A stretch of DNA of 64,000 nt from a candidate division CPR2 bacterium GW2011_GWC2_39_35 (lineage in GTDB: Bacteria; Patescibacteriota; CPR2), in NCBI GenBank assembly GCA_000995065.1, contig LBWX01000002.1, forward strand, positions 62,586-126,585, read 5' to 3'. Shown piece after piece: positions 1 to 64,000 of the stretch (positions within the stretch are counted from its first letter, which is position 1; each line of letters starts with the position of its first letter). The notes under the pieces were generated by a model, which made no database searches, had not been told where the DNA came from, and saw nothing but the letters and a program-made list of their open reading frames with translations. The translations under genes were made by a program, and so were the position numbers.

Positions 1-425
1 TTACCGGTCTTACTTTCGGCTCCTACTTCGTAATTACTGGCTTTCTCGGAAAGAAATATTCTTCCGCTACCATCACCTTTTGGTCGCAATTTTTTGGCGC
101 CCTTGGCATCTTGCCTCTAATATTTATCTTCGACAAACCAACATCTGTTTCGCTTAACTTAAGCCACTGGCTTCCGGTAATCGGAGCCGGATTTGCCGTT
201 TTTGTAGGCTACTATTTATTAAATTATGGGCTTACAAAGATTAGCGGCGCTGCTGGCAGCATTTTAAGCTTATTCGAGCCTTTAAGTTCGGTTTTTTACG
301 GCTTGCTCTTATTTTCGGAGCATCCTTCATCCTCAACTCTTATCGGAGCGTTCTTTATTCTATCTAGCATCTCTTATCTCACCTATTCTCAAACTAATCA
401 GAGCCAAAAAGCTTCTATAAATTAA
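1..425 (+). CDS. 5'-truncated DMT/EamA-like transporter, C-terminal fragment; the frame is open from base 3
   Basis: The frame stays open from the window start through 425. The protein is hydrophobic and rich in G/F/L/Y, consistent with an EamA-type membrane domain. Confidence 0.45.
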   Translation, partial: TGLTFGSYFVITGFLGKKYSSATITFWSQFFGALGILPLIFIFDKPTSVSLNLSHWLPVIGAGFAVFVGYYLLNYGLTKISGAAGSILSLFEPLSSVFYGLLLFSEHPSSSTLIGAFFILSSISYLTYSQTNQSQKASIN

Positions 426-593
426 CAAGCAAAAGACAATGTGACGAAATAATCAATCTATGAGTAGATAAGAAATTGTTGACTTAAATTGTCATTTGTG
501 ACATTATAAGACGTTGCTAAAGAGCATAACCAGTATGATTAAAAATTGAAGAAAATGTCATGTTAAGATTTTTACCCAAAGGAGTGAACGCAC

Positions 594-1262
594 TTGCCAA
601 AAGTAAAAAAAGCACCACCATTTGTAGCTGACATGATCATTAGACAAGTACAAGATACCCAAACACCACTAGATAAAGCTGAGTTCGAGGAAGGCCTTGG
701 TGATCTAAGAAGATCCCCGGTAATTGTAGCCGAAAAGCCCTATAACCACTATTTTTACACGTCAGAAAAGGAGCTGAGGCTGGAAGATTTTGAAAACATC
801 AAAGTTAGCATTCCTGGGTCTCTAGAAACCGGCATGATGTTTGTGGAGTATCCAAGACCACCAAAAAGAGCCTTTACGGGAGCCCTCGAGGGCCTCCGGT
901 ATCAAGACACGGAAAAGATGGCAGTAGCGATATCAATTATTGATGTCTCTAAGTATGGAATTCATGATGAAGTTTTTGCTTGCCTACGGGCAAGAGACTC
1001 GTGGGAACTTCTAGCCCTGGGGGTATCAACAATTTATGGCTTCCATTTCTACATCAAATATAAGGAGAAGGCCGTAGAACCCTTGGGCGTGTGCTTTATC
1101 CCTATCTCGAGCCGCGGAAAGATTATAACGAATCGGGGAATACCTTATAGCCCGAACTTTTTAAACTACCTGGTGCTCGATACCCAAGGTTTCAATGAAA
1201 TGGTCCTGCCGCTGGCAAATGTTGCCCTTACTACTTGCTCCTGTCCACTTATTCAAACCTGA
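594..1262 (+). CDS. hypothetical protein
   Basis: A 222-aa ORF with no recognisable motif. The region is slightly GC-richer than its surroundings. Confidence 0.35.
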   Translation: MPKVKKAPPFVADMIIRQVQDTQTPLDKAEFEEGLGDLRRSPVIVAEKPYNHYFYTSEKELRLEDFENIKVSIPGSLETGMMFVEYPRPPKRAFTGALEGLRYQDTEKMAVAISIIDVSKYGIHDEVFACLRARDSWELLALGVSTIYGFHFYIKYKEKAVEPLGVCFIPISSRGKIITNRGIPYSPNFLNYLVLDTQGFNEMVLPLANVALTTCSCPLIQT

Positions 1263-1573
1263 CACTCATTCCGTTTGAAATACCAAGCCAAAATGGTAAT
1301 GGAAGCGAGAGCAAGAATGGCAACGGACATCATGCAAGCCAAAATCCGCTTCTCGACTACTTCACCCTCGACTATAAAAACAAGAAATACCGTCGAATGG
1401 GGATTAGTAATGGCGAGCATCTGGTTAAAGACCATTCCCACACATACACAGGCGAAGAAGGTCATTGCTACATGGGCATACCTCACGAAGATGGTCAGCC
1501 GAAGCGCATCCTTATTCCTGGCTACATAAAGCCAAACCCTAGGAAAATGCGCACCGAGTTTGTCGCAGATTAA
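1235..1573 (+). CDS. hypothetical protein, possibly a frameshifted continuation of 594..1262
   Basis: A 112-aa ORF that overlaps the previous ORF in a different frame. Confidence 0.25.
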   Translation: MLLSTYSNLTLIPFEIPSQNGNGSESKNGNGHHASQNPLLDYFTLDYKNKKYRRMGISNGEHLVKDHSHTYTGEEGHCYMGIPHEDGQPKRILIPGYIKPNPRKMRTEFVAD

Positions 1574-1575
1574 AA

Positions 1576-1662
1576 ACAGCTTTAGCTGTTAAATCTCCGA
1601 ATGAAGTTACAATACTTTTAAGCTCATGCTTAAGTTTGTAACCATCATTCGGAGATTTTTAG
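1576..1662. terminator. long inverted repeat between convergent genes, a putative bidirectional terminator
   Basis: AAATCTCCGAATGA at 1591-1604 pairs with TCATTCGGAGATTT at 1646-1659. A small CAGCTttaAGCTG hairpin lies just after the stop of the + gene. Confidence 0.4.
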
Positions 1663-1668
1663 TTATTA

Positions 1669-3147
1669 TTACTCGTACCTTAAGGCTTCCACCGGATTAA
1701 GTTTAGCAGCCCTATGAGCTGGGTAAAGCCCAGACATCATTCCGATAAACGTTGTAAAAGCAACCACTGAAAGAATTAGCCACCAAGGAAAGTTACCGAT
1801 TTCTGAAATTGGAATATTACTCATAGCTGCCGATGTACTATTATTTACAAAATATTTCGCAATAGTCCCCAATATATAACTAATTCCCATTCCCAAAACA
1901 CCTCCCCAAAAGCCAAGCATTGCCGCTTCGAAAGTAAATAACCTTCTAATTGTCCTCTTTTTGGCCCCGCAGGCTCGCATCACTCCAATTTCTCTTGTTC
2001 TTTCGTACGTCGCCATGATCATAGTGTTTATAATTCCAATGGAAGCTACAAACAGCGATATACCGCCAATAACTGCCAGAATTATTCCTATGCCGGTTAA
2101 AATTTCATTTATTTGATCAAGCATTTCCTCGGCAGTATTTGCTCCATAACCTTGAACCTTCACTTCTTCAGCAAGTTTTTCAAGATTCTTTTGATCATCA
2201 ACTTTTAGAACAATCGATGAATATCCTTGACGCTCAAACCAACTATCTTTTTGTAGTTCCATTTGAGGCTGAGAGGCTTGAAAATTTTGTCCCTGATTCT
2301 TAGAATTCTGTTCCTGATGTTCTTTCTGCTCCTTTGTTTGCTCTGGATACCGCCAAGAGACTGAGGTCATTAATTTCTTTGCCCAGTCAAGCGTCACATA
2401 ACTTCCCCCGCTATCCATCATGCCATTATGTAAAACGCCAACAATCTCAGCCGGAATATCAGTACCTTTGTTTGACTCGGACTCCCACCATTCCTTATCT
2501 GCATTCTCCGGTGGTTTTTCTGGCAAAGGCCCCCAATCCGGAGCGCTACCGCCGCCCATTTTAATTGTCAAAATGACTTTTTTTCCTATTAGATCTTTCG
2601 GCGCTCCCTTAAAGCCAACTTCTTCTAGAAACCTTTGGCCTACAACTATTTTATCCATATCACCTTCGGTGAGTTTTCGTCCAGCCACGACCTCCATCCC
2701 AAAAACATTATTATTGGGATCAATTCCTAACACATTTCCCCAAGTCTTTTTTGCCTCTCCCTCTAAGCGCATGGTTCCGGCATTTACTTGCGTTGTTGGA
2801 GTGCCCTCGGCTACATGGTTTAGTTTGCGCATTGTTGCCAAGGTAGTATCATCAATCTTTTTCCCTTCATTTGGATCGCCATTGGTTCCAACCAAGCTAT
2901 GCGAATCAACAGAATTAGGATCGCGCATAACAGTAACCAGATTAAAGGCCCCTAACTCTTGGAATTGTTTAACAAGAGACTGCTTGATGCTGATAATAAT
3001 GGAAACCATCAGTATTAACGAAAGAGAGCCGACAGTAATTGCAACAATCGTTAAAAATGTCCTCGACTTTCGCCTCATCAAATTCTTATAGGCTGTCTTA
3101 ATATAATCGAAAAGACGCATTATAGCCTCGTGGCCGGATGGCCGCAT
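1669..3147 (-). CDS. ABC transporter permease, MacB/FtsX family, with a large extracytoplasmic domain
   Basis: N-terminal TM, a long periplasmic domain and a C-terminal FtsX-like four-TM region (GVMRACGAKKRTIRRLF...). The ABC ATPase gene is adjacent. Confidence 0.8.
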   Translation of the reverse strand: MRPSGHEAIMRLFDYIKTAYKNLMRRKSRTFLTIVAITVGSLSLILMVSIIISIKQSLVKQFQELGAFNLVTVMRDPNSVDSHSLVGTNGDPNEGKKIDDTTLATMRKLNHVAEGTPTTQVNAGTMRLEGEAKKTWGNVLGIDPNNNVFGMEVVAGRKLTEGDMDKIVVGQRFLEEVGFKGAPKDLIGKKVILTIKMGGGSAPDWGPLPEKPPENADKEWWESESNKGTDIPAEIVGVLHNGMMDSGGSYVTLDWAKKLMTSVSWRYPEQTKEQKEHQEQNSKNQGQNFQASQPQMELQKDSWFERQGYSSIVLKVDDQKNLEKLAEEVKVQGYGANTAEEMLDQINEILTGIGIILAVIGGISLFVASIGIINTMIMATYERTREIGVMRACGAKKRTIRRLFTFEAAMLGFWGGVLGMGISYILGTIAKYFVNNSTSAAMSNIPISEIGNFPWWLILSVVAFTTFIGMMSGLYPAHRAAKLNPVEALRYE

Positions 3148-3420
3148 TGCCGGATTGAGTCTTGAACCTTAAGCCCTGATGACTCAATAGACATTCGACA
3201 ACGTTTAATTAAATTTGTTATTTGTGATCTCGTAAATATCTGCAGTTAGCTGATGAGCTTTTTTTCCAAACTTCTATTTTTGTAAAGTTTCCCATATAAC
3301 TACTCCTCTTAGTTTGAATATTTTACCACCAGGCGATCCGGCTATGCGGCCATAGACCATCACTTATCCCATTTGCCTGCCAGGCGATCCGGCTATGCGG
3401 CCATGCGGCAATCCGGCAAT
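3130..3420. repeat. GC-rich repetitive insert containing a 25-bp direct repeat and inverted GCATTGCCGG/CCGGCAAT pairs
   Basis: CCAGGCGATCCGGCTATGCGGCCAT occurs at 3321-3345 and again at 3372-3396. GCCGGATGGCCGCATTGCCGGATTG lies near 3133-3160. The insert is GC-rich in an otherwise AT-rich genome. Confidence 0.4.
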
Positions 3421-4074
3421 ATTCCCATCCTGAATTGCAATTACTCTATCCGCCAAACGGGCCACATTTGGATCGTGGGTGATAATTATAAGCGTAATGT
3501 CTGTTCTTTTATTAAGTTCTCTAAGGAGTGCCATAATCTCTTGCCCCTTTTTAGAATCCAGGTTTCCGGTTGGTTCGTCAGCAATTATTATTTCCGGATC
3601 ATTCATTAGGGCTCTGGCGATACTTACTCTTTGGCGCTGGCCACCTGAAAGTTCGCTTGGTTTGTGATTCATCCGATCTTCTAAACCAACAGCTTTTAAG
3701 CATTTTTCCGCCTTTTCTTTTCTGTCAGCAGGTTTCATTTTAGAAAACAAAGCCGGCAACATGACGTTTTCTAAAGCTGTAAATGTGGGCTGAAGATTAA
3801 AAGATTGAAAAACAAAACCGATCTTTTTATTTCTATACTCAGAAAGATCATTATCTGATGTCTTAGCTAGATGCATATTATCAACAATAACATCACCGGA
3901 ATCAGCCTCATCTAAACCACCGATAATATTAGCCAGGGTTGTTTTTCCGGAACCGGATGGTCCGACGATAGCTAAAAATTCGCCTTCCTTAATAGAAAGG
4001 CTCACGCTATTTAGAGCATAGATAGTTTCGCCGCCTAAGCTATAGGTCCTGGTTATGTTTTTAAGCTCTATCAA
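3364..4074 (-). CDS. ABC transporter ATP-binding protein, MacB/LolD-like
   Basis: Walker A (GPSGSGKTT), the ABC signature (LSGGQRQRVSIARAL) and Walker B (IIIADEPTGNLD) are all present. The last ~17 aa (LPHGRIAGSPGRQMG) are encoded by the GC-rich repeat. Confidence 0.85.
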   Translation of the reverse strand: MIELKNITRTYSLGGETIYALNSVSLSIKEGEFLAIVGPSGSGKTTLANIIGGLDEADSGDVIVDNMHLAKTSDNDLSEYRNKKIGFVFQSFNLQPTFTALENVMLPALFSKMKPADRKEKAEKCLKAVGLEDRMNHKPSELSGGQRQRVSIARALMNDPEIIIADEPTGNLDSKKGQEIMALLRELNKRTDITLIIITHDPNVARLADRVIAIQDGNIAGLPHGRIAGSPGRQMG

Positions 4075-4298
4075 AGCTTACCCCTCCAGTTGTTGACTTA
4101 ATTGTAGGGCACTTAAGTATGCTTGCCAAGTAGATTATTGTCTTCAAATATATTATAGCCTAAATGTAATCCGAGCCAAATACCGCAAAGGCCTTTTTGG
4201 CTCCCAATTAAAAATGTGTTTAGACACTTGGATTGGAATCAAATAAGAGATGAATTTGAGGATTTTCATCGTTATAAACTAGCGCTTGTAAACTTGAA

Positions 4299-5108
4299 CT
4301 ACATATCTATATTTAAGGTTTTTATTAAATTCTCAAATTCTTGAAGGTGGTCTGTGTCTGTACTTCTTAACCAGTAAGTCGCTTTAAAAAGTCTATCCTT
4401 ACCTGAATCAACGTAATGGTATTCTACTGTTTTTGTTCCTGCAGGTATAAGGCCGCCAGCTCCACTCCAGGTTGTCTCTGTCCTTAGCATTTGTTTCCCA
4501 TTAATTTGCACATTCTTCCAGGTATGCGAAGTATAGTATCCCGTGTCTTTCTTTACGTCGTCGTAGTAATTTGGATAATCCTTGCTATAGTAAGAGGCTG
4601 AGTAATTCGTGGACAAAACGATTTGTGCGCTCTCGGGTAACTTTTGTCCAACACTCCACTTGGGAAGAGGATTCTTTTCTGGCGATAGCAAAACAGCGTA
4701 AAAGCTATAATTAGTCGTGGACATGCCACATGGCTGAAAAGACCATGATCCTGGATACGAAAAGCTAAAACCATAATCTTTTTCTTTGAATTCCTGTTTC
4801 TGATTGGGATCTTTTTGAACTACTGGTAACATTTTGGTAATATCAGTTGTAATAACTTCCTGGCTATTAAGATCTACATCTTTGGCGCCTTGTGCTGGTT
4901 CAAGTTGCGCAACTTCCATGTTTTCTTTGCTCTCCTTTGTCAACTTATCAACCTGACTGAGAAGGTTTACAGTCCTCATATCATTCTTCTTTACCTTTTG
5001 ATCCATGACATACCACGTTCCGCCAGTAGCAAGACCGGCAATCACAATGATCAAAACGATTGAAAGCCAAAGAGGCATTCCTTTTTTAATTTTGTTTTGT
5101 TCTTCCAT
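4299..5108 (-). CDS. hypothetical membrane-anchored protein
   Basis: An N-terminal TM helix (LWLSIVLIIVIAGLATGG) followed by a hydrophilic, Y/S-rich domain. Confidence 0.45.
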   Translation of the reverse strand: MEEQNKIKKGMPLWLSIVLIIVIAGLATGGTWYVMDQKVKKNDMRTVNLLSQVDKLTKESKENMEVAQLEPAQGAKDVDLNSQEVITTDITKMLPVVQKDPNQKQEFKEKDYGFSFSYPGSWSFQPCGMSTTNYSFYAVLLSPEKNPLPKWSVGQKLPESAQIVLSTNYSASYYSKDYPNYYDDVKKDTGYYTSHTWKNVQINGKQMLRTETTWSGAGGLIPAGTKTVEYHYVDSGKDRLFKATYWLRSTDTDHLQEFENLIKTLNIDM

Positions 5109-5493
5109 ATAACTCCTACTTAGTTAATACCTATTTATCATAACAGTTAAGATAATTATTAGGCAATAGAAAGGCATTTTGGCCTTTAACCAGGGGATCA
5201 GATTCAAACTTTTTAGATAACAAAAAATGGCTCTTTAAAGCCATTATCTTGTGGTTGGAATTAAGTCTTATCCGGTTCTATAAATTATTCAAACCGTTAT
5301 TTTAGCGTTTGCAGAGCCTTAATTACCATATTCTTCCATATTGGCTCCCCACTATGGTTCAGTACCATTTTTTGGCTAGTCTTAGCCTTAAAACAGAAGA
5401 TTGGCCTGCATATCAAGCGAAAATGAGACACTATAAAAAAGAGATGTCTTGTGTCTCATTAACTACCTAAAATATAGGTATCTTTAGTTAGAT

Positions 5494-5543
5494 CTCTAAA
5501 AAACAAGAAGGGTAGACATGTGCTTTTGGCACGGGTCTACCCG
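5494..5543 (-). terminator. putative rho-independent terminator for the minus-strand gene 5596..5928
   Basis: GGGTAGAC at 5510-5517 pairs with GTCTACCC at 5535-5542. On the minus strand the hairpin is followed by a T-run. Confidence 0.4.
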
Positions 5544-5595
5544 TAAATTGTAAATTCATATTTGTTTGGATTTCTTGCCTTGATTGCAGCCGATC

Positions 5596-5928
5596 CTAGA
5601 ATATGATTGGGAACATTCTCCTGTCCTCAACCTTTTGGGTCTTAATATCCCGAACAGCAATCTCGCAATCCAAGGTATATTCTTGAAGATCGTCAGCAGT
5701 TACCGCAGGAACAAGTATCATAAGATTATAATCTTGATTTGCCCCCTCAGACTGGCCTTCATACCTCAATACAAGCTCCTGGATTTGCCGGTTGAGTTGT
5801 TTAATATCAGTTCTGGGATCTTCAACTGCTTTCTGAAGAATTGATGTCACTTCTTTCTGAAAATCTAAGAATGGCCTTGCTAGACCTTCCCATCTTGGAT
5901 CCCCATCCATATTTATGTCTGTAGACAA
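5596..5928 (-). CDS. hypothetical protein
   Basis: A 110-aa ORF in a locally GC-richer patch. Confidence 0.4.
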   Translation of the reverse strand: MSTDINMDGDPRWEGLARPFLDFQKEVTSILQKAVEDPRTDIKQLNRQIQELVLRYEGQSEGANQDYNLMILVPAVTADDLQEYTLDCEIAVRDIKTQKVEDRRMFPIIF

Positions 5929-5963
5929 AATACCACCTTCTTCCTTTAGACATTATTGGATGA

Positions 5964-6839
5964 TTACCAGACGAATGATCCCTGCCATTTATCAGGCTCT
6001 TCGGTTAAGCGACGAATGATCTCCGGCAGGATGACGTCTCGCATGCCGAGAGCGTACGGCTTACGGCCGTTGATCTCGGTCATGATAGTTATCTTCTGGT
6101 CTTCTCCTACGAGAGTGAACTTGTGATACGCATGGCCATCAAGATGCTCCGGCGGAACACCCCACATTCCCCCTTGGACCGAAGGGTCACGCTCTGAATA
6201 GAGCACAGCACTTGTATCGGCACCAGCTCGGTCAAAAATGTCGATTACCTGTTTGGCCGTTCCCGAAGGATCCTTCTTTTTTGCTTGATGAGTTTCACCA
6301 GGAAGGAACCTAAGGCCAGTAAAGGCATTGGGGCTTTCCTGAGGAATAGTGCTTAAGGCTTTTAGAATGGCAGCAATTGCTGCGGCTCCGTTAGTAACAC
6401 GAGAAACAGTGAAATTATCATCCTTGTGTTCTTCGGCAAGAGCTGTAAGATCTTTCTCGTTCTCCGGATTCTTGAGTCCGATTGTACCCATGATGATAGT
6501 TGGCAAGCCGACCAGTACCGAAGCATAAAACTCCGCAACATCAGCTTGTCGTATGGTTGTGCAATCAACGACTAAAAAGCTACCCAGTTCCTCTTTATCT
6601 TGGAGTAGTTTTTCCGCGAATGCCGGTGAACCGAATGTGTAGGCCTCCATCTCGATGTGCCCACCGCGACCCTGATCCATGTAGCCTTCGAAATTGACTC
6701 CTAAAGATGTATTAGAGGTCGTGTAGGGAAGAACGTTGTAGCGCCCTTCTTTGTCACCAAGCAACGCCCAAGCTACTTGCTTTCCGAGATTGCCGTCTGC
6801 TCCAGCAATAAGTACGTGTGTCTTTTCCTTCGAAATCAT
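5964..6839 (-). CDS. DapB-family (4-hydroxy-tetrahydrodipicolinate reductase-like) NAD(P)-binding protein
   Basis: N-terminal Rossmann motif VLIAGADGNLGKQV and the DapB hallmark E-x-H-x-x-K-K-D-P-S-G-T-A (GETHQAKKKDPSGTAKQV). Confidence 0.55.
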   Translation of the reverse strand: MISKEKTHVLIAGADGNLGKQVAWALLGDKEGRYNVLPYTTSNTSLGVNFEGYMDQGRGGHIEMEAYTFGSPAFAEKLLQDKEELGSFLVVDCTTIRQADVAEFYASVLVGLPTIIMGTIGLKNPENEKDLTALAEEHKDDNFTVSRVTNGAAAIAAILKALSTIPQESPNAFTGLRFLPGETHQAKKKDPSGTAKQVIDIFDRAGADTSAVLYSERDPSVQGGMWGVPPEHLDGHAYHKFTLVGEDQKITIMTEINGRKPYALGMRDVILPEIIRRLTEEPDKWQGSFVW

Positions 6840-6890
6840 ACTTTTAGCCCCTTTCGTCTATTCTCTTGTTCCGGTGAAGCCAGGCTTACT

Positions 6891-7178
6891 CTATAGCCAC
6901 CCCCAGTCAACCATCGCCTGTTCGAATTCCTGCTCTGTGAGAAGTTGGACTTCTCTGATTGCACAACCTTCTTTCAACTTGTGTCCTGATAACGGTGTTT
7001 CTTTGACCCCGACCATTTGGGATTCGATGTCTTCGAAATGAATCGTTTTTACGAAGACTTGGCCCCAATATGATTGGTCTCGGTGCTTGGGAGCGTCTAC
7101 CTCGGATTGAGGTACTACCAAATGTTGTCCAAGGTGCCGTCCTTCTTCGATGCAAATCAACAATGCTGATTTAATCAT
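6891..7178 (-). CDS. hypothetical protein
   Basis: A 95-aa ORF that runs in the same direction as the upstream DapB-like gene. Confidence 0.3.
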   Translation of the reverse strand: MIKSALLICIEEGRHLGQHLVVPQSEVDAPKHRDQSYWGQVFVKTIHFEDIESQMVGVKETPLSGHKLKEGCAIREVQLLTEQEFEQAMVDWGWL

Positions 7179-7284
7179 ATCTATCCTCCTTCAGATACAG
7201 TCTCATTCCAACCTTCGTGAGGGGTATTTTACCATATTAAAGGCTTTTTGTAAATGTTGAGCTCACAAGACGCGATAGGAAGGC

Positions 7285-7596
7285 TTGAGTGTGTGTTATA
7301 ATTCAAATATGGCTACTTTGGAAGAACTAGAAAAAGAAGTTCAAGAAATCGAGAAAAGAAATCAGAGAGTCGAAGCCGATAAGGCGTGGGAAATCAGTAG
7401 CTCTAGAAAAATAATTATCTCGATTTTTACCTACTTTTTTGTTGGCCTCTTTCTGTCTTCAGTTGGTATCCAAAGACCTTGGATAAGTGCTCTAATACCA
7501 GTAATTGGATTTGTTCTTTCAACCCTTACATTGCCTTATTTCAAGAATCTCTGGACTGAGCATTTTCTGGAAGGCAAAAATAAAGAGCTCAATTAG
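7285..7596 (+). CDS. small membrane protein; a paralog of the partial ORF at 63746..64000
   Basis: A coiled-coil N-terminus (EKRNQRVEADKAWE) followed by two TM segments. The 3' partial ORF shares the RVEADKAWE motif. Confidence 0.5.
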   Translation: MSVCYNSNMATLEELEKEVQEIEKRNQRVEADKAWEISSSRKIIISIFTYFFVGLFLSSVGIQRPWISALIPVIGFVLSTLTLPYFKNLWTEHFLEGKNKELN

Positions 7597-7620
7597 TCAA
7601 TTGAATAGTAGTTCAAGCTG

Positions 7621-8235
7621 TCAACAATCTTGAATAGAAAAAAAAGCAATTCTTATAGATAACGAATGTTCAATACATAATATTTTCTTATTAACCGCTC
7701 CTTCTAAGGGGATTGTGGAAACTGGAACAATCTCATCATAAATCCCTCTAATAGTTATCACTTTTTGCCTTTGCACTTTGGTTAGAGATGGCTCAATTTT
7801 CTCAAATGTAAGAACAGATTCCTTAAAAGCCAGGCTCTTTCTGGCTACCTGTTCAAGAGATGGTCTTACGTTTTGGCCAGCCCTAAGCCTGCCGCAAATA
7901 TTAATTACCTTCGAAATATTATCACTCCTCTTTGCAAAAGCGTTTAAAGCAACACTGCCACCAGCACTTGATCCAATCAAGCCAACCTTATTATCACCAG
8001 TTGCTAAATCATCAATCAATTTAATCAGCTTTTGAAGCTTTTTATCAAAAGATTCATTATCTTGCCATCCCATCTTAAAAAAATGCAAAGTGATACCTTT
8101 TCTTTTGCAATAAAAAGCAAAGAAACGATAAGCTAAAGTTTTATTATCGTTATCTTTAAGGCCGGGGATAAAAATTATATGGTGATTAACAGATGAATTA
8201 GTTTGCATGACCTTATTATACCGGAAAGTAAGCAT
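7621..8235 (-). CDS. alpha/beta hydrolase-fold protein
   Basis: A G-x-S-x-G nucleophile elbow (GLIGSSAGGSVA) in an alpha/beta-like layout. Confidence 0.5.
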   Translation of the reverse strand: MLTFRYNKVMQTNSSVNHHIIFIPGLKDNDNKTLAYRFFAFYCKRKGITLHFFKMGWQDNESFDKKLQKLIKLIDDLATGDNKVGLIGSSAGGSVALNAFAKRSDNISKVINICGRLRAGQNVRPSLEQVARKSLAFKESVLTFEKIEPSLTKVQRQKVITIRGIYDEIVPVSTIPLEGAVNKKILCIEHSLSIRIAFFSIQDC

Positions 8236-8298
8236 GCTTGATGATAAATACTTAAAAGTTAGCCCTAAAGATATTTTTGAGTTTTAGCTTTAAAATTA

Positions 8299-9171
8299 CT
8301 AAGAAAAAACCCTTAACGAAATTACCCCAGCTACAACAATGGCGATAGCCAAATACTGATTAAAAGTCAGTCTTTCCTTGTGCACGATAGCACCATAAAC
8401 GGTAGCTACTATAGGATTTGAAGAATAAAGGGCCAGAATAATGGCGGGGTTTCCGTTCTTTAAACCATAATACAAACCCACTGTGGCAACCGTAACTAAG
8501 GCGATTGCTATTACTATGCTTACTGAAGTTCTAATTTCTGGTAATGTAATTTTTTTCTTTCTATATAGAAGGACAAAAGAACCAACAAGAAAAGAGCCGC
8601 TTTCAAAAGTTATTGGTGCAAGAATTGGTCCTAAAGTCCTCGTTGGGATTTGAGAGGCAAAAAGGAAAATACCCATAAGAACACCGGATATCAGAGCATA
8701 ATTTAGACTGGTTTTGTCATTCTTTGTTAGATGATCCCTTAATGCTTTTGGATCAAGTCTAATTAAGACTACCCCCGCCACTATAGCCGAAATAGCTATT
8801 ATTTGAACAACTGATAACTTTACTCCAAGAAAAACTGTGGTTAAAAGAATGGCAAAAACTACATTCACCGAGGAAACAGGACTTACCAAGCCAATCTTAC
8901 CGATATTTAATCCTCGATAAAGAAAATTTAAAGCAAAATAACCGATTAAAGTTAAAGAAAGCCCAAAAAGAATTTGGGTCAAATCAAAATGATATTCAAA
9001 TAAGCCAACAAAAAAGATACCTGTTAAAAATAGCACACAAAGGAAAGTGCGTATGACCATATACTGGTCTACCCCGACCTTGGCAGTAATATTCTTTGTC
9101 ATGGAATTGGCAATTCCTAGCGAGACCATTACTATAAGGCCAAGAAAAATGCTTAAAGTGATTATATCCAT
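8299..9171 (-). CDS. DMT/EamA family transporter
   Basis: A 290-aa protein with about 10 TM helices in the two-EamA-domain architecture. Confidence 0.7.
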   Translation of the reverse strand: MDIITLSIFLGLIVMVSLGIANSMTKNITAKVGVDQYMVIRTFLCVLFLTGIFFVGLFEYHFDLTQILFGLSLTLIGYFALNFLYRGLNIGKIGLVSPVSSVNVVFAILLTTVFLGVKLSVVQIIAISAIVAGVVLIRLDPKALRDHLTKNDKTSLNYALISGVLMGIFLFASQIPTRTLGPILAPITFESGSFLVGSFVLLYRKKKITLPEIRTSVSIVIAIALVTVATVGLYYGLKNGNPAIILALYSSNPIVATVYGAIVHKERLTFNQYLAIAIVVAGVISLRVFS

Positions 9172-9230
9172 AAAGACATAATAGCAATCTACCGCTTTAA
9201 TTAAAGCCTTTTTTGTAGTATGATAATCCC

Positions 9231-10118
9231 ATGAAAATACCTACGAAAAAACTAAAAAATGGTTTCGAATTACCAGTCTATGGGCTAGGCCTTTGGGAGG
9301 TTGGTGGTCGTTTAGAATCGGATATCAGCAAAGACAGCGAAGAAATTAAAGGGATACAAGCCAACCTTGATTCCGGAGTTACTCACATTGATACGGCAGA
9401 ACTTTATGGAAATGGGCATGCAGAAGAACTCTTGGGACAAGCAATCAGAGGATTTGATCGCGAGGAATTATTTATTGCCAGCAAAGTCGGCCATGATGGA
9501 AAATTATCTTACGATAGAGTACGCAAATCATTTGAGGCAAGTTTAAAACGAATTGGCACGGATTATCTCGATCTTTACTATTTACATCTTTACCCGAAAC
9601 ATGGATATTCTATTGAAGAAACGATGAAAGCTATGAACGAATTAAAAGATCAGGGCTTAATAAAGAATATCGGTCTTTCTAATGTTACGCCAAACCGATT
9701 CAAAGAAGCTCAAAAATATTCTGATCACAAGATTGTCTGCAACCAGGTGCATTATAATCTCCAATACCGAGAAGTCGAGGACAAAAAAGTTTTATCCTTT
9801 TGCCAAGATAATGATGTAATGTTAGTAGCTTGGCGACCACTACAAAAAGGATTGCTTCCAGAATCAGATTTAATATTAAAAATTGCCAAAAAATATGAAA
9901 AAACACCAGCTCAGATTGCCCTTAACTGGCTCATTTCTCAAGATAGCGTTGTTACTATAGTAAAAACAAGCAATGTTGATCACTTAAAAGAAAATCTTGG
10001 CGCAGTTGATTGGACGATGGAAAAAGAAGATATAGCAAGGATTAGAAAAGAATTCCCAAATCAAGAATTGGTTTCAGAGGCTATTCCGCTAGATTACGAA
10101 GGCGAAATAGCACCATAG
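9231..10118 (+). CDS. aldo/keto reductase
   Basis: AKR signatures are present (GLGLWEVGG, IDTAELYGNGHAEELLGQ, DLYYLHL) at a typical AKR length. Confidence 0.85.
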   Translation: MKIPTKKLKNGFELPVYGLGLWEVGGRLESDISKDSEEIKGIQANLDSGVTHIDTAELYGNGHAEELLGQAIRGFDREELFIASKVGHDGKLSYDRVRKSFEASLKRIGTDYLDLYYLHLYPKHGYSIEETMKAMNELKDQGLIKNIGLSNVTPNRFKEAQKYSDHKIVCNQVHYNLQYREVEDKKVLSFCQDNDVMLVAWRPLQKGLLPESDLILKIAKKYEKTPAQIALNWLISQDSVVTIVKTSNVDHLKENLGAVDWTMEKEDIARIRKEFPNQELVSEAIPLDYEGEIAP

Positions 10119-10140
10119 ATTAACACAAGACCAGATATCA

Positions 10141-10175
10141 AGAAAGAACGTTTAAACGTTCTTTCTTCTTCTTAT
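10141..10175 (+). terminator. rho-independent terminator of the AKR gene
   Basis: AGAAAGAACG-TTTAAA-CGTTCTTTCT hairpin followed by TCTTCTT. Confidence 0.55.
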
Positions 10176-10217
10176 ATCTGACGACTGACGGAGGTCGGTC
10201 GCCAGGAACATCACACA

Positions 10218-10279
10218 TTGGCTCCCCGGATTCGCACTCATTCAATATTCTGGAAGAACTTGCCAGTTTGATTGCTTAA
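10218..10279 (+). repeat. composite intergenic repeat, partial copy containing the TTGGCTCCCCGGAT module
   Basis: TTGGCTCCCCGGATTCGCACTCATTCAATATTCTGGAAGAACTTGCCAGTTTGATTGCTTA is nearly identical to 11667-11729. Confidence 0.7.
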
Positions 10280-10418
10280 TTGAACCGCTATGAGCCACTA
10301 TTTAACCAATAAGACCAGTTAGCGAAGTTGGAGGAATATTTTAAATGGCTTTCCGCAATATAAAAAGACCCTTTTAGGCAACCTACAAATGAGTAGGCGG
10401 GGTCTTGTACCTTTACTT

Positions 10419-10817
10419 CTAATGATCAGCTTCTGCCAAAATAACTTCAGATAAACCAAGCTCGTATTTGGCATTTAGCTCCCTAAGAGATATAGGCGAT
10501 TCCAAATCTTGTACTAGTTGATCGAGCTGTTCTACCTCCACCATTGTTATAGATTCTGCTGCTGTCTTTTTGTTCTCCTCGGAAAGATGAGAATAGAATG
10601 TCGAGATCAGATATTCTGCACCCTTTGGTTCATTTGGTAAAGCATTATCGCCATCAGGAAGTTGTAAGTATGGAATTTGAATGCGATCTTCTTCTTGCTT
10701 CTTAAATCGAAGTGCCATGCGATCGGCAATCCGATCCCAAACAGGTTTTTCGTCCGGCGTTAATACCGTTAGTGTCCCACCAGGAATAAATCGACTTTCA
10801 CTCATTTGTTTCACCAC
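10419..10817 (-). CDS. hypothetical protein
   Basis: A 132-aa acidic ORF. Confidence 0.4.
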   Translation of the reverse strand: MVKQMSESRFIPGGTLTVLTPDEKPVWDRIADRMALRFKKQEEDRIQIPYLQLPDGDNALPNEPKGAEYLISTFYSHLSEENKKTAAESITMVEVEQLDQLVQDLESPISLRELNAKYELGLSEVILAEADH

Positions 10818-10877
10818 CTTTCTGGCTCAGGAATATGTGGACTAATCTATCGTTATTTGTTCACCTTCTTTCCCTAA

Positions 10878-11408
10878 CTAGAGGTCGAAATGCGTATAAT
10901 CATTAGCCCTGACTATCCGTGTAGACGCTTCGCATAGCTTATCCCTAGGGCCACCACAGTTCATACACCCTTTACCATCACAAGGAGCTTCTTTAAGAGG
11001 TTTTTCGCAGCCATAACAGAAACAAACCTTGCCTTTGTGCTCTGGTTGAATATAGTTGTTGTGACAGATTATCGGAGACTGACAAAGCAGAATACTATAA
11101 CTCGGCGACTGCTCGAGAAAATAGCATGCTTGCTTAAAGGGTACTGGACAGATATCGCGACAGATCGGATCAGCTTCACGGCGTTGCTTTGCGATGAAAC
11201 GAATATTGCACTTGCAGACATGACAACTCTTCACATGATCTAGGTATGGCCTGACTGCTTTTTTAAGGCTGACGACACCATAAGGCACTTTTTCCAATTC
11301 ATCTCTTGGAACGTGCTTATCAGCGTCAGGATCGATGGTGAGCGGCTTAAAAGGTTGACCTAAAAGCTCCTTGGCATATTTATTCCAAACTTTAGACACA
11401 AAAATCAC
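10878..11408 (-). CDS. cysteine-rich hypothetical protein with about 14 Cys, a putative metal-binding protein
   Basis: Many cysteines arranged in clusters (CHVCKC, CRDICP, CFCYGC, CDGKGCMNCGG). Confidence 0.45.
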   Translation of the reverse strand: MIFVSKVWNKYAKELLGQPFKPLTIDPDADKHVPRDELEKVPYGVVSLKKAVRPYLDHVKSCHVCKCNIRFIAKQRREADPICRDICPVPFKQACYFLEQSPSYSILLCQSPIICHNNYIQPEHKGKVCFCYGCEKPLKEAPCDGKGCMNCGGPRDKLCEASTRIVRANDYTHFDL

Positions 11409-11532
11409 TCCTTCGATAAAGGTTTTTTTAACTTTATATAGAGCCTTAGAGGCGTTGGTGGATTGTAAATGTACGGGTTATACGGGATGAATCCAGAGGA
11501 TTGTCGCTTGAATTATATAACAAAGGGCTAAT

Positions 11533-11729
11533 TTTTCAATGATTTTGGGGAAACCAGGGGGTTGGATTCAAACCTTTCCAAAAAACAAAAATGGCTCGTT
11601 AAAGCCATTGTCTTGCAGTTTGAATAACGCCTAACCCAGGGTTATTAATGTTTTTAGTTGGAATCCTATTGGCTCCCCGGATTCGCACTCATTCAATATT
11701 CTGGAAGAGCTTGCCAGTTTGATTGCTTA
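11533..11729 (+). repeat. composite intergenic repeat, full copy of subtype A
   Basis: About 150 nt are identical to 13615-13760: TTCAATGATTTTGGGG, GGATTCAAACC, the hairpin AATGGCTCGTTAAAGCCATT and TTGGCTCCCCGGAT. The right end matches 10218-10279. Confidence 0.75.
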
Positions 11730-11768
11730 GACTTCTAAGACTGTTGTTGCCAAAAGTAATCGCAGGTC

Positions 11769-12143
11769 ATGCCTTATAAATCAGCGATTCTTATTATTGA
11801 CAAAAATTGTCCAAGAATCTATTATACGTTCATGAACGAAGCAGATAAAAAAGCAATTGAAGAACTCCTAAATAAACAAACAGAGCGCTTTAATCAAGCA
11901 ATGGATATCCGTTTTCAAGAGCAGGAAGAGCATCTTGAAAAGCGTATGGTAGGTATTTTTAATGAAGGCTTTGAACAGATTGTATTGCCTCATATCGCAA
12001 CATTAAGCGAAAAAGTAGATAGTCTGGATTCGAATACAGAAAGAATCGATAGAAAGCTTAATGCCATAGTCGATCGCCAAGACAACCAAGGAAAAGAAAT
12101 CCAAGGCATCAAAACGTTTGTTCAAATGCCGGAAATTGCATAA
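11769..12143 (+). CDS. hypothetical coiled-coil protein
   Basis: A 124-aa ORF. The true start may be an internal Met (MNEADKK). Confidence 0.35.
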   Translation: MPYKSAILIIDKNCPRIYYTFMNEADKKAIEELLNKQTERFNQAMDIRFQEQEEHLEKRMVGIFNEGFEQIVLPHIATLSEKVDSLDSNTERIDRKLNAIVDRQDNQGKEIQGIKTFVQMPEIA

Positions 12144-12371
12144 AACTATATTGAAAAATGAATGTTTTTAATGGCACTTAAAAGTGCCATTTTTGAATAG
12201 ATTGTTCCTGGTTTTTAGAGTAGTCGTAATTAAATATCTTTGCCTAAATATAAAAAAGGACTTCGTAAAACACATTTTAAAAATGTATAAGACAAAATCC
12301 TCTTAGCTTTAAGGACTCGGTCCATCGCCGAATCTCTTTTATAAAAAACGGTACTATAATGCTATGAAAGT

Positions 12372-13181
12372 TTATCTAAGCAAGGTTTCTTTTTTTTGAT
12401 ACTGATCTTGGTCCGCAATTTCGATAAGTAGCTTCTGGGCAATCAGACAATACCTATAATCCTCAGTCTCAATTTTTTTGTCTTCTTCCAGCTTTTGCAT
12501 ATTAAAGATCAAAGGGCACTCTACGGCTCTTAGTGGCAACGAAGGTGCTAATGAGCCTGAAGGCTCATATAACTTACGCAGGTCATGAAGATAGAGAATA
12601 AATTGCTCAGCACTAATATTGGGAATGTCCTTGATAACTGGCAAAACTCTTTCTTCGTAAATATCTTTAAGCCGTTCCTTGCTAGCAAACAAAGTCGATT
12701 TTTCAATCGCTTTTCCGCTAAACCCTTCTTCAGTCTCCTTTATCTCTGTTGCAAAAAGCGGCTTTTCTTGAAAATCAGTTAGAGCTATATGATTTAAAAT
12801 TAATCTTGATAGCTCAAAAAGGTTATCACTTCCAACTGGTTGATTGCCTAAATTTTGCATATCCAGAGCTAGAATGATTTCTACTCCTCTTAAAAATTCG
12901 ATACCCCCGTTAGCTTCAATTTTTTGGCTCAACAATTGGAGCTCTTTTGGATAACTTTCTGCGCCAAGAGTAATTCGTTCTTTGGCAAATGGAAGAAGCA
13001 CTTCGTTTAAAAAAACACGAGCTCCATTTTTATTGCATCTACAATTAAAATCCACTCTGTGTTCAATTTCATAACCTTCCGGCGTTTCTTCTATATGAGC
13101 TCTCATTTCTAATTCCTTCCGTGGTGAGGTCTGGTCATTAACAAAACCCAAGTTAAGATTACAAGGATTGATTGTCAGCAT
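12372..13181 (-). CDS. hypothetical protein, co-directional with and overlapping the ACP-like gene
   Basis: A 269-aa ORF that overlaps the upstream ACP-like ORF by 23 nt. The true start may be the internal MRAHIEE. Confidence 0.45.
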   Translation of the reverse strand: MLTINPCNLNLGFVNDQTSPRKELEMRAHIEETPEGYEIEHRVDFNCRCNKNGARVFLNEVLLPFAKERITLGAESYPKELQLLSQKIEANGGIEFLRGVEIILALDMQNLGNQPVGSDNLFELSRLILNHIALTDFQEKPLFATEIKETEEGFSGKAIEKSTLFASKERLKDIYEERVLPVIKDIPNISAEQFILYLHDLRKLYEPSGSLAPSLPLRAVECPLIFNMQKLEEDKKIETEDYRYCLIAQKLLIEIADQDQYQKKETLLR

Positions 13182-13470
13182 TGGCCATAGCCTGATTCGC
13201 TGCCTCTATTAAAGATATTGGCGTTGGATACTTATCGATTGCGTCTGCTATCCTAGAAGGAATGGCGCCCACCTCAATATCCTCAATGTTGAGGGATTCT
13301 TCTAGAGACATTATAATCTCCACAATATCTAGATTATCCAATCCAAGATCCCAAAAACTAGAATCGTTTTCTAAGGATTCTATGTCTTCCTCTTTAAGTC
13401 CAGGGACTTCTCTTAGGACACCTACAAGAGCACTCGAAACTCTGTTATCCAAATCAATTAACCGAGACAT
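13159..13470 (-). CDS. acyl-carrier-protein-like domain protein with Asn in place of the phosphopantetheine-attachment Ser
   Basis: SSFWDLGLDNLDIVEIIMSLEESLNIEDIE aligns with the canonical ACP segment [26 protein letters not shown], with the Ser of DSL replaced by Asn. Confidence 0.55.
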   Translation of the reverse strand: MSRLIDLDNRVSSALVGVLREVPGLKEEDIESLENDSSFWDLGLDNLDIVEIIMSLEESLNIEDIEVGAIPSRIADAIDKYPTPISLIEAANQAMANADNQSL

Positions 13471-13614
13471 TCCTTTTCCTCCTTTTAGATACGGTGAGCA
13501 TATTTAGACACCTATAAGTAAACTTCTTGGAAGCATAAATGAGTTGGTAACGTGCAAACTTAATAAGAATTGACTAGCGGATTGACGCTTGCAGTATATA
13601 TTAATTAGGCAATT

Positions 13615-13818
13615 ATTCAATGATTTTGGGCGAAACCAGGGGGTTGGATTCAAACCTTTCCAAAAAACAAAAATGGCTCGTTAAAGCCATTGTCTTGCAG
13701 TTTGAATAACGCCTAACCCAGGGTTATTAATTTTGGTTTGAATCCTATTGGCTCCCCGGATCGGACTATCTTCGAACTTTTGGAGTATTTGTGCCTGTGT
13801 GCTAGTGCTTAATACTAA
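13615..13818 (+). repeat. composite intergenic repeat, full copy of subtype A with a subtype-B right end
   Basis: Near-identical to 11533-11680. It then continues TTGGCTCCCCGGATCGGACTATCTTCGAACTTTTGGAG...GCTTAATACTA, as in the copies at 15479, 17714 and 19539. Confidence 0.75.
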
Positions 13819-13891
13819 TATAAAAAAACAAAAGCGGTCGCCAAATATTTCTGACGACCGCAAACGGTCTTCCATTCAATGATGCTATTTG

Positions 13892-15160
13892 CTATATACC
13901 CGTTAAGGCAATATCGGTGCGATAGCACATGTCTGGAAATTTGATCTTACTAACTGCTTCATACGCTCTTTCTCTGGCCTCACCAAAGTCCTTTCCAAGA
14001 GCACTCACATTGAGCACGCGTCCACCTGCTATATGGAATTCGCCATCTTTGATTGTTGTTCCGGCATGATAGATAGTAACACCTTCGATTCTGGATGCAT
14101 CATCAATACCCTGGATTTCCAGCTCGGGATAGTGATCCGTGCCTGGATAACCACCAGAAGCTATAACTACTGAAGCACAAACTTCTGGTTTCCATTTGAG
14201 CTTTACTCCTGAAAGATCGCCTTCCACTACGGCAAGCATAGGCTCCATGATATCGCTTTCGAGCCGCGGTATGATTGCTTGAGTTTCAGGATCACCGAAG
14301 CGACAATTAAACTCGATGACCTTAGGCCCATCTTCAGTAATCATGAGTCCGGCGTAGATGATCCCTTTGTAGGTCATACCTTCTTTTGCCATGGCTGTAA
14401 TGGTCGGCTTTAAGATGGACTCGATAATCTCCTCATAAAGCTCTGGCGTTACCTTTGGCACTGGTGAGTATGAACCCATGCCTCCGGTATTAGGACTGTT
14501 CTTTTCGGTGTCCAGACGTTTGTAGTCTTGAGCAGGAACCAAGGGTAAAATATTCCTACCATCTGAGAAGGCCAGCATTGAAAGCTCCCAGCCTTCTAGA
14601 CATTCCTCAATAAGAACAAGGTCATGAGGATTGATGTATTCTGACTTGGAAAAGCCTCTTCTAACCGCCGCCTCAGCTTCCTTGAGGTCACTTGTGACAA
14701 CTACACCCTTTCCTCCAGCTAAACCATCAACCTTAACTACATACGGTGGGGGCATCTTCTTTAGGAAGTCAATAGCATGATGGTATTCTGCAAATAGAGA
14801 GCTTTCACCAGTAGGAATACCGTAACGTTTCATAATGGTCTTGGCATAGTTCTTGCTACCTTCAAGCATGGCAGCGCCAGGTCCTGGACCAAACATCTTT
14901 TGGCTCCGGTAATCGAAATATCCTCCGATTCCGAGTACAAGCGGAACTTCAGGCCCCACTACGGTTAGTCCAACTCTGTTTCGCTTCGCAAAACGAACTA
15001 GCCGGGAGCAATCAGCGGCTGCAATATCAACATTGTGTGCAATTTCTCTAGTGCCACCATTGCCTGGAGCTACAAATACTTCACTTACTTCAGGCGATTC
15101 CAGGATTTTCTTGGTTAAAGCATGTTCTCTTCCGCCGCTACCAACAACTAATACTCGCAT
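13892..15160 (-). CDS. purD: phosphoribosylamine--glycine ligase
   Basis: MRVLVVGSGGREHAL at the N-terminus, ATP-grasp motifs, and a 422-aa length typical of PurD. Confidence 0.9.
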   Translation of the reverse strand: MRVLVVGSGGREHALTKKILESPEVSEVFVAPGNGGTREIAHNVDIAAADCSRLVRFAKRNRVGLTVVGPEVPLVLGIGGYFDYRSQKMFGPGPGAAMLEGSKNYAKTIMKRYGIPTGESSLFAEYHHAIDFLKKMPPPYVVKVDGLAGGKGVVVTSDLKEAEAAVRRGFSKSEYINPHDLVLIEECLEGWELSMLAFSDGRNILPLVPAQDYKRLDTEKNSPNTGGMGSYSPVPKVTPELYEEIIESILKPTITAMAKEGMTYKGIIYAGLMITEDGPKVIEFNCRFGDPETQAIIPRLESDIMEPMLAVVEGDLSGVKLKWKPEVCASVVIASGGYPGTDHYPELEIQGIDDASRIEGVTIYHAGTTIKDGEFHIAGGRVLNVSALGKDFGEARERAYEAVSKIKFPDMCYRTDIALTGI

Positions 15161-15270
15161 GGTTTCTCTCCTTCTATTCTAATAAACGTTTTTTGGAATA
15201 AAGTATAAATAAGCTTCCTAGGAAGCATTAATTGGTTGGGAATGTGCATGAATAGCAAGAAATATTTGAG

Positions 15271-15545
15271 GAATTGACGCTTGCACTATACAATAAAGGG
15301 CTGTTTTTTCAATGATTTTTGACCCCGGATCGGACTATCTTCGAACCAAAAAAATGGCTCGTAAAAGCCATTCTAGATAAATTAAGTTATTTATTTGTGC
15401 AAATCTCGGAAATTATTCGAACTTTTATTTTAGCTCTACAAAGCCCTAAAACGGCTTAATTTCCAGTTTCTGCCACATTGGCTCCCCGGATCGGGCAATC
15501 TTCGAACTTTTGGAGCGGTTGTGCCTTTACGCATCTGCTTAAGCT
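15271..15545 (+). repeat. composite intergenic repeat, subtype B (about 270 bp) with two tRNA-end-like modules
   Basis: Contains TTGACGCTTGCACTATA, TTCAATGATTTT, GACCCCGGATCGGACTATCTTCGAACC, the hairpin AATGGCTCGTAAAAGCCATT and TTGGCTCCCCGGATCGGGCAATCTTCGAAC. It is a homolog of 19375-19620. Confidence 0.75.
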
Positions 15546-16550
15546 TATTGCTTCTTCTTTTTTACAACCTTTTTCTTTGCTATCTGAGCAGCCGAGAGTG
15601 CCGCTGTGTCAAAATCAGTGTCTAGACTTTTTGCTTCGTTTTTCTTGTACTCATCAAAATGCTTTTCCGCTGTTTCTACTGCTAATTCGTGCGATACTTT
15701 ACCAGCACTGGTTAAGATATCTCTGTCGTTTAGTTTTAAGAAGCCATGTAGTTTTTCTATCCAATCCTTCATATACATTGGCACGCGTCGCATAGCCTGG
15801 CCTTCAGCAAACACAAGATATTGCTCGACAAGGTTGTTAAGGGCAAGAAGTTCCGGCTCTGTCAAATAGTTTTTAGCAATCGTCACATCGTCTTTGCGAG
15901 GCTTCGTCCCCCGCCATGAAGTAAGTCCCATATATGGCCTTGTGCTATCGGCACGAGAACTTATAATCTCGGATGCAGTTTGACCGGTAATGGCGTAGTG
16001 GACTTTGTTTTGGACTGTTTTAAAAAACAGAATACTTGTTTCATCGGTCGGATCATAGTCAACGCTGGTCGCATAGATATCGGTGATCTTTCTGTAAAAG
16101 CGCTTTTCGGAAGTGCGTATATCCTGAATACGGAGAAGTAATTCTTCGAAATAGTCAAAGGGTAGATCTGGATTTTTAAGACGTTCATCGTCTAGCACAA
16201 AACCCTTTACGATATATTCACTTAAACGGGCAGTCGCCCATTGACGAAAAGCTGTTGCAATAGAGCTTTTAACACGATAGCCAACGGAGATGATGAGATC
16301 GCTCATTTTGAACTATTCGGAATTTCCGAATAGTTGAATCTTTGCTCAATTCTCCTTCTTGATAAATGTTCTTTATGTGTTCGTTAATGGTTGGAACGGT
16401 AACCTGAAAAAGCTCGGCCAAGAGTTTTTGCGTAAGCCAAACCGTTTCGCCGTCAAAACGGACATCGATTTTAGTTTGACCGTCTTCGGATTTATAAATG
16501 ATTAGTTGTGAGTTAGGATCATTTTTCATAATGGTAAATTCGCTTTGCAT
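15545..16550 (-). pseudogene. RhuM-family (virulence RhuM-like) gene split by a frameshift into 93-aa and 253-aa ORFs
   Basis: The N-terminal ORF (IIYKSEDGQTKIDVRFDGETVWLTQKLLAELFQ) and the C-terminal ORF (ISVGYRVKS...GFVLDDERLKNPD) together cover a RhuM-like protein. The two ORFs overlap at 16269-16306 in different frames. Confidence 0.6.
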
Positions 16551-16765
16551 TACTTTGCGCCCTCATTATACACCAGGCGTGCGTGGGCTAAAATGGTATT
16601 TTGTCGCGTTGGTCTTTTCCGGATAAAACATCATTCTTAGATTCGTATTTTTTGAAATATTTAGAGCCATTATGCTTATGTGGTGCCTAATAGATTCCTT
16701 TTGTCATTGACCGACTTATAATGGTTTAGTAAGTTGGTACTATAACAGCATAGCAAGAGGTCCAT

Positions 16766-17623
16766 ATGAAAAGCAAATCACGCCGTTATGAAATTATAAG
16801 GGAGATTGCAGTAACTACTCTGTGGTCAATCCTTGCAGGCATTCTAGGATTGTTTGTGGTGATGCTGATCGGCCTTCTGGTATTTAAAACCAAGAGGCTC
16901 CCACCCGAATCAACGTTTGTCTTTTTTGTAACCGTGTGGCTAGTTGTCTATTTAAGACTCAAAAAGAGCGGTAAAACCTTTGCAGATATAGGCCTTGGGG
17001 AAAAGGGGCTTTTTAGTCGCTCAACAATAGGTTTGCTTATCGGCGCCGGATTCATGACGGCTACCTTCGCCTTTCTTCTTTCCATAAAAGCCGTTACTTT
17101 TACAGAACACACAATTAGCTCTTCCTTAGCTATAATTCTTGTTTCAGGCCTTGCCTATAGCATGATTCAAGCTAGTGTTGAAGAAGTGTTATTTAGGGGC
17201 TATTTCTTAAATATCCTGGCCTGGAAGAATCGCCTATCAGCGATTCTTGTAACCTCTGCCTTATTTTCCTTCCTTCACTTCTGGCATGGTGTTCATCTTA
17301 TCGGCTGGCTCAACATATTCCTTTTCGGGGTGTTTGCTGCTCAATCATTTTATTTATTCAAGAGCTTGTGGGTGCCTATAGGTTTCCATATCGGTTGGAA
17401 TTACTTCCAGAAATATGTCTTCACCTTTCCGATTTATGGAAGCGATAACACAAGAGGACTGCTTGCTCTAAACGATGCAAACAAGGGTTTATTGAGTGGC
17501 GGTAGTTTTGGTCCAGAAGGAAGCATAATCATAACTCTATTGTTAGTAATGACTATTGGGCTAATTTATTGGCGACAAAAAGAAACATTAATTGCGGTAA
17601 ATCCTCGGCTTGCTCAAAACTAG
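16766..17623 (+). CDS. CPBP-family intramembrane metalloprotease (CAAX protease/Abi-like)
   Basis: EEVLFRGYFLN, FSFLHFWHG and downstream His motifs in a polytopic membrane protein. Confidence 0.8.
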   Translation: MKSKSRRYEIIREIAVTTLWSILAGILGLFVVMLIGLLVFKTKRLPPESTFVFFVTVWLVVYLRLKKSGKTFADIGLGEKGLFSRSTIGLLIGAGFMTATFAFLLSIKAVTFTEHTISSSLAIILVSGLAYSMIQASVEEVLFRGYFLNILAWKNRLSAILVTSALFSFLHFWHGVHLIGWLNIFLFGVFAAQSFYLFKSLWVPIGFHIGWNYFQKYVFTFPIYGSDNTRGLLALNDANKGLLSGGSFGPEGSIIITLLLVMTIGLIYWRQKETLIAVNPRLAQN

Positions 17624-17660
17624 CCCATTACTGTACCCTATAACCGTAGGGAGACATCAC

Positions 17661-17689
17661 AAAATGCCTTTACAGAAGGCATTTTTATG
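17661..17689 (+). terminator. rho-independent terminator of the CPBP gene
   Basis: AAAATGCCTT-tacaga-AGGCATTTT hairpin followed by TAT. Confidence 0.5.
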
Positions 17690-17713
17690 GGTTGATTGAT
17701 GCGTCGAAAAACA

Positions 17714-17790
17714 CTGGCTCCCCGGATCGGGCAATCTTCGAACTTCTGGAGCAATTATGCTTATGTGCTAGTGCCTAATAATTTGCATTT
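17714..17790 (+). repeat. composite intergenic repeat, partial copy (TTGGCTCCCCGGATCGGGCAATCTTCGAAC module)
   Basis: CTGGCTCCCCGGATCGGGCAATCTTCGAACTTCTGGAGCAATTATGC...GCCTAATAAT matches the right half of subtype B. Confidence 0.7.
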
Positions 17791-17801
17791 TTTAAGTAGC
17801 C

Positions 17802-19235
17802 TTAGGGGATAAGATTATTGATGATCTTCTCCCCTAAGAATGAATAAATGCTTCCCTCTTTGTTGAAATCTATAGAATTATCGGCTACTAGTTCTGCAAG
17901 TGTCTGTCCAACTGCTACTTCCCATGGCTTAGAGCTTCCAGTGATGCCCACTAAATCGTTCCTAATGCTTTTAATATCATAATTCATCCGGTCAAAATCA
18001 CTTTCTTTAAACCCGGACATCACCAAGAAATTAGGGTGTGCTGTGTTAACATCGAGCCAATGTTCAATACCAGCCTGAAGCGCAGCCCAATCCATTCCAA
18101 GCTTACTCAGAACCTCATCAGTTAAGAGCAAATTTTCAGCATTTCTACATGATAGCTTCAACCGTACTACGGGCAGAATGTCATCTATCGTCCCATCGCT
18201 ATCATCTCGATCTCTTAACGAATAGGCCGTTGCATTGTCATAAACGGCTTGAATAATGTTCTTAGCTTCTTGTTCATAATCGTTCAGTTCACTAATCCCA
18301 CCAGTAGGGCAAGGATATACCTTGACTCTTCCATTTGATGACCGAACCGCTTGCTGCCATATACGCTCATCGTCTTCGCCCTCGACTAATAGCAATGGGG
18401 CTTCATTAAAAATGTTCGATAATGGATGTGCTCCAAAAACCGGCAGAATGCTTCTGTATACAGGAGTAATTGGTTTAAATTCTAAGCAGGTTTGCCCTGA
18501 CTTCATGAATGCGATATGAGCGTTATGTTGAGACTCTAGAGCCCCTAAAATTGCTGTACTATGTGTTGACAACACAATCTTAAATGCATTTTCTTCAACC
18601 AAATTTATAAGAAAATGCATTAGACGTACTTGCAAGTCTGGATGTAAATGAACGTCGGGCTCGTCAAGAAATAACATATTGTCTTTGTTCGGCACACATT
18701 CTTTGCTGAAAACTAAGCATTCGATACCTAAAGAGATTAATTCACTTTCCCCGCTACTAATCATCCCGGCATTAAGTTCTGTGTCATCTCCCTTTTGATA
18801 GATTTTAAAAGTGGTATCATCTCTCGCAATCCTGATATTATCAAGCAAGTCATTGATTTTATCTACATAAAGGTCAAATGTATAAGCATGATCGCTTCTT
18901 TTGCCTCTCTCTATCTCTCTTAATATCAACGTTTCCAACTTCCTGTACTGCACTACGCTTTGCTGTCTGAATTGGTTATATTGATTATTTCTACGGGTAT
19001 CGGGTAGCCATGAGGGGCTATCTGTTAAATTTTGTTCAATACCGGCTTCATAAATTAAGGATCCGCCTCGTTCGGGCGTTATATATTTAGCTTTACCAAA
19101 AGCAGGATTATTCGAAAGAAGGTTCTGCTCTACTGTTCTTATTAGCCTGCTCTTGCCACATCCATTTTTGCCGAGAACAATGTTAACGTTATTTAGATTT
19201 ATTAAGCTGTAACCACTGATATTAATAATTTCCAT
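17802..19235 (-). CDS. OLD-family ATP-dependent endonuclease (N-terminal ABC-like ATPase plus C-terminal TOPRIM), class-1-like and stand-alone
   Basis: Walker A (GKNGCGKSRL), Walker B plus H-loop (LFLDEPDVHLHPD...LSTHS), and a C-terminal TOPRIM-like LLLVEGEDDE. Confidence 0.75.
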   Translation of the reverse strand: MEIINISGYSLINLNNVNIVLGKNGCGKSRLIRTVEQNLLSNNPAFGKAKYITPERGGSLIYEAGIEQNLTDSPSWLPDTRRNNQYNQFRQQSVVQYRKLETLILREIERGKRSDHAYTFDLYVDKINDLLDNIRIARDDTTFKIYQKGDDTELNAGMISSGESELISLGIECLVFSKECVPNKDNMLFLDEPDVHLHPDLQVRLMHFLINLVEENAFKIVLSTHSTAILGALESQHNAHIAFMKSGQTCLEFKPITPVYRSILPVFGAHPLSNIFNEAPLLLVEGEDDERIWQQAVRSSNGRVKVYPCPTGGISELNDYEQEAKNIIQAVYDNATAYSLRDRDDSDGTIDDILPVVRLKLSCRNAENLLLTDEVLSKLGMDWAALQAGIEHWLDVNTAHPNFLVMSGFKESDFDRMNYDIKSIRNDLVGITGSSKPWEVAVGQTLAELVADNSIDFNKEGSIYSFLGEKIINNLIP

Positions 19236-19374
19236 AATTTCTCCATATTACTTGACTGTTTCGTCATCATCTAGTCCCTTGACTTAATCGTTATCTAAGA
19301 CATGTTCATTATACAGCAAACAGTTGTTCGATTATAGTTTAACAAAGCGGTTATGGACAAACGCTATATTAGCC

Positions 19375-19620
19375 AAATTTCAATGATTTTAGACCCCGGA
19401 TCGGTCAATCTTCGAACCAAAAAAATGGCTGTTCAGAGCCATTATCGATAAATTGGGTTATTTTTGGTCCAATCTTTTCCAAAAATTCGAACCGATATTT
19501 TAGCTCTACAGAGCCCTAAAACAGGCTAATTTACAGATTCTACCATATTGGCTCCCCGGATCGGGCAATCTTCGAACTTTTGGAGCGTTTGTGCTTATAT
19601 GCCAGCGCTTAATACTAAAT
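19375..19620 (+). repeat. composite intergenic repeat, full copy of subtype B
   Basis: Contains TTCAATGATTTTAGACCCCGGATCGGTCAATCTTCGAACC, the hairpin AATGGCTGTTCAGAGCCATT and TTGGCTCCCCGGATCGGGCAATCTTCGAACTTTTGGAGCG...GCTTAATACTA. Confidence 0.75.
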
Positions 19621-19625
19621 AAGAA

Positions 19626-20666
19626 CTAAGGTTTTTCAACCCTATCAATCATAAACTTAACTGTTTCATTCATATTGATTGGCTTTATAACAATATCCGG
19701 ATGTTTTGATTGAAACACTCTAAATATTTCATCAGCAAATGCCTGACCGATTGTAGGCACTTTGTCGAAGTCTAAAATTATAACCTTAAATTTTGACAAA
19801 TTTACCGTTACTCTTCTGGCCTGCGACCTTGAAACATAAATAGTACCCATGGCATATAGTTTGATTCTGATTTCTGTCTTATCAAAAGCCATTTCTTCCG
19901 AATCCGTTTGATATTTAGCAAAAACATCGCTGAGATGTTTCCCTGATTCGACTGAAATAGTAAACGTTACCCTAGTTCCTTTTTTGGCAGGCTTTATATC
20001 TTCGACAAAAACATCATTTATTAGATTATCTATTCTTAGCCGATATTCAAAACTATCCAAAACAAAGATATCTGCCGCTTTTGAAGTAAAAAAGATACCC
20101 TCGCCCGAATGAGCTTGAGGCGCCGTTGTTGTTTTGCCTTTTAAAAGATCCTGAATTGCTTCCAGTTCGGATTTTAAGCCTCTCTTTTTCATAATGTTTC
20201 TAAAAACCCCAATGCCAGAGTCCGAGATGGTAAACTTTAAATTATTATTCTCTTTAATAACTTCTATGTCGATTTCTGAAGACAGGGAATGCTCAATTGC
20301 ATTATTAAGCATCTCTGAAAACGCGAAAGTAAAGATGCTTAAAACATTCTCGGTTAGCTTGCCCAGGAAAGGCGTTTGTTTTTGGATTCGATCTAAAATC
20401 TCATGTTCCTGCAAATTAACATTTTTAAGTCTGATGTGGGTTCTATTTCTTAAAAGATCCGCATCCCGAGGAAGCGCATATTCGGTAAAACGACCGCCTC
20501 CAGAACGAATGAGTTCACCCTTTTGGACCAAGTCCTTTAATATCGAGGTAATATATTGCCTAGAAACCTCTATGTCTAAATTCGCTAAAATATCAGAAAG
20601 ACCAAGTTTTCCTTTTACATGTGCGACATTAAATATTGTTTGTGTCACTTTTTTCTTAATATCCAT
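19626..20666 (-). CDS. wHTH plus GHKL (histidine-kinase-like) ATPase plus C-terminal STAS-like (DUF4325-type) domain protein
   Basis: A winged-helix-like N-terminus, GHKL motifs (NNAIEH, DSGIG, GEG) and a C-terminal STAS-like fold (VIILDFDKV...). Confidence 0.55.
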   Translation of the reverse strand: MDIKKKVTQTIFNVAHVKGKLGLSDILANLDIEVSRQYITSILKDLVQKGELIRSGGGRFTEYALPRDADLLRNRTHIRLKNVNLQEHEILDRIQKQTPFLGKLTENVLSIFTFAFSEMLNNAIEHSLSSEIDIEVIKENNNLKFTISDSGIGVFRNIMKKRGLKSELEAIQDLLKGKTTTAPQAHSGEGIFFTSKAADIFVLDSFEYRLRIDNLINDVFVEDIKPAKKGTRVTFTISVESGKHLSDVFAKYQTDSEEMAFDKTEIRIKLYAMGTIYVSRSQARRVTVNLSKFKVIILDFDKVPTIGQAFADEIFRVFQSKHPDIVIKPINMNETVKFMIDRVEKP

Positions 20667-20703
20667 ATGAATCCTTCTTATTGTACGACTATTATAGTAT
20701 AAC

Positions 20704-20756
20704 GTAAACTCAATGTAAACAACAATATTTTCAATGTAAACTCAATGTAAACTGAG
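20704..20756. promoter_or_regulatory. CAATGTAAAC direct repeats (3-4 copies) upstream of the HTH-GHKL-STAS gene, putative operator iterons
   Basis: AAACTCAATGTAAAC...TTCAATGTAAACTCAATGTAAACTGA lies immediately upstream of the gene start at 20666. Confidence 0.45.
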
Positions 20757-20772
20757 GTTTTTTAGAGAAGTA

Positions 20773-20822
20773 AGGATCGAACTTTTGGAGCAGTTGTGCC
20801 TTTATGCAACTGCTTAATATAT
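20773..20822 (+). repeat. composite intergenic repeat, partial right-end copy
   Basis: GGATCGAACTTTTGGAGCAGTTGTGCCTTTATGCAACTGCTTAATATA matches the right ends of the subtype-B copies. Confidence 0.6.
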
Positions 20823-20935
20823 TATAGCCAAAGCCCTCTTTAAAAGAAACGTCCCCAGTATCAATAAATCAATACTGGGGACAGCCCCGCAAACCCTTAT
20901 GATGTTTTCTACCGCAGAAGGATGGAAGCGACCGA

Positions 20936-21472
20936 TTATTTTCGTTTTGCAAAGAACCTGTTCATTAGCCGGGTAAAAGTCCCTTGGTATTTTATAAGGT
21001 CCTTCTTGTCAATGCTCCACTGATCTTGCCCATCGACTGCAAAAGCCGCAATTTGGACATTGGGATAAAGCCTTACCCATGTACGCCGCCGAAGGTCTTG
21101 CGTTGACTCGATCACCTTTTTGCCTTCAACAAACCCTTCGGTTGATTGCAAGCCTGCATCTGTAAGCGTGATTTCGCGTCGTGTGTGCTCTGTGCCAATG
21201 GTTTCATCGAAGTAGAGCTTTCCGAAAGACATCTGAGAATCGCTTTCCCAAAAACGGTCTGACATGGTTGGCTCTAAATCGGGAACGAGCGCTTCCATCA
21301 GGGCTTGAAGTTTTTCGGCATCGTAGATACCTTGCTTAGGAGCCACATAAATATCAAACGTGTGGCTAAAGCCATTTTTGCCCGGCAGATAGTTGCTCTC
21401 CTGTATTTCCACGATCTCGATGTCCTTGTTTGCCTTTAATGCTTCCTGAACATGCGATGTTTTACTTTTCAC
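20936..21472 (-). CDS. hypothetical protein
   Basis: A 178-aa ORF. Confidence 0.4.
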   Translation of the reverse strand: MKSKTSHVQEALKANKDIEIVEIQESNYLPGKNGFSHTFDIYVAPKQGIYDAEKLQALMEALVPDLEPTMSDRFWESDSQMSFGKLYFDETIGTEHTRREITLTDAGLQSTEGFVEGKKVIESTQDLRRRTWVRLYPNVQIAAFAVDGQDQWSIDKKDLIKYQGTFTRLMNRFFAKRK

Positions 21473-21739
21473 CTTATTTCCTCCTTAACTGGCTCGCTAG
21501 GCGAGAATCCTACTTTTCCCTTGATGCAACAATCAAGCAACAGTTTTTATTACCTGGTTATTGCATCAAGAAATAAAACAAAAGGATTAATCTATATCCC
21601 AGCTACCTGAGGAATAAAGAGAAGTGTCAGTTCTGAAGTAGAAACTTTTGATGCAGGTTCTAAAGGGGCATCGAAATAAACAAGTGTTTATTTGACGCTT
21701 TATATTATCATAAAAACGTATTTTAGTCAAGTATCTAAA

Positions 21740-21905
21740 GGTTGGGTTCAAACCATTGAGTTGGCTTGGCAAAGCAAAAAAACAGGCTTATGGTTCGAAT
21801 CCTATCCGGGGTTTACTTTTCCACATACTAAAAAATGCCTATCTAAAGGCATTTTTCCAGATTTTTACATTGGCTCCCATACAAAAACGTGTTTAGAACT
21901 TTGGA
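21740..21905. repeat. tRNA-fragment-like repeat region containing an inverted GACCCCGGAT-type module and a TTGGCTCCCA module
   Basis: GGTTCGAATCCTATCCGGGGTTTAC is the reverse-complement homolog of GACCCCGGATCGGACTATCTTCGAACC. TTGGCTCCCATACAAAAACGTGTTTAGAACTTTGGATTGGGAG resembles 4199-4250. There is no complete tRNA cloverleaf. Confidence 0.5.
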
Positions 21906-22008
21906 TTGGGAGAAGATTGCTGAAGAATTAGAAATATTTCAAAGAATATCGCAATTTCAATTACAAAAAAATTAACATTCAAAAATTTCCTGCTAGATAA
22001 AATATGTC

Positions 22009-22413
22009 TTATCTTTTAGCTGAAGAGACTTTAAAAGTAGAGTGGTCTATATCAAATGCGAAAAAGAAAGCCATTCTATCATCGTTAGATAACCCAAAAA
22101 TAATTTTAAAAGCGCTTTTCCCATAGTCTACCCTAAAGAGATTCTTCTCATATCCGAACAAATTGACTAGCCTTTTACCCTCTTTGCTATTTGGCCTAAC
22201 CGGTTGAATGTCCGCCCCAACGCCTTTACTTTTTAGCTCCAATAAGCTTTCTGAGTCTATCAATGCGGAAATTAAATTTTTAACCTTAATAACGTGGGTA
22301 TCATCTAGATAAAGCTTTTCAACCGGAAAATGAGAATATTTATAATTAGAAAAACAAGGGAGAAAACCACGCTTTGCCATTTTATATATCGTTACTTTTA
22401 AAGTAGCTACCAA
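22009..22413 (-). CDS. putative toxin, RelE/ParE-like
   Basis: A 134-aa ORF downstream of and overlapping the Panacea-domain gene. The segment FRVDYGKSAFKIIFG resembles the RelE/ParE core. Confidence 0.35.
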   Translation of the reverse strand: MVATLKVTIYKMAKRGFLPCFSNYKYSHFPVEKLYLDDTHVIKVKNLISALIDSESLLELKSKGVGADIQPVRPNSKEGKRLVNLFGYEKNLFRVDYGKSAFKIIFGLSNDDRMAFFFAFDIDHSTFKVSSAKR

Positions 22414-22834
22414 TCTCAGCTTTCGGTATAATATTATTTTCCCCTTCTTGATAAAACTTATTCCAAGGCGTATTTGGCTTATGGGTTTGTTTTACTAAAA
22501 AAGAAGCAGAAAACTTACCAACATCTTCCCAAATCTTATTTAGAAAATCACCTAGTTGTTGGGATATATTTTGCGGTTCGGCAGGAACATCAAAAACAGT
22601 AATGGGGAAATTCCCACAACTTTTGAATGCACTATAAACATTTTTAACAACTGGGCCTAAGGCCCAAGCCTCTATTTCTTCATCAAAAATAGGATTCTTG
22701 TATTGAGCGATATATTTACCTTGAGCAAAATAAAGAAGCTTTTGAAGCTTTAAGTTTGTCAAATCGTTCTCGTCTATATGGCTTGCCAATACCACAAAAT
22801 AATTAGCTATGTCGATTGCATTTACTTTATCCAT
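22382..22834 (-). CDS. Panacea-domain (DUF4065, SocA/PanA-like) putative antitoxin
   Basis: KLQKLLYFAQGKYIAQY...EAWALGPVVKNVY matches the DUF4065/Panacea signature. Confidence 0.6.
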   Translation of the reverse strand: MDKVNAIDIANYFVVLASHIDENDLTNLKLQKLLYFAQGKYIAQYKNPIFDEEIEAWALGPVVKNVYSAFKSCGNFPITVFDVPAEPQNISQQLGDFLNKIWEDVGKFSASFLVKQTHKPNTPWNKFYQEGENNIIPKAEIGSYFKSNDI

Positions 22835-22977
22835 TTTTGTTTCCTCTACTAAAGCTTATTCTTATTAAATAATAATGCTTGTCTAATAAAATTATACTTT
22901 ATTATAGGAAAGATTTACAGAAATTCTATAATGCTATAATAATAACTAATAAGAATTAAATAAAGAAGTGATGAATT

Positions 22978-23766
22978 ATGTCTGACGAATTTAATGAAGG
23001 GCGATTTTCCGATGAGGAGCTAAAAGAATATGAAAAGATACATCAAATATATTTTGATAACAAGGGTTTTCAGAAAATGTGGAATTACTTTTTGGATATC
23101 ACCAAGAAAGAATACTTTAACGATGTTATAAAAGAGCTAAGAAAAAAATACGAAATTCCTCCGAACGGTTACAAGCCAGATGAAGACGGTTGCTATCGTT
23201 TTCCTCCACGAAACACAATTTTTGAAGACAATTTTCAAAAAGAACTAGCCCTTCGAAATGAAATAATCGAGAAAATATGTCGTAAATATCAACTTCATAA
23301 TTTCGATTTTTCTGACGTAGTGCTTCGTTATGTTTTTTATAATTATATTGAGTTATCAAACCAACTTGGAGCTTGCGGATTATTTATAGTATCCGATGTT
23401 ATTAAAGAAAAAGAAGACCCATTTAGTGAATTTGTTCAACAAAGCGATGATATGGCTTATCCTATTGCCATAAGAATAAGCCCTTATGCTAGCCAAAGAG
23501 ATTTAATTGATTTTATAAAAAACAAAATTGTTTGGAAAAAAGAAATTGAATTTTTGCAAAACAAATATAAGGACAAAAATATAAAAATTGGTAGAGTTAA
23601 AGCCAAAAACCAATCGACTCAGGAACGAAATGACTTTATATACCAAAATAGAGATAAAACATTAAAGGAGGTTAGGGAGCTTCTAGCCGATAAAAATATA
23701 TTCTTAGACGATGGACATATTGCAAAAATAATATCGCTTGAGAAGCAAAAAAGAAAAGAAGTGTAG
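22978..23766 (+). CDS. hypothetical protein
   Basis: A 262-aa ORF and the first gene of the co-directional block 22978-31427. Confidence 0.4.
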   Translation: MSDEFNEGRFSDEELKEYEKIHQIYFDNKGFQKMWNYFLDITKKEYFNDVIKELRKKYEIPPNGYKPDEDGCYRFPPRNTIFEDNFQKELALRNEIIEKICRKYQLHNFDFSDVVLRYVFYNYIELSNQLGACGLFIVSDVIKEKEDPFSEFVQQSDDMAYPIAIRISPYASQRDLIDFIKNKIVWKKEIEFLQNKYKDKNIKIGRVKAKNQSTQERNDFIYQNRDKTLKEVRELLADKNIFLDDGHIAKIISLEKQKRKEV

Positions 23767-23978
23767 TGCACAAGAAATGATATGTAACACATAAAGCTCT
23801 TATACTTATTTTTATCTATGAAATAACCTTTGGAATATAAGGTTATTTTTTATTTTAAAAACTATGGAAGAAACAAAGAGCGACAGATTAACAAACGAAA
23901 AACTTGAAGCCAAATACAATTTGACTGGCTTTTTTAAGTTGCTCTTAGAAATTGATATGAGAGTTAACCCACATTTAT

Positions 23979-24239
23979 ATGAAAATAACGGAAATACAAA
24001 TTATCCCGATCAAAGCAAATAACGGCTTAGTTGCCTTTGGCAGTGTTGTTATTAACGATAGCCTATATTTGGCTTCTATTGGGATACACAAGAAGAGAGA
24101 TGGGAGCGGTTATAGGATTACCTACCCCACTAAGAAAATCGGCAATAAAGATATGAATATTTTTCATCCAATCAATAAAGAAACAAGCAAACTAATTGAG
24201 GACGCAATAATATCAAAGGCTAAAGAAATATTAAATTAA
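23979..24239 (+). CDS. spoVG: SpoVG-family protein
   Basis: MKITEIQIIPIKANNGLVAFGSVVINDSLYLASIGIHKK..FHPIN aligns with SpoVG (MEVTDVRLRRV..GRMRAIASITLD..FVVHDIRVI....HPIN). Confidence 0.7.
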   Translation: MKITEIQIIPIKANNGLVAFGSVVINDSLYLASIGIHKKRDGSGYRITYPTKKIGNKDMNIFHPINKETSKLIEDAIISKAKEILN

Positions 24240-24271
24240 TTTAAAAATGTATTTAAGAAAAAAGTAATGAA

Positions 24272-25414
24272 ATGCTGGATACCATAATCTTACAAATTCA
24301 TATTGATAAGTGCTTTATGATTGACTTTAAAATGTTTAACACAACTAAAGAAGAAGTGTTTAATACGAAAACGTCATTTAAAAAATGGATGAATAATCCA
24401 ACGGCACAGGATAAAAAAGATGGGATTTATAAGCCTAGGCTGACGCTAATTAAAAGAGGTAGGGTATTTACTATAACGATTGAATTTTCTGCTCCAAAGA
24501 TAATTTTTAATAATAACTTAGACGAGTTAGAAGAAACTAATTTTGATAACGTTGTTAAAACATTACAGGAACGAATGAAAAGTATGGGAGTATGGATTTT
24601 GACGCTGAACATTGAAGAAGCTGATGTTTTATCTTTTCACCCGTCAAAAAACATAGCACTAAGCGGAGGCTATACGGCAAGTTTTGCAATAAGGGAATTA
24701 AGAAAAATAGATTTAAGTAAAAGGTTTGATCTTGACGAAAAGAAATTTAGAAATGGCGAAATTTTGCAGTTATATACCAAATCTCATTCCTTTGTTCTTT
24801 ACGATAAAATCAATGACCTTAAAAAACCTAAAAGCAGAGCAACAGACAAAGACCGGACACCTCAACAAATAGATTTGTTTGAATATATTCAGAAGGAAAA
24901 CAAAAGACTTGAAGTGTTGAGGCTAGAAGTAAGATTAAGCTCAAAACGAAAAATGAATGAACAATTGGAAAAACTGGGATATGCCCCAAATCCTCCGTTC
25001 AAAGAGATCTTTAAACAAGAATTATGCAAAAAAATTATTAACCAATACTGGAATGATTTTTTTAGCGACAACCAATTTATCTTTAACATCAATAGTAACC
25101 CACAAGATATATTACAGTTGATACTTCGGAGGTATCCAAAGATAAAAATTATAAAAGCTATCAATATTGTTGGCCTTTATTCGCTTTGTAGAGATGAGGA
25201 AGGAATGAGAGGATTTAGAAAAACAATTGATAGCCATAAACCCAAAAGCAATTGGGATACGGTAAAAAAATATATCAAGATGCTTGATGATGAAATTTTT
25301 GCTAATCCTACTTGGAAATTTATACCGGAAATAAAGCAACAAATTGATCGCTTTGAACCTTTTCGCACAGATAATTTATCCACAGAAAATGATTTGATGT
25401 GTAAAGAAAAGTAA
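24272..25414 (+). CDS. hypothetical protein (possible replication/initiator-like protein, guess only)
   Basis: A 380-aa basic protein with no confident motif match. The function is inferred from context only. Confidence 0.4.
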   Translation: MLDTIILQIHIDKCFMIDFKMFNTTKEEVFNTKTSFKKWMNNPTAQDKKDGIYKPRLTLIKRGRVFTITIEFSAPKIIFNNNLDELEETNFDNVVKTLQERMKSMGVWILTLNIEEADVLSFHPSKNIALSGGYTASFAIRELRKIDLSKRFDLDEKKFRNGEILQLYTKSHSFVLYDKINDLKKPKSRATDKDRTPQQIDLFEYIQKENKRLEVLRLEVRLSSKRKMNEQLEKLGYAPNPPFKEIFKQELCKKIINQYWNDFFSDNQFIFNINSNPQDILQLILRRYPKIKIIKAINIVGLYSLCRDEEGMRGFRKTIDSHKPKSNWDTVKKYIKMLDDEIFANPTWKFIPEIKQQIDRFEPFRTDNLSTENDLMCKEK

Positions 25415-25441
25415 AGTATAGTTTTATTTAGGTGTTATTAT

Positions 25442-27538
25442 ATGAACGAAGAATTTTATACAGCCCAAGAGCTAGCCGATAAACTAAAAGTCAATATAAT
25501 GACTATTTATAGGTATATTAACTCTGGGAAATTGAATGCTTATAAAACAGGCAAGGATTTTAGGGTTTCTAAAGAAGATTACGAAGTATTCCTAAAAAAT
25601 AAGCAAAGAAATTTGTTAGAAGAAAAAAATAACCAGATTTTGCAACTCTCCAAAGAGATTGAAAAGCTAAAAAGTAACATTAAAAAGCAAAGGTATGGAT
25701 TGGTTTGGGTAGATGTTCCGGAAGCTTTTGAGGACGATGTTGAAAATAAAATACCTATCCTTAAAGAAGAAAAATCTCTTGCTATTGAAAATAATGACGA
25801 TAAACCAACCCATCTTTTAATTGAAGGTGACAATTATCACGCCCTGACTTGCTTGAATTACACGCATAAGGGCAAGGTTGATGTAATCTATATTGATCCC
25901 CCCTACAACACGGGGAATGACGGATTTAGATACAAAGATAAGCGCATCCTTGATAAATACCCAGACGGAACAGATGTCCCCAAAGATAGCCCCTACAGAC
26001 ACAGTTATTGGTTATCATTTATGAAAAAGAGAATTGAGTTAGCAAAAACATTACTAACGAGCAATGGTGTTATGTTTATTTCAATCGGAAATGACGAAAT
26101 TGCACAATTGAAACTACTTTGCGATGAAATATTCGGGGAAAAAGATTCTCACAATATAATTCACTGGAAGAAGAACCAAAAACCACAGAACGCTTCGAAC
26201 ACAATTTCCGAATCTGCTGAGTATGTTTTAGTATATTTCAACGAGAAGCCTATTAAACTCGTTAGAGGTATGAAGGGAACAAGAACTGATGAAAGAGGTT
26301 CTTTTAAACCCTCTCCTCTCTTCACATTTGATGACAGAAAGAGAAGAACACAAACCGTGCCTAAAGGGACTCCAATTGAGTGCAAGGTATGGAAAAAGGG
26401 CAAACTTCAGGCAGTTAGGAATAAACTTGCCTATCTTAATATCCTTGATGAACCAATTATCAAAAATGGCATTCTGCAGAACGATGTAAGAGTAGATGGT
26501 CAGTGGAGAAAAACGGATACAAATGGTGAGTTTCAAAAAGTAGTAGAAGACAATCGCTTATTCGTTAACTCCAACGGCTTCCCAAATGAGAAGTCTTATC
26601 GTGACGAAGACTCTAAAAATGTTAATACCAATCTATGGCTTAATGCTGGCTATAATGAACTTGGAAAACAGTTATTAGATGAGATTTTAGGGCAAGACAA
26701 TGTTTTTCCTTATCCCAAACCCATAGAACTTATAAAAGAAATACTGAGATCAATAAACAAGCAAGATGCGATTATGCTCGACTTTTTCGCTGGTTCTGGA
26801 ACTTCAGGACACGCGCTATTAGACCTTAACAGAGAAGATGACGGCAAAAGACAATTTATATTAGTCACGGATAATGAGAACAACATAATGTCAGAAGTTT
26901 GCTACCCACGGATAAGAAATGTGATAAATGGATATGATTTTTCTGGAAAAGAGAAACAAGTCCTATTTGAAAAGACACTTACACTTACCGACCTAAAGAA
27001 AGCCGATGCTATATTGGAAGAAATTGACGGTATTACCAAAGAAAACGAAGAGTCAAAGAGGTGGGACAAGATTTCTAAGTCTATTAATGACGGCTTACTA
27101 AAGATGGTCGGAGAGAAGAACATTGAAGATAAGAAGGGTGGTCTTGGCAACTCCGTTAAGTTCTATAGGGCAGATTTCGTAGGTGAAAATAACATAATGC
27201 ACTCCACTGACAAAGATAAGTTAGAGTTAGCCTATAATGCTGGGGAATTATTAGCCATTGCAGAGAATACCCTCTATGAACAAAAGAAAAACCAATACTA
27301 TCAAATTTTTAAAGATAAAGATCGTTTTACTGCCATTTACTTCAGAGAAGAAATGGATGAATATGACGAGTTTATTGAAGAAGTTCGGGGCATTCGGGGT
27401 AAAGAAATCTCTGTTTATGTCTTTAGCTGGGAATCAGACGAGTCTATTTATGAGCTTGAGGACTTGAAAAATGTTCGAATAAAAACCATTCCTCAGCCAA
27501 TAGTAGAAATTTATAAACAAATTTATAACTTGATATAG
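25442..27538 (+). CDS. DNA methyltransferase (Type III Mod-like, beta-class N6A/N4C) with an N-terminal excisionase/MerR-type HTH
   Basis: N-terminal HTH (YTAQELADKLKVNIMTIYRYINSGKL), motif IV (DPPY, within VIYIDPPYNTG) upstream of motif I (DFFAGSGTSGHA). Confidence 0.8.
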   Translation: MNEEFYTAQELADKLKVNIMTIYRYINSGKLNAYKTGKDFRVSKEDYEVFLKNKQRNLLEEKNNQILQLSKEIEKLKSNIKKQRYGLVWVDVPEAFEDDVENKIPILKEEKSLAIENNDDKPTHLLIEGDNYHALTCLNYTHKGKVDVIYIDPPYNTGNDGFRYKDKRILDKYPDGTDVPKDSPYRHSYWLSFMKKRIELAKTLLTSNGVMFISIGNDEIAQLKLLCDEIFGEKDSHNIIHWKKNQKPQNASNTISESAEYVLVYFNEKPIKLVRGMKGTRTDERGSFKPSPLFTFDDRKRRTQTVPKGTPIECKVWKKGKLQAVRNKLAYLNILDEPIIKNGILQNDVRVDGQWRKTDTNGEFQKVVEDNRLFVNSNGFPNEKSYRDEDSKNVNTNLWLNAGYNELGKQLLDEILGQDNVFPYPKPIELIKEILRSINKQDAIMLDFFAGSGTSGHALLDLNREDDGKRQFILVTDNENNIMSEVCYPRIRNVINGYDFSGKEKQVLFEKTLTLTDLKKADAILEEIDGITKENEESKRWDKISKSINDGLLKMVGEKNIEDKKGGLGNSVKFYRADFVGENNIMHSTDKDKLELAYNAGELLAIAENTLYEQKKNQYYQIFKDKDRFTAIYFREEMDEYDEFIEEVRGIRGKEISVYVFSWESDESIYELEDLKNVRIKTIPQPIVEIYKQIYNLI

Positions 27539-27543
27539 GTAAT

Positions 27544-29922
27544 ATGAAACAATTTAATCCATTACAATTTCAGAGAGAAACAATCGATAAGTTATCAGAT
27601 ATTTTTGTTAAGTTATGGAAAGAAGACGGAAGAGCACTGCCTATTGTTTTAAAATCGCCTACTGGTAGCGGGAAGACTTTTATGGCTGCAAATTTAATTC
27701 GCAGCTTAAACCACCTTCCACAATGGCAAGAAGAAAAATCATTTATTTGGATCACGTTTAGTGACGATCTCTCTATGCAAAGTAAAAAGAAATTTGAAGA
27801 GTATTTTGAGAATAACCTTGAAAACAATTTGTTAACTGTAAATGAAATCAACAAGGGAAAGTTATCTAATAATGACATTATATTCCTTAATTGGCAAAAG
27901 ATAGTTTCTAAGAGTGCCGAAACTAGAGTATTAAGAAGGCCTGACGAGGAGATTATGCGAAAAGAGAAAGGGGCGTATTGGGAAGATTTTATTGATGGAA
28001 CTCAGGCCGATGAGAGGGAGATTATTCTTATTATTGATGAAGCCCATAAAAACAAAGGCACAACATTGGCTAAAGAGGTAATTGACTACATAAATCCTAA
28101 GATAATTCTGCACGTCACTGCCACCCCCAGTAAAGAAGATGCATTGGAAGCATATGAGCTTGGATCGATGATAAATGTTGATAGGAAAGAGGTTGTCGAA
28201 GAAGGATTGATTAAAGAAAAGATTGTCATTCAAACGGAAGAAGATCTTGAGAGGCATCAAGGGCAAGATTTTGATAAAGTCCTGCTTGATCTTGGAATCC
28301 AGAAAAGAAACGAACTAAAAGAAGAGTTAAAGTCTCTAGGTAAAGATATTAACCCTTTGATGCTTATACAATTACCTAATGATGACAATAAATTGATCGA
28401 GATGGCTAAGGAAACTAAAGAGTCTGTTGTTTGTGATTACTTAAAAGAAGTTGGAATCCCTGAAACAAAAATTGCTAAATGGTTTGATGGTAGACAGGAA
28501 AATATGGATTTAATAACTGAAAATGATAGTGACGTTGAAGTTATGTTATTTAAACAAGCGGCTGGGACTGGTTGGGACTGTCCCAGAGCCTCCGTCCTCA
28601 TAATGTTTAGGGAGATAAAATCAAATACATTTTATACCCAAACAGTTGGCCGAATATTAAGAATGCCTGAACCTGAATTAAAAGAGGATTATAAGAATAA
28701 CGAAAACTTGAGAACTGGTCATTTATATACCAATTACAAGCGTAATGAGGTTGAAATACCAGACCAATCAGCAAGGAACAAACCTTTTGTCAACTTTTCG
28801 AATATTAAAGAAGGCGTAAAAAATATTTCGTTACAGTCAGAGTATATTTCTCGAGTTGATTATGGAGACATCCCAAGATCTTATAAATTTCAAAAAGGCT
28901 TTATTGATTCGATGAATAGATATTTTGGTATAACGCAGGATGATATTTTGGGAAAAGCTCAAAGGAAATTAGAGAATAAGGGAATTGATTTAGATGGAAA
29001 GCTAACGAACCAGATTATTGTAAACGCAAAATTTGAAGATTTTGATCATTTGAATTATGAATTTAGTAAACAAGGTAAGGATCTTGAAATTGAAATGTCC
29101 ACTAATGATGTTGAGAAAACTTTTAATTATATCTGCTATCAACTTTTGCAGGAGCAAGACAACGAAAAAGCAAAATACACGAATATTGCAAGATCTTGGA
29201 GCACTATTAAATCGGCGATAAGAGTCTGGCTAAACCATACAGTTAGCGAGAATAGCGACCATTTTTATAGAATTTTTGTTAAGGACATAAATAAAGGTGC
29301 TTCAAGCAAATTTAGACCAGCAATAACACAAGCCTTGATTGACTTTAAGCCATTATGTGAACAAATAATCAACGAAAGAAAAGTTGCTCACGAGCAAAAG
29401 GAAGCACCTATTTTTTCTATTCAAGGTCAATATTCTTTCACTGAAGATTACGAAGAAATATCCCAGAAGATTTGCGCTCTCGGCAAATTTTATCTACCTA
29501 AAAAAGATTTTAAAGGAAAAAAGAACGAATTAGACTTTAAGGATTATATAGATAACCTAGATGATTCAATTGATTGGTGGTTTAAAAATGGAGATTATGG
29601 CAAATCTTATTATGCAATTAAATATTTTAATTCAACCGACAATAAGGAAGCTCTCTTTTATCCTGATTGGATAATTTTATTCAAAGATGGACGAATTGGG
29701 ATTTTTGATACCAAAGAGGGAGAAACTGCCAAATCTCAGGAGACTAAAGATAAAGCAGGCGCATTAGCACAAAAGTTAAATGATTTTGGATCTGGCTATG
29801 TTGGCGGTATTGTAGTTAAAGTTTCCGGAATCTGGTATTACAACGACACTTCAAGTTATGATTTCCGAGACGGTAATATTGAGCAAGATAAAAATTGGAA
29901 GAGATTTGAAGAGCTCTTATGA
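27544..29922 (+). CDS. Type III restriction enzyme Res subunit (SF2 helicase plus C-terminal PD-(D/E)xK nuclease)
   Basis: Helicase motif I (PTGSGKTF), motif II (IIDEAHKN), motif III (TATP), motif VI (QTVGRILR), and a C-terminal PD...D-x-K (YPDWIILFKDGRIGIFDTKEG). Confidence 0.75.
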   Translation: MKQFNPLQFQRETIDKLSDIFVKLWKEDGRALPIVLKSPTGSGKTFMAANLIRSLNHLPQWQEEKSFIWITFSDDLSMQSKKKFEEYFENNLENNLLTVNEINKGKLSNNDIIFLNWQKIVSKSAETRVLRRPDEEIMRKEKGAYWEDFIDGTQADEREIILIIDEAHKNKGTTLAKEVIDYINPKIILHVTATPSKEDALEAYELGSMINVDRKEVVEEGLIKEKIVIQTEEDLERHQGQDFDKVLLDLGIQKRNELKEELKSLGKDINPLMLIQLPNDDNKLIEMAKETKESVVCDYLKEVGIPETKIAKWFDGRQENMDLITENDSDVEVMLFKQAAGTGWDCPRASVLIMFREIKSNTFYTQTVGRILRMPEPELKEDYKNNENLRTGHLYTNYKRNEVEIPDQSARNKPFVNFSNIKEGVKNISLQSEYISRVDYGDIPRSYKFQKGFIDSMNRYFGITQDDILGKAQRKLENKGIDLDGKLTNQIIVNAKFEDFDHLNYEFSKQGKDLEIEMSTNDVEKTFNYICYQLLQEQDNEKAKYTNIARSWSTIKSAIRVWLNHTVSENSDHFYRIFVKDINKGASSKFRPAITQALIDFKPLCEQIINERKVAHEQKEAPIFSIQGQYSFTEDYEEISQKICALGKFYLPKKDFKGKKNELDFKDYIDNLDDSIDWWFKNGDYGKSYYAIKYFNSTDNKEALFYPDWIILFKDGRIGIFDTKEGETAKSQETKDKAGALAQKLNDFGSGYVGGIVVKVSGIWYYNDTSSYDFRDGNIEQDKNWKRFEELL

Positions 29923-31427
29923 AAGCAATAATCTTGGCCAGAGTTTCAACTGAAGAACAAAAGGAAGCAAATCACTCATTGCCAGCCCAATTAATAAGAT
30001 TGCAGAAATACTGCCAAGAGAAAAAACTGGATGTAGTTAAGGAATTTAGTTTTGACGAATCGGCTTGGAAAACCGAAAGGCAGCAGTTTGAGGAAATTGT
30101 TGAAATGCTTCAAAAATCAAAGGAAAAGATGGTTTTGTGTTGTGATAAGATTGATCGTTTAACAAGAAGCTTTAGTAAAGAATTAGTTACTCTAGAGGAT
30201 TTAAGAAGAACTGGCAAAATTGAACTACATTTTCCTTCTGATAATATCGTTTTGCATAGAGATTCACCTGCCACCGATTTATTTAGATTTACGATGGGCG
30301 TAAGCCTTGCCAAATACTATTCCGATACTACAAGCGATAATGTCAAAAGAGCCAACGAAACTAAAATTAAAAATGGCGAATGGGCTGGCTGGGCTCCAAT
30401 TGGCTACATCAATACAGAAGACGAAAAGGGTAATAAAGATATAGAAGTTGATGAGATAAGAAGCCCCTTTATTATAAAAATGTTTGAGCTATATGCTTCA
30501 GGTAACTATTCAATGAGGCAAATTAAAGAACAATTGGACAAGGTAGGACTAAAAAGCAAATCAAAAGACCCAAAACCCTTAACCATAAGTATGGTAAAAC
30601 ATACTCTAAACAACCCGTTCTATTACGGAATAATGAGGATTAAAGGCGAATTATATCCTCATAAATACCCTCCGCTAATTACTAAGCATTTATTTGATAA
30701 GGCCCAAGCGGTTAGTGCCGGATGGCATAAAAAACCCTTTAAATATGCCGCTAAGCCCTTTGTTCTTCGAGGCATGATAAAGTGTGCTGATTGCGGTTGC
30801 ACAATCACCCCTGAGACCTCTAAGGGGCATGCATATTACAGTTGCACCAACTATCACAGGATTCATCCAAAAAGGATTTACGTCAAAGAAGAAGACCTTT
30901 TAAAACAAATCTATGAAATTTTGGATAATATTCAATTAACAGACGAGCAAATAAAAGAGTTAACCGAGGACTTAAAGCAAACGAACAAAGCTGAGAACCG
31001 TTTCTTTAAGAACAGCGTTCAAGAATTATGGAAAGAATACAATAGATTTGAAAATCGTATTAGTAAGCTCACGGATGAAAAATATGACGGTAGTATTACT
31101 GAGGATTTCTACAACAAAAAGTTTAAGGAATATACTGAAAAACAATCTAAAATGATGGAAAGTATAAACAAACATCATAAGGCTAATCAAGAGCATCATA
31201 TTACTGCAAATAGTATCTTAAACCTTGCCAAACGAGCTCGTGAAATATTTGAAAGTTCTGAACCGGCAGAAAAAAGGCAATTATTAAATTACATACTTCA
31301 GAACCTAGAATTGAAGGACAAAAAACTCTTATATAAAGCAAAAACACCGTTTGATACGATGCTTTTGATACATGATAGTTCTAACTGGCTCCCGGGGTCG
31401 GATTCGAACCGACGACCAATTGGTTAA
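29919..31427 (+). CDS. large serine recombinase (resolvase-domain integrase)
   Basis: N-terminal resolvase catalytic region (AIILARVSTEEQ), a recombinase domain, a zinc ribbon (CADCGCTITPE...YYSC) and a coiled-coil C-terminus. The ORF overlaps the Res gene by 4 nt and runs into the tRNA-Asn gene. Confidence 0.85.
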   Translation: MKAIILARVSTEEQKEANHSLPAQLIRLQKYCQEKKLDVVKEFSFDESAWKTERQQFEEIVEMLQKSKEKMVLCCDKIDRLTRSFSKELVTLEDLRRTGKIELHFPSDNIVLHRDSPATDLFRFTMGVSLAKYYSDTTSDNVKRANETKIKNGEWAGWAPIGYINTEDEKGNKDIEVDEIRSPFIIKMFELYASGNYSMRQIKEQLDKVGLKSKSKDPKPLTISMVKHTLNNPFYYGIMRIKGELYPHKYPPLITKHLFDKAQAVSAGWHKKPFKYAAKPFVLRGMIKCADCGCTITPETSKGHAYYSCTNYHRIHPKRIYVKEEDLLKQIYEILDNIQLTDEQIKELTEDLKQTNKAENRFFKNSVQELWKEYNRFENRISKLTDEKYDGSITEDFYNKKFKEYTEKQSKMMESINKHHKANQEHHITANSILNLAKRAREIFESSEPAEKRQLLNYILQNLELKDKKLLYKAKTPFDTMLLIHDSSNWLPGSDSNRRPIG

Positions 31428-31460
31428 CAGCCAACTGCTCTACCACTGAGCTACCCGGGA
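31386..31460 (-). tRNA. tRNA-Asn (anticodon GTT)
   Basis: Minus-strand sequence TCCCGGGTAGCTCAGTGGTAGAGCAGTTGGCTGTTAACCAATTGGTCGTCGGTTCGAATCCGACCCCGGGAGCCA folds into a cloverleaf with GTT in the anticodon loop. Confidence 0.85.
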
Positions 31461-31663
31461 TCATATTATATGTTTTGCGGTTTATTCCAAATACAGGAAC
31501 AAAAAAAGCAAAAACTCTTTCAAAATACTGATAAATGATAACAGAAAATACCTGTAAAATCAATAGTTCGATAATAATTTTTGCTTAGTGTGTTGGGAGT
31601 CCGGAGACTGATAAATTTAGCCTCCGGACTACCAGATTTTTGAAAGGTCTTTGATATGAGTTC

Positions 31664-32128
31664 TTACATCGCCGCAACAAGATCGCTAGCCTTTATTTTT
31701 TGACTAGCATAAATGCTGAGGATTTTTTCGCCGAGAATAATGATTGTATTCTCATCAACTGGCAAACTTCCATCAGATAAACCCGCAAAGGCAATGCCAA
31801 TACCGCTTTCGCTGCGTACTTTTTCGAAAAAAATACCCGTAGTGGCAATCACCACATCCTCGTCTGTATAACCATCAGTTAGCCTAGAGGCATTCTCTCC
31901 TCCCAAAACCTTGTGTACAGTTCTTCCGATCGCATAGGAAAGACCAGGACTTACACTCCCATTTGCCCGAATCTTATTAAATGATAGAGCCGCACCCAGA
32001 AGCGATCCAAGGGCGCCTTGAGACATTCCTTTGGCGCTAAAGCACTTTTCAACAAAATTTGCAATCATTCTTACACTATCGCTTTTTCTACCTGTTATGT
32101 CATCTTGTATCAAAGAATTGTGCGTCAT
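31664..32128 (-). CDS. hypothetical protein
   Basis: A 154-aa G/A/S-rich ORF. Confidence 0.35.
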   Translation of the reverse strand: MTHNSLIQDDITGRKSDSVRMIANFVEKCFSAKGMSQGALGSLLGAALSFNKIRANGSVSPGLSYAIGRTVHKVLGGENASRLTDGYTDEDVVIATTGIFFEKVRSESGIGIAFAGLSDGSLPVDENTIIILGEKILSIYASQKIKASDLVAAM

Positions 32129-32141
32129 GTTTTACCTGCTT

Positions 32142-32468
32142 TCATATAGTGATTATCTGTACCTTATCCAATACTTTCACAAAAACTGTTATCCTCTGAT
32201 TGACTATTCTTTGAGTCATACCTTCAGGCATTCGACCATTATAGCCAAGCGGGGCTCCTGTTTCATCAAAGAATCCCACTGCATGATGGATAAGCATTTT
32301 TATTCCTTGTCTCCTCGAGATATCGTTCTCTTGGATAATGTCCATCAGGGCCTCTGATGTCTCTTGAAGTGCAACAATGTCCTTTTGTTCCTTGGCCTTA
32401 AGAACTTGATTAACAGCCTCAGAAAGCATCCATTTAACTTCCTCAATTTGTACATTAACAACCGCCAT
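32142..32468 (-). CDS. hypothetical protein
   Basis: A 108-aa ORF lying just upstream of and co-directional with 31664..32128. Confidence 0.35.
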   Translation of the reverse strand: MAVVNVQIEEVKWMLSEAVNQVLKAKEQKDIVALQETSEALMDIIQENDISRRQGIKMLIHHAVGFFDETGAPLGYNGRMPEGMTQRIVNQRITVFVKVLDKVQIITI

Positions 32469-32707
32469 AGTTTCTCCTTCCTATAGTGCCTTTTCATGAC
32501 ATATCAAAAGACCATATTTAGTTTTTCATGTACAATCAAAAAAGCCCGCGCCTTGCAAGCCGGACAATCTGATAAGAATAACGAAAAACCGCTTACAAAG
32601 CTTGGGGCTCTCTAAACCAAAAATAAAAGTAATTAAATTTTCGGTCAGGCATGTTCTTCATTAGATATAATTTTAGCAGCCTTATGAGTAAACGTCAATA
32701 ACCAAAT

Positions 32708-33430
32708 TTAGCTAATTCCGTAAATGTCCCAAAAATATGGTTCTTCTCCTTTGCCATCCATGTTTACAAAACCCATCGAGACTACATAATTGGAGTACCC
32801 AAGATCATTACTAATCTTATCAAGAATAGATAAACACTTAAGACAATAACTAATCTCTGTTTGGCTCAGGGGAGGGTAGTGTTTGAACTTAAGCAAATAT
32901 CCTTTCTTAGCTCTTACCAGCTCTTCGTCTTTTTGTTTTAACTTTTTAAAACAATCTTTTTGATAATTCTCGTCACTAACCAAAAATTGTCTTTCAATTT
33001 CGAAAGTGGGTTTAAGTTTAACTAACAACCTTTCATGAATATAGCCGTTTCTATTTAAGTCAGGGGCTATAAATCCCGGCCCAACCGCCTCAATTGTAAT
33101 TTCACTACCCAACCTTACAATATTTATGTTATGCGTGTTAAAAAGAGTATTTCCTGGATGGCTAATAATTACTTTATATCCTTTGTTAAGGAATCTTTTT
33201 ATGTCTGGAAGATTTTTATCTAAATTAGCATCAACAATGCTTGGCGCAAACATTTCGTTATTTTTTTCAATGGTTCTAATCAAAATAAGGGAAAGATTCT
33301 GCTCATTCATAAAAAATTTAATTTGCTCTTCAACTTTTTGAGGCTTCAAAACAAAGAATGGGAGATGAGGCAACCCATATTTCTTTAAAAGCAATATCCC
33401 TTCTAATTTCATCCTTTTTTTGTTTCTCAT
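32708..33430 (-). CDS. hypothetical protein
   Basis: A 240-aa ORF. Confidence 0.4.
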   Translation of the reverse strand: MRNKKRMKLEGILLLKKYGLPHLPFFVLKPQKVEEQIKFFMNEQNLSLILIRTIEKNNEMFAPSIVDANLDKNLPDIKRFLNKGYKVIISHPGNTLFNTHNINIVRLGSEITIEAVGPGFIAPDLNRNGYIHERLLVKLKPTFEIERQFLVSDENYQKDCFKKLKQKDEELVRAKKGYLLKFKHYPPLSQTEISYCLKCLSILDKISNDLGYSNYVVSMGFVNMDGKGEEPYFWDIYGIS

Positions 33431-33449
33431 AAGCTTTTTTTATCTCAGC

Positions 33450-35189
33450 CTAATGCGGATATTTGTCCGGCGATTCATAGCTGGATCTAAAAGTATCCGT
33501 CTTAATTAATTTATCGCCCTCATAGAGCAAACGATACCAGATAGACCTAACGGATCCTTTGCCGGCCCATTCCTGGTCGTAAAGAAGAGGCTTAATATCT
33601 TCTACTTTGAGGACTGCGTCCTGGCCTTCCGGATTGCTCGCAAACTTAGAAACAACCGGTTTTTTAGTGCCGTAAAACTCAAATTTTAGCGTGTTTCCCG
33701 AGACGCTAGTCTGAATTAAGATGTAGCTCGTCGAATCGTTTTTAAACTTAAAGTCGGGACTCGGCAGATAAATCGTCGCATCCGTGCCAAGAGGGTAATA
33801 GTAAACCACCGGATAAGCGTGATTCACTCGCTCCAAGATCGGAAAACCGGCATTTAGGGCTGCTCTAAACGAGGTGGAAGAAACCTGGCAAAGCCCGCCG
33901 CCGTATTCCGGCACCGTTTTGTTTTCTTTAATAACAAGTTCCGGCAAATAACCGGTAGAAGCATCCACCGGACCTAATATTTTGTTAAAAGAAAACGCTT
34001 CACCCGGTTTTATAATGACGCCATTAAACTTAGAAGCCCCGGTTTTAAAATTATGGATTCGATTAGAAGGGCTTCCAGAGAAATTAGACGTTCCTACCGA
34101 AACCAGCTCCTTTATTCCTAATTCTGCCAAATTGTCTTCTCTGACCTCCGCTTTTTTGGTTGCCACCTTTAACCTCACGGTCTTATCGCTGCCATTTACG
34201 GCACTTATTATATGGCTTGTAGCATCAGCCTTGTCCAGCTCCAAACCATCTTTAGAATCTTGGTCTACCACTATCTTGCCATTTTCGACTTTTAACACAG
34301 CGTTTTTGGCAGAAACATCAATTCCCTTAGATAGTTTCTCGACATACCGACTCACTTCCTCAGAATTTACTGTAGCAGTTACCTTGGTACTTTGATGTTT
34401 TGGCCATAGATAAGCCGTTAAAGCATAATCATCCTTCTCATTATGTAAAATAAACCACCCAATCATGTCCCCGGGATTAATCTGCCGAGACTTGCCGTTT
34501 TCATCTATAACAATCGGTTTTTTTACTTTATCCTCGATCATAGCAATATCTTTTTTATTAAGAATGATGTCCGGCTTTACTACTTCTTCTCTTAAGGATT
34601 CGTTATCATTTAAGTTCTTGACGTTATTTAGGAGTGCCAATTTTGTTTCGGTAATTAAAATACGCTTTCCGTTTTCACCCTCCGTATACTCTATCCCTTC
34701 TTTCCAAGCAATTTTAGAAGAGCCAACTTTGGTATTGTATTTGTCTGTTTCATCCAAAATAAATGCGCTAAGTTTTTCGTTTGTTTCGAGCTCGAGCCCA
34801 ATATTTTGTCTTTTTAAACCAGCTTTAAATCTTTCTTTAAAGCCTTTGATAATGTTGCTGCTCCGACCAAAAAAATAAGCCGTGTCTACAGTTTTGTCTA
34901 CGTTAAAAGTGATGCCGATATCTGTCGCCTTAACTTTACGGTTGCCGAACTTTGCACCCTCATAATTTATGATTTTGTCATCAAGAAGACTTTTTGCTTC
35001 TTCTTTGGTTTTTCCGGAAACGTCGATTCCGGCAATATAGATACCGGAATAAATACGGTTAGAACTATAAAAAGTACTTGCTAAAAAAACGATAGAGATA
35101 AAAGCAAAAAAGCCAAGCAAAGCAAGCAAAAGATCCAAGTCTCTTTTTTTAATTTTCTCTTTAGCTTTTTTTTTCTTCTTCGCTGCCAA
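33450..35189 (-). CDS. VanW-family protein (YoaR-like)
   Basis: An N-terminal TM helix after a Lys-rich tail, and a C-terminal VanW motif (GGGLCQVSSTSFRAALNAGFPILERVNHAYPVVYY). Confidence 0.75.
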   Translation of the reverse strand: MAAKKKKKAKEKIKKRDLDLLLALLGFFAFISIVFLASTFYSSNRIYSGIYIAGIDVSGKTKEEAKSLLDDKIINYEGAKFGNRKVKATDIGITFNVDKTVDTAYFFGRSSNIIKGFKERFKAGLKRQNIGLELETNEKLSAFILDETDKYNTKVGSSKIAWKEGIEYTEGENGKRILITETKLALLNNVKNLNDNESLREEVVKPDIILNKKDIAMIEDKVKKPIVIDENGKSRQINPGDMIGWFILHNEKDDYALTAYLWPKHQSTKVTATVNSEEVSRYVEKLSKGIDVSAKNAVLKVENGKIVVDQDSKDGLELDKADATSHIISAVNGSDKTVRLKVATKKAEVREDNLAELGIKELVSVGTSNFSGSPSNRIHNFKTGASKFNGVIIKPGEAFSFNKILGPVDASTGYLPELVIKENKTVPEYGGGLCQVSSTSFRAALNAGFPILERVNHAYPVVYYYPLGTDATIYLPSPDFKFKNDSTSYILIQTSVSGNTLKFEFYGTKKPVVSKFASNPEGQDAVLKVEDIKPLLYDQEWAGKGSVRSIWYRLLYEGDKLIKTDTFRSSYESPDKYPH

Positions 35190-35379
35190 TTAACAACTCG
35201 TTTAATAAATTAACTACCTGGGAATATTTCTCGCTAGATAGCGAGAAGTAGACTTTACCGGAATTTTGGCTTTCTAAAGGTAATAACTCTTTAGGAAAGC
35301 TTACCAGATTTCCGCCAATATCTAAAGTAACTTCTTTCTTGCCTATTTTCTTGATTTCAGCTTCGAATTCTTTAAACAT
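35161..35379 (-). CDS. small hypothetical protein
   Basis: A short ORF whose internal Met (MFKEF) lies just downstream of the ppaC stop. Coding status is uncertain. Confidence 0.3.
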   Translation of the reverse strand: MFKEFEAEIKKIGKKEVTLDIGGNLVSFPKELLPLESQNSGKVYFSLSSEKYSQVVNLLNELLIGSEEEKKS

Positions 35380-36286
35380 TTTCCAAATATTTCTGAAGTG
35401 ACGGCACCATTTGTTTTTTTCTAGACACAACGCCGGGAATCTTTAAGACGTCATCTTCCAAATCTCCTTTAAATATAGCCGTTGCCACTTCTTTTTCCTT
35501 ATCGGTGGGCATTATAAGATACGCCATATCGACTACAATGTCAACTACTGCAAAAAATATATAGTCGACGCCGGCTTCCTGCTGAAGCTCTCTTACTGCC
35601 TCGACAATTTCACCTTTTCTTTCCAGGGCAGGGGCAGGATCTACGGTTTCAAAAACGCCGATGCCAACATTGAATTTACCCATTTCAAATTCTTTATAGT
35701 CAGCTGAAACAACCCTAGAAATCGGCATGCCCGTTAAATCACTTTTGGCTTTAAACATTTTAGCTGCAAATTCATCGATTTTGATGCTTGTTTCTCTGGC
35801 AATTTCATTAGCCACCATTTTATCCGCTTCCGTTCCTGTAGGCGAACTGAAATTTAAAGTGTCTGAAAGAATGGAAGCAAGAAGCAGTTTTTTTATATTT
35901 TCTGGAATTTCTCTTGCTGCTTCTTTATAAAGCTTATAAATAATTGTTGCGGTACATCCCGTAGGCTCGATACGTATAAAGATCGGGGATAAAAGCGCTA
36001 AACCTCCTAGATTATGATGATCCACAATCATTTCTATCTTTGATTTATCTAATCCATCGAACATTTGAGCTTCTTGATTATGATCAACTAAAACAAAGCC
36101 TTCGACTTCATTAAGCTCTGGTAATTCAGGAGATTCTATGCCAAACTCATTTAAAACAAACAAGGACTCTTTGTTAAGGTCTCCGCTTCTTGCCGGCATA
36201 TAACCATCACCCAAAAAGTCAGCCATAGCAATTGCCGAGATAATCGAATCGGTATCCGGATTTTTATGTCCTAAAACGTACTTCAT
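35372..36286 (-). CDS. ppaC: manganese-dependent inorganic pyrophosphatase (family II, DHH)
   Basis: MKYVLGHKNPDTDSIISAIA...DHHN motifs, with DHH and DHHA2 domains. Confidence 0.85.
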   Translation of the reverse strand: MKYVLGHKNPDTDSIISAIAMADFLGDGYMPARSGDLNKESLFVLNEFGIESPELPELNEVEGFVLVDHNQEAQMFDGLDKSKIEMIVDHHNLGGLALLSPIFIRIEPTGCTATIIYKLYKEAAREIPENIKKLLLASILSDTLNFSSPTGTEADKMVANEIARETSIKIDEFAAKMFKAKSDLTGMPISRVVSADYKEFEMGKFNVGIGVFETVDPAPALERKGEIVEAVRELQQEAGVDYIFFAVVDIVVDMAYLIMPTDKEKEVATAIFKGDLEDDVLKIPGVVSRKKQMVPSLQKYLENV

Positions 36287-37305
36287 TTTTTTATCTCCTT
36301 TTTTGTTTTAAATGTGACGTTTCTTATTGAGATCATAAACAAAACGGCCAGCACAAACAAAAATATAGACTGTGTTTTAGTGACCTGGGTCGAAATGATG
36401 GCAACGACCCCTAAAATTAAATTTAAGGCATACATCATAAGAACCGCTTTTTTCTGGTCATATCCCTGGCCTAAAAATAAATGATGCAGATGCTCTCTAT
36501 CGGCCAGGTAAACCTTCTGCTTATTCTTGGCGCGCTTTAAAACAACCAAAGCCGTATCAATTATTGGAACGCCAACGGCAAGTATCGGGATTAGAAGAGA
36601 AATAAAAGCGGCTGACTTTAAGGTGCCAAGAATTGCCATCCCAGCCAGCACAAACCCCAAGAACTGAGAACCGGCGTCGCCCATAAAGATCTGAGCCGGA
36701 TGATAATTATATCTGAGAAAAGCGAGACTAGAGGCGCCAAGATACATCGCCATTGGCAAAATTTCCGGTCTGCCGGTAAGAAAAGCGATTACGGCAAGAA
36801 CTCCCGACGAGATAGAAACAATCCCGGCCGCAAGGCCGTCAAGACCGTCGATAAAATTAATAACATTCGTCATACCCACCACCCAAATGATGGTAAGAGG
36901 GACCGAAAGGTCGCCCAGCGCATAGACGCCGTCTATCGGGTTAGAAAGGATATCTATCTTAACCCCAAAACTAATAAGAACCAAAGCTCCGATAACCTGA
37001 GAAATGAGCTTCGGAAGAGCCTTAAGACCAACAATAGAATCGACAAAACCCATAATAAGCATTAAGGTGCCACCTAAAATAATGCCAAGCATTTCCCGCG
37101 AAAGCTCCTCCGAAAAAACAAAGGCCGTAATAAATCCCACGAAAATCGCCAAGCCACCGATGTTTGGCACCGATGTCTTATTAACCCGCCTTTCTTCCGG
37201 ATGGTCGAAAGCGCCAATCTCTAAAGCCACCCTCATTATAAAGGGGGTGATTATGTAAGTAATGGCAAAGGCCAGTGACGCAAATAAGATATATCGAAGA
37301 TTCAT
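36283..37305 (-). CDS. MraY/WecA-family polyprenyl-phosphate sugar-1-phosphate transferase
   Basis: A polytopic membrane protein carrying the motif NVINFIDGLDGLAAG. At 340 aa it is WecA/MraY-like. Confidence 0.8.
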   Translation of the reverse strand: MNLRYILFASLAFAITYIITPFIMRVALEIGAFDHPEERRVNKTSVPNIGGLAIFVGFITAFVFSEELSREMLGIILGGTLMLIMGFVDSIVGLKALPKLISQVIGALVLISFGVKIDILSNPIDGVYALGDLSVPLTIIWVVGMTNVINFIDGLDGLAAGIVSISSGVLAVIAFLTGRPEILPMAMYLGASSLAFLRYNYHPAQIFMGDAGSQFLGFVLAGMAILGTLKSAAFISLLIPILAVGVPIIDTALVVLKRAKNKQKVYLADREHLHHLFLGQGYDQKKAVLMMYALNLILGVVAIISTQVTKTQSIFLFVLAVLFMISIRNVTFKTKKEIKK

Positions 37306-38189
37306 AGCTTTGTCTTCACCTGGCTATCTTCACTAAGTTCGCCTATGAATTGCATCATTTCGCCTCTTAGGCTTGGATCCTGATAGGCTTCGTAAAGATT
37401 TGCTTTAAGATACCCAATCTTGTTTCCTGTATCAAAATGGCGGCCTTTAAAAACTTTTCCGTAAACTTTCTCGGTTTTTAAGAGCTCATTTATGCCGTTT
37501 GTAATATAATATTCGCCGTTAGGCGCAGGCTCGACTGCCTTTAGATATTTAAAAACATTAGGAGTTAAAAGATATCTGCCTACTGAAGCCAAGTTTGACG
37601 GTGCTTCTTCAGCCTTTGGCTTTTCCACAAACTCAGTGATTTCAACTTTGTCGTTATCCTTTTCGCCAGGACGTATTACACCGTAAGCCGAAACTTTATC
37701 CTGCGGCACTTCCTCTAGGCCTAAAACGGAAGACCCTGTTTGGTCGTGGATTTCCATCATTTGCTTTGTAAAAGGAATCTCGCTTAAAAATACATCATCA
37801 GGATATATAACCATGAAAGGCTCATCTCCGATAATTGATTCCGCTCTTAAAACGGCATCACCCGTACCAAACGGGCCCGGCTGACGTACAAAAAAGATAT
37901 TGGCCGAATTTGCAAATCGTGAAACAAGCGGAAGCAAGCTTTCTTTTCCCGTTTTTTTAAGAAGTTCTTCTAGCTCGGGATGAACATCAAGATAGTCCTC
38001 AATTGCTTTCTTATTTCTGGAAACCACAAAAATAAGATCCGTTATCCCTGAATCTAACGCTTCTTCGATAGCATAGTGAATAATCGGTTTGTCTACTATC
38101 GGCAGCATTTCTTTGGGCACGGTTTTAGTAACGGGGAGAAACCGAGTCCCAAATCCTGCTACTACGAATACAGCTTTTCTAACTCTCAT
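37302..38189 (-). CDS. galU: UTP--glucose-1-phosphate uridylyltransferase
   Basis: AVFVVAGFGTRFLPVTKTVPKEMLPIVDKP at the N-terminus. Confidence 0.85.
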   Translation of the reverse strand: MRVRKAVFVVAGFGTRFLPVTKTVPKEMLPIVDKPIIHYAIEEALDSGITDLIFVVSRNKKAIEDYLDVHPELEELLKKTGKESLLPLVSRFANSANIFFVRQPGPFGTGDAVLRAESIIGDEPFMVIYPDDVFLSEIPFTKQMMEIHDQTGSSVLGLEEVPQDKVSAYGVIRPGEKDNDKVEITEFVEKPKAEEAPSNLASVGRYLLTPNVFKYLKAVEPAPNGEYYITNGINELLKTEKVYGKVFKGRHFDTGNKIGYLKANLYEAYQDPSLRGEMMQFIGELSEDSQVKTKL

Positions 38190-38193
38190 ACGT

Positions 38194-38988
38194 CTACTTC
38201 TTTCTTTTTTTCTTCTTTTTGTCTTTTTTCTTCTCTACTTTTTGATTAACAGAAGTTTCTTCTAATACTTCAACATCTTTCTTCATTATAAGGTGCTGTT
38301 GAAGAATCGCAACCAAGCTCATGGCTGCCCAATATAGGCTCATAGCAATCGGGAAAGTGAAGCCGAAGAAAAGGATCATGACCGGGCCTAAGAAATTAAG
38401 TTTTGCCATCATCTTCTGTTGATCGTCTAAGTTCTGCTGTGGGGAAAGCATTTTTACCTGATAATACTGAAGGGCGGCGGCGGCAATAGGAAAGAGCGCA
38501 AATACAAGACCAGCCTTTCCGAGAGCTGACAAATCAATTCCAAAGAGAGTAGCGTTAAAGAGTGCTGGATCCGCAATTGCTTGCTTTACATAAGGGAGGC
38601 TTCTTACAAAAGCGTAAGTTCTATCTGCCAAAAATTCGGGCTTTAACCAGTACATAAAAACCTGGAACAGACCAATTAGAAAAGGGAATTGAACCAATAG
38701 GGGCAAACAGGAGGAAGAAACAGGATTGACTTCCTTTTCCTTATAGAGTTCCATGATCATCTTAGATTCTGCCTGCTTGTCTCCCTTTGCTTTTTCCTTT
38801 ATTTTGACAATTTCGGGCTGCAAGGACTGTAAGGCCTGCCGACCACGAAGACCCTTTTTATCTACCGGCCACATAGCAAGTCTAACAACAATAGTGGCTA
38901 GAATAATAGCAAGACCCAAGTCGTGAACAGGGAGAACGCCCCAGATTCCGACTAAGATGTTATAGATAAATTGGTATAAGTAATACAT
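38194..38988 (-). CDS. yidC: membrane protein insertase YidC/Oxa1 family
   Basis: A short YidC with the conserved TM core. It sits in the rpmH-rnpA-yidD-yidC synteny next to dnaA. Confidence 0.85.
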   Translation of the reverse strand: MYYLYQFIYNILVGIWGVLPVHDLGLAIILATIVVRLAMWPVDKKGLRGRQALQSLQPEIVKIKEKAKGDKQAESKMIMELYKEKEVNPVSSSCLPLLVQFPFLIGLFQVFMYWLKPEFLADRTYAFVRSLPYVKQAIADPALFNATLFGIDLSALGKAGLVFALFPIAAAALQYYQVKMLSPQQNLDDQQKMMAKLNFLGPVMILFFGFTFPIAMSLYWAAMSLVAILQQHLIMKKDVEVLEETSVNQKVEKKKDKKKKKRKK

Positions 38989-39046
38989 ATATCTCCTTTA
39001 TTTTTTTATCTTCTATATTTACCTATTAACCCATTCGCCCATTAGC

Positions 39047-39280
39047 CTACTTAACCGGATCATCCCCGCCCTTGGACCAAGGATTACATCTAAGAATCCT
39101 CCGGCTTCCCATCGCTGACCCTTTTATAAAACCATATTTTTCAATCGCTTCCAAGGTGTAAGCCGAGCAAGTAGGGGTGAAGCGGCAAACTCCATGAGGG
39201 AACACCCCTTTAACTAAGCCGTGATCCGGTGATATTGTTTTCTGATAAATTTTAATAAGACTGACTGCGATCTTTTTCAT
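39047..39280 (-). CDS. yidD: membrane protein insertion efficiency factor YidD
   Basis: [11 protein letters not shown]...[19 protein letters not shown] matches the YidD signature. Confidence 0.85.
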
Positions 39281-39620
39281 ATTTTAGTAAATTTCCTCTA
39301 TTTAATAAAGCGAGTAATGATTTCTCTAAGTTTTGATATTCTACCTCCGCCAAATCTCTTTTGGAAGTAATAATGAGATCAAAACCCGGCCGCAACTTTG
39401 CAAAGTTCAGCCTTACGATTTCCTGCAAACGCCTCCTCGCCAAGTTTCGCTTTGTTGCTTTTTTAGTATGTTTTTTTAAGATAACAACTGCAACTCGAGA
39501 AAAAGACGATCTATTTGGAAGAGACCGAACGGTATATTCGCCATTACCAAAGAATTTACCTTTTTGGTAAATTCTTTTAAATTCGTTTTCCTTAGTTATG
39601 CGAAATTCTTTTCTAAGCAT
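39252..39620 (-). CDS. rnpA: ribonuclease P protein component
   Basis: A basic ~120-aa protein located between rpmH and yidD. Confidence 0.8.
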
Positions 39621-39754
39621 TAAACGGTTAATTTAGTTCTGCCCTTAGCTCGTCTTCTTTTAAGTACGTTTCGGCCATCTTTAGTGCTCATTCTTTCTAA
39701 AAAGCCGTGTACCCTAAAGCGTCTTCTTTTTTTCGGTTGATAAGTTCTTTTCAT
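39620..39754 (-). CDS. rpmH: 50S ribosomal protein L34
   Basis: The minus strand translates to [44 protein letters not shown]. This ORF is not in the supplied track because it is under 60 aa. Confidence 0.85.
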
Positions 39755-39774
39755 TATTTCCTCTCGTATTCCTT

Positions 39775-39913
39775 CTTAAGACCTATGTATTTTATAACGA
39801 TTTGCCTTAAAAGTCAATTTGAATTGTTTTCAACATGGGGCTTGCTTTTTTGTGGATAATTGTCTAACATAATAAGCACTTGTGGAAAAGTATTAATTTA
39901 AAGGGGTTTTTTA
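39775..39913. promoter_or_regulatory. dnaA upstream region with DnaA-box-like 9-mers
   Basis: TGTGGATAA at 39851-39859 and TGTGGAAAA at 39881-39889. Confidence 0.5.
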
Positions 39914-41281
39914 ATGGACAATACGAGTCTTTGGCAAGCCGTACTCGGCCAGCTTGAGGTTACTCTATCCAAAGCTAATTTTGCGACTTGGTTTAAGAAT
40001 ACCTCTGTACTCGAACAACAAGACCAAAAGGTTGTTATTTCGGTTCCAAACGTGTTTACCAAAGAGTGGCTCGAAAAAAAGTATCACCACGATATTTTTA
40101 ATGCCCTAAGAGATATTTTAAATGGACACTTAGAGGCTATTGAGTATAAGGTAGGTTCCGGCAAATCACTTGTCCACAAAAGAACCCAGAGCCAGCCCAC
40201 AATGGTTGCCGAAGAGGCTCTTGTTCAAATAGAAGAAACGCCGATATCCACAGAGCCCACGACCTTAAATTCTAAACTTACATTCGATACTTTTGTTGTC
40301 GGTACTTCAAACCGGCTTGCCTATGCCGCCTGTCAATCCGTCTCCAACAATCCCGGACATACCTACAATCCTCTTTTCTTATATGGCGGCGTTGGCCTTG
40401 GCAAAACCCACCTCATGCAAGCCATAGGCAATGAGATTCTAAGGAAAAATCCAAAAAAGAAGATCGAATATATCACTTCCGAACGCTTTACTAACGAATT
40501 CATCAGTTCGATCGGCTCCAGAAAAACAAATGAGTTTAAAGATAAATATCGAGCAATCGATGTCTTATTAATCGACGACATGCAATTTTTGGCTGGGAAA
40601 GAACAAACTCAGGAAGAGTTTTTTCATACATTTAACGCTCTCCATCAAACAAATAAACAGATTGTCCTCACTTCGGACAGGCCTCCAAAAGCTATTCCAA
40701 CTATAGAAGATAGGCTCCGCTCGAGATTCGAATGGGGCATGATTGCCGATATCCAGCCGCCGGACCTGGAGACCCGGATCGCCATTTTACAGCGAAAAGC
40801 ACAGACCAAAGGCTTTGACATCCCCTTAGAGATAATCGATTACATTGCAAAGAATGTTCAGCATAATATTAGGGAATTGGAAGGCGCTCTAACAAGGATT
40901 ATTGCTTTTTGCGAGCTTAACGGTTCAAGGCCCTCAGTTACCATCGCCCAGTCACTGCTAGGCAACATCATTTCCAATCCCAAAAGAAGAGCCCTAACAC
41001 CAAAACAAGTGATAGAGCAGATAGCCGCTTTTTATGATCTCCAGACAGACGATATAACCGGGCCTAGAAGAGATAAAAACATTGTTGTGCCTCGCCAGAT
41101 CGGTATGTATCTGATGCGGGATGAGCTAAACCTCTCTTTTCCAAAGATTGCCCAAGCCTTGGGAGGAAGAGATCATACGACGATAATGCACGGTTGTTCG
41201 AAAATAGAAAAAGAGATTGATATTAACGAGCGCTTAAGACAAGAGATCAATCTTATTAAAGAACGTCTTTATATGCCGTAG
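39914..41281 (+). CDS. dnaA: chromosomal replication initiator DnaA
   Basis: AAA+ Walker A (GGVGLGKTHL), sensor motifs and a C-terminal DNA-binding domain in a 455-aa protein. Confidence 0.95.
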   Translation: MDNTSLWQAVLGQLEVTLSKANFATWFKNTSVLEQQDQKVVISVPNVFTKEWLEKKYHHDIFNALRDILNGHLEAIEYKVGSGKSLVHKRTQSQPTMVAEEALVQIEETPISTEPTTLNSKLTFDTFVVGTSNRLAYAACQSVSNNPGHTYNPLFLYGGVGLGKTHLMQAIGNEILRKNPKKKIEYITSERFTNEFISSIGSRKTNEFKDKYRAIDVLLIDDMQFLAGKEQTQEEFFHTFNALHQTNKQIVLTSDRPPKAIPTIEDRLRSRFEWGMIADIQPPDLETRIAILQRKAQTKGFDIPLEIIDYIAKNVQHNIRELEGALTRIIAFCELNGSRPSVTIAQSLLGNIISNPKRRALTPKQVIEQIAAFYDLQTDDITGPRRDKNIVVPRQIGMYLMRDELNLSFPKIAQALGGRDHTTIMHGCSKIEKEIDINERLRQEINLIKERLYMP

Positions 41282-41801
41282 CTAGGTGAATTGGCTAATA
41301 GGTCGATGGATAACCGGGTTTTAAGAAATGATTGACGAACAACGCAACAGCTAAATCCAAAGGCTAGTTACAAACACCTTCAAATAATCTGAATCACCCT
41401 CACTTCCGTCAATATGAACTCTAGTGAAAAAGAGGAGGCGGGTCTTTAAAATAAACTTGCCAAAGATGAGGAAATATTGGATAAATCTGTGGATAACCCT
41501 TGTTTTTTTGGGGAAAAGAGTGGACAATCTGGGTAAAACTTTCGTAATCAAGCGCTTGTTATCGCTTCGTCCTAGAGAACGCCAAAAAAATAAACTTATC
41601 CTCAACTTATCCCTAAATAATAAAAACTTATGCATAGTTTATCCCGAAACTGTCAACATCCATTAAACCCAAGAAGCGCTCAGCAAGGGTATTAATAAAA
41701 CTTATACCCAGTATCCACATCCCTTACTATCAATACTATTATTAAATATTTAAAAGATTTATAATAAGAGAAACCTGTGTAAAAGAAATAAGGAGAGAAA
41801 A
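41282..41801. other. putative oriC: the dnaA-dnaN intergenic region with clustered DnaA boxes and an AT-rich DUE
   Basis: TTGGATAAA at 41477-41485, TGTGGATAA at 41488-41496, AGTGGACAA near 41519, TTATCC variants at 41595-41634, and AT-rich sequence at 41700-41790. Confidence 0.65.
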
Positions 41802-42902
41802 ATGCAAGTCAGTGTACTAAAAGAAAATTTAAGTAAAGCACTTAACACGGTAGGGAGAATTGTCAGTACAAAAGGATCATTGCCTGTTTTATCCCATGTC
41901 TTAATTAATACGGAGGATGGAAGGCTTAAATTATCCAGCACAAATCTAGAATTAGGTATTACTTATAAGATAGGTGGTAAGGTTGAAAAAAATGGCAGCA
42001 TTACGGTCCCCTCTCGGCTTTTTACTGATTTTGTAAATTCTCTTCCTAATGAAAAGATAGACTTAACCTTAAAAGAGCTTACTTTAAAAGCTAAATGTTC
42101 TAATTATAACTCTGAAATCAAGGGACTCTCCTCCGATGAATTTCCTTTAATTCCTAACGTAAAGGAAAATAAGGTTTTAAGCATTGATTCTAAGACTCTA
42201 AAAGAAGCCATTAGATTGGTTTCATTTGCTGCGGCTGTAGACGATGCTCGTCCGGTGCTTTCCGGAGTTTATTTTAGCAAAGAAGGAAAAAGGCTTACTT
42301 TGGTTGCAACCGATAGTTATCGGCTGGCCGAGAAAGCCGTAACCCTTACTAAAGATTCTAAAACAGACTTTTCTATTATTATTCCGGTCAAGACGATTCA
42401 AGAATTGTTTAAGATAATAAGTGATTTGGAGGGAGAGGTTGAAGTCTATCTAAGCGATAATCAAATTCTTTTTGAGATTGATGGCGTCGAACTTATGTCG
42501 CGGCTTATCGAAGGTCAGTTTCCAAATTATAAACAAATTATTCCCGATTCTTCGGAAACCAAAGCTACCGTAAATAGCGCTGAGTTTGTAAATGCGCTAA
42601 AGGTAACTATTCTTTTTGCCAAAGAGAACGCTAATACGATAAATGTTCAGATTAATCCGAAAGGCAAAATTGAACTTCAGGTGGAAGCTAACCAGATCGG
42701 AAGCAGCGATTCTTTTGTGGAAGCGGATGTCGAAGGAAAAGGCGGCGAAATTTCGTTTAACGGCCGATTTCTTGCCGATGCGTTGCAAAACATCAGCTCC
42801 AAAGACGTAACTTTGGAAATCAGCAGCAAATTAACGCCTGGCATTGTAAGAGCTAAAGAAATTAAGGATTATACGTATATAATAATGCCACTACGAAGCT
42901 AG
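41802..42902 (+). CDS. dnaN: DNA polymerase III beta sliding clamp
   Basis: A 366-aa three-domain beta clamp (MQVSVLKENLSKAL...). Confidence 0.9.
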   Translation: MQVSVLKENLSKALNTVGRIVSTKGSLPVLSHVLINTEDGRLKLSSTNLELGITYKIGGKVEKNGSITVPSRLFTDFVNSLPNEKIDLTLKELTLKAKCSNYNSEIKGLSSDEFPLIPNVKENKVLSIDSKTLKEAIRLVSFAAAVDDARPVLSGVYFSKEGKRLTLVATDSYRLAEKAVTLTKDSKTDFSIIIPVKTIQELFKIISDLEGEVEVYLSDNQILFEIDGVELMSRLIEGQFPNYKQIIPDSSETKATVNSAEFVNALKVTILFAKENANTINVQINPKGKIELQVEANQIGSSDSFVEADVEGKGGEISFNGRFLADALQNISSKDVTLEISSKLTPGIVRAKEIKDYTYIIMPLRS

Positions 42903-43047
42903 AAAAAAAGTTCTAATTGATCTAATTTCTATTATCTAATAAAATCCCAATCAATAAATGACCAACGTCCAAAAAAAAATTTAGTCATTTTGCTATTTAA
43001 TCATTCTTTAGGTCAATTAGAGAATTAGAAATTAGGAATTTAAAATC

Positions 43048-44133
43048 GTGTCTCTAAAAGCAATAGCCTTACAAAATTATAGAACCTATGCCAAAGCTTC
43101 TGCCGAACTTAGCGGCATTAATGTTCTAATTGGCGCCAATACTCAGGGGAAAACCAATTTTTTAGAAGCTATTTCGTATCTTACCTTTGGCAAATCTTTT
43201 CGTTCTTCGGATCGGGATCTTATAAAATGGGGCGAGGATTTCTTTAGGATTGAAGCCACAACTTCCGAAAATAAGAAAATCGAAGTTTTTTATAGTTTGA
43301 ATCCTCAAAAAAAGATGGTTAGGATTGATAATCAGGCGAAGAAACAGTCCGAATTATTCGGCCACAATTTGGCCGTTCTTTTTAGTCCGGAAGACATTAA
43401 TCTAATAGCAGCGCCACCGGAGAAGAAAAGGCGTTATTTAGATATGATAATATCTCAGGTTGATAAGCTATACTTAGTGGATCTGATTAGCTATAAAAAA
43501 ATATTAAAACAGAGGAATTCGCTTCTTCTAAGAATTAGAGAAGGAAGCGGCGGCACAAAGGAACTAGAGGTGTGGTCGGAAAAACTAGTTGAAAGAGGCT
43601 TGCCACTTATACAAAAACGCCATGAATTTTTTATAGATTTCGAAGAGGATTTAAAAAAAGCTTATAGAAATTTTGGGGAGCAAGATTTGTGGCTAAAGTT
43701 TGTAAGCAGCACTCCAAATTCCAAAGAAGGTTTTGAAGCAGCGCTTAAAAAGGCGGAGGCGACAGACATTGTTAGCGCTAAAACCTCTCTGGGGCCTCAC
43801 AGAGACGATTTTGTATTTTATCTGGAAGATAAGGAGATAGAAAGCATTGGATCCAGAGGAGAGTTCAGAAGTGCCGTTTTAGCCCTAAAGCTAGCAGAGA
43901 TTAAGTATCTCGAAAAAAAGACCGGCAAAAAAGCAATATTTCTCCTGGATGATGTTTTCTCGGAGCTGGATGAATCTAGGAGGGATGCGTTGTATAATCT
44001 GATAGGAGATTACCAGACCATTATTACAAGCACGGACTTAGATCATTTAAGTGAGGAGCTTCTAAAAAAAGCAGCAATATTTAAAATAGAGAATTACGAG
44101 ATAATTAATCAGGAAATAGGAAATAGGAAATAG
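43048..44133 (+). CDS. recF: DNA replication/repair protein RecF
   Basis: Walker A (GANTQGKTNFLEAI) in an SMC-like ABC ATPase of 361 aa. Confidence 0.9.
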   Translation: MSLKAIALQNYRTYAKASAELSGINVLIGANTQGKTNFLEAISYLTFGKSFRSSDRDLIKWGEDFFRIEATTSENKKIEVFYSLNPQKKMVRIDNQAKKQSELFGHNLAVLFSPEDINLIAAPPEKKRRYLDMIISQVDKLYLVDLISYKKILKQRNSLLLRIREGSGGTKELEVWSEKLVERGLPLIQKRHEFFIDFEEDLKKAYRNFGEQDLWLKFVSSTPNSKEGFEAALKKAEATDIVSAKTSLGPHRDDFVFYLEDKEIESIGSRGEFRSAVLALKLAEIKYLEKKTGKKAIFLLDDVFSELDESRRDALYNLIGDYQTIITSTDLDHLSEELLKKAAIFKIENYEIINQEIGNRK

Positions 44134-44147
44134 GAAATAGGAAATCA
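44110..44147. repeat. (AGGAAAT)4 heptanucleotide tandem repeat at the recF 3' end
   Basis: AGGAAATAGGAAATAGGAAATAGGAAAT encodes the final EIGNRK residues of RecF and extends past the stop. Confidence 0.7.
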
Positions 44148-44254
44148 AATTGTAACTGCTCACTATCGGTCATTGCGAGCGACCCAAAGGAGCGTGGCAA
44201 TCTTGTTTCGAACATAAAGGGATTGCTTCGTTCCTGCAATGACTAATGGGGTTG
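44142..44254. repeat. GTCATTGCGAG...CTGCAATGAC-family structured inverted-repeat element (copy A)
   Basis: An outer 12-bp stem (GTAACTGCTCAC/GTGAGCAGTTAC), inner GTCATTGCGAG/CCTGCAATGAC arms and an internal GCAATC/GATTGC pair. Confidence 0.6.
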
Positions 44255-44264
44255 TGAGCAGTTA

Positions 44265-44300
44265 CATCAAATTTTCTCCCTCTCCTCTTTAGGAGAGGGA
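44265..44300. repeat. CCCTCTCCT/AGGAGAGGG hairpin followed by TGGGGCGAGG (copy A)
   Basis: A perfect 9-bp stem upstream of the DUF721 gene. A homolog lies at 61110-61155. Confidence 0.5.
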
Positions 44301-44325
44301 TGGGGCGAGGTAAATGAGGTAGAAA

Positions 44326-44598
44326 ATGGATAATTTAGAAAAAACATTTCAAAAAAGATTAAAGAAGCTTGGGATCGCGAAACAAGTGGAAGCAGCAATG
44401 GTTTGCGAAGAAGCTCAAAAGTTTATAAATGATCTTTTTGGTAAAGATGTCAGCCAGGAAGCCGCAGTTATTTCGTTTGATAGGGGTGTTCTTAAAATAA
44501 AGACATCTGGCAGTCTTTGGGCTCAAGAAATATTCTTACAAGCGGAAAAAATAAAGGATAAATTACCTTCGATAAAAAACGTGAGAACTATTCTTTAA
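44326..44598 (+). CDS. DUF721-family (DciA-like) protein
   Basis: A small protein downstream of recF with the motif GSLWAQEIFLQ, typical of DUF721. Confidence 0.55.
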   Translation: MDNLEKTFQKRLKKLGIAKQVEAAMVCEEAQKFINDLFGKDVSQEAAVISFDRGVLKIKTSGSLWAQEIFLQAEKIKDKLPSIKNVRTIL

Positions 44599-44632
44599 GG
44601 CTAACATAATTTGACTTTATAACTCTAAAGAA

Positions 44633-45802
44633 TCAGGGCTCTAGGCCATGCCACTCAAAGTGCATGGCGTCTGGGTTCCTCCAATCTCCTCCCCAGATAA
44701 ATCCCTTGCTTTTCATAACATCAACAAATCCCGCCGGATATGCGTCTTTATTATAATATCCGGTAACGCTTGGGTTAATGTCAATCGCAATCCCCCACGA
44801 ATGGCGGCTTAAACTGGAGGAAACTACACCTGGTTTAGGCTTGGCATGCCGATATTGATAACCACCACCAGAACTTATTGTATAATTGATTCCGCGGTTT
44901 TTCATTTCTTGCTGTGCTTGTAGCAAGCAAGCGGCTATCTTCTTATTGACAGTATAGTTACGCGTTAGGAAATTAACATTGATTAGGTTTTCAGTTTTCC
45001 ACACTGGAGAATCAGAGTTAGTACCAAATAGCTTTGCCATATCTCCTGCCGAGTAGAACTGTTTTTTTATTGAGCATTCGCCTGTAGTATCGGTATAATT
45101 ACCATTTGTAGATCCTTCATCAGAGTCGACCGAAAAACCATCACTTGATTCACTTTCTATATTATCAAGGCCGCCGCTTGATAGGCCAATCGCCATGGAT
45201 CCCAATAAAACAAAAAAAGCAAAACCGGCAATTATAGCCAACACGACTCCCACTATAGGAGCGGCTGCTGTCGCCTCTACTGCTACGGCGGCCTCTTCGC
45301 CAATTTCGGCTAGTTCTGCTGCAGTTTCAGCGCCTTCCGCGGCCGCAGATTCTGCCGCCGTTTCTTCTTCTGCGACTTCCGGTCCTCTTTCTTCCATATC
45401 GTTCCCAGGACCTTCTATACTATCATCGTCATCATCTTCCGATTCGTCTTCCTCGTAATCCCTATTCCCCATGCCAAAAAGAGGTTCTCGGCCAAGCTTT
45501 CTTCCCATGGCGTCGCTTATCCCGTCCGGATTAGCGGGATCGTTTTTCTCTGCTTCCTTCTTACTCTTCCAGTCGTTAAGGTCTACAACGTTGTCCGGAA
45601 TATCTTCCTCGCCATCGTCGTATTGAGGAGAATCATCGCCCCCGGGTATTACTGTTAACTCTGGTCTAGAAGACGGTGGCTGTCCATCAAGCTGCGGAGC
45701 AGCGCTTCCATCGGCATAAGCCAATAAAAGCCCATAAGGAGCGTTAGATATCCTTTTAAGGTTTTCTAAAACCTTATCTCTTGTGTGTTCCATCCGATTC
45801 AT
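44633..45802 (-). CDS. M15-family (VanY-like D-Ala-D-Ala carboxypeptidase) peptidase with a long acidic N-terminal region and one TM helix
   Basis: C-terminal SRHSWGIAIDINP...HFEW zinc-peptidase motifs. The N-terminus is acidic, low-complexity and GC-rich. Confidence 0.7.
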   Translation of the reverse strand: MNRMEHTRDKVLENLKRISNAPYGLLLAYADGSAAPQLDGQPPSSRPELTVIPGGDDSPQYDDGEEDIPDNVVDLNDWKSKKEAEKNDPANPDGISDAMGRKLGREPLFGMGNRDYEEDESEDDDDDSIEGPGNDMEERGPEVAEEETAAESAAAEGAETAAELAEIGEEAAVAVEATAAAPIVGVVLAIIAGFAFFVLLGSMAIGLSSGGLDNIESESSDGFSVDSDEGSTNGNYTDTTGECSIKKQFYSAGDMAKLFGTNSDSPVWKTENLINVNFLTRNYTVNKKIAACLLQAQQEMKNRGINYTISSGGGYQYRHAKPKPGVVSSSLSRHSWGIAIDINPSVTGYYNKDAYPAGFVDVMKSKGFIWGGDWRNPDAMHFEWHGLEP

Positions 45803-45814
45803 CTTTTACCCAAG

Positions 45815-46171
45815 TTATTTATATAAATCTTCTTCATCAACATCTACGTCCTTTGCCGCAAAGATGATGACATTCTCTTTTGAGGTATCAATACCCTTTT
45901 TCTTTAGATAAGCAAACGCAAGTTGCTTATATTCGGCAAAAGGATTTTTAGTAATAGTTATTGTTACCTTCCCATCCTTTAAATAGCCGATTTTAAAGCC
46001 GTCTTCTTTTAACACACCGCCTACCGAATTATTCACGTCTTGTCTTATTCCCTCTTTTGCTTGCTCAAGTTTTAACTTACGTTGCTTGTTTGAATAAGAC
46101 AAAGCAAACAAAAGGCCTAGGATGATGAGGGTCCCTACGGAGATAGCGATAATTAATTTTTTTCTATCCAT
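45815..46171 (-). CDS. small membrane-anchored protein
   Basis: An N-terminal TM helix (LIIAISVGTLIILGLLFAL). Confidence 0.4.
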   Translation of the reverse strand: MDRKKLIIAISVGTLIILGLLFALSYSNKQRKLKLEQAKEGIRQDVNNSVGGVLKEDGFKIGYLKDGKVTITITKNPFAEYKQLAFAYLKKKGIDTSKENVIIFAAKDVDVDEEDLYK

Positions 46172-46182
46172 AAAGCTTGTCC

Positions 46183-46866
46183 TTAAGTGCTAATTTGAAC
46201 CATCTTATAATGTCTTAGGGTTTGTTCGCAGTAATTAAAGCCGTTGGTGCCACAGGCTTTTCCGGTGCAAGCGCCACAGTAAGACATCCCAATTGCCTCT
46301 ATGCAATCATCGTCATTCCAGTCGGCCACATTGCCAGACGCATCAAAAGTGCAGGCTTTTTTTATGGCCGGATGCCAGGTAGTTTTGCCTTTTATTACAA
46401 GTCCAGCGGCGAGGAAAGCGTCGTAGTAACGGCATCTATCAGGTGCTGTAATCCCGAATTGAGACTCTAACGCCCTAGCCGGACTAGACCACGTGCTATT
46501 CGTAATTTGCATTGGCCCCACTGCACCGGCGAAACTTGTTTCGCAGTCATCATCGCGTGCATTAAGGGAAGGAATATCTTTACCAAAAGTATCCGTGTGA
46601 TGCTCAGTTAGATAGATTGCAGCAATTAAGGATGCCGGAACCTTTGTTTTGCTGCCAGCATCTTTAAAAAGGGTCGCAAAATTTGTCGGTACGACGGTGG
46701 AAAAATTTGTGTTATCAGTAAAGGTGCTAGGATCGATATTAAGCTCCGTAGCGTCCGCGTTGTGAAGTAAGCTTCCGCCGCCCTGACTAAACATTCCTAT
46801 AAACACGAGCGATATTACAAGGATAAACACGCATCCGAGAGCGCTTATCCCATACAGGTGCTTCAC
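46183..46866 (-). CDS. lytic-transglycosylase-like (SLT/VirB1-like) secreted protein
   Basis: A signal/TM N-terminus, the motif ETSFAGAVGPMQIT resembling the SLT E-S...GxMQ core, and a Cys-rich C-terminus. Confidence 0.5.
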   Translation of the reverse strand: MKHLYGISALGCVFILVISLVFIGMFSQGGGSLLHNADATELNIDPSTFTDNTNFSTVVPTNFATLFKDAGSKTKVPASLIAAIYLTEHHTDTFGKDIPSLNARDDDCETSFAGAVGPMQITNSTWSSPARALESQFGITAPDRCRYYDAFLAAGLVIKGKTTWHPAIKKACTFDASGNVADWNDDDCIEAIGMSYCGACTGKACGTNGFNYCEQTLRHYKMVQIST

Positions 46867-48642
46867 TTACTTTCCCTCCATCTCCAAAACTTGCTTTGGA
46901 TTTGTGGTTACAATTTGATCTTCCAAGTACGAGGCCATCATCTGGATTGCCACGTGGTTAAGGCCGGCAAAGAATAAACCTTCTCCAACCTCGGCGTTCA
47001 AAAGAAAATATTTTTCGGCTTCGGTGAGGTTAAAAGTCTTAACAACCATGTCTACGGCGGCCGGATGCTGTTTTAAAAGAAGCGATAAGGAAGAGTTGGT
47101 AACAATCGCTTTGCCATAAGGAGAACCCAAAAAGTCTTCCACGTCTTGGCTGATGGTAGTAAGCCCCAAATAATATTTTCTGGCTCTTTTGGCAATGCTG
47201 AACAAGAACTGGGCGGAATCCTCATGTTTTAATAAGTACCAGGCCTCGTCTACCACCAATATTCGGCGGGTCATCTCGGATTTTACTTTGTTCCAGATAT
47301 AATTAAGAACGATATACATGGCAATCGGCCTTAACTCGTCTTCCAAGTCCCTAATGCTAAACACGACAAACGGGTTGTCGAGATTTATATTAGTTTGTTC
47401 GTTAAATAGGCCGGCGAAAGACCCGGAAGTAAACTTTCGAAGCATAAGGGCTAGTTCATTACCGCCGGTAATGCTTAAAAGCACTCGTTGCAAATCTTCC
47501 ATGGTTGGTGGTTTAAGGTGATGGGTCGAGGGGTCGCTGGTGATGCCTTTTGAGGCATAAGTTTCGATAAGCGCCTTATCTAGGATGTCGTCCTGTTTGG
47601 CATCAAGTTTACCAAAAATAAGTTTCATTAATCCGTGAAGAGTAATGACATTCGATCGGAGAGCATCTCGGCTATCCTCCTTGTTTGCCAATTTCGGCAG
47701 GTCAAAAGGATTGATGCGCTTTGGTGAGTTTAAGGATAAGTTTAGATAACTCCCGCCGACGGCATCGCAAAGCTTTTTGTACTCATTTTCGGGGTCGATT
47801 ATTATAACTTCCGTGCCAAGCATCAGGCTTCTTAATATCTCTAATTTAACGGAATAAGATTTACCGGCGCCCGCTTTGGCCAGGACTACGGAATTGGCGT
47901 TTTCGAGATCAAACCGATCGAAAAGAACCAAGCCGTTATTGTGCCTATTAATTCCGTATAGAATGCCGGTATTAGAAGAAAGCTCGGAACTCACAAAAGG
48001 AAAACAGGTGGAGAGGGCGGATGTGTCCATGTTGTGCAGAATTTTAAGCTTGTCTTTACATAGCGGCAGACATGAATCAAATCCTTGCTCTTGTTGGAGG
48101 TTAGCTTGTTTTACGTAAACAAGCTGGGAGTTTAAAGCGCTTTCCAATTGCTTGGTGGCTTCATCCAGTTCTTCTTTTTCTTTGGCATAGATTGTAAAAT
48201 ATAGGGCAAAATGGAATAGCTTGGATTCGCCGCGGGACAATAAATCTCTTAGAGCTTCTATATCTTGATAAGCTGTTTCTAATTGCGGATCCCGAGGCAA
48301 ACCTTTTTGCGCCTCCATGGTAGCCCGAGACTCAATCTGTCCCACCTTATTTTTTAAGGTTTTCATGATCATCGCCGTATCGATGGGGTAGATAAAAAGC
48401 GAAGTATCCATTGTGATATCAAAGTTGATGATCGGGCTTAGCCACTCCGTGTATAAGTATCTGGGGTAAGTTAAAACAAAGAATGACCTTACGTGGTAAT
48501 TGCCAAGGCGAAGATAATTAAAATTAATCTCAAAAGCTTCGGGGGCAATAATATCCCGTAAGGTAGTTATCCCCTCGCGGTAAACCCTCTGAGCCTCCTC
48601 GATCTCGGCAAAATGATTGTCTTGTTGTTTTTTTCTAAACAT
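46867..48642 (-). CDS. VirB4/TrbE/CagE-family conjugal transfer ATPase
   Basis: Walker A (LAKAGAGKSYS) and Walker B (VVDEAWYLL) in a 591-aa protein. Confidence 0.85.
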   Translation of the reverse strand: MFRKKQQDNHFAEIEEAQRVYREGITTLRDIIAPEAFEINFNYLRLGNYHVRSFFVLTYPRYLYTEWLSPIINFDITMDTSLFIYPIDTAMIMKTLKNKVGQIESRATMEAQKGLPRDPQLETAYQDIEALRDLLSRGESKLFHFALYFTIYAKEKEELDEATKQLESALNSQLVYVKQANLQQEQGFDSCLPLCKDKLKILHNMDTSALSTCFPFVSSELSSNTGILYGINRHNNGLVLFDRFDLENANSVVLAKAGAGKSYSVKLEILRSLMLGTEVIIIDPENEYKKLCDAVGGSYLNLSLNSPKRINPFDLPKLANKEDSRDALRSNVITLHGLMKLIFGKLDAKQDDILDKALIETYASKGITSDPSTHHLKPPTMEDLQRVLLSITGGNELALMLRKFTSGSFAGLFNEQTNINLDNPFVVFSIRDLEDELRPIAMYIVLNYIWNKVKSEMTRRILVVDEAWYLLKHEDSAQFLFSIAKRARKYYLGLTTISQDVEDFLGSPYGKAIVTNSSLSLLLKQHPAAVDMVVKTFNLTEAEKYFLLNAEVGEGLFFAGLNHVAIQMMASYLEDQIVTTNPKQVLEMEGK

Positions 48643-48708
48643 CAGTCGCTTTCACTATGATTTTATATCTCTATTATAACTCGCTATCTCAAAACTCAAA
48701 ACGCAAAT

Positions 48709-49185
48709 GTCAAAACAGTATCTCTCTAAATCCAAATGTCAAAGCTCAAATTTCAAATGAATGTCAAATGCTTAAATATTAAAACTAGCTGTTCCTTATA
48801 ATGCTTGAAAATATTAAAATTAATTCTTGTGCTTCTTTCCATAAATTCCGAGATTGTTCTTTTAGATTAGGATTGGCTACCTGAATCATTCTTAACCAAT
48901 GTTTGGTCTCTTTAGCTTCTTTTTTGCAAATACTTATCTTGTGTTTAAACTCTTTTTTAGACTCTGCCCCATCGGCTTCACAGTAATTGGCCCCAATGCT
49001 AGTTGCTGATCTAACTACCTGAGAGATTAAAGGCAGTGATATTGGGTCTTTTGACATTAAACGAGCAAATCTAATTATATCTTCTCCGAATAAGGCTGTT
49101 CTTTCTTCTAGATCATATTTGGCATTAGTGCTTTGGATTTGATTTGACATTTGTAATTTGGATTTTGACATTAAATTTTTTTAGC
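48709..49185. mobile_element. small element carrying the four-helix-bundle gene between terminal inverted repeats rich in CAAATGTCAAA/TTTGACATTTG
   Basis: The left arm (48709-48775) is the inverted complement of the right arm (49124-49185). Gene-less derivatives lie at 49953-50091, 57558-57740 and 58505-58697. Confidence 0.6.
48785..49171 (-). CDS. four-helix-bundle protein (the TIGR02436-like family encoded in 23S rRNA intervening sequences)
   Basis: FGEDIIRFARLM...SIGANYCEADGAESKKEFKHKISICKKEAKETKHWLRM is the hallmark of this family. Confidence 0.75.
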   Translation of the reverse strand: MSKSKLQMSNQIQSTNAKYDLEERTALFGEDIIRFARLMSKDPISLPLISQVVRSATSIGANYCEADGAESKKEFKHKISICKKEAKETKHWLRMIQVANPNLKEQSRNLWKEAQELILIFSSIIRNS

Positions 49186-49908
49186 CTATATTTCCATCAA
49201 CTCCGTTCCTTCGGGCTTATCTTCGGCGGCCGTTATTATGTTATTCGTTATCTGATCCACAGCTACAAGTTTTTGATTTTGAGCAGTGTCGGGGTTGTAG
49301 CTCGCATAGAATAAATCAATTAATTCCTGTGTGTCTAAAGAGGCGCACCTAAGCTCCATGCCGCTTAGCTGGCCGACTACTACATCCACCCTTTGCATAA
49401 GCTGAATTCGGTTTTCCTCAAAGTTTCCCATATGTACCGGGCCGTTTCCGGCTGGCTTAATGGCGTCTTTTATTTTACTCGCAAATCCGCTAGTTGCCTG
49501 AACTACGTTGGGGTAAAAGGGCACGACTACAAAAAATTTCTTGTCCATAATGTTGGCTACCTCCAAAAGAGATTCGATAAAGGATATGTAGGCGTTTGTT
49601 TGGTCTCTGAGCTGCGGGTTTTTCTGTTTTTTGGCCACCTCGTTCATGTTTTTCATGTAATCTCTTAAGTCCAAGCGCCTTGACCTTATAAGCACTTGAA
49701 TATCAAAAGTGAGGTAATTTAAGAAATTTTGAAAATTAAAGATGATGGCGTCTTTTTCCTTTTCGGATTTTAAGGCAAAATTGACGGACGATACCATCAG
49801 AACGGCTCTTAGCGACCCGTCTTTTAAAACCACCACTCCGTCATGAATCTCCGCAATATCCAAATATTGCTGGGTGCTGGGTCTTTTTGTCTTGCTAGTA
49901 TTAGCCAT
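49186..49908 (-). CDS. hypothetical protein within the T4SS-like cluster
   Basis: A 240-aa protein with no TM segment, positioned between VirB4 and the VirB3-like gene. Confidence 0.4.
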   Translation of the reverse strand: MANTSKTKRPSTQQYLDIAEIHDGVVVLKDGSLRAVLMVSSVNFALKSEKEKDAIIFNFQNFLNYLTFDIQVLIRSRRLDLRDYMKNMNEVAKKQKNPQLRDQTNAYISFIESLLEVANIMDKKFFVVVPFYPNVVQATSGFASKIKDAIKPAGNGPVHMGNFEENRIQLMQRVDVVVGQLSGMELRCASLDTQELIDLFYASYNPDTAQNQKLVAVDQITNNIITAAEDKPEGTELMEI

Positions 49909-49952
49909 GGTTAAATTCTAACAGAACGGCTGATGAGATGCAAAGGGCTTTA

Positions 49953-50091
49953 AAATCCAAAACAGTATCTCTCTAAATCCAAATGTCAAAGCTCAAATTT
50001 CAAATGAATGTCAAATGCTTAAGTGCTTAATTTTTTTAACATTAGTGCTTTGGATTTGATTTGACATTTGTAATTTGGGTTTTGACATTAA
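49953..50091. repeat. gene-less MITE-like derivative of the four-helix-bundle element
   Basis: The first ~65 nt are identical to 48712-48775. The right arm retains the first ~17 codons of the 4HB gene (MSKPKLQMSNQIQSTNV) followed by a stop. Confidence 0.65.
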
Positions 50092-50128
50092 TATTGTTAA
50101 ATTGGTAATTGAAAATTAAAAGATACGA

Positions 50129-50857
50129 TTATTTTTTTGCTTCCTTATTCCCCGTATAGTTTTTCGCCATTTGGATGATGTCGTCATCTGCTAGCTGCAT
50201 CTGATCGGAGTAGTATTTAAAGTCTTTTTTAGGGTCGACGGTGGCGAGGTCGGAGACGGAAGGCTCGGTAGCCATCTTTGGCTTGTGGTGTTCGGCAATT
50301 TTCTCTAGGTATTCTAAAACCATGCCTTTTTTACCTCTTACTTTGTCCTCTAGGGGGTCAATTAGCGTAGTGTCTTCCTTGGTTTCGGTGCCGGGAGAAA
50401 TAACCCTTTTGGCATTGTTATCAATACCCTCTTTGCCCCAGCCTTGATTGTCCACAATCCTAGCTAAATTTTCCAATTGGCTTCTAGCCGGCGGCTCTTT
50501 CGCCACTATTTCTTTGCTTTTATCCTTATTTCCTATTTCCTGCTTCCTATTTCCTGCTTCTTGTACTTCCCTGCTCCAGATTCTTTGGCGGGGTTTTACA
50601 AAGAAGCTAATGGCTGATGCGAACATGACGTCCATGGGCCGGTCGTTTGGTTTAAAAAATCCCAGCATGCCGGCAATAAGCCAAACGGGGCTTATGATGA
50701 AGGCAAAGATAAAGAGGTTCTCGGGATTAATAATCTTGTAGAGGATGGCCGTTACGGCAAAAGCGGCAAATAAAAACATGAACTGCCGCAGGGTAAGCGG
50801 CCCTATTACTTTATCTTCTATATCGATGTTTTCGGGGACTCTATATTGTAGGGACAT
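50129..50857 (-). CDS. VirB3-like (PrgI/TcpD-like) membrane protein with a C-terminal hydrophilic extension
   Basis: An N-terminal two-TM hairpin after a short cytoplasmic segment, located next to VirB4. An (AGGAAAT)-type heptad repeat sits inside the gene at 50523-50557. Confidence 0.45.
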   Translation of the reverse strand: MSLQYRVPENIDIEDKVIGPLTLRQFMFLFAAFAVTAILYKIINPENLFIFAFIISPVWLIAGMLGFFKPNDRPMDVMFASAISFFVKPRQRIWSREVQEAGNRKQEIGNKDKSKEIVAKEPPARSQLENLARIVDNQGWGKEGIDNNAKRVISPGTETKEDTTLIDPLEDKVRGKKGMVLEYLEKIAEHHKPKMATEPSVSDLATVDPKKDFKYYSDQMQLADDDIIQMAKNYTGNKEAKK

Positions 50858-50913
50858 AGTTTATTAATTAATATCTTAAATATTTAAGATACACAGATTT
50901 GTTATCTCCTAAA

Positions 50914-52926
50914 TCATGAACCTGGAGGCGACCACTCACCTTTAGATCCTTCTTCGTTGGAAGTTAGAGTACTCGCACTGCTATTGGCATCCAACATCAA
51001 TTTTATTTGATCCTGCGAAGGAAAGTTTTCATGTCCTCTTATTGCTCTTTTGGGGCTTTGCTCTAAATCAGTATTAAGACCGGCTTTATAATATTTGCCC
51101 AGCACCCTAACAGCTGGAGCATTTTCACCATCTATGTGGTGTACGATTCTCCTGCCTTGTTCATCTAGTTTATACGCGCCCCATCCTTCGACCCATTTCT
51201 TAACTTTGGTATTTTTATCTACTATTTCTGTGCTATCCTCACGTTCATAGTGAATAGTGGGCGGTCGCCTTTCCATTTTGTTGGTTAAGGTTGCAAGACC
51301 AATTCTGCCCTTTTCGAGCTTCTTCATATCCTCGTCGGTAATCTTTTTATCTGCATACAACTTGGAAAGATAGCTAGGCCAACTTTTACGATTGAATGGT
51401 TGACCTTTAGCTTTTTGCTCATTAAAAGACTTGTATAGAAATTCATCGACAGATGTGCCATCTGATAGTTTTTCCTGAAGAACTAGTTCATCTACTTCAG
51501 AAACTGTCCATCCGGCTTGATCGCGACGCCAAACTGAATCGCGATCTACGTTTGCTTCACCACCTATTTCTTTGTACATCTCCTTTTTGCTCAATTCTCT
51601 TTTATCAGGCCTCCATTGGTTTAATCTATCTTCCCTACTATTTAGAGTACCGGCATTAGCAGCTGCCCAAACTTTCTGCTTCTCCTGGCTCGATACGTTG
51701 GCTTCATGCATGTCATCTATATATTGCTGTCTTAAACCTCTCCTCCAGAATCCAAGCTTATTTCTTAACCCAAAGGTTCCTTTGCCGTCACCTTTTCCAG
51801 TCCACGCCTTATTAAAGGCCATTTCACGGCCTTTGCCAAGAGCCTTATTCATTGGCTTGGTAAAGGATGACATGAGTTTGCCACCCAGGCTTTGGGGTGC
51901 GGTAGCGGCAGCTACAAGTAGAGCGATGGCTAGTACCGGCTTGACCCAGAAGGGACCATGTGTCTCCGAGTAAGAATACATGAGCCTCTCCCCGACGCTT
52001 AAGACAAATTCCACGACTGCCCCCATAAAAACCCAGCTTGTAAATGTGCTCCACCATTGGCTTTCTAGTTTTTTGGTAAAAGGGAGAAGTCCCATACCAA
52101 AAGCAATGGGTGAGGCCGCAATTAGAATCCAAAGTACCACGACTCTTATTGCCATAAGTATTGTTACATAAAGGCTGACAATAAAGCCGGCGATAAAGAG
52201 AATAAACACCAGCAATAAGTTTAAGACAGTACCCGTGAGATCATTAAGTCCTTCAGAAAGACTGAAGGCACCTTCGATATTGTGAGTTCCAATGTCTTTA
52301 TTGATATTGATGAGAGATTCGGTAACCACGTTAGCAAAATCAACCACGAAGTTAGCGATAACCCAGCTAAAATTAACCATAATAATGGTTATAAAGAATC
52401 TTGGGAGTAATATCTTGATATCATAATCCCGCATGTTTATTCTTAGCATATTGGCAAAGGCGATGATGATGAGGGCGGCACCGAATAAGGCGTTGGTAAA
52501 GTTTCTGACCATCATCCAGATGCCTTTAAGGGCGGTATCATTGGTGTTTGTAATAACAGAGGCATTTATAAAAGATTTGGTAAGAGAAATGCCATAGGAT
52601 GCAAAGTTAGAAAAAAACCTAGAAGCGACAGTAAATATATTAATAAAGGCGCATTCTGCCGCATCGCCCTTTACGTATGCCAGAAGATCGCAATCGCTAA
52701 CTTCTTTTTGTTTCGGTGGCAAGATGTCTTTGCCAAACATGCTACTGGTATTCTCCTGTTCTTCCCCGATGGAATTAAGAATATCTTCGCCGTATGGTTT
52801 CGGACTTTCTTGGTTAGTAGCTGTATTATCTTCAGTGGCGGTTGCGGTGCCTACTCTCGATAACAAAAGAGGGACGCTTATAAAAAGTGCTAATAAACTT
52901 ATAGTTAGTAGATTTTTCCCTCTCAT
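50914..52926 (-). CDS. VirB6/TrbL-like polytopic membrane protein
   Basis: A signal peptide, an extracellular N-terminal domain, a cluster of five or more TM helices and a long C-terminal tail. Confidence 0.5.
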   Translation of the reverse strand: MRGKNLLTISLLALFISVPLLLSRVGTATATEDNTATNQESPKPYGEDILNSIGEEQENTSSMFGKDILPPKQKEVSDCDLLAYVKGDAAECAFINIFTVASRFFSNFASYGISLTKSFINASVITNTNDTALKGIWMMVRNFTNALFGAALIIIAFANMLRINMRDYDIKILLPRFFITIIMVNFSWVIANFVVDFANVVTESLININKDIGTHNIEGAFSLSEGLNDLTGTVLNLLLVFILFIAGFIVSLYVTILMAIRVVVLWILIAASPIAFGMGLLPFTKKLESQWWSTFTSWVFMGAVVEFVLSVGERLMYSYSETHGPFWVKPVLAIALLVAAATAPQSLGGKLMSSFTKPMNKALGKGREMAFNKAWTGKGDGKGTFGLRNKLGFWRRGLRQQYIDDMHEANVSSQEKQKVWAAANAGTLNSREDRLNQWRPDKRELSKKEMYKEIGGEANVDRDSVWRRDQAGWTVSEVDELVLQEKLSDGTSVDEFLYKSFNEQKAKGQPFNRKSWPSYLSKLYADKKITDEDMKKLEKGRIGLATLTNKMERRPPTIHYEREDSTEIVDKNTKVKKWVEGWGAYKLDEQGRRIVHHIDGENAPAVRVLGKYYKAGLNTDLEQSPKRAIRGHENFPSQDQIKLMLDANSSASTLTSNEEGSKGEWSPPGS

Positions 52927-53055
52927 ATATTAAAGTATAATATAAATAAGTTAAAAATAAAGAAAAACTATTCATAAATAAAAGAAGCAGAGGCAGTAGT
53001 TGGCGCTTTGGTAAGCGGGTCTCATGACCATCAACTACAAATCCTCTGCTTTTTC

Positions 53056-53301
53056 TTACTCCTTCTCGATTTCTGCCTTCATAGAAGACAATTTCTTAAT
53101 GCCGAGATAAGTGGCGGCGGACACGACAAATATGATTATCGCGTCTATGAACAGGCTGGCGCCTGCCTCCGGGTGGGTGGGGAGCAAAGTAATCCCTTGA
53201 AAGATTCCAATGACCGCGAGTGTTATAAATATTGCTGCGAAGAATAACCATGCTCCTTTTGTTTTCTTCATGTCCTCTACACTCCTTTTTCCGATTTCCA
53301 A
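53056..53301 (-). CDS. small two-TM membrane protein
   Basis: An 81-aa protein with two hydrophobic helices. Confidence 0.35.
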   Translation of the reverse strand: MEIGKRSVEDMKKTKGAWLFFAAIFITLAVIGIFQGITLLPTHPEAGASLFIDAIIIFVVSAATYLGIKKLSSMKAEIEKE

Positions 53302-53462
53302 TGAATAATGAGATATTTAAAGGCTTTAGCCTTACTGTTTTCCTTTTTATGTCAACGAGCATCTCTCGTGGGATTAGTATGACAACAATAGCATATTATA
53401 TCTAATATGTCAAGGGTTTTGTGCTGACCCACGTGCGCTTTTTCTAAAAACGTTTTTGAGGC

Positions 53463-53531
53463 GTCATTGCGAATGAAATGAAGCAATCTCATTCGTCTCA
53501 TGGCAGGATCGCCACGCTTCGCTCGCAATGA
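53463..53531. repeat. GTCATTGCGA...CTCGCAATGAC structured inverted-repeat element (copy B)
   Basis: GTCATTGCGAATGAAATGAAGCAATCTCATTCG...CGCTCGCAATGAC. Confidence 0.6.
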
Positions 53532-53653
53532 CCATTACGGGTTTATCTAAAAAGTGAGTGCTTCAGAGATTTATTCCGATATCATAAATACTTAAACCAA
53601 ATAAAAAAACCTCCAGATTCACTGAAGGTTTTTTGTGATTTTATTCTCAGCTA

Positions 53654-54052
53654 TTACTGTGGATTAACAGGTACCGGTGTATCTATAAATTGTTCCGGCT
53701 GTCCACCGACAAGATTAATGACAATCTTAACAATCACATATGCAAGAAGAATAATGATTAGGCCGATTACTGAATATAAAATAGTATTTTTGGCTGATTC
53801 CACGGAGTCGGCATTACCGGCTGAAATAACATATCTTAAACCGCCGATGATAAGAAAGATGACGGCAATAATGGCAGAAACGCTTAGGAGCAGCGTTACT
53901 ACGTAATTCAAGATATCATAGATTGTATTCCACTCTTTTTTGGAAGCGAATCCAACTCCTTCCGGAATGTTTTGTGGGTCTGCGAAGGCAATACTTGGCA
54001 AAAACATTAATGCTCCTGCAATAAATCGATAATAATACTTTTTCATTTTCAC
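53654..54052 (-). CDS. VirB2/TrbC-like T4SS pilin
   Basis: A signal peptide followed by two hydrophobic helices joined by GGLRYVISAGNADSVESAKNT. Confidence 0.6.
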   Translation of the reverse strand: MKMKKYYYRFIAGALMFLPSIAFADPQNIPEGVGFASKKEWNTIYDILNYVVTLLLSVSAIIAVIFLIIGGLRYVISAGNADSVESAKNTILYSVIGLIIILLAYVIVKIVINLVGGQPEQFIDTPVPVNPQ

Positions 54053-54087
54053 CTCCTTTGGAATGGTTTTGGATTTGTTATTTTATT

Positions 54088-55407
54088 TTATAATCCCGGT
54101 AAGTTGTAGTTAAAGAAATTAGCCAAAAATAGGATAGCGGCTTTAGCAACTAATATTATTATGAGACCCACTACGGCCGCTGTCAACCCACTTTTAGCCG
54201 CCATAATTGAGTCCATATTGCCGGCAGACGTTACCATTCTGATGCCGCCAAGCAGTATAAAAATAATAGCCACAATAGCCGCAATGCTTAAAAGAAACTG
54301 GGTCAAGGTAATAATAAGCACTGTTACCTTGTTTAAGGTCGGTACCTCGTCGCATCCCAAAAAGCCAATTATGCTCTTTTTATTCTGGTCGAGCGAGCAT
54401 TCGAACTCAGGCTTTTCGGTCAGTGGCTTAGATATCTCATGATTGAAGGTAGCGTCTTTTGAGAACAGATTCCCCCATTCACTAATAACGTTACTCGTGC
54501 CTTGTAATTGCTCTACTTTTTGTTCATCGGTAAGTGCAGGGTTGCTTATGATTTTCTGAGCCTCGTCTAATTTATTTTTTAGGCCTATAGTTTCCTTATC
54601 TATCTTTTCTTTATCATAAAATAAGCTGCAGTTATTTTGGAATCCCGTAATCGCTTTATTCGCTTCTTCAATTGTAAACTCAGTAAAATCTAAGGTACCG
54701 CCCTTTATTAAGGCGTCTAGTTGGCTAGTTTGCTTTTTGATTTCGTCTAAATAGTAGCCTGTGCATTGAGTATATTGGTCATATATGGATTGTTTTGTTT
54801 TCGGTGCCGCCCATCCTTTTATTTTATAGGGAGGCGTTTTAGATGTTAAGCCTGTGATAGTAGTTCCTCCGTCTATCTTCTTTTCAATGTCATCAGGGAG
54901 ATTTTGGTTTTTGTAGTTATAGACGGGTATATTATTTTTACTACCATTCCTGCTAAGAGTAACCGCTAAACTACCGTCATTTTTTATAAAGAGATAGAAG
55001 TTTTCTTTGGTAGGAGCGTACATTTTGTATAAATAGCCATGCGTGTCATTACTATCTATATACCAGTCGATAAAAATTCCGTCTTCAGCGGTATTGCTGT
55101 AGTTGCCTTTTTCAGTCCCATTTTCGCCCAAATAAGCAAATTTTATCTCATAGTTTTTATCGTCGACCGTAGTAAATGTAATTCCAGCAATTCCTGATCC
55201 GCTTTTATCTGATGCTTTTCCCTCTGAAAAGCTCAATTTAGTTTTAGTATTTCCTAACATAGAACTATAATCTTCTACGCTAGGAGAGGCAAACAGTATA
55301 CCTGGTGTTAATATTAGAAAGGATAAGGTGAGTAAGATTAATGGTAGAAGTTTATTCATGCTTGTAGCTACTTTTTTTGATTTTGAGACGCTGCTGCTCT
55401 GTGACAT
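54088..55407 (-). CDS. surface protein with a C-terminal VirB2/TrbC-like pilin domain
   Basis: A ~330-aa extracellular N-terminus plus a C-terminus (GGIRMVTSAGNMDSIMAAKSGL...) paralogous to 53654..54052. Confidence 0.55.
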   Translation of the reverse strand: MSQSSSVSKSKKVATSMNKLLPLILLTLSFLILTPGILFASPSVEDYSSMLGNTKTKLSFSEGKASDKSGSGIAGITFTTVDDKNYEIKFAYLGENGTEKGNYSNTAEDGIFIDWYIDSNDTHGYLYKMYAPTKENFYLFIKNDGSLAVTLSRNGSKNNIPVYNYKNQNLPDDIEKKIDGGTTITGLTSKTPPYKIKGWAAPKTKQSIYDQYTQCTGYYLDEIKKQTSQLDALIKGGTLDFTEFTIEEANKAITGFQNNCSLFYDKEKIDKETIGLKNKLDEAQKIISNPALTDEQKVEQLQGTSNVISEWGNLFSKDATFNHEISKPLTEKPEFECSLDQNKKSIIGFLGCDEVPTLNKVTVLIITLTQFLLSIAAIVAIIFILLGGIRMVTSAGNMDSIMAAKSGLTAAVVGLIIILVAKAAILFLANFFNYNLPGL

Positions 55408-55408
55408 T

Positions 55409-56737
55409 TTACCCTCCGAACCAATTTAAGCCCACCGTATTAAATATTACTTTAGCGAGCAGAAGAACGGCCATACTGGTAATGGCGCCGAGTATCCAGG
55501 ATTTGGCATTCGAGATAGAGTCCGGGTTGCCGCCGCTAGTCATGTATAAAAAGCCGCCAAAAGTGGTAATAAGAATAGTTAAGAGGAAGCCGGCAAAAAG
55601 ACCCCAGTTGAAAACTTTATTGGTATAATCAGTAATAGCGTTTTTGCCGCTAAAACAGCCGAATAAGGTCTCAACGCCATCACACCCGGGCTTCTTATTA
55701 TCCTTGGCCGCGTTATTTTTGCACTCGGTTGCTCTTTCCTTCCATTCGCTTTCGCTTTTTGGAGCACCTTCTTTGTATATGCAATCGCAAATATCGGAAT
55801 AACCCCTTGTGGCACACTCATTCTGCCTCGATTCATTAAGTCTGCCAAGTGAGTCTTGTTCGGCTTGATTGGCCCTATCTAGCTTGTAGTAAGCATTTAA
55901 TACGGCCTTTAGATTATCGGATTCCCGTATCGGAATAACATTTGTTGACCCATTACTATTACAAAGGAGAGAAGCATTCTTGAAATTGTAGGAAGTTTGG
56001 TCGGTTCCCGCTGACCAGGGGCTCTGAATATCTATGGTGTCTCCTTTGGCCGAATTAAAGCTCCAGTCTCTGGTAACGAATAATATTGGTTTTCCGTTTT
56101 GTCTGGCATTCATATTATCTTTTATCTCGGCGTTTGTTTCTGCAGTTGTTGCTTCTCTTAAACCCTCTTTCATTTTAAAAACTTCGCCGTTATCGCTTGT
56201 AATTTGGATATCCGAAGGATTCAGAGCCAAATCCCATGAAAAAGTATCGCCACTATTGTAGCAAGACTTCTTAACATCATTCTTTGGTGCTAATAATGTT
56301 ATGGTCTGAATTGCTTGATCTGACCATCCGCCAATACTGCTAAAAGTATAGTGATATATTCTAGCACTAGCATTTGTGGTTAAATTCATAGCGGAGGGAA
56401 GATTAGACGATTGAAATTCGATATAATAAACATGCATCACATCGAAACTAAGCCTTTTTTCCCAATATTCATATCGGTAATAAGCGTTAGCGCTCAAACC
56501 GCCAGAAGCTACGTTCGGTCCTTTCATGCCCCCGATATCATTATTGACGGTCAAACTGTTTCCGAGCTCATCAAAGAGAAATGTTCCCAAGGGTCCGGTT
56601 ATTGTTTCGTAGTCATCGCTTAGTTGGTAGTTATCGGAGGCTTGAGCAGATGACAAAAAAAGGGGGGAGAATAATGCGATAGTTGCAATAAGTAAGGACG
56701 TTATTAGAGTTTTAATTAGTTTGGCGACGATACTCAT
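55409..56737 (-). CDS. surface protein with a C-terminal VirB2/TrbC-like pilin domain
   Basis: A signal peptide, a Cys-containing extracellular domain and a C-terminus (GGFLYMTSGGNPDSISNAKSWIL...) of the same pilin-like type. Confidence 0.55.
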   Translation of the reverse strand: MSIVAKLIKTLITSLLIATIALFSPLFLSSAQASDNYQLSDDYETITGPLGTFLFDELGNSLTVNNDIGGMKGPNVASGGLSANAYYRYEYWEKRLSFDVMHVYYIEFQSSNLPSAMNLTTNASARIYHYTFSSIGGWSDQAIQTITLLAPKNDVKKSCYNSGDTFSWDLALNPSDIQITSDNGEVFKMKEGLREATTAETNAEIKDNMNARQNGKPILFVTRDWSFNSAKGDTIDIQSPWSAGTDQTSYNFKNASLLCNSNGSTNVIPIRESDNLKAVLNAYYKLDRANQAEQDSLGRLNESRQNECATRGYSDICDCIYKEGAPKSESEWKERATECKNNAAKDNKKPGCDGVETLFGCFSGKNAITDYTNKVFNWGLFAGFLLTILITTFGGFLYMTSGGNPDSISNAKSWILGAITSMAVLLLAKVIFNTVGLNWFGG

Positions 56738-57018
56738 GTTCCCATATTATCATACCGGTCTTTTATTTATCAATAAAAAGCCTATTTATCAAGGATCCGA
56801 TATCCTTTGATAATTAAAGTAGATATTCGAATCTTTAAGTCTAAATTTTCATAAAAAATAAATTTATCTAAAGAACTAGGTTTAAAGGATTTGGTAAATG
56901 TTTAAATTAAGTAAGAACGAGTCTTTAATATTAGATGTTAAAATAAAAGCACATAAATTAAGCAGCCATTTTAAGGCTGCTTAAAGGTTTATTACTTTTT
57001 GTTAACCGTTTATTGATC

Positions 57019-57468
57019 TTACTCCGCAGATACTTTAATTTTTCTGACTTTGGCTTGATCGGCCTTGGGCAGCCTTATGCTTAGAATCCCGTTTTTAAAA
57101 GAAGCTTGGGCTTTATCGGAAACAGTAGCAACCGGAAGGATTACTGATCTGGAAAAAGCGCCCCAATAACATTCCTGGGCAAAATAATGCTCGCTTTCTA
57201 CTTCTTTAGTATCTTGTCTGTGGCCCTTTATGGTAACCACATCGTCTGTAATGGCGATATCGATATCATCGGGCTTAACGCCGGCGATCGGAGCTTTAAT
57301 AACTAGCTCATCCTTATTTTGATAAACATCGACTGCGAGCTGGCCTTCTGTTTCGGAGAGCCAATCTTCGCTTCCGGCAGCATCGTTTACAGATTGAAAA
57401 AAGTCTTCCTCGGTAATTAAAGCCTCAGCTTGCTCTTTAAGCTTCGAAATTGGTGAGTTATTAGTCAT
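57019..57468 (-). CDS. Hsp20/alpha-crystallin family small heat shock protein
   Basis: An alpha-crystallin domain (LAVDVYQNKDELVIKAPIAGVKPDDIDI...ILSIRLPK). Confidence 0.85.
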   Translation of the reverse strand: MTNNSPISKLKEQAEALITEEDFFQSVNDAAGSEDWLSETEGQLAVDVYQNKDELVIKAPIAGVKPDDIDIAITDDVVTIKGHRQDTKEVESEHYFAQECYWGAFSRSVILPVATVSDKAQASFKNGILSIRLPKADQAKVRKIKVSAE

Positions 57469-57557
57469 TATGTACCCTCCTTAGTTCATAATTTGAAATC
57501 TAATATTATTTTACGAGATATAAGCCAAATTGCAAGGTTTTTTATAGCAACAGAAGA

Positions 57558-57740
57558 ATTAAAATCCAAATGCCAAAGTTCAAATTCCAAATGAATGACC
57601 AATGACTAAATTTTAAATTTTTAAGCATTGAGAATTAGGCCTTCGGATCTGAGGTCTTCGACCGTGAGGCTCAGACCGAATCGGCTCAGGCTCGAAGAGG
57701 CTTAATTTGGCATTTGGAATTTGAGCTTTGACATTTATAT
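57558..57740. repeat. MITE-like element related to the 4HB-element arms, with a GC-rich structured core
   Basis: AATCCAAATGCCAAAGTTCAAATTCCAAATGAATG and its inverse AATTTGGCATTTGGAATTTGAGCTTTGACATTT flank a GC-rich hairpin at 57640-57700. Confidence 0.55.
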
Positions 57741-57783
57741 GTACTGTGTAGAAGTAATATCATTTTAGGCCTATAATACTTAT

Positions 57784-58503
57784 ATGAAACCAAAATATCT
57801 AATTATGCGCCAAATTGCCCCTTTTCTAAAGGATTTATTATTTCCTAGAAGGTGTGTTAGCTGCGGTAAAATCGATACCTTCCTATGCGATAAGTGTGCA
57901 TCTATGATGCTGTCTGTTTCTAGCCATAAATGCCTATTTTGCAAAAAGATGATTGATGGCCAGATTTGTGATTCTTGCAAGAAAGAGTTTCGCGTAAAAA
58001 ATGCCTACGTATCGGTTTATTATAGGGAAGGTCCGGCAAGAGATTTGATAGTAAATTTAAAGTTTAAGGGTAAAAAAGAGATCGCGGGATTGATGGGAAC
58101 GATGGTGGCAGAAAAAATGCTGCAGTCATGGAGGGTTCGACCCTTCAGAGGGTCGAACCCTTTTAAGGACTATGTTTTGGTTCCGGTTCCTTTGGACAAA
58201 AGAAGAAAAAATGAGCGGGGATTTAATCAGAGCGAGCTTTTGGCTCGCGAGCTGGGAAGAAGCCTTGGCCTAGAAGTTCGGAAAATTCTTGGCAAACGTC
58301 TTAGGGCGCCGCAAATGGGCTTAAATAGAAAAGAGCGCCAACAAAATCTAAAGGGTGCTTTTTATGGTATTTCTAAACCACCAAAAAAAGTATTACTGGT
58401 GGATGATGTTCTAACAACCGGCGCGACAGTTAAAGAATGTACGCGGGTTTTAAAGGAAAATGGAGCCAGAGAAGTAGCGGTGGCAGTGTTTGCGAGAGAC
58501 TAA
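57784..58503 (+). CDS. comF: ComF-family protein (double zinc ribbon plus phosphoribosyltransferase domain)
   Basis: CVSCG...CDKC...CLFCKK...CDSC zinc ribbons and a PRTase motif (VLLVDDVLTTGATV). Confidence 0.8.
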   Translation: MKPKYLIMRQIAPFLKDLLFPRRCVSCGKIDTFLCDKCASMMLSVSSHKCLFCKKMIDGQICDSCKKEFRVKNAYVSVYYREGPARDLIVNLKFKGKKEIAGLMGTMVAEKMLQSWRVRPFRGSNPFKDYVLVPVPLDKRRKNERGFNQSELLARELGRSLGLEVRKILGKRLRAPQMGLNRKERQQNLKGAFYGISKPPKKVLLVDDVLTTGATVKECTRVLKENGAREVAVAVFARD

Positions 58504-58504
58504 A

Positions 58505-58697
58505 GGTTAATGTCAAATGACAAAATCCAAATTTCAAATGAATATTAAATGAATTAATGTCAAATAATTACAATCTCCTTATTCTTTTAAATAAATCTAA
58601 AAAGAGTTTCATGTTTTGACCATTCATATTTTTGTATTACTTAAGATTTGGAAATTAGAATTTGATTTGATATTTGACATTTGAGCTTTGACATTAA
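58505..58697. repeat. MITE-like element related to the 4HB-element arms
   Basis: AATGTCAAATGACAAAATCCAAATTTCAAATGAATATTAAATG...TTGATTTGATATTTGACATTTGAGCTTTGACATT. Confidence 0.55.
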
Positions 58698-58701
58698 ACG
58701 G

Positions 58702-60318
58702 TCACTCCTTCACCGTCTTTAAAATCTCATCTACCGTTGTTATTCCGGCAAGAGCCTTAAGAAGTCCGTCTTGTTCCATGGTGAGCATGCCGTTTTTGAT
58801 GGCTGCTGCTTGGATGACGCTTGGCAAGGCGCGCGTCATAATAAGTTGCTGCATGTCTGTGGTTACTTTTAGCATCTCGTAAATTCCAATTCGTCCTTTA
58901 TATCCAATGTTAAAGCAGCGGTCGCACCCTTTTCCCTTAAAGAATTGAAGGTTTTTATAGTGAGTGCGGTATTTCTCCGGCAAGGTCTCGAAAATATGCT
59001 TGGCGACAGCCAGTTTATCTGTGCCTAGACCCTCTTCCGATCGGCAATAAGGGCAGATTTTTCTTACCAATCTTTGAGCAACGATCAGGTTTATTGAAGA
59101 AGAAATAAGGGAAACATCTCCGACCATGTCCGAAAGTCGGGCTATGGCAATAGCCGCATTATTGGCGTGAAAAGTAGTAAGAAGAAGGTGGCCGGTTAAG
59201 GCTGATTGGAGGGCTGTTTTGGCAGTGTCGTTGTCCCTAATCTCACCGATCATAATAATGTCCGGATCTTCTCTTAAAACGGCTTTTAAGCGATCTAAGA
59301 ATATTTCTCCTTGGTTAACTTGCGATTGGGAAATCCCGGGAAGCTCATATTCCACCGGATCTTCGAGGGTTACTATTTTCCTTTCCGGCGAGTTAAGTTC
59401 CCCCAGGAGGGCATATAAGGTGGATGTTTTTCCCGAACCGGTTGGTCCGACTACGATTACCATGCCATGGGGTCTTAAAAGTATCTCTTTGATATTAGGA
59501 TAAGCCTCCTTAGTGATTCCAAGATCGGTAAGCCTTAGTTCCTGGGCTTCGTTATGAAACAACCTCATCACAACTTCCTGGCCATGAAGAACGGGAATGG
59601 TCTCCACTCTGATGTCCACGCCGCTAATGTTTACATTTTCGGATTGGGTATGAAGCCGTCCATTCTGAGGTTTGCCCGCATCCATCTGAAGACTGCTGTT
59701 AATAAAGACTTCCGAGAGAAGATAGTTATGCCGGTCCTTTGGTAATTGTGCTATCGGATGAAGTACACCATCAATTCTAAAGCGGATATTGGCGCCATCG
59801 CTTCTTGGTTCGATATGAATATCCGAACTTTTGGTTTGAATTGCCGCCGCTAAAATATCAGCGAGAAGAAACTGAATACCGTCTGTCTGGAGCTTGCTGC
59901 CGAGCGAAGACAGATCAGTCTTTTCACCGGATTCCAAAATAATAGTCCCCGGTTCGAGCTCAATTTTTTTGTTTATGACAAAATCATCATACCTAACAAT
60001 ATTATCGACAAAACTTGACTGAGAGATTAAAACTAAGACAACGTCGTGTTCGCCTTTAAGGCTTTCTACAAATTCGGCAAGTCCGCTAATTTGAGGACTG
60101 ACGATACCCAGGTAAAATAAGCCATTCCTTACGGCAATCGGAATGGTTTTGTATTGACGCGCATCATTGGCCGGTATTAGTTGCATATCATCGTCGGAGG
60201 GGACGATTTGTCTTAGATCAGCATACTTTAGCCCCATTGACTCGGCGCGCTGCAATGTATCTTGCTCTTCTGAATCTCTAAAAGCTTTATCTTTAAGCTC
60301 AGTTGACGAATAAGCCAT
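58702..60318 (-). CDS. pilB: type IV pilus/type II secretion assembly ATPase (PilB/GspE family)
   Basis: Walker A (VVGPTGSGKTSTL), Asp box, His box and a C-terminal tetracysteine (CPYC...CDRC). Confidence 0.85.
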   Translation of the reverse strand: MAYSSTELKDKAFRDSEEQDTLQRAESMGLKYADLRQIVPSDDDMQLIPANDARQYKTIPIAVRNGLFYLGIVSPQISGLAEFVESLKGEHDVVLVLISQSSFVDNIVRYDDFVINKKIELEPGTIILESGEKTDLSSLGSKLQTDGIQFLLADILAAAIQTKSSDIHIEPRSDGANIRFRIDGVLHPIAQLPKDRHNYLLSEVFINSSLQMDAGKPQNGRLHTQSENVNISGVDIRVETIPVLHGQEVVMRLFHNEAQELRLTDLGITKEAYPNIKEILLRPHGMVIVVGPTGSGKTSTLYALLGELNSPERKIVTLEDPVEYELPGISQSQVNQGEIFLDRLKAVLREDPDIIMIGEIRDNDTAKTALQSALTGHLLLTTFHANNAAIAIARLSDMVGDVSLISSSINLIVAQRLVRKICPYCRSEEGLGTDKLAVAKHIFETLPEKYRTHYKNLQFFKGKGCDRCFNIGYKGRIGIYEMLKVTTDMQQLIMTRALPSVIQAAAIKNGMLTMEQDGLLKALAGITTVDEILKTVKE

Positions 60319-60339
60319 TAACCCTCCAAGATAATTATA

Positions 60340-60367
60340 GCAGGAAATAGGAAGTAGGAAATAGTAA
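60340..60367. repeat. degenerate (AGGAAAT)4 heptanucleotide repeat
   Basis: AGGAAATAGGAAGTAGGAAATAGTAAGT lies immediately upstream of the pilB start. Confidence 0.5.
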
Positions 60368-60469
60368 GTCGAAAAGTCTTATATTCTGATTGAAAATTGT
60401 TATTTTTCGGGTTATAATCATTGAGTAATTTTAAAAGATCATGCATTTCGCGTTTTAACTGCCAACACA

Positions 60470-60555
60470 GTCATTGCGAGGAAGCTCTGTTATGAAGCAA
60501 TCTCATTTGCGTGCAGAAAAGGATTGCCGCGTTCCCTCTGGTCGCTCGCAATGAC
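60470..60555. repeat. GTCATTGCGAG...CTCGCAATGAC structured inverted-repeat element (copy C)
   Basis: A perfect 11-bp terminal inverted repeat enclosing GAAGCAATC...GGATTGCC. Confidence 0.6.
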
Positions 60556-60588
60556 AAAGTGCGAAATGCGTGAAGATACTGGATTTTT

Positions 60589-60678
60589 GGAAGGGTGGCA
60601 GAGCGGACGAATGCGGCAGTCTTGAAAACTGTTGAACTCGCAAGGGTTCCGTGGGTTCGAATCCCACCCCTTCCGCCA
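60589..60678 (+). tRNA. tRNA-Ser (anticodon TGA)
   Basis: GGAAGGGTGGCAGAGCGG...CTTGAAA...GGGTTCGAATCCCACCCCTTCCGCCA, with a long variable arm and TGA in the anticodon loop. Confidence 0.8.
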
Positions 60679-60792
60679 TTTGTATATTATAATTAAGATG
60701 GTTTTTAGCAGAAAATTTGATAATATAGTGAAAAGATTAAAGAAGTTAATTACCATAATTTTGACCTTTGATTTTTAACTTTTGAAATATTC

Positions 60793-60887
<95 letters not shown>

Positions 60888-61109
60888 TTACGCCGATGGG
60901 GCGGAAAATGCCCTTCGCAGCTCTATACGCCCGGCCTTCGTAGCCACTTCGGCGGAGTAGGCAAGTAGGGCTCTGTCCAATTTTTGCAACAAAGTTTTAA
61001 AAAATAGCTTCAAATGGCAAGCCAGCAAATCATAATAATTTTGCTTATTGAATAAAATACTAAAGATTTCCGCGGAGGCGGAATTTTTATGTAAAAACTC
61101 CTATTCTTT

Positions 61110-61155
61110 CTTTATTCCCTCTCCCTTGAGGAAGAGGGTTGGGGTGAGGGGGGGG
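61110..61155. repeat. CCCTCTCCC/GGAAGAGGG hairpin followed by TTGGGGTGAGGG (copy B)
   Basis: A homolog of 44265-44300, lying upstream of the gene at 61245. Confidence 0.45.
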
Positions 61156-61244
61156 TAGGATGACAAGTTTGGCTGATGCATAAAATAGAGTACTTTAAAA
61201 AACTACAGTTGCCGAATTTTGAGGATTAGTGCTAATATTAGATT

Positions 61245-61754
61245 ATGGCAGAAGAAATATCTTCAAATGAGCAAACCGAAACCGACGAGACTAATCGACC
61301 AATTTTAGCGTGGGAGACGCATGAGTTTTCGCATTTTGATCGGGGTAAAGTTTGGTATATAGGCATAGGGACGTTTTTTGTCATCCTAATCGGTTATTTT
61401 GCCTTTTTTAGACAGTGGACATCGGTATTTGTTTTTATTGCTTTGGCAATAGTGTTATTTAGATTTATTAAATCCGAGCCGGAGTACGTGTCTTGTGAGA
61501 TTCTGGATGCCGGAGTGAGATTTAATAATCGGTTTTATAGCTATGGGGATTTGCACTCTTTTTCTATTGCTTACAATGACGCTACCAAATTTCTACAGCT
61601 ACTAACCAACTATCGCTATATGTATGCTATTAAAATCCCTCTAAGTAATGATGTTAATCCTTTAGATGTTAGGGAGCTTCTAGTAAGACATATTCCAGAG
61701 CAGCCTTATGAGGAAGATTTAATAGATAAGGTGTCAAAGTTCTTAAAGATTTAG
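61245..61754 (+). CDS. hypothetical membrane protein
   Basis: Two TM helices after an acidic N-terminus. Confidence 0.4.
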   Translation: MAEEISSNEQTETDETNRPILAWETHEFSHFDRGKVWYIGIGTFFVILIGYFAFFRQWTSVFVFIALAIVLFRFIKSEPEYVSCEILDAGVRFNNRFYSYGDLHSFSIAYNDATKFLQLLTNYRYMYAIKIPLSNDVNPLDVRELLVRHIPEQPYEEDLIDKVSKFLKI

Positions 61755-61918
61755 GACTTCGTGTTTTTTTTACACTAACTAGAGGTCAATTTAAGCACAA
61801 ATAGATAGTTTTTTTTTAACACTAAGTGTGTTAATTCATCTTAAATCTAAAGATTTAATTAAAATAAAGCAAGTAGTTAGTGTATTTTTGTCACTAAGTA
61901 CTTACGGTTGATGTGTAT

Positions 61919-61994
61919 GCCCCTGTAGCTCAGTGGATAGAGCGCCAGCTTGCGGAGCTGAAGGTCGCCCGTTCGAGTCGGGCCAGGGGTACCA
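61919..61994 (+). tRNA. tRNA-Arg (anticodon read as GCG; one mismatch in the anticodon stem)
   Basis: GCCCCTGTAGCTCAGTGGATAGAGCGCCAGCTTGCGGAGCTGAAGGTCGCCCGTTCGAGTCGGGCCAGGGGTACCA. Confidence 0.65.
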
Positions 61995-62138
61995 GGGACA
62001 GCTAAAAATTTAAAGTTCAAATTGCAAAGTTACAAAGCAAAACTGTAGAAGTAATGAATTTATTATCAAATTGTTCCACGTGAAACAATCTGAAGGTAGT
62101 AGCGAAAAGTTATGGGCTATAAGTGACCGCAGGTCCAT

Positions 62139-62229
62139 GGAGAGGTGTCCGAGTGGTTGAAGGTGCCGCTCTCGAAAAGCGGTGGGGGCCAAAAGCTCCT
62201 CGTGGGTTCGAATCCCACCCTCTCCGCCA
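62139..62229 (+). tRNA. tRNA-Ser (anticodon CGA)
   Basis: GGAGAGGTGTCCGAGTGGTTGAAGGTGCCGCTCTCGAAAAGCGG...GGGTTCGAATCCCACCCTCTCCGCCA. Confidence 0.8.
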
Positions 62230-62347
62230 AAAAACAATCAATAATTAGTTAGGCGAAGATATTGATAGTATGTTAGAGTTCTCGGCCCAAGACCGACCCG
62301 CCTTGGGCGGGGAATCCTCGCCCCCCCGACGATAGGAGAAATACATT

Positions 62348-63151
62348 ATGCAAATCGACTATGGAAAATTTCCTTACAGTTATCCGATATCAACAGCCAA
62401 GAAAAAATGTAAGGAAAGGTATGTGGGTTTTAGGTTCTTGACTAAGGTTCCAAAGATTATATTTCCCAATAAGGACATTTATGCCTTGTCTTATGCCTAC
62501 TTCAGATGGTTTGACGATATAGTAGACTCAATTAAGCTCGGGAAAGAGGATGTCGGATATATTATAAAAAGGCAAAAAGATTTCTTAAATGAACTTTACC
62601 TAAAGGGCTTTCCCGAAGAAATTGCTACCGAGGAACTATTTTTAGCTCATTTTGTTAGGTTCGATCAGTTGGAAAAGCGAAGGCTGAAGACTCATATTGT
62701 GGAATTGGTTAAAACGCTTGAGTTCGATTTTGATAGGAGAGGTAGAGTGATTTCGGCTCAGGAACTCGAATCATATATAAATAGCAACGTGAGTTCGTAT
62801 ATTGCAATCTCTCTTTCGATATTTGATCTACCGAGGAGGTTTAAGGAGAGTTTTTATCAGATTTCGTATGCTGCATTCGTGATAGATTATATATATGATT
62901 TAAGGAGTGATATACGGCTTGGTTTTATAAATATTCCTGAAGAAGAAATTGAAGAATTTAAGCTTAATCCAGCTAGTTTAGATAGCGAAGAAGCTAAAAA
63001 TTGGATAAAATGTAAAATAAACAGCATTGAAAAGAATTTTTATAAGCCGCTACCAAAAGGTTTGCCAATTCTGCCTTATATCATGATCCGGTTGATGATT
63101 CTTAAGAGAAAATTTAAGTTAAAGCAGATTAAGGGCCATGTATTAACATGA
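62348..63151 (+). CDS. squalene/phytoene synthase-family (head-to-head isoprenoid synthase-like) protein
   Basis: The first Asp-rich motif (YALSYAYFRWFDDIVDS) and a second motif region (DYIYDLRSDIRLGFINIPEEE). Confidence 0.55.
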   Translation: MQIDYGKFPYSYPISTAKKKCKERYVGFRFLTKVPKIIFPNKDIYALSYAYFRWFDDIVDSIKLGKEDVGYIIKRQKDFLNELYLKGFPEEIATEELFLAHFVRFDQLEKRRLKTHIVELVKTLEFDFDRRGRVISAQELESYINSNVSSYIAISLSIFDLPRRFKESFYQISYAAFVIDYIYDLRSDIRLGFINIPEEEIEEFKLNPASLDSEEAKNWIKCKINSIEKNFYKPLPKGLPILPYIMIRLMILKRKFKLKQIKGHVLT

Positions 63152-63176
63152 TTGTAAAAATATTTGGAGGCAAGTA

Positions 63177-63749
63177 ATGTCAAATGACATCGAAATTGAA
63201 ATTAAGGTACGGATAAAGGATAAGGCGCCTTTACTGAGCTTTTTATCCAAGAATGCGAAGTTTAGATCTACAAACCATCAAATTGATGAGTATTATACGC
63301 CGGCACATCGTAATTTTCTGGAGGCAAACCCCGTAAAAGAGTGGCTAAGGCTTAGGGATAATGACGGTATTTATTCTTTAGACTACAAGAATTGGCATTT
63401 TGAGCCAGATGACAGAAGCTCTTACTGTGACGAATACGAAGCCAAAATCGAAAACATGGGTCAGATGAGAAAGATATTAGGCGTACTTGATGCTAAACCA
63501 ATTGTAATAGTTGATAAAATGCGGGAAATTTGGGATTATAATGACTATGAGATTGGGATTGATTCGGTTGTAAACCTGGGTGATTTTGTTGAAATCGAAT
63601 ATACTGGTAATCATGAAAAAACTGATTCTAAAAAGATAACTGATGAAATGATGAGTTTCCTTAAAGAAATTGGTTGCAAAGACATTAAGAGAGATTATGT
63701 CGGTTACCCTCATATGTTGCTATATGGTATAAGTGGGGCAAATAAATGA
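63177..63749 (+). CDS. CYTH-domain protein (class IV adenylate cyclase / triphosphate tunnel metalloenzyme family)
   Basis: An N-terminal EIEIKVRI motif matching the ExExK signature. Confidence 0.65.
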   Translation: MSNDIEIEIKVRIKDKAPLLSFLSKNAKFRSTNHQIDEYYTPAHRNFLEANPVKEWLRLRDNDGIYSLDYKNWHFEPDDRSSYCDEYEAKIENMGQMRKILGVLDAKPIVIVDKMREIWDYNDYEIGIDSVVNLGDFVEIEYTGNHEKTDSKKITDEMMSFLKEIGCKDIKRDYVGYPHMLLYGISGANK

Positions 63750-64000
63750 TCAATGAGTTAGAAAACATCAAAAAGGAATTAATGGCGATAAAGGCTAGAA
63801 ACGCTCGGGTTGAAGCTGATAAAGCGTGGGAAAGAAGCAAAACGCGAGTGTTTGCACTTACTTTCACAACTTACATTGTTGCTTCTATTGTCTTAAACAT
63901 TATTGGTAATGCAAATTACTTATTATCGGGGCTTATCCCTGCTATCGGATATTTTCTCTCTACCCAGTCTTTACCATTCGTAAAAGAATGGTGGTTGAAT
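63746..64000 (+). CDS. small membrane protein, 3'-truncated by the window end; a paralog of 7285..7596
   Basis: ATG at 63746 overlaps the CYTH stop as ATGA. The protein (MINELENIKKELMAIKARNARVEADKAWERSK...) carries hydrophobic segments. It is absent from the ORF track because the stop lies beyond the window. Confidence 0.5.
   Translation, partial: MINELENIKKELMAIKARNARVEADKAWERSKTRVFALTFTTYIVASIVLNIIGNANYLLSGLIPAIGYFLSTQSLPFVKEWWLN

What the first reader, a model, noticed from the sequence alone, without database searches (positions are those of the whole stretch)
19626..20760. Protein with a wHTH, a GHKL ATPase and a STAS-like domain, with CAATGTAAAC iterons in its own promoter
This is an uncommon architecture: a DNA-binding N-terminus, a histidine-kinase-like ATPase (NNAIEH/DSGIG/GEG), and a STAS/anti-sigma-antagonist-like C-terminus.

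Immediately upstream there are three to four direct repeats of CAATGTAAAC, suggesting autoregulation.

The gene sits alone between two copies of the composite repeat, next to the OLD nuclease cassette. It may be a sensor or regulator, or a defence-related single-gene system. Its function is unknown.
Basis: partly seen in the sequence, partly recalled or inferred. Interest (0 to 1): 0.55.

Follow-up and report, generated by a model that had tools for sequence, protein, structure and literature searches.

The report
Self-repressed kinase fused to pseudosubstrate STAS
A stand-alone gene of a candidate-phylum (CPR2) bacterium encodes one protein that joins a DNA-binding domain, an anti-sigma-type kinase domain and a STAS domain lacking the usual phosphorylated serine. 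It almost certainly shuts off its own promoter through four phased repeats, and it belongs to a very large, uncharacterised family built from the same parts as the recently described CapK/CapS and VapK/VapS immune regulators.

Summary
Window 19626-20666 (- strand) encodes a 346-aa wHTH / GHKL / STAS (Pfam DUF4325) protein. Its promoter carries three exact and one degenerate 11-bp repeat.

The architecture is not rare: there are more than 7,800 clusters at 90% identity, in at least 581 species genomes (mostly CPR), plus 57 viral or prophage contigs.

The repeats are a real operator, not chance. A TTKACAA box, in helically phased direct or inverted pairs, lies upstream of 65 of 77 homologues against 15 of 887 control genes (p about 1e-73). 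In the window the boxes overlap the -35 hexamer and spacer of an 11-of-12 sigma-70-type promoter.

- The STAS domain belongs to the same Pfam family as VapS, the substrate of the kinase VapK.
- However, the phospho-acceptor Ser of VapS is an invariant Gln here (252 of 253 members).
- The gene is monocistronic and has no conserved partner.

Best reading: a self-repressed, single-chain partner switch in which a kinase is fused to a pseudosubstrate. It is a new variant of the CapK/CapS and VapKSC kind. Its signal and output are not known. A defence role is plausible but unproven.

The parts
19626..20666 (-). Complete coding sequence, 346 aa plus stop, of the wHTH-GHKL-STAS protein. It is identical to the 'putative histidine kinase' of candidate division CPR2 bacterium GW2011_GWC1_41_48.
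   Evidence: P0001, 100% identity.
20442..20666 (-). Residues 1-75: winged helix-turn-helix of MarR/ArsR/PadR type. The recognition helix lies around V34-S-R-Q-Y-I.
19896..20441 (-). Residues 76-257: GHKL (Bergerat-fold) domain of the anti-sigma-factor Ser-kinase type. It carries the N box E118-MLN-N122-AIEH126-S, the G1 box D149-S-G-I-G153, and the lid/G2 region K176-G-K-T-T-T...H186-S-G-E-G190.
19629..19895 (-). Residues 258-346: STAS-like domain (Pfam DUF4325). S279-R-S281 at the N-cap of helix 1 is invariant. Q308 at the N-cap of helix 2 is invariant and sits where SpoIIAA, CapS and VapS carry the phosphorylated Ser.
20699..20752 (-). Operator: four 11-bp direct repeats, GTTTACATTGA on the coding strand. 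They lie at 20742-20752, 20731-20741, 20710-20720 and 20699-20709 (the last degenerate, GTTTACGTTAT). Spacing is 11, 21 and 11, so all four sit on one face of the helix.
   Evidence: Family-wide conservation of TTKACAA boxes is shown.
20691..20719 (-). Sigma-70-type promoter: -35 TTTACA (20719-20714, identical with repeat 3), a 17-nt spacer that contains repeat 4, and -10 TATAAT (20696-20691).
   Evidence: 11 of 12 matches, the best in the region.
20672..20679 (-). Shine-Dalgarno-like AAGAAGGA, 5 nt before the ATG.
   Evidence: Read directly from the sequence.
20850..20883 (-). Intrinsic-terminator-like hairpin (15-bp stem followed by a T run) that closes the upstream 178-aa ORF and insulates the gene.
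19424..19443 (-). Terminator-like hairpin followed by a T run, downstream of the gene and before the OLD/PARIS-like ATPase gene. The gene is therefore monocistronic.
   Evidence: A separate promoter-like site for the ATPase gene lies at 19360-19331.
19549..19614 (+). A copy of the 66-nt intergenic repeat, TGGCTCCCCGGATCGGGCAATCTTCGAAC...CTTAATA, just 3' of the gene. It is flanking context, not shown to be functionally linked.
20777..20819 (+). A partial copy (distal 43 nt) of the same intergenic repeat, upstream of the operator.

Best explanation
The gene is a self-contained, monocistronic unit. It encodes a one-component 'partner switch in cis'.

**Shown by comparative sequence evidence.** The N-terminal wHTH recognises TTKACAA-type boxes. 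In this genome four 11-bp copies (GTTTACATTGA) lie on one face of the helix and cover the -35 hexamer and spacer of the gene's own promoter. The protein therefore represses its own transcription, probably as a cooperative oligomer.

**Shown.** The middle domain is an ATP-binding GHKL domain of the SpoIIAB/RsbW/VapK Ser-kinase type, with all nucleotide-binding and catalytic motifs intact. The C-terminal domain is a STAS domain of the VapS (DUF4325) family in which the phospho-acceptor Ser is an invariant Gln.

**Inferred.**
- The fused STAS domain acts as a non-phosphorylatable pseudosubstrate or antagonist. It docks on the kinase domain in a nucleotide-dependent way and couples that state to oligomerisation and DNA binding.
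- A trigger opens the switch, derepresses the gene and frees the kinase. By analogy with CapK/VapK the trigger could be single-stranded DNA or another infection or stress cue.
- The freed kinase would act on the invariant S279/S281 of its own STAS domain or on a target in trans.

**Family behaviour.** The gene is solitary, sits in very variable contexts, occupies prophage accessory slots and shares the 'enzyme + wHTH + phased repeats' design with SoFic-type Fic proteins. This points to an accessory stress- or phage-responsive module rather than a housekeeping regulator.
For: **Domains and catalytic motifs.**

**Operator.**
- Three exact CAATGTAAAC copies against 0.14 expected.
- It is the only phased cluster in the 64-kb window.
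- It overlaps the 11-of-12 promoter match.
- TTKACAA boxes in phased direct pairs (11/12 and 21/22) or inverted pairs occur upstream of 65 of 77 homologues, against 15 of 887 other genes of the same loci (Fisher p 1.6e-73).
- The same boxes are seen in prophage-borne homologues from genomes of 30-67% GC.
- The recognition helix SRQY goes with ...ACAAT and SR[A/T/V]Y..RF goes with ...ACAACTT.

**Monocistronic unit.** Terminators lie on both sides. There is no conserved neighbour.

**STAS family and Gln.**
- VapS is DUF4325.
- VapS S48 aligns with Q308.
- CapS S54 falls in the same register by inspection of the sequence.
- Q308 is conserved in 252 of 253 members and SRS in 252-253 of 253.

**Precedent.** A GHKL kinase plus STAS plus wHTH controls transcription and a toxin in response to ssDNA (PMC13373217).

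**Accessory character.**
- 57 IMG/VR loci have integrase, terminase, portal or tail neighbours.
- Fic/SoFic is the most frequent neighbour, and one such Fic protein shares the wHTH (Prob 96%) and TTTACAA boxes.
Against: - Nothing here is biochemical. DNA binding, ATP use, kinase activity and the cis docking of STAS on GHKL are all untested.
- TTGACA is also the -35 consensus, so part of the box signal could reflect promoter strength. The multiplicity, the phasing and the extended AA(T/C)T flank argue against that.
- The covariation between helix and box is confounded with phylogeny, because it separates two clades.
- The alignment that places Q308 at the phospho-site rests on weak scores (hhalign Prob 24%, hmmsearch 8.6 bits), although it is anchored by the ILDF strand and by the predicted start of the helix.
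- An invariant Gln could equally mean that the GHKL domain is only an ATP-driven clamp with no phosphotransfer.
- No phosphatase partner is seen.
- There is no PADLOC hit and no hit in deposited phages or plasmids.
- Most CPR neighbours are housekeeping genes, so an ordinary regulatory role is not excluded.
- Only 64 kb of the genome could be scanned for further operators.
Confidence: 0.55

Rival explanations
1. A single-gene anti-phage or abortive-infection system. The kinase domain is a toxin-like effector that phosphorylates host or phage proteins. The fused STAS domain keeps it inactive, and the wHTH keeps it at low dose. Infection releases it.
For: - Distant homologues occupy accessory (moron) slots of prophages, next to integrases or just upstream of terS-terL-portal.
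- SoFic-like Fic proteins are the most frequent neighbours, and PDC-S04, RT, AbiJ and ShosT also occur.
- The window copy lies between a PARIS/OLD-like ATPase, a Panacea toxin-antitoxin pair and a methylase/helicase element.
- VapKSC uses the same domain families and protects against phage (PMC13373217).
- Tight autorepression is typical of toxic modules.
Against: - No PADLOC family matches, even at E of 1 or less.
- Only about 10 of 137 immediate neighbours in CPR genomes hit defence models. The others are housekeeping or unknown.
- There is no match in 50,697 phage or 72,556 plasmid records.
- No toxicity or protection data exist.
Confidence: 0.25
2. An ordinary transcription factor of CPR bacteria with a regulon. 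The GHKL-STAS part serves only as an ATP or ligand sensing and oligomerisation module, with no phosphotransfer. Autoregulation is one of several outputs.
For: - The family is very abundant in CPR genomes, which have few regulators.
- Neighbours are mostly housekeeping genes.
- The phospho-acceptor is missing.
- No phosphatase partner is present.
- In L057 an operator-like pair also precedes the downstream gene.
- Four TTGACATT boxes lie at 49975-50090 in the window.
Against: - The window holds only one phased cluster.
- All kinase-type catalytic residues, including the general-base Glu118, are invariant. That is not needed for a pure sensor.
- Distribution is patchy, across phyla and on prophages.
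- There is no conserved synteny.
Confidence: 0.15
3. A CapK/CapS-type 'controller of the adjacent pathway'. The protein represses the neighbouring OLD/PARIS-like nuclease gene (17802-19235) and releases it on DNA damage.
For: - The regulator lies directly upstream of the immune-type ATPase gene, on the same strand.
- CapKS has this layout.
- In L057 the downstream gene has the operator.
Against: - A terminator-like hairpin (19443-19424) and a separate promoter-like site (19360-19331) separate the two genes.
- There is no TTKACA cluster between 19236 and 19625.
- Across about 76 loci the downstream gene is unrelated, and on the opposite strand in about half of them.
Confidence: 0.05

Closest known systems
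VapK / VapS of the VapKSC toxin-antitoxin system (Chambers et al., EMBO J 2026, PMC13373217)
   Same: - The C-terminal domain belongs to the same Pfam family as VapS: DUF4325, VapS E 2.7e-17 against ours 1.4e-15.
- The GHKL N-box-to-G1 region aligns with VapK (hhalign Prob 56%, E 1.2e-4).
- It shares the signature E-x-x-x-N-x-x-[E/D]-H-S-x-S.
   Different: - One polypeptide instead of two.
- The domain order is wHTH-GHKL-STAS, and there is no N-terminal sensor STAS like that of VapK.
- There is no VapC/PIN partner anywhere near the gene.
- The absolutely conserved phospho-Ser/Thr of VapS (S48) is an invariant Gln.
- A DNA-binding domain has been added.
CapK / CapS (same paper)
   Same: - The same three kinds of domain (HTH, STAS, GHKL kinase) are used for transcription control.
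- CapS is a STAS-wHTH autorepressor that binds repeated sites in its own promoter.
- Our wHTH aligns with the CapS wHTH (Prob 54%, E 1.3e-4) and our GHKL with CapK (Prob 31%, E 5e-4).
   Different: - CapK is HTH-STAS-GHKL and CapS is STAS-wHTH, encoded by two genes placed upstream of an immune operon.
- Here there is a single solitary gene with another domain order.
- The CapS and CapK STAS domains are not DUF4325 by Pfam.
- CapS S54 is replaced by Gln.
- The operators are phased direct repeats rather than wide and narrow palindromes. The distant clade of our family does use inverted repeats.
SpoIIAB-SpoIIAA and RsbW-RsbV partner-switching modules; the fused M. tuberculosis Rv1364c (RsbU-RsbW-RsbV)
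   Same: - From my own knowledge, Rv1364c is a precedent for kinase and STAS in one chain.
   Different: - No sigma factor or PP2C phosphatase partner is seen.
- No phosphorylatable Ser lies at helix 2.
- An N-terminal wHTH is present.
- The output is probably direct DNA binding rather than sigma-factor sequestration.
SoFic-type Fic proteins with a C-terminal wHTH
   Same: - The same wHTH type (hhalign Prob 96%, E 4e-9).
- In L021 the same TTTACAA boxes, spaced 12/12, lie in the Fic gene's own promoter.
- The design is the same: one enzyme for protein modification, a wHTH, and phased repeats.
- Fic proteins are the most frequent neighbours of the family.
   Different: The catalytic part is a Fic AMP-transferase fold, not GHKL-STAS. 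The wHTH is C-terminal.

Membership tests
Pfam DUF4325 (PF14213, STAS-like) | Match to the family HMM above the gathering score | tested here: met
   57.2 bits against a cut-off of 23, E 1.4e-15, covering the full model 1-64.
STAS fold | Four-stranded beta-sheet with helices, similar to SpoIIAA/RsbV/SLC26 STAS | tested here: met
   [not shown]
GHKL ATPase/kinase superfamily | N box (E...N), G1 box (DxGxG) and G2 box/lid all present and conserved | tested here: met
   HATPase_c at 29.6 bits against 26.4. E118 is conserved in 252 of 253 members. N121, N122, D149, G151, G153, H186 and G188 are conserved in 253 of 253, and G190 in 252 of 253.
Anti-sigma-factor Ser kinases (SpoIIAB/RsbW) | Closest fold among GHKL proteins | tested here: met
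   [not shown]
Anti-sigma-factor Ser kinases (SpoIIAB/RsbW) | Phosphorylates a conserved Ser at the N-terminus of helix 2 of its STAS partner | tested here: not met
   The equivalent position is Gln in 252 of 253 members. The neighbouring T305 is conserved in only 139 of 253.
Anti-sigma-factor Ser kinases (SpoIIAB/RsbW) | Binds and inhibits a cognate sigma factor | not testable with these tools
   No sigma-factor gene is adjacent in the window or in the loci examined.
CapK/CapS | Two adjacent genes: HTH-STAS-GHKL followed by STAS-wHTH | tested here: not met
   A single gene with the order wHTH-GHKL-STAS. There is no second STAS or GHKL gene nearby.
CapK/CapS | Located directly upstream of an immune operon that it controls | tested here: inconclusive
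   In the window an OLD/PARIS-like gene follows on the same strand, but behind a terminator and without operator boxes. Across the family the downstream genes are unrelated.
CapK/CapS | The repressor binds repeated sites in its own promoter | tested here: met
   This was met only at the level of sequence: conserved phased boxes overlap the promoter. Binding itself was not tested.
CapK/CapS | [quoted passage not shown] | not testable with these tools
   An assay is needed. The sensor STAS of CapK, with W68, has no counterpart N-terminal to the GHKL domain here.
VapKSC | A DUF4325-type STAS protein (VapS) together with a GHKL kinase | tested here: met
   VapS is DUF4325. The GHKL domain aligns to VapK.
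VapKSC | A VapC (PIN) toxin in the same operon | tested here: not met
   There is no PIN domain among the window neighbours or among the 137 immediate neighbours.
VapKSC | An absolutely conserved Ser/Thr phospho-acceptor in the STAS domain | tested here: not met
   Q308 aligns with VapS S48 and is invariant.
Known anti-phage systems (PADLOC-DB v2) | Match to any defence-protein model | tested here: not met
   0 families at E of 1 or less.
Plasmid or phage replication iterons | Direct repeats next to a replication initiator or origin | tested here: not met
   The repeats lie in the promoter of a regulator gene. No rep gene is present, and the chromosomal dnaA lies at 39914.
Integron gene cassette (for the flanking composite repeat) | An attC-like structured site 3' of each cassette, plus an integron integrase | tested here: not met
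   The repeat also flanks the housekeeping gene purD. Folding z-scores are about 0. There is no IntI, and the only recombinase is a large serine recombinase at 29919.

The most novel reading that the evidence does not exclude
The family is a previously unrecognised single-protein immune or stress sensor-effector. A VapK-like kinase is held off by a covalently attached, non-phosphorylatable VapS-like pseudosubstrate and is kept at low dose by its own wHTH. An infection cue releases the STAS domain, and the kinase then modifies host or phage proteins.

The family is extremely abundant in CPR/Patescibacteria, whose defence repertoire is poorly known, and it is spread by prophages into other phyla. 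It would be the first partner-switching module that works without phosphorylating its STAS domain.
Probability: 0.25. Interest if true: 0.8.

Novelty: new variant of a known kind. Interest (0 to 1): 0.58.

Why it matters
GHKL-kinase/STAS pairs were shown only in 2026 to couple DNA damage to immune-gene expression (CapKS) and to toxin release (VapKSC).

This locus represents a much larger family, with thousands of members. It dominates in candidate-phyla bacteria and also occurs on prophages. In it the same parts are welded into one autoregulated protein, and the phospho-acceptor is systematically replaced by Gln.

If the cis-pseudosubstrate model holds, it would extend partner switching to a form that does not use phosphorylation. 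It would also give CPR bacteria a candidate stress or phage sensor.

The conserved operator (TTKACAA, phased at 11 and 21 bp) is a ready-made, testable DNA target. It is shared with SoFic-type Fic proteins, which points to a portable 'wHTH + iteron' autoregulation cassette for potentially toxic enzymes.

Tried and rejected
- **Integron cassettes.** I first took the gene-flanking 66-nt repeats for attC sites. I rejected this because the repeat also brackets purD, there is no IntI, and it does not fold better than shuffles.
- **tRNA or tmRNA remnants.** ARAGORN and Rfam find nothing at the repeats. Only the first 16 nt resemble the 3' end of tRNA-Asn, so this is left as a side note.
- **Direct alignment of the STAS profile to SpoIIAA.** The result was uninformative (Prob 0.3%), so the register was taken from VapS and CapS instead.
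- **Single-sequence phmmer against PDB.** No useful hit. The family profile was needed.
- **tblastn against GenBank phages and PLSDB plasmids.** No match.
- **PADLOC.** No match.
- **Search for a conserved partner gene.** 389 neighbour ORFs fall into 366 clusters. The largest cluster (7) is Fic, and there is no phosphatase, sigma factor or PIN.
- **Literature.** Searches for DUF4325, PF14213, STAS-like+GHKL and STAS+HATPase+wHTH gave nothing on this architecture. 'VapS' alone returned only noise.
- **Long family members (444-527 aa).** They were checked for extra informative domains, and none were found.
- **Contigs carrying the identical protein.** All come from the same genomic context, so they add nothing.
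Full report
**What is there**

Window 19626-20666 on the - strand is a 346-aa ORF. It is identical to a protein annotated 'putative histidine kinase' in candidate division CPR2 bacterium GW2011_GWC1_41_48.

Pfam finds a C-terminal DUF4325 'STAS-like' domain (residues 282-337, E 1.4e-15). It also finds a central HATPase_c / HATPase_c_2 domain (residues 104-239, E 1e-6 and 6e-6). It gives only faint wHTH hits at the N-terminus.

The wHTH becomes clear in three ways:
- with a family profile against PDB (AdcR/MarR 2.5e-4, AspA, ArsR);
- in homologues (MarR_2, HTH_5 and DeoR down to 1e-7);

A separate model of the last 89 residues (pLDDT 80) hits only STAS domains at the top: RsbV 8.3, SLC26 STAS 8.3, RsbS 7.6, SpoIIAA 7.5.

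**The repeats**

CAATGTAAAC occurs exactly three times in 64 kb, all within 20711-20752. The chance expectation is 0.14, and no shuffle out of 100 reaches three. A degenerate fourth copy lies at 20702-20709.

Read on the coding strand, the unit is GTTTACATTGA. Copies start 85, 74, 53 and 42 nt before the ATG, a spacing of 11, 21 and 11. All four copies therefore face one side of the helix.

The best sigma-70-type match of the region uses the third repeat as its -35 hexamer. It reads TTTACA, 17 nt, TATAAT, an 11-of-12 match, and the fourth repeat sits inside the spacer. An AAGAAGGA ribosome-binding site follows.

A strong terminator-like hairpin (20883-20850) ends the upstream gene. Another (19443-19424) follows our gene, and the next gene has its own promoter-like site. 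The gene is therefore a monocistronic unit.

No other phased cluster of boxes exists in the window.

**The repeats are a conserved operator**

I collected 7 loci through exact-protein look-ups. I added 80 genome loci and 57 viral-contig loci.

Upstream of homologues at 50-63% identity, the intergenic DNA is otherwise unrelated. It nevertheless carries 3-5 boxes TTGACAA/TTTACAA with the same 11/12 and 21/22 spacing. The spacing histogram is 11:41, 12:13, 21:19, 22:19.

In the more distant clade (40-46% identity) the same half-site appears as an inverted repeat. It reads TTGACAACTT, about 20 nt, AAGTTGTCAA, and it brackets the -10 region.

Phased direct or inverted pairs occur before 65 of 77 family members. 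They occur before only 15 of 887 other genes of the same loci (Fisher p 1.6e-73). Three of those 15 are divergent neighbours whose upstream window overlaps the target's upstream region.

The box logo is (T)(T)(A)(G/C)TTKACAA(T/C)T.

Prophage-borne members from genomes of 30-67% GC show the same half-site, either direct at 21-22 bp or palindromic.

The flank of the box tracks the recognition helix. SRQY goes with ...ACAAT, and SR[A/T/V]Y..RF goes with ...ACAACTT. This split coincides with the two clades, so it is supportive and not independent evidence.

Autoregulation by the wHTH is thus well supported, although by sequence only.

**How common, and where**

The architecture is not rare.
- More than 7,869 clusters at 90% identity match.
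- 2,288 clusters at 50% identity match at E of 1e-3 or less, and 661 at 1e-30 or less.

Carriers are mostly Patescibacteria/CPR: Saccharibacteria, Microgenomates groups, Parcubacteria groups, Peregrinibacteria and Gracilibacteria. Syntrophaceae, Omnitrophota, Actinomycetota, Planctomycetia, Ignavibacteria and others also carry it.

Neighbours are not conserved. 389 ORFs within three genes of the family member fall into 366 clusters. About half of the downstream genes are on the other strand. Pfam labels are a scatter of housekeeping functions. Only about ten of 137 immediate neighbours match PADLOC models: SoFic x3, PDC-S04 x3, RT, AbiJ, ShosT and PsyrT.

Two loci place the gene beside smpB, and in one of them a tRNA-like 3' end lies just upstream. 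L006 and L007 share flanks but differ in the gene that follows.

There is no match in GenBank phages or in PLSDB plasmids, and no PADLOC family matches the protein itself.

IMG/VR, however, holds 57 loci with 33-44% identical homologues. Several IMG/VR contig names begin with ten-digit numbers of the form used for IMG isolate genomes, which I take to mean predicted prophages of sequenced isolates (my reading of the identifiers, not checked). Their neighbours include integrases, small and large terminases, portal, tail and endolysin proteins. In one phage group the gene sits immediately upstream of terS-terL-portal, a typical accessory slot.

**The enzyme part**

Among solved structures the GHKL domain is closest to anti-sigma-factor Ser kinases:

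All nucleotide-binding and catalytic positions are invariant or nearly so in 253 aligned members: E118, N121, N122, H126, D149, G151, G153, K176-G-K-x-T-T, H186, G188 and G190. A degenerate, inactive domain is therefore unlikely.

**The STAS part and the literature link**

Full-text searches for DUF4325 and PF14213 found nothing on this architecture. A search for STAS + GHKL + anti-phage led to Chambers et al., EMBO J 2026 (PMC13373217).

That paper reports two systems:
- CapK (HTH-STAS-GHKL) is activated by ssDNA. It phosphorylates Ser54 of CapS (STAS-wHTH), an autorepressor, and this derepresses an adjacent immune operon.
- VapK (STAS-GHKL) phosphorylates Ser48 of VapS, a STAS antitoxin, and this releases the PIN toxin VapC.

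I took the four sequences from the paper's source data and compared them with our family.
- VapS is a bona fide DUF4325 protein (E 2.7e-17), the same Pfam family as our C-terminal domain. The CapS and CapK STAS domains are not.
- Our GHKL profile aligns with VapK (Prob 56%, E 1.2e-4) and CapK (Prob 31%, E 5e-4) over the N box to the G1 box. The three share E-x-x-x-N-x-x-[E/D]-H-S-x-S.
- Our wHTH aligns with that of CapS (Prob 54%).

The key difference is the phospho-acceptor. In both the hmmsearch and the hhalign alignments, VapS Ser48 falls on our Gln308. By the same register, CapS Ser54 (..ATDSSF..) and SpoIIAA Ser58 (..MDSSGLG..) do too; this is read from the sequences, with SpoIIAA taken from memory. 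Gln308 is conserved in 252 of 253 members. The nearby Thr305 is conserved in only 139.

The canonical phosphorylation site is therefore systematically absent. Instead, an S279-R-S281 motif at the N-cap of STAS helix 1 is invariant. It is absent from VapS and CapS.

**Interpretation**

Shown:
- the gene is a solitary, insulated unit;
- its product has a wHTH, a catalytically intact SpoIIAB/VapK-type GHKL domain and a VapS-type STAS domain without the acceptor Ser;
- a conserved, phased operator overlaps its promoter.

Inferred:
- the protein is its own repressor;
- the fused STAS domain behaves as a pseudosubstrate or antagonist of the kinase domain in cis;
- a signal changes this contact, and with it DNA binding and kinase availability. 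By analogy with CapK/VapK the signal may be ssDNA or another infection or stress cue.

Not known:
- whether the kinase then phosphorylates S279/S281, phosphorylates a target in trans, or phosphorylates nothing at all.

No PP2C phosphatase, sigma factor or PIN toxin accompanies the gene.

**A shared design with Fic proteins**

The only recurrent neighbour (7 loci) is a Fic/SoFic-like protein.

In L021 its C-terminal wHTH matches our N-terminal wHTH (Prob 96%, E 4e-9). Its own promoter has three TTTACAA boxes at 12-bp spacing. One other Fic neighbour (L084) carries its own 11-bp direct repeats upstream, and L087 carries a longer duplicated motif.

'Protein-modifying enzyme + wHTH + phased repeats in its own promoter' therefore looks like a portable design. 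This fits an accessory, dose-sensitive module better than a housekeeping regulator.

**Rivals**

- **Single-gene defence or abortive-infection system.** It is compatible with the prophage slots, the Fic neighbours and the island in this window. It lacks any direct support and is not enriched in defence neighbourhoods in CPR genomes.
- **Plain transcription factor with a regulon.** It cannot be excluded with 64 kb of sequence. An operator-like pair precedes the downstream gene in L057, and four TTGACATT boxes lie at 49975-50090.
- **CapKS-like controller of the adjacent OLD/PARIS-like ATPase.** It is unlikely here. A terminator, a separate promoter and the lack of boxes all argue against it.

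**Verdict**

This is a new variant of the recently defined GHKL-kinase/STAS/HTH regulator kind. It is notable for its abundance, its single-chain design, its conserved operator and the invariant Gln at the phospho-site.

Noticed in passing
window 13749-13814, 15479-15544, 17715-17780, 19549-19614; partial copies at 15323-15346, 19394-19417 and 20777-20819: A family of about 66-nt direct repeats, TGGCTCCCCGGATCGGGCAATCTTCGAACTTTTGGAGC...CTTAATA, all in the same orientation. Each lies 40-120 nt after the stop of a minus-strand gene (purD, RhuM, the OLD/PARIS-like ATPase, the wHTH-GHKL-STAS gene and the 178-aa ORF). The first 16 nt resemble the 3' end of tRNA-Asn at 31386-31460. The repeats show no significant RNA fold and no Rfam or tRNA hit. 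Their nature is unresolved: they could be a REP/MITE-like element, a 3'-UTR element or old att scars.
   Followed up: partly
window 49975-50090: Four TTGACATT boxes lie in the intergenic region upstream of the 240-aa gene 49186-49908. Two are in each orientation, with the right pair 21 nt apart. The region sits inside a type-IV-secretion-like cluster: PrgI at 50129-50857, a VirB4/TraC-like ATPase at 46867-48642 and an M15 peptidase at 44633-45802. The core equals the operator core of the target gene, so this may be a second site or merely strong promoters. In L002 a homologue of the target also lies beside such a cluster.
   Followed up: partly
window 17802-19235 (-): A 477-aa ABC-type ATPase (AAA_15/AAA_21) with a VEGEDDE Toprim-like motif. 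Its best PADLOC hit is the fused AriAB of PARIS (7.6e-19), and its best PDB hit is AriA (2.7e-6). It is short for an OLD or PARIS protein and may be a compact single-chain PARIS/OLD variant.
   Followed up: partly
window 22009-22834 (-): A SocA/Panacea-domain antitoxin (150 aa, E 1.8e-17) overlaps a 134-aa ORF with no Pfam hit. This is probably a Panacea-type toxin-antitoxin pair with an unclassified toxin.
   Followed up: no
window about 22000-31460: A low-GC (0.31-0.35), positive-skew segment. It encodes a SpoVG-like protein, an HTH_17-N6/N4 DNA methylase (698 aa), a ResIII/SNF2 helicase (792 aa) and a large serine recombinase (29919-31427). The 3' end of the recombinase gene overlaps tRNA-Asn (31386-31460, -). 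It looks like an integrated element at tRNA-Asn.
   Followed up: no
L021:1143-2174 (-), L084:3843-4898 (+) and five further loci: SoFic-like Fic proteins with a C-terminal wHTH recur near family members. The L021 copy shares the wHTH type and the TTTACAA boxes (12/12 spacing) with the target family. L084 has three CTTGCGCGATT repeats in its promoter.
   Followed up: partly
L057:8936-9075 (the 140 nt upstream of gene 9076-10527): In this deltaproteobacterial MAG, the 483-aa gene downstream of the family member is preceded by TTGACAACTTGTTTACAACT. This is the same operator type as the regulator's own promoter. Some distant members may therefore also control the adjacent gene.
   Followed up: no
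L006 compared with L007 (downstream of the family member, next to smpB): Two metagenomic contigs share identical flanks: Wzy_C, SmpB, the family member, and later H2TH and PEP-utilizers. They differ in the one or two small ORFs directly after the family member. A tRNA/tmRNA-like 3' end (GGTTCAATTCCGG...CTCCACA) lies about 100 nt upstream of the operator, which suggests an integration hot spot.
   Followed up: no
L001, L004, L005, L008, L010, L012 and others (last box 13-15 nt before the ATG): In many close homologues the last box, TTTACAAT, ends a few nucleotides before the start codon. Together with the box 21 nt upstream it forms a TTGACA-17-TACAAT promoter. This would give a leaderless or nearly leaderless mRNA, unlike the window copy, which has a leader with a Shine-Dalgarno sequence.
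   Followed up: no

What the first reader, a model, noticed from the sequence alone, without database searches (positions are those of the whole stretch)
21858..31460. Integrative element at tRNA-Asn: the serine recombinase ORF runs into the tRNA, with a Type III R-M and an HTH-fused Mod as cargo
A co-directional block runs from 22978 to 31427: a hypothetical gene, a SpoVG-like gene, a 380-aa hypothetical gene, the HTH-methyltransferase, Res and the recombinase. It ends in a large serine recombinase whose 3' end overlaps tRNA-Asn(GTT). Res and the recombinase overlap by ATGA.

The tRNA's 3' end faces the island, which is the expected geometry for tRNA-targeted integration.

The Mod protein carries an N-terminal excisionase/MerR-type HTH fused to a beta-class N6A/N4C methyltransferase. 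That fusion is unusual for a Type III Mod and may couple methylation to element regulation.

Candidate attR copies lie to the left at 20773-20822 and 21858-21905.
Basis: partly seen in the sequence, partly recalled or inferred. Interest (0 to 1): 0.6.

Follow-up and report, generated by a model that had tools for sequence, protein, structure and literature searches.

The report
Split serine-integrase element at tRNA-Asn
A 9.5-kb mobile element in a candidate-phyla-radiation bacterium sits at the very 3' end of tRNA-Asn, and its serine integrase gene spans the element's own attachment site, so integration replaces the enzyme's conserved tail with antisense tRNA, a layout shared by dozens of related elements and apparently not yet described for serine integrases.

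Summary
A 9,515-bp low-GC element (21871-31385) lies against tRNA-Asn(GTT). It ends in a 502-aa large serine recombinase (LSR) whose last 42 nt are antisense tRNA. The boundaries are an 8-bp direct repeat, TGGCTCCC, at 21871 and 31386. This repeat is the last 8 nt of the tRNA.

New findings:
- The left end carries an orphan 34-codon "tail exon" (WLPYKNVFRTLDW...). It would rejoin the LSR ORF on excision.
- The same split occurs across a Patescibacteria-wide LSR family. Of 75 assessable copies, 65 abut antisense tRNA 3' ends.
- An 8,632-bp contig of a 73%-identical relative closes on itself in two independent assemblies and has the unsplit gene.
- The tRNA T-loop motif (TTCGAAC) recurs in the element arm 5 bp further out. 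This matches canonical attB/attP geometry.
- The HTH on Mod is the family's normally separate Xis-like gene, fused in this lineage.
- The 380-aa gene may be a rolling-circle Rep.
- Ten same-strand copies of the core mark a ~27-kb cassette array.

No empty site or excised circle was found for this element itself.

The parts
21871..21878 (+). Distal junction core TGGCTCCC, a copy of the last 8 nt of tRNA-Asn (antisense).
   Evidence: Identical to 31386-31393. Family-wide, the shared block narrows to GCTCC, core positions 3-7.
21871..21975 (+). Orphan tail exon: 34 codons plus stop (WLPYKNVFRTLDWEKIAEELEIFQRISQFQLQKN*). It would be joined in frame to LSR codon 489 in the excised form, giving a 523-aa protein.
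   Evidence: Translation. Homologous tails are contiguous with the LSR in P0009 and the self-closing contig L180. 34 such sites lie at element left ends.
21892..21899 (+). TTTAGAAC in the element (P') arm, at +22..29 from the core start. Candidate zinc-ribbon-domain motif.
   Evidence: It lies 5 bp further from the core than the same motif in the tRNA, as in Rutherford 2013.
21831..21856 (.). Palindromic terminator-like hairpin 13 nt outside the distal core. It probably belongs to the right end of the neighbouring cassette.
   Evidence: Similar right arms lie before the cores at 15479 and 19549.
22009..22413 (-). 134-aa ORF overlapping the antitoxin gene. Putative toxin partner.
   Evidence: No family match. 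Inferred from position only.
22382..22834 (-). SocA/Panacea-domain antitoxin.
   Evidence: Pfam PF13274, 1.8e-17. NCBIfam SocA 87 bits, below the cut-off of 190.
22978..23766 (+). 262-aa backbone protein of unknown function.
   Evidence: No family match. Homologues in 12 related loci, upstream of the SpoVG (where present) and hyp380 homologues in nearly all of them.
23979..24239 (+). SpoVG-like nucleic-acid-binding protein (backbone).
   Evidence: Pfam SpoVG, 4.5e-11. Present in 18 related loci immediately before the 380-aa gene.
24272..25414 (+). 380-aa hallmark backbone protein. Possible Rep_trans-like rolling-circle initiator or relaxase.
25442..27538 (+). Fusion protein. Residues 1-~62 are an Xis-like HTH_17 domain (element backbone, candidate directionality factor or regulator). 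The rest is a beta-class Type III Mod (DPPY at 152, FAGSG at 449).
   Evidence: Origin of the fusion.
27544..29922 (+). Res-like SF2 helicase (GSGKT at 41, DEAH at 165) with a C-terminal PD...DTK nuclease-like motif at 707.
29919..31427 (+). Large serine recombinase, integrated form: 489 element-encoded residues plus 13 residues read from antisense tRNA.
31339..31367 (-). Terminator-like hairpin plus U-run on the tRNA strand, 19 nt past the tRNA 3' end. It is encoded within LSR codons KTPFDTML.
   Evidence: It is conserved with compensatory changes in the close subclade. Family-wide support is modest.
31386..31393 (+). tRNA-proximal junction core TGGCTCCC.
31386..31460 (-). Intact tRNA-Asn(GTT) with encoded CCA. 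It serves as the attB half-site.
31402..31409 (+). T-loop antisense ATTCGAAC at +17..24 from the core start. Candidate zinc-ribbon-domain motif of the attB half-site.
   Evidence: Geometry compared.
4198..21870 (+). Array of eight recombinase-less segments bounded by further same-strand copies of the core at 4198, 5342, 10219, 11670, 13749, 15479, 17715 and 19549.
   Evidence: Gene content.

Best explanation
The region 21871-31385 is a 9,515-bp integrated copy of a small plasmid-like integrative element. The window comes from a candidate division CPR2 (Patescibacteria) groundwater genome, and the element family is widespread in Patescibacteria.

**Integration site.** The large serine recombinase recombined an attP site that lies inside the 3' end of its own gene with an attB site made of the last nucleotides of tRNA-Asn. 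The crossover lies within GCTCC, which corresponds to tRNA positions about 70-74. The whole tRNA sequence is therefore preserved.

**Site recognition.** The tRNA acceptor/T-arm serves as one attB half-site. Its T-loop sequence TTCGAAC is the likely zinc-ribbon-domain motif. The element's far arm carries the same motif (TTTAGAAC) 5 bp further from the crossover, which is the canonical attP/attB difference in serine integrases.

**Effect on the recombinase gene.** Integration detaches the last 34 codons of the recombinase, a conserved helical tail (LPxxxxFRTLDWxxIxxEL), and leaves them 9.5 kb away at the distal end. The integrated gene reads into antisense tRNA instead and stops at the anticodon. 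Excision would rebuild a 523-aa enzyme.

**Other features.**
- The recombinase's last element-encoded codons form, on the opposite strand, a terminator-like hairpin that replaces the tRNA's displaced terminator.
- The backbone is a 262-aa protein, SpoVG, a 380-aa possibly Rep-like protein and an Xis-like HTH. The Rep-like protein would replicate the excised circle.
- The cargo slot between the HTH gene and the recombinase holds a Type III-like R-M system. In this lineage the HTH gene has fused in frame to mod.

**Shown:** the anatomy, the family-wide split gene, tRNA targeting, a relative's contig that closes on itself, and the 5-bp-shifted motif.

**Inferred:** the exact crossover, the function of the tail (I favour a role specific to the free form, for example integration competence or stability, which would make integration hard to reverse), the Rep function, the role of the HTH, and whether this copy is still mobile.
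For: **Identity of the host and element.** The LSR, Mod and 380-aa proteins are exact matches to CPR2 MAG proteins. The context is the same in 16 and 21 contigs.

**tRNA targeting across the family.**
- Of the 120 best metagenomic homologues, 49 end in T-arm-antisense peptides (DSN = GAT TCG AAC). Another 45 stop within about 4 codons of the core, and 12 have xRT-type tails.
- The 79 genome loci are mostly Patescibacteria, with some MAGs labelled otherwise. Of their 81 LSR copies, 54 abut an antisense tRNA 3' end (Asn 33, His 11, Gln 5, Arg 2, Leu 2, Trp 1). Eleven more abut tRNA-like sequence without an ARAGORN call. Five loci checked with Rfam have a group I intron at that spot.

**Split gene.**
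- 34 orphan tail exons lie upstream of the recombinase gene; where the tRNA junction is also in the locus, the implied element length is 4.7-11 kb. They stay open for a median of 33 codons, against 10 in control frames. 73% are at least 30 codons long, against 7% of controls. Codon-position entropy is 22.2 / 16.2 / 25.8, which is coding-like.
- The repeat shared by the two ends tracks the target tRNA: Asn TGGCTCCC, His TTGGGGTG, Leu TGGTGCCC.

**Closed form.** L180 has an exact 127-bp terminal repeat. An independent assembly, L181, has a 25-bp terminal repeat. Both give an 8,632-bp circle that carries an uninterrupted LSR with its tail, SpoVG and a homologue of the 380-aa protein.

**Site geometry.** The motif lies at +22..29 in the P' arm and +17..24 in the tRNA. 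Rutherford 2013 places the zinc-ribbon motif at bp 16-24 in attP and bp 11-19 in attB.

**Terminator hairpin:**

**HTH fusion:**

**Rep-like fold:**
Against: - No empty tRNA-Asn site and no attP junction were found for this element, either in about 40 contigs of the population or in two metagenome scans. Current mobility is therefore unproven.
- The self-closing relative could in principle be a tandem repeat rather than a free circle.
- Only the P'/B half-sites show the shifted shared motif. The other two arms show no convincing symmetry.
- A minority of relatives have a shorter, different tail that keeps only the xRT/GAAC motif (L001, L045, L046). Part of the tail conservation is therefore DNA-level.
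- The AlphaFold model of the full-length enzyme gives the tail only moderate confidence (pLDDT about 66-76) and says nothing about where it docks.
- The terminator hairpin is not conserved across the whole family.
Confidence: 0.8

Rival explanations
1. The element is a locked-in or decaying island. It arrived by LSR integration, but the truncated recombinase cannot excise it, so the block now behaves as a fixed chromosomal R-M/TA island. This rival concerns present activity only and is compatible with the anatomy above.
For: - Every contig that carries the exact LSR or either flanking protein shows the element in place or ends at the tRNA.
- Metagenome scans for attB/attP junctions gave 0 hits.
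- The Xis-like gene is fused to mod, which might disable it.
- Archaeal integrases split by integration are thought to be unable to excise.
Against: - All ORFs are intact, and the orphan tail exon is still open and conserved.
- Several contigs break exactly at the core (L098, P0124, L194), as happens when a population is heterogeneous there.
- The scanned collection did not contain even the integrated junctions, so its silence is uninformative.
Confidence: 0.35
2. The conserved tail is not a functional part of the protein. It is conserved only because it overlaps the P' arm of attP (and perhaps a promoter), and the ORF continuity across attP is incidental.
For: - The most invariant feature is the DNA motif TTYMGAAC, at a fixed distance from the core.
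- Some relatives have short, unrelated tails that keep only this motif.
- The integrated forms tolerate arbitrary tRNA-encoded tails, often of only 3-4 residues.
Against: - Conservation continues to codons 13-20 (W13, I16, E19, L20). That is 37-60 nt from the core start, beyond a roughly 25-bp half-site.
- Second codon positions are the most constrained and third positions are free.
- 73% of orphan exons stay open for at least 30 codons, against 7% of control frames.
Confidence: 0.3
3. The block is a prophage remnant or phage satellite rather than a plasmid-like integrative element.
For: PHROGs matches for the integrase, the excisionase-like HTH, the methyltransferase and the helicase.
Against: - There are no capsid, terminase, tail or lysis genes in 9.5 kb.
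- The LSR family is absent from 2.9 million IMG/VR contigs; the best match is 27-29% identity.
- Related elements are 4.7-11 kb with the same small backbone.
Confidence: 0.05
4. The ORF/tRNA overlap and the 8-bp repeat are coincidences. The recombinase is an ordinary neighbour of the tRNA, for example an invertase or resolvase serving the R-M system.
For: An 8-mer repeat alone is weak evidence. PHROGs also gives a weaker DNA-invertase match.
Against: - The same frame and junction recur in 65 of 75 assessable relatives, at six different tRNA species.
- The tail exon recurs at the other end.
- The protein has the Recombinase and zinc-ribbon domains of integrases.
- No inverted repeats flank mod or res.
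Confidence: 0.02

Closest known systems
Large serine integrases of temperate phages and ICEs (A118/LI, phiC31, Bxb1, SPbeta, TP901-1)
   Same: Three-domain architecture with a catalytic Ser (S10). A long coiled-coil is predicted within the zinc-ribbon region. The crossover identity is short. A shared motif sits 5 bp closer to the centre in attB than in attP.
   Different: - Very distant in sequence. The only PDB sequence hit is the TP901-1 catalytic domain at E 1e-4.
- The target is a tRNA 3' end. A 2020 survey said this had not been reported for this class.
- attP lies inside the integrase ORF. In the characterised phage systems it does not, as far as I know (my own knowledge, not checked here).
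SSV-type 'suicidal' tyrosine integrases of archaeal viruses and plasmids
   Same: attP lies within the integrase ORF. Integration is into a tRNA gene (for SSV1, from my own knowledge). The gene is partitioned on integration.
   Different: - They are tyrosine recombinases, and the literature states they occur only in archaea.
- There the gene is split into two large inactive parts. Here only the last 34 of 523 codons are detached, and all catalytic and DNA-binding domains stay together.
Integration-dependent immunity of mycobacteriophages BPs, Brujita and cluster P
   Same: attP is inside the 3' end of a regulatory ORF, so the integrated and free forms make proteins with different C-termini (abstract; details from my own knowledge of Broussard et al. 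2013).
   Different: There the split gene is the repressor and the integrase is a tyrosine recombinase. Here the split gene is the serine recombinase itself.
phiRSM-type small serine recombinases (Ralstonia filamentous phages)
   Same: A serine recombinase integrating at a tRNA gene. These are cited as a small clade of integrases; the tRNA-Ser target is from my own knowledge of Askora et al. 2011.
   Different: They are resolvase-sized enzymes without the Recombinase or zinc-ribbon domains, carried by inoviruses. No split gene is reported.
Tycheposons and tRNA-linked islands of Prochlorococcus
   Same: Small cargo-carrying integrative elements with a replication module sit next to tRNA genes. 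Successive integrations push older elements outward and leave partial tRNA repeats.
   Different: - 910 of 937 use tyrosine recombinases, and the repeats are typically about 40 nt. Here the repeat is 8-11 nt and the enzyme is an LSR.
- Different phylum and a different backbone.
SCCmec CcrB (the name the public annotation gives this protein)
   Same: Large serine recombinase. It is the best NCBIfam match.
   Different: The score is 110.8 bits against a cut-off of 900, so this is not a Ccr protein. Target and element type also differ.

Membership tests
Large serine recombinase (serine integrase) | N-terminal resolvase catalytic domain with the nucleophilic Ser and the conserved Arg/Asp residues | tested here: met
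   PF00239, 5.5e-22. R8, S10, D79, R80 and R83 are invariant in 30 sequences.
Large serine recombinase (serine integrase) | Recombinase domain plus zinc-ribbon domain with an inserted coiled-coil | tested here: met
   PF07508, 1.5e-13, and PF13408, 2.1e-09. C289, C292 and C309 are invariant. The AlphaFold model has long helices at 342-446.
Large serine recombinase (serine integrase) | attP and attB share a zinc-ribbon-domain motif displaced by 5 bp, and share identity at the crossover | tested here: inconclusive
   Met for the P'/B half-sites: TTTAGAAC at +22..29 against ATTCGAAC at +17..24, with an 8-bp shared core. No clear counterpart was found in the other two arms.
Large serine recombinase (serine integrase) | Catalyses attP x attB integration; excision needs a directionality factor | not testable with these tools
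   The only indirect evidence is integrated copies, one relative's contig that closes on itself, and a conserved Xis-like neighbour.
SCCmec cassette chromosome recombinase CcrB | Score above the NCBIfam equivalog cut-off | tested here: not met
   110.8 bits against a cut-off of 900.
Type III restriction-modification system | Mod: beta-class N6A/N4C methyltransferase (motif IV DPPY before motif I FxGxG, target-recognition region between them) | tested here: met
   DPPY at 152 and FAGSG at 449. PF01555, 6.8e-35. PADLOC MTase_III, 1.5e-80.
Type III restriction-modification system | Res: SF2 helicase motifs, encoded directly downstream of mod | tested here: met
   PF04851, 1.7e-22. GSGKT at 41 and DEAH at 165. 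res starts 6 nt after mod.
Type III restriction-modification system | Res: C-terminal PD-(D/E)xK endonuclease and full-length similarity to Res | tested here: inconclusive
   A PD...DTK motif at 707 was seen by eye. The PADLOC REase_III match is weak (2.6e-18) and covers only residues 161-381.
SSV-type suicidal integrases | attP inside the integrase ORF, so that integration partitions the gene | tested here: met
SSV-type suicidal integrases | Tyrosine recombinase catalytic fold | tested here: not met
   The protein is a serine recombinase.
Rep_trans rolling-circle initiators / MOB_T relaxases (for the 380-aa protein) | Sequence membership (Pfam PF02486) or a profile match to solved Rep proteins | tested here: not met
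   No Pfam, PHROGs or NCBIfam match. The profile search against PDB found nothing.
Rep_trans rolling-circle initiators / MOB_T relaxases (for the 380-aa protein) | Rep_trans fold with a catalytic tyrosine | tested here: inconclusive
Tycheposon-like tRNA islands | Elements next to a tRNA gene in tandem, separated by partial copies of the tRNA 3' end | tested here: met
   Ten same-strand cores, against 1.35 expected. Tandem elements in L001/L195, L009 and L043.
Tycheposon-like tRNA islands | Tycheposon hallmark genes (tyrosine recombinase in most; primase/helicase replication module) | tested here: not met
   None found by Pfam.
SocA/Panacea toxin-antitoxin | Panacea-domain antitoxin next to a toxin gene | tested here: inconclusive
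   PF13274, 1.8e-17. The NCBIfam SocA score of 87 is below the cut-off of 190. The partner ORF has no match.

The most novel reading that the evidence does not exclude
Patescibacteria harbour a large clade of serine integrases that has three unusual properties.

1. They read the universal tRNA T-loop as their zinc-ribbon-domain site. This lets them hop between tRNA species.
2. They carry attP inside their own gene, so integration removes a conserved C-terminal regulatory helix. This would be a built-in, integration-dependent switch of activity or direction. It would be the bacterial, serine-recombinase counterpart of the archaeal 'suicidal' integrases.
3. Acting in trans on recombinase-less cassettes that end in the same core, they build integron-like gene arrays at tRNA genes. 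The nine-segment, 27-kb array in this window would be one example; one of its segments carries purD.
Probability: 0.3. Interest if true: 0.85.

Novelty: new variant of a known kind. Interest (0 to 1): 0.74.

Why it matters
- **tRNA targeting by serine integrases.** Serine integrases are thought to avoid tRNA genes. A 2020 survey stated that such use had not been reported and would need proof. Here a whole clade does it, and the att-site geometry explains how: the tRNA T-loop serves as the recognition motif.
- **Self-splitting recombinase genes.** Recombinases that split their own gene on integration are described as exclusive to archaea. This family would extend the principle to bacteria and to the other recombinase superfamily, in a milder and testable form (tail swap rather than gene destruction).
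- **Mobile elements in the candidate phyla radiation.** I know of few described mobile elements in candidate-phyla-radiation bacteria. This family has a compact backbone and a cargo slot that often holds R-M systems, so it looks like a main vehicle for defence genes there.
- **Genome engineering.** Integrases with a short target found in nearly all tRNAs, and a possibly self-limiting reaction, are of practical interest.

Tried and rejected
- **Empty site or excised form of this element.** I looked up contigs carrying the exact LSR, the right-flank protein, the left-flank protein and purD. All show the same integrated arrangement or end at the tRNA.
- **Metagenome scans.** One used a degenerate 44-mer matching attB, attP, attL or attR. 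The other targeted the attP junction of this lineage. Both gave 0 hits. The collection evidently lacks this population, so the result is uninformative.
- **IMG/VR search for the LSR family.** Only relatives at 27-29% identity turned up, so a phage origin is rejected.
- **More self-closing contigs.** Three 8.6-9.1-kb contigs (L192-L194) are linear integrated fragments.
It is a partial repeat without the core.
- **RNAalifold on the region downstream of the tRNA in 48 loci.** There is no family-wide consensus structure. The hairpin is a subclade feature.
- **Foldseek against PDB and a profile search against PDB for the 380-aa protein.** Nothing was found. The afdb50 library was unavailable.
- **AlphaFold model of a full-length LSR with tail.** The tail is helical, but confidence is moderate and the output gives no docking information.
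- **Cassette shuffling.** The strain variant L201 diverges from the window at 16302, not at a core. The type-4 arm occurs only in loci of this same population.
- **Core copies upstream of the tRNA in the 54 family loci.** Eight same-strand and 0 opposite-strand copies were found. The loci reach only 10 kb upstream, so arrays elsewhere could not be assessed.


Full report
**1. What is there**

ARAGORN finds tRNA-Asn(GTT) at 31386-31460 on the minus strand, and Rfam agrees at 74.5 bits. ORF 29919-31427 (+, 502 aa) runs 42 nt into the tRNA from its 3' end and stops at a TAA that overlaps the anticodon. The protein has Resolvase, Recombinase and Zn_ribbon_recom domains. The catalytic set R8, S10, D79, R80 and R83 is invariant in an alignment of 30 relatives. 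It is therefore a bona fide large serine recombinase (LSR).

Upstream and co-directional lie, in order:
- a 262-aa hypothetical gene
- a SpoVG-like gene
- a 380-aa hypothetical gene
- an HTH_17 + N6_N4_Mtase protein
- a ResIII helicase that overlaps the LSR start by ATGA

PADLOC assigns Mod to Type III methyltransferases (1.5e-80). It assigns Res, weakly and only over the helicase part, to Type III restriction enzymes. Mod has DPPY at residue 152 before FAGSG at 449, which is the beta-class order. Res has GSGKT, DEAH and a C-terminal PD...DTK motif.

On the other strand, at the left end, are a Panacea/SocA antitoxin and a 134-aa partner. GC is 0.334 inside the element and 0.397 in both flanks.

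Exact protein matches identify the window as a candidate division CPR2 (Patescibacteria) groundwater genome. The element lies about 8.5 kb from the dnaA-rpmH-rnpA-yidC cluster.

**2. The boundaries**

The last 8 nt of the tRNA, read on the + strand, are TGGCTCCC. This gives an element of 9,515 bp.

An 8-mer alone would prove little. What follows it at 21871 is decisive. In the frame set by the recombinase, it reads WLPYKNVFRTLDWEKIAEELEIFQRISQFQLQKN*.

**3. The split gene is a family trait**

The LSR has thousands of metagenomic relatives. Among the best 120:
- 49 end in peptides such as LPGSDSNRRPIG or LRGQDSNLQPS. These are antisense tRNA: W = TGG = CCA, and DSN = GAT TCG AAC = the T-loop.
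- 45 stop within about four codons of that point.
- 12 instead continue with ...LPxxxxFRTLDWxxIxxEL... or a shorter xRT tail.

In one genome per species, 79 loci were recovered, most of them Patescibacteria, with some MAGs labelled otherwise. These, with the window, hold 81 LSR copies:
- 54 abut the 3' end of an antisense tRNA: Asn 33, His 11, Gln 5, Arg 2, Leu 2, Trp 1.
- 11 abut tRNA-like sequence that ARAGORN misses.
- 6 run off the contig.
- 10 have xRT-type or other tails.

In five such loci without an ARAGORN call that I checked with Rfam (L015, L021, L027, L030, L036), the tRNA next to the LSR is interrupted by a group I intron (Rfam RF00028, 74-93 bits).

On the same strand, upstream of the recombinase gene, there are 34 orphan copies of the FRT(L/V)(D/N)W exon. 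Each is preceded by unrelated sequence or in-frame stops. Where the tRNA junction is also in the locus, the implied element length is 4.7-11 kb.

These orphan exons stay open for a median of 33 codons, against 10 in the other frames. 73% are at least 30 codons long, against 7% of controls. From codon 11 onward the nucleotide entropy by codon position is 22.2 / 16.2 / 25.8. W13, I16, E19 and L20 are conserved. This is the signature of a translated sequence, and it reaches beyond a roughly 25-bp att half-site.

The short repeat shared by the two ends follows the target tRNA: TGGCTCCC for Asn, TTGGGGTG for His, TGGTGCCC for Leu. Across Asn-targeting elements it narrows to GCTCC. The crossover is therefore within the discriminator and the first acceptor-stem positions, and the tRNA is left intact.

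**4. A closed form exists for a relative**

Contig L180 (8,759 bp) has an exact 127-bp terminal direct repeat. An independent assembly of another data set (L181, 8,657 bp) has a 25-bp terminal repeat. Both close to the same 8,632-bp circle. It carries an LSR that is 73% identical, with the tail uninterrupted, plus SpoVG and a homologue of the 380-aa protein. Its attP reads GTTCGAAC-TTGCTCCC-GATTAAGCACGTGTTTAGAAC, which is collinear with the attP reconstructed from the window's two ends. A tandem repeat could mimic a circle. Either way, the attP-type junction with an intact gene exists in nature.

**5. How the site is probably recognised**

In the element's far arm, TTTAGAAC lies at +22..29 from the start of the core. 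In the tRNA, the T-loop antisense ATTCGAAC lies at +17..24. The 7-codon spacing is fixed in all 34 tail exons, and the tRNA spacing is fixed by tRNA structure.

A 5-bp inward shift of a shared zinc-ribbon-domain motif in attB relative to attP (bp 11-19 against 16-24) is the accepted basis of attP/attB discrimination by serine integrases (Rutherford et al. 2013). Applying those distances puts the crossover at core positions about 5-6, inside the GCTCC block. I infer that the enzyme reads the near-universal T-loop. That would explain how the family has moved among six tRNA species. The other two half-sites show no convincing symmetry, so this part remains a model.

**6. Other features of the element**

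*Terminator-like hairpin.* On the tRNA strand, 19 nt past the tRNA end, the codons for KTPFDTML form a 12-bp hairpin followed by a U-run. The same hairpin, with compensatory changes that also change the peptide, is present in most close relatives. Over the whole family the support is modest: 64% of cells are paired, against 57.5% in shuffles and 34-49% in slid controls, and RNAalifold finds no consensus. I read it as a replacement terminator for the tRNA in this subclade.

*The HTH on Mod.* Homologues of the first about 60 residues of Mod were found in 48 related loci, in most of them directly after the 380-aa gene. In 46 of these they are not fused to mod and are mostly stand-alone 57-65-aa ORFs. 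In L005, L009 and L056 a separate mod gene starts a few nucleotides later in another frame. In L012 one stop codon separates the two genes. In the window, L001 and L025 the two are fused. The 'HTH-fused Mod' is thus a lineage-specific fusion of the backbone's Xis-like gene with the first cargo gene. Excisionase-type directionality factors for serine integrases have precedent (phiRv1 Xis; my own knowledge).

*The cargo slot.* In relatives the slot between this gene and the LSR holds Type II or Type III R-M systems or other genes.

**7. Mobility of this copy**

Mobility is not shown. Every contig with the exact LSR or either flanking gene has the element in place or ends at the tRNA. One contig ends exactly at the core. 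Two metagenome scans for junctions found nothing, not even the integrated junctions, so that collection lacks this population.

Sister elements with 91% LSR identity sit in tandem arrays with other LSR elements. In those arrays one element's recombinase gene runs directly into the next element's tail exon. The same arrangement occurs in L009 and L043. This suggests that newcomers integrate at the tRNA-proximal junction and that the non-tRNA half of attB is loosely specified.

**8. An unexpected array**

TGGCTCCC occurs ten times in the window, always on the + strand, at 4198, 5342, 10219, 11670, 13749, 15479, 17715, 19549, 21871 and 31386. Only 1.35 copies are expected, and no shuffle reached ten. 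Five of these sites also fit core-N13-TTYMGAAC, against 0 expected.

The site at 4198 opens another FRxLDW-type tail exon (WLPIKNVFRHLDWNQIRDEF...). Four sites share a different arm that reads WLPGSGNLRTF, with TTCGAAC at the attP-type spacing.

The eight recombinase-less segments between the sites are 1.1-4.9 kb long. They carry:
- hypothetical genes
- a small metabolic set (aldo-keto reductase, EamA transporter, hydrolase)
- purD
- RhuM plus an Rce1-like protease
- an AAA_15/21 ATPase with matches to several PADLOC defence-ATPase models (AriA, PtuA, GajA)
- an HATPase-DUF4325 gene

The arms to the left and right of the cores fall into families that are combined in a mosaic. For example, the same right arm precedes both 11670 and 13749, but different left arms follow them. 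Recombination at the core would produce exactly this.

I could not show that the segments move. A strain variant diverges at 16302, not at a core. The segment right arms also do not resemble the LSR element's own arm. The array resembles the accretion described for tycheposon islands, but with an 8-11-nt repeat.

**9. Comparison with the literature**

- A 2020 survey of integrative elements found 14 of 297 serine-integrase elements at t(m)RNA genes. [quoted passage not shown] - Full-text searches for serine recombinases with tRNA targets in Patescibacteria, for attP within a serine integrase gene, and for suicidal integrases outside archaea found nothing relevant. The searched library lacks most subscription-journal papers, so prior description cannot be excluded.

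**10. Verdict**

The element is an LSR-driven integrative element, which is a known kind. It has three uncommon features that are documented family-wide:
- systematic targeting of tRNA 3' ends
- attP inside the recombinase gene, so that the tail is exchanged on integration
- a compact backbone that shuttles R-M systems in candidate-phyla-radiation bacteria

I rate it a new variant of a known kind, with interest 0.74.

Noticed in passing
window 4198, 5342, 10219, 11670, 13749, 15479, 17715, 19549 (plus 21871 and 31386): There are ten same-strand copies of the tRNA-Asn 3'-terminal 8-mer, against 1.35 expected. They divide about 27 kb into nine segments, and only the last segment has a recombinase. 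The arm families around the cores are combined in a mosaic. One segment consists of purD alone.
   Followed up: partly
window 19380-19620 and 20748-20825: This is a cluster of degenerate tRNA-3'-half-like repeats (copies A-D). TTCGAAC lies 5 nt further from the acceptor-like end than in a real tRNA. Copies A and B also carry anticodon-arm-like hairpins. Their origin is unclear.
   Followed up: partly
window 21785-21815 (+ strand): A tRNA-3'-end-like fragment (GGTTCGAATCCTATCCGGGGT) lies in the opposite orientation to tRNA-Asn, just outside the element. Neither ARAGORN nor Rfam calls it.
   Followed up: no
L015 10592-10864, L021 2282-2502, L027 11531-11768, L030 11507-11787, L036 4552-4802: Group I introns (Rfam RF00028, 74-93 bits) interrupt the tRNA, apparently tRNA-Asn in the anticodon loop, that these LSR elements target in several Patescibacteria. 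This explains the recurrent '...PIGYTYP..S' protein tails.
   Followed up: partly
L001 533-2080 / L195 6046-7593; L009 about 1-879; L043 about 680-2245: In these loci an upstream LSR gene (of another family in L001/L195 and L009; a second copy of this family in L043) runs into the tail-exon region of the downstream element. It is in the WLP frame in L009 and L043 and in another frame in L001. These are tandem arrays. In L195 the upstream element carries RadC, Replic_Relax, HTH_3 and an M78 peptidase.
   Followed up: partly
L084/L096 (Mod called as 527 + 174 aa); L095/L187 (Mod called as 641 aa without HTH): In some assemblies of the same population the HTH-Mod gene is called in two pieces or without the HTH. 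This suggests frameshift variants, possibly phase variation or assembly error.
   Followed up: no
window 17802-19235, 19626-20666, 15545-16306: Defence-associated genes lie in the array: an AAA_15/AAA_21 ATPase with matches to several PADLOC defence-ATPase models (AriA, PtuA, GajA); an HATPase_c plus DUF4325 (STAS-like) protein; and RhuM.
   Followed up: no
L201 (JGI 3300025309), equivalent to window 16302 onward: A strain variant is 100% identical to the window from 6967 to 16301. It then diverges, with a 227-aa gene in place of the Rce1-like gene. The breakpoint is not at a core repeat.
   Followed up: partly
L036 964-1087: A LOOT RNA (Rfam RF03000, 96.5 bits) lies inside a related element-bearing locus.
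   Followed up: no
L098 end, P0124 C-terminus, L194 end: Several independent contigs or gene calls stop exactly at the att core. This would be expected if assemblies branch there because of population heterogeneity.
   Followed up: no

Follow-up and report, generated by a model that had tools for sequence, protein, structure and literature searches.

In REP/REPIN-RAYT systems, which are associated with the work of Nunvar in 2010 and of Bertels and Rainey in 2011, the repeats reportedly carry a GTAG tag and are said to go with an HUH/Y1 transposase. Correia elements of Neisseria, which we take here as the example of classical MITEs, show TA target duplications and are thought to be derived from DDE-type elements. 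Closer to the repeats analyzed here are the CGTC-tagged REPs, which, in Di Nocera et al. (2013, PMC3733652), consist of an unpaired CGTC/TGTC (or CCTC) tag, a stem that starts with AT, and a 3-nt CCA-like tail. According to the same paper, these units occur mostly as head-to-head dimers, often heterodimers, have alpha-proteobacteria as their main hosts, and are represented, among others, by dRS3 in Neisseria and by RPE-4 and RPE-6 in Rickettsia; some REP families are also placed inside longer palindromes. The authors report that no transposase or partner enzyme was found with CGTC REPs, and that no RAYT was flanked by them (PMC3733652).

A second closely related system was described recently. 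It consists of ssnA, which encodes a single-domain GIY-YIG protein of 94 aa (cd10448), and of repeats on its flanks, the NTS (CGTCATTCCCGCGMAVGCGGGAATCYRG) and other Ssn-related motifs (SRMs) (Chenal et al. 2025, PMC11893778). SsnA and three homologues were demonstrated in vitro to bind the hairpin only as single-stranded DNA (ssDNA) and to cut it a few nucleotides upstream, and no activity of N. meningitidis SsnA was detected on double-stranded DNA or RNA (PMC11893778). Three bases before the palindrome and a C after it were critical for Ssn; SRMs were found near 71% of Ssn homologues and on both sides of 42%, and the NTS-ssnA-NTS layout was likened to an insertion sequence (PMC11893778). The NTS repeats of Neisseria are concentrated near certain genes, and transformation by DNA that carries them is reduced by SsnA (PMC11893778).

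We analyzed a 64-kb stretch of DNA (the window, to which all coordinates refer), in which an initial annotation had noticed three copies of an inverted-repeat element and had proposed a small ncRNA, a MITE or a REP-like element. The repeat family is real and REP-like, and it is most probably neither an ncRNA nor a DDE-type MITE. Our preferred reading, to which we give a probability of about 70%, is that the copies belong, as inverted dimers that lack a gene, to an ATTGC-stem subfamily of the CGTC-tagged REP/SRM superfamily, and that they are old, decaying insertions of a family with a putative Ssn-type nuclease mechanism. The superfamily itself has already been described; the ATTGC-stem subfamily is missed by the published SRM motif.

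Three inverted dimers and their neighborhood

All three copies in the window are gene-less inverted dimers. The first, c1, occupies 44169-44243 on the plus strand (left and right arms at 44169-44202 and 44221-44243, around a loop at 44203-44220); c2 occupies 53463-53532 on the minus strand (arms 53463-53488 and 53507-53532, loop 53489-53506); and c3 occupies 60470-60555 (arms 60470-60502 and 60522-60555, loop 60503-60521). They measure 70-86 nt, where 70-110 nt had been reported, and their GC content of 0.48-0.51, versus approximately 0.37-0.44 in the surrounding DNA, bears out the earlier remark that they are GC-rich. The span first given for c1 (44142-44254) was imprecise: it begins in a heptamer repeat at the 3' end of recF, 27 nt before the element, and it stops one base into the right arm of an outer inverted repeat that is distinct from the element.

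We built a covariance model from 70 foreign copies, leaving out all window sequence, and in a scan of the 64 kb it recovered exactly these three copies (E 1.9e-10, 9e-10 and 2.5e-9; next best E approximately 8). It matched c1 at 44166-44246(+) with 48.8 bits and E 1.9e-10, c2 at 53460-53535(-) with 44.4 bits and E 2.5e-9, and c3 on both strands with 46.1 and 44.2 bits. The existence of the three copies, which direct reading also supports, is thereby confirmed; the covariance-model search for further copies that had been proposed at the outset returned none beyond the three within the 64 kb, and an enormous family outside. The 11-mer GTCATTGCGAG with at most one mismatch was found six times in the window versus 0.47 times expected, a count reached in 0 of 100 shuffles, and five of the six matches are arms of c1-c3. 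Chance palindromes are ruled out by this excess over shuffles together with the covariance-model matches.

When oriented, the copies have in common GTCATTGCGAG ... (A/G)CG(T/C)GGCAATC ... loop ... GATTGCTTC ... CTCGCAATGAC. The 11-bp-type terminal repeats and the inner pairing described in the initial annotation are present, with some damage. The right arm of c1 is degenerate (CCTGCAATGAC, one base deleted); in c2, the left of the outer arms has one mismatch (GCGAA in place of GCGAG), and a second substitution in a conserved block turns one inner motif into GCGATC; in c3, both 11-mers are exact. The inner pairing is GTGGCAATC/GATTGC in c1, GAAGCAATC/GATCGC in c2 and GAAGCAATC/GATTGC in c3. The tags of the six arms are GGTCAT, AGTCAT, CGTCAT, GGTCAT, AGTCAT and TGTCAT, with GGTC in the left arm of c1 and AGTC in its right arm, and a C directly follows GCAAT or GCGAT in all six.

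The RecF relatives of this genome belong to CPR, Peregrinibacteria or 'bacterium CG2_30_37_16', and the host genome appears to be Patescibacteria-like and to come from groundwater. The gene order is dnaA-dnaN-recF-c1-dciA, followed by a minus-strand T4SS cluster (VirB4/TraC, PrgI, TrbL_3, c2 and T4SS pilins) and, beyond it, a comF-like gene, pilB, c3 and a tRNA-Ser/Arg cluster. The three positions are thus as originally stated: c1 begins 36 nt past the recF stop, c2 is placed between T4SS genes, and c3 stands upstream of tRNA-Ser(tga), its end lying 33 nt from the tRNA start at 60589. Copy c1 is located in the loop of an outer hairpin 3' of recF, a perfect 13-bp inverted repeat whose left half, TGTAACTGCTCAC at 44151-44163, pairs with GTGAGCAGTTACA at 44254-44266, and a T-rich run follows at 44267-44277. 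The fold of 44142-44270 reaches -55 kcal/mol (z -7.5), and the outer hairpin is terminator-like and plausibly the terminator of recF. Copy c3 is flanked by an imperfect outer inverted repeat (60439-60456 and 60556-60573; 15/18 positions paired, 83% complementary, with a 9-nt exact core). Neither these outer repeats around c1 and c3 nor the wide distribution of the family had been mentioned in the initial annotation. Copy c2 lies between a terminator-like site at 53634-53604(-) and a promoter-like site at 53413-53385(-), and a promoter-like site with 11/12 matches stands upstream of c3 at 60390-60418, which would probably put c3 in the tRNA-Ser leader. The end of c3 also offers a weak -35-like hexamer, ATGACA. 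Any role that such features may have today, be it as a transcript hairpin or as a -35-like hexamer, looks incidental.

These surroundings bear on the possibility that the copies are cis-acting RNA hairpins (terminators, mRNA stabilizers or RNase III sites) or a discrete sRNA. REPs are known to stabilize mRNAs in E. coli, a point taken up in PMC3733652, and this lends the idea some appeal, as do the location of c1 just 3' of recF, the good promoter-like site upstream of c3, and the folding of the window dimers as RNA, which is better than that of shuffles (z -2 to -4.1). Against it, no Rfam family was matched at the gathering threshold, and the matches with E up to 10 were generic hairpin matches to miRNA models; no T-run follows the elements themselves; and c2 comes after a terminator-like site and before a promoter-like one. 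The same sequence, moreover, recurs across phyla beside unrelated genes, which fits mobile DNA better than a locus-specific RNA, and the inner AA and YG variants of paired arms occur in near-random assortment (121/66/13), not as compensating pairs. The characterized relative of the partner protein discussed below acts on ssDNA and was without action on RNA (PMC11893778). We therefore regard an RNA function as improbable, and the ncRNA proposal was not borne out.

Arm anatomy and distribution of the family

The arm consensus is (C/T)GTC-ATTGC-GAG-(variable spacer)-(C)G(AA or YG)-GCAAT-C(C/T), with two arms inverted across a short loop. The invariance of the ATTGC/GCAAT stem follows from the way the sample was selected. 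Among 141 copies, the base at -1 was C in 91 and T in 44, and is followed by GTCAT, so that the arm starts with a CGTC/TGTC tag; A at this position was rare (4/141). The +1 base was G or A in 138/141 copies, the inverted repeat runs one or two bases beyond the 11-mer, and the consensus of the 3' end is GCAAT-C-C-A-G, giving a CCAG tail.

Spacer lengths have main modes of 9, 15 and 7 nt. Within a dimer, the arms are mostly unlike, with identical spacers in only 27/213 dimers, and the inner variants AA and YG combine at the near-random frequencies given above. In the 15-nt spacer class, a helix forms inside the arm, through pairs such as GGAGC/GCGAC, GGAAC/GTGAC, GGAAT/ATGAC, GGCAC/GTGCC and GGGAC/GTCCC, often with tandem G·A pairs mid-helix. 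This intra-arm helix covaries: its score was 0.160 versus 0.049 in shuffles, a value that 0/500 shuffles reached, and slid controls scored lower. A strict long hairpin as the only fold is ruled out by the unlike spacers, the near-random combination of AA and YG, and the private hairpins of some arms. The whole dimer as DNA folds better than shuffles (z -2 to -3.9). The nearest-neighbor energy of the single-arm hairpin is weak, at -2.7 kcal/mol with z approximately 0, versus -9 kcal/mol and z -5.5 for NTS; because of this weakness, recognition of the arm as an ssDNA hairpin in the ATTGC-stem subfamily is not assured.

The exact pattern GTCATTGCGAG-N40-70-CTCGCAATGAC was found both in IMG/VR and in GTDB species-representative genomes, in at least 120 contigs of each. 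Hosts among the matches listed include many Bradyrhizobium and sphingomonads, the Bacteroidota Pedobacter, Mucilaginibacter and Flavobacterium, Chloroflexi, Planctomycetota, the cyanobacterium Microcoleus, Rickettsiales, Coxiellaceae, delta-proteobacteria, Patescibacteria and Berkelbacteria. Foreign copies are 64-102 nt long, with a mode at 80-84 nt. The 256 unique foreign copies and the three window copies are all inverted dimers, which is partly by design of the search pattern. No conserved gene was found beside solo copies, and in genome contigs no cluster of neighbors exceeded four loci. The recurrent neighbors of solo copies in IMG/VR were phage or GTA structural genes (terminase, portal, head-tail connector and tail proteins), because of what that collection contains. 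Text searches of the literature for GTCATTGCGAG and longer variants returned unrelated primers only.

These features place the ATTGC-stem subfamily close to the CGTC REPs as described in PMC3733652. Both have a CGTC/TGTC tag, AT as the first stem bases and a CCA-like tail; both consist mostly of inverted dimers, often hetero, which are intergenic and in some cases lie inside longer palindromes, with no transposase found; and Bradyrhizobium and sphingomonads are major hosts. The label REP-like in the initial annotation is accordingly well chosen, as the arms carry the tag, the AT-starting stem and the tail of CGTC REPs and are joined in inverted dimers. The two differ, in a comparison made by text description, in that the stems are 8-9 bp and the loops 4-5 nt in CGTC REPs, whereas in the ATTGC-stem subfamily a stem of 5 bp is combined with a GA/GAA internal loop and a second helix that varies.

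A GIY-YIG partner gene and the Ssn system

In other organisms, there is a full-length unit in which the loop is replaced by a gene of approximately 300 nt that encodes a single-domain GIY-YIG protein of approximately 98 aa. Such a gene (98 aa, PF01541) was seen in the loop of an element at the locus L111, where solo copies stand on both sides; it was the only GIY-YIG gene in approximately 2.1 Mb of loci examined. Its protein has at least 7995 homologues. To measure the association, 80 metagenomic loci were picked by protein alone. An arm 11-mer with at most two mismatches lay within 150 nt in 73/80 of them, versus approximately 8% by chance (our own estimate), and GTCATTGCGAG upstream was combined with CTCGCAATGAC downstream in 43/80. 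Twenty-three clean cases have the layout YGTCATTGCGAG-GNAC-GAAGCAATCT-(10-30 nt)-ATG...ORF...TAG/TGA, in which the ORF exactly fills the loop and the stop codon overlaps the inner repeat AGATTGCTTCG-TNCC-TCGCAATGAC; some loci have tandem arrays of half arms. In many gene calls of the homologues, an N-terminal extension translates the arm (e.g., GHCEARSNL, VIARRYDEAI), and these extensions are false.

The associated proteins are 97-101 aa long, with PF01541 and no other domain. Their Y-Y and Y-E spacings of 11 and 47-48 residues agree with the Y6/Y17/E64 mutants of SsnA (PMC11893778). Judged by PF01541, size and the spacing of catalytic residues, and with SsnA taken as it is described in that paper, the partner protein is a putative Ssn-type protein. 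NCBIfam and PDB searches gave only weak matches, to a group I intron endonuclease model and to UPF0213 BH0048 (1zg2), and a profile search of IMG/VR with the GIY-YIG alignment returned two loci, the L111 contig and a phage YhbQ-like gene without arms. Literature searches that tied GIY-YIG to palindromic, MITE or TIR repeats returned, by those terms, organellar or eukaryotic papers only, and nothing relevant was found on COG2827/UPF0213/YhbQ.

An autonomous form was also sought as arms 130-3500 nt apart, which gave four cases with no transposase in any. In one the loop was a tandem repeat, another was a chance pair with a tRNA between its arms, a third held a non-coding insert of 856 nt, and in the last a sister element was nested. 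This result, with the identity of the partner, bears on two transposon-based explanations. An origin as classical MITEs from an insertion sequence with a DDE transposase would account for the terminal inverted repeats of 11-25 bp, the small size and the many dispersed copies, and like Correia elements the units are short, gene-less and intergenic. Nevertheless, neither the target duplication nor the DDE origin of Correia elements was seen in the ATTGC-stem subfamily. Target-site duplications, a check on which had been recommended at the outset, are absent from the flanks of c1, c2 and c3 as read directly, and duplications of 1-8 nt did not rise above chance in the 141 copies; no DDE gene lies between arms, including the four long-spaced pairs, and the GIY-YIG gene is the only recurrent cargo. 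A DDE-type origin has hardly any probability, and of the MITE proposal what stands is that the copies are gene-less versions of a gene-carrying unit.

Mobilization of the copies as REPINs by a RAYT transposase (Y1, IS200-like) is also very improbable. The architecture is similar, in that tagged palindromic units form inverted doublets, a single small gene is flanked, there is no target-site duplication, and the action is presumed to be on ssDNA hairpins. However, the tag is CGTC/TGTC and not GTAG, and the gene between the arms encodes a GIY-YIG nuclease and not a Y1 transposase. Di Nocera et al. likewise found no RAYT flanked by CGTC repeats (PMC3733652).

The likeness to the SRM/SsnA system, to which our preferred reading of the copies as members of the REP/SRM superfamily refers, extends over several features. 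Upstream of the palindrome is a 5' tag of the form HGTCWY (CGTCAT in the ATTGC-stem subfamily; four of the six window arms fit H, and two have G), the palindrome starts with AT, and it is directly followed by C and a tail fitting RNCYNB. The units flank a GIY-YIG gene of approximately 94-100 aa, on both sides in 43/80 and on at least one side in 73/80 of the protein-picked loci, versus 42% and 71%, respectively, in the published survey, and in both systems many gene-less intergenic copies occur in many phyla. In contrast, the ATTGC...GCAAT stem with its long, partly structured spacer differs from the SRM, which has an 8-bp C/G-rich stem and a 4-nt loop; the predicted single-arm hairpin of the ATTGC-stem subfamily is weak, and no partner gene is present in the window. 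The published SRM pattern, HGTCWYN(0-2)YYVSBRHN(0-5)WNVSBRGN(0-2)RNCYNB, matches the NTS control but, failing at the YY stem positions, not the canonical ATTGC-type arm; in the window it had 0 matches. On the contigs that carry ATTGC-type copies, 57 canonical SRMs were found in approximately 2 Mb, and a CPR relative has one (counted once in each of L327-L329, which represent one place in triplicate). It appears that a large ATTGC-stem subfamily, which extends into Patescibacteria and IMG/VR contigs, belongs to the Ssn/SRM system described in 2025.

Insertion sites and possible mode of action

The recF-dciA site was observed in three states: without a spacer, with a gene-bearing spacer, and with the gene-less dimer c1. 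In a more distant relative (RecF 61% identical), recF and the dciA-like gene overlap and there is no spacer. In GCA_001872945.1, the closest other species found (RecF 69% identical), the spacer is 800 nt long and holds a 97-aa PF01541 gene; GTCATCCCAGACTTGATCTGGGATCC precedes this gene, and sister-type dimers, e.g., GTCATTCCCGACCTGATCGGGAATCC...GGAATGAC, lie alongside it. The GIY-YIG protein of this CPR relative is 52% identical to a Flavobacterium-type protein. The arms in the relative's spacer are sister-type, not ATTGC-type as in c1; because the arm types differ, the two occupied spacers may go back either to one old insertion or to repeated hits. More generally, an exact inverted repeat of at least 8 nt in the flanks was found for 7.5% of 253 foreign copies versus 1.3% in mismatched-flank controls. 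Insertion inside outer palindromes is therefore enriched, and c1 and c3 are examples, which we read as having landed in the loops of hairpins that were already there.

By analogy with SsnA and three homologues (PMC11893778), a cognate nuclease would bind the arm only in ssDNA, e.g., during replication, uptake or conjugation, and would then make a nick on the 5' side of the GTC tag, a few nucleotides away from it. Given the inverted arms, two such cuts would fall just outside both ends of the unit, on opposite strands, and would bracket it. This geometry might allow the arm-gene-arm unit, and derivatives of it that lack the gene, to be copied to new sites; alternatively, it might let a host cut incoming ssDNA that bears the repeats. 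If partner enzymes cut ssDNA at this new recognition sequence, they would be an addition to the toolbox of site-specific ssDNA nucleases.

The second of these uses leads to a different explanation of the window copies, namely that they are maintained functional sites at which a trans-encoded Ssn-type nuclease cuts ssDNA and modulates uptake or conjugation, as proposed for NTS/SsnA in Neisseria. The clustering of NTS in that genus and the lowered transformation by NTS-bearing DNA (PMC11893778) are in line with it, and so are the neighbors of the copies (T4SS and pilin genes, pilB and the cluster of replication genes), the identity of c1 in three independent assemblies, and the GIY-YIG protein of the same type in a close relative. 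However, the three assemblies all come from one population and are uninformative on strain polymorphism, with three copies in 64 kb the placement could be chance, and no GIY-YIG gene was found within the window. At the tag position, two of the six arms have G, a base that does not fit the published motif, and two more have A, which is allowed but rare; two window arms are mutated in conserved blocks. We consider maintenance for function unlikely. The deviating tags, the deletion in c1 and the two substitutions in c2, one in each of the conserved blocks, together with the lack of a nuclease gene within the 64 kb, favor our reading of the copies as old, decaying insertions.

A bolder version of the mobile-element idea, which we regard as rather doubtful, is that the ATTGC-armed unit is an autonomous, GIY-YIG-driven, 'REPtron'-like counterpart of RAYT/REPIN that inserts into hairpin loops exposed in ssDNA, with gene-less dimers spreading across phyla. 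If so, its spread would include Patescibacteria and phage/GTA-like regions, the repeats could serve to cut incoming strands in DNA-uptake genomes such as that of the present host, the CGTC REP superfamily would gain the enzyme it was reported to lack, and Ssn biology would extend beyond the published motif. As it stands, the scientific value of the findings is incremental. A practical use lies in annotation. The repeats are common in metagenome-assembled genomes, where they are translated into spurious ORFs (e.g., ...LAMT and HCE..RSNL peptides), and recognizing them avoids both such ORFs and false N-terminal extensions of GIY-YIG proteins.

Relatives of the ATTGC-type element at other loci

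In the closest other species that we found, represented by three copies of one place (L327-L329), the recF-dciA spacer (L327 1390-2135; GCA_001872945.1, MNYC01000011.1) holds a GIY-YIG gene of 97 aa together with two sister arm types, the first being GTCATTCCCGACCTGATCGGGAATCC... and the second GTCATCCCAGACTTGATCTGGGATCC...GGATTCCAAATCAAGTTTGGAATGAC. Neither L327 arm type was matched by the published degenerate search pattern for Ssn-related motif (SRM) repeats. ATTGC-type dimers also recur at IMG/VR loci (e.g., L010, L014, L026, L041, L055, and L083), where they occupy short spacers within structural modules of phage or GTA-like type and adjoin the genes for terminase, portal, head-tail connector, and tail-completion proteins.

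Several other loci proved to be more complex. The loop of one ATTGC-type element (L205 2681-2843) contains an NTS-like element (GTCATTCCTGCGAAAGCAGGAATC...GCGGGAATGAC), and therefore different repeat subfamilies insert into one another. In five loci (L256, L263, L266, L302, and L304), the GIY-YIG gene is adjoined by tandem arrays of three to four half arms, CTCGCAATGAC or GTCATTGCGAG, spaced at one per 20-45 nt; such arrays may have been left behind when events at the element ends recurred. The loop of another ATTGC-type element (L053 8930-9091) carries a tandem repeat of a 16-nt unit (CCAGACTGCTTATGGC), with four complete copies and part of a fifth.

Sequences adjoining copies c1 and c3

Shortly before c1, the gene-less dimer between recF and dciA, the recF gene ends in four tandem copies of a heptamer, (GGAAATA) x4, which extend across its stop codon (window 44117-44146). 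The right end of c3, the dimer between pilB and tRNA-Ser, supplies a -35-like ATGACA at 18 nt from GATACT, immediately before the tRNA gene (window 60551-60580). Because a stronger promoter-like site, TTGAAA-17-TATAAT, is present upstream of c3 (window 60390-60418), c3 may sit within the tRNA-Ser leader.

A second palindromic family and the T4SS cluster

Besides the ATTGC-type dimers, the window contains a separate, AT-rich palindromic family with the arm AAATG(T/C)CAAAG(C/T)TCAAATT(T/C)CAAATG, for which a window scan gave six matches at three or fewer mismatches vs. 0 expected (48734-48759, 49981-50089, 57568-57736, and 58515-58696). No exact match to this arm was found in IMG/VR. A repeat search of the window gave at least two inverted pairs, enclosing 58-117 nt, and the arms at 58515 and 58671 look like a third. 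One arm adjoins a minus-strand gene assigned by domain match to 23S_rRNA_IVP (PF05635; 48785-49171), which lies among T4SS genes, with VirB4/TraC on one side and a TraC-like gene on the other, and is absent from both relatives having the corresponding region (L327-L329; L330/L331).

Upstream of the T4SS pilin gene, two minus-strand ORFs lie side by side (54088-55407 and 55409-56737) and are comparable in length, at 439 and 442 aa, respectively. The 439-aa ORF, the one tested, showed a C-terminal match to T4SS_pilin (PF18895) slightly under Pfam's cut-off; for a pilin-like protein it is unusually long.
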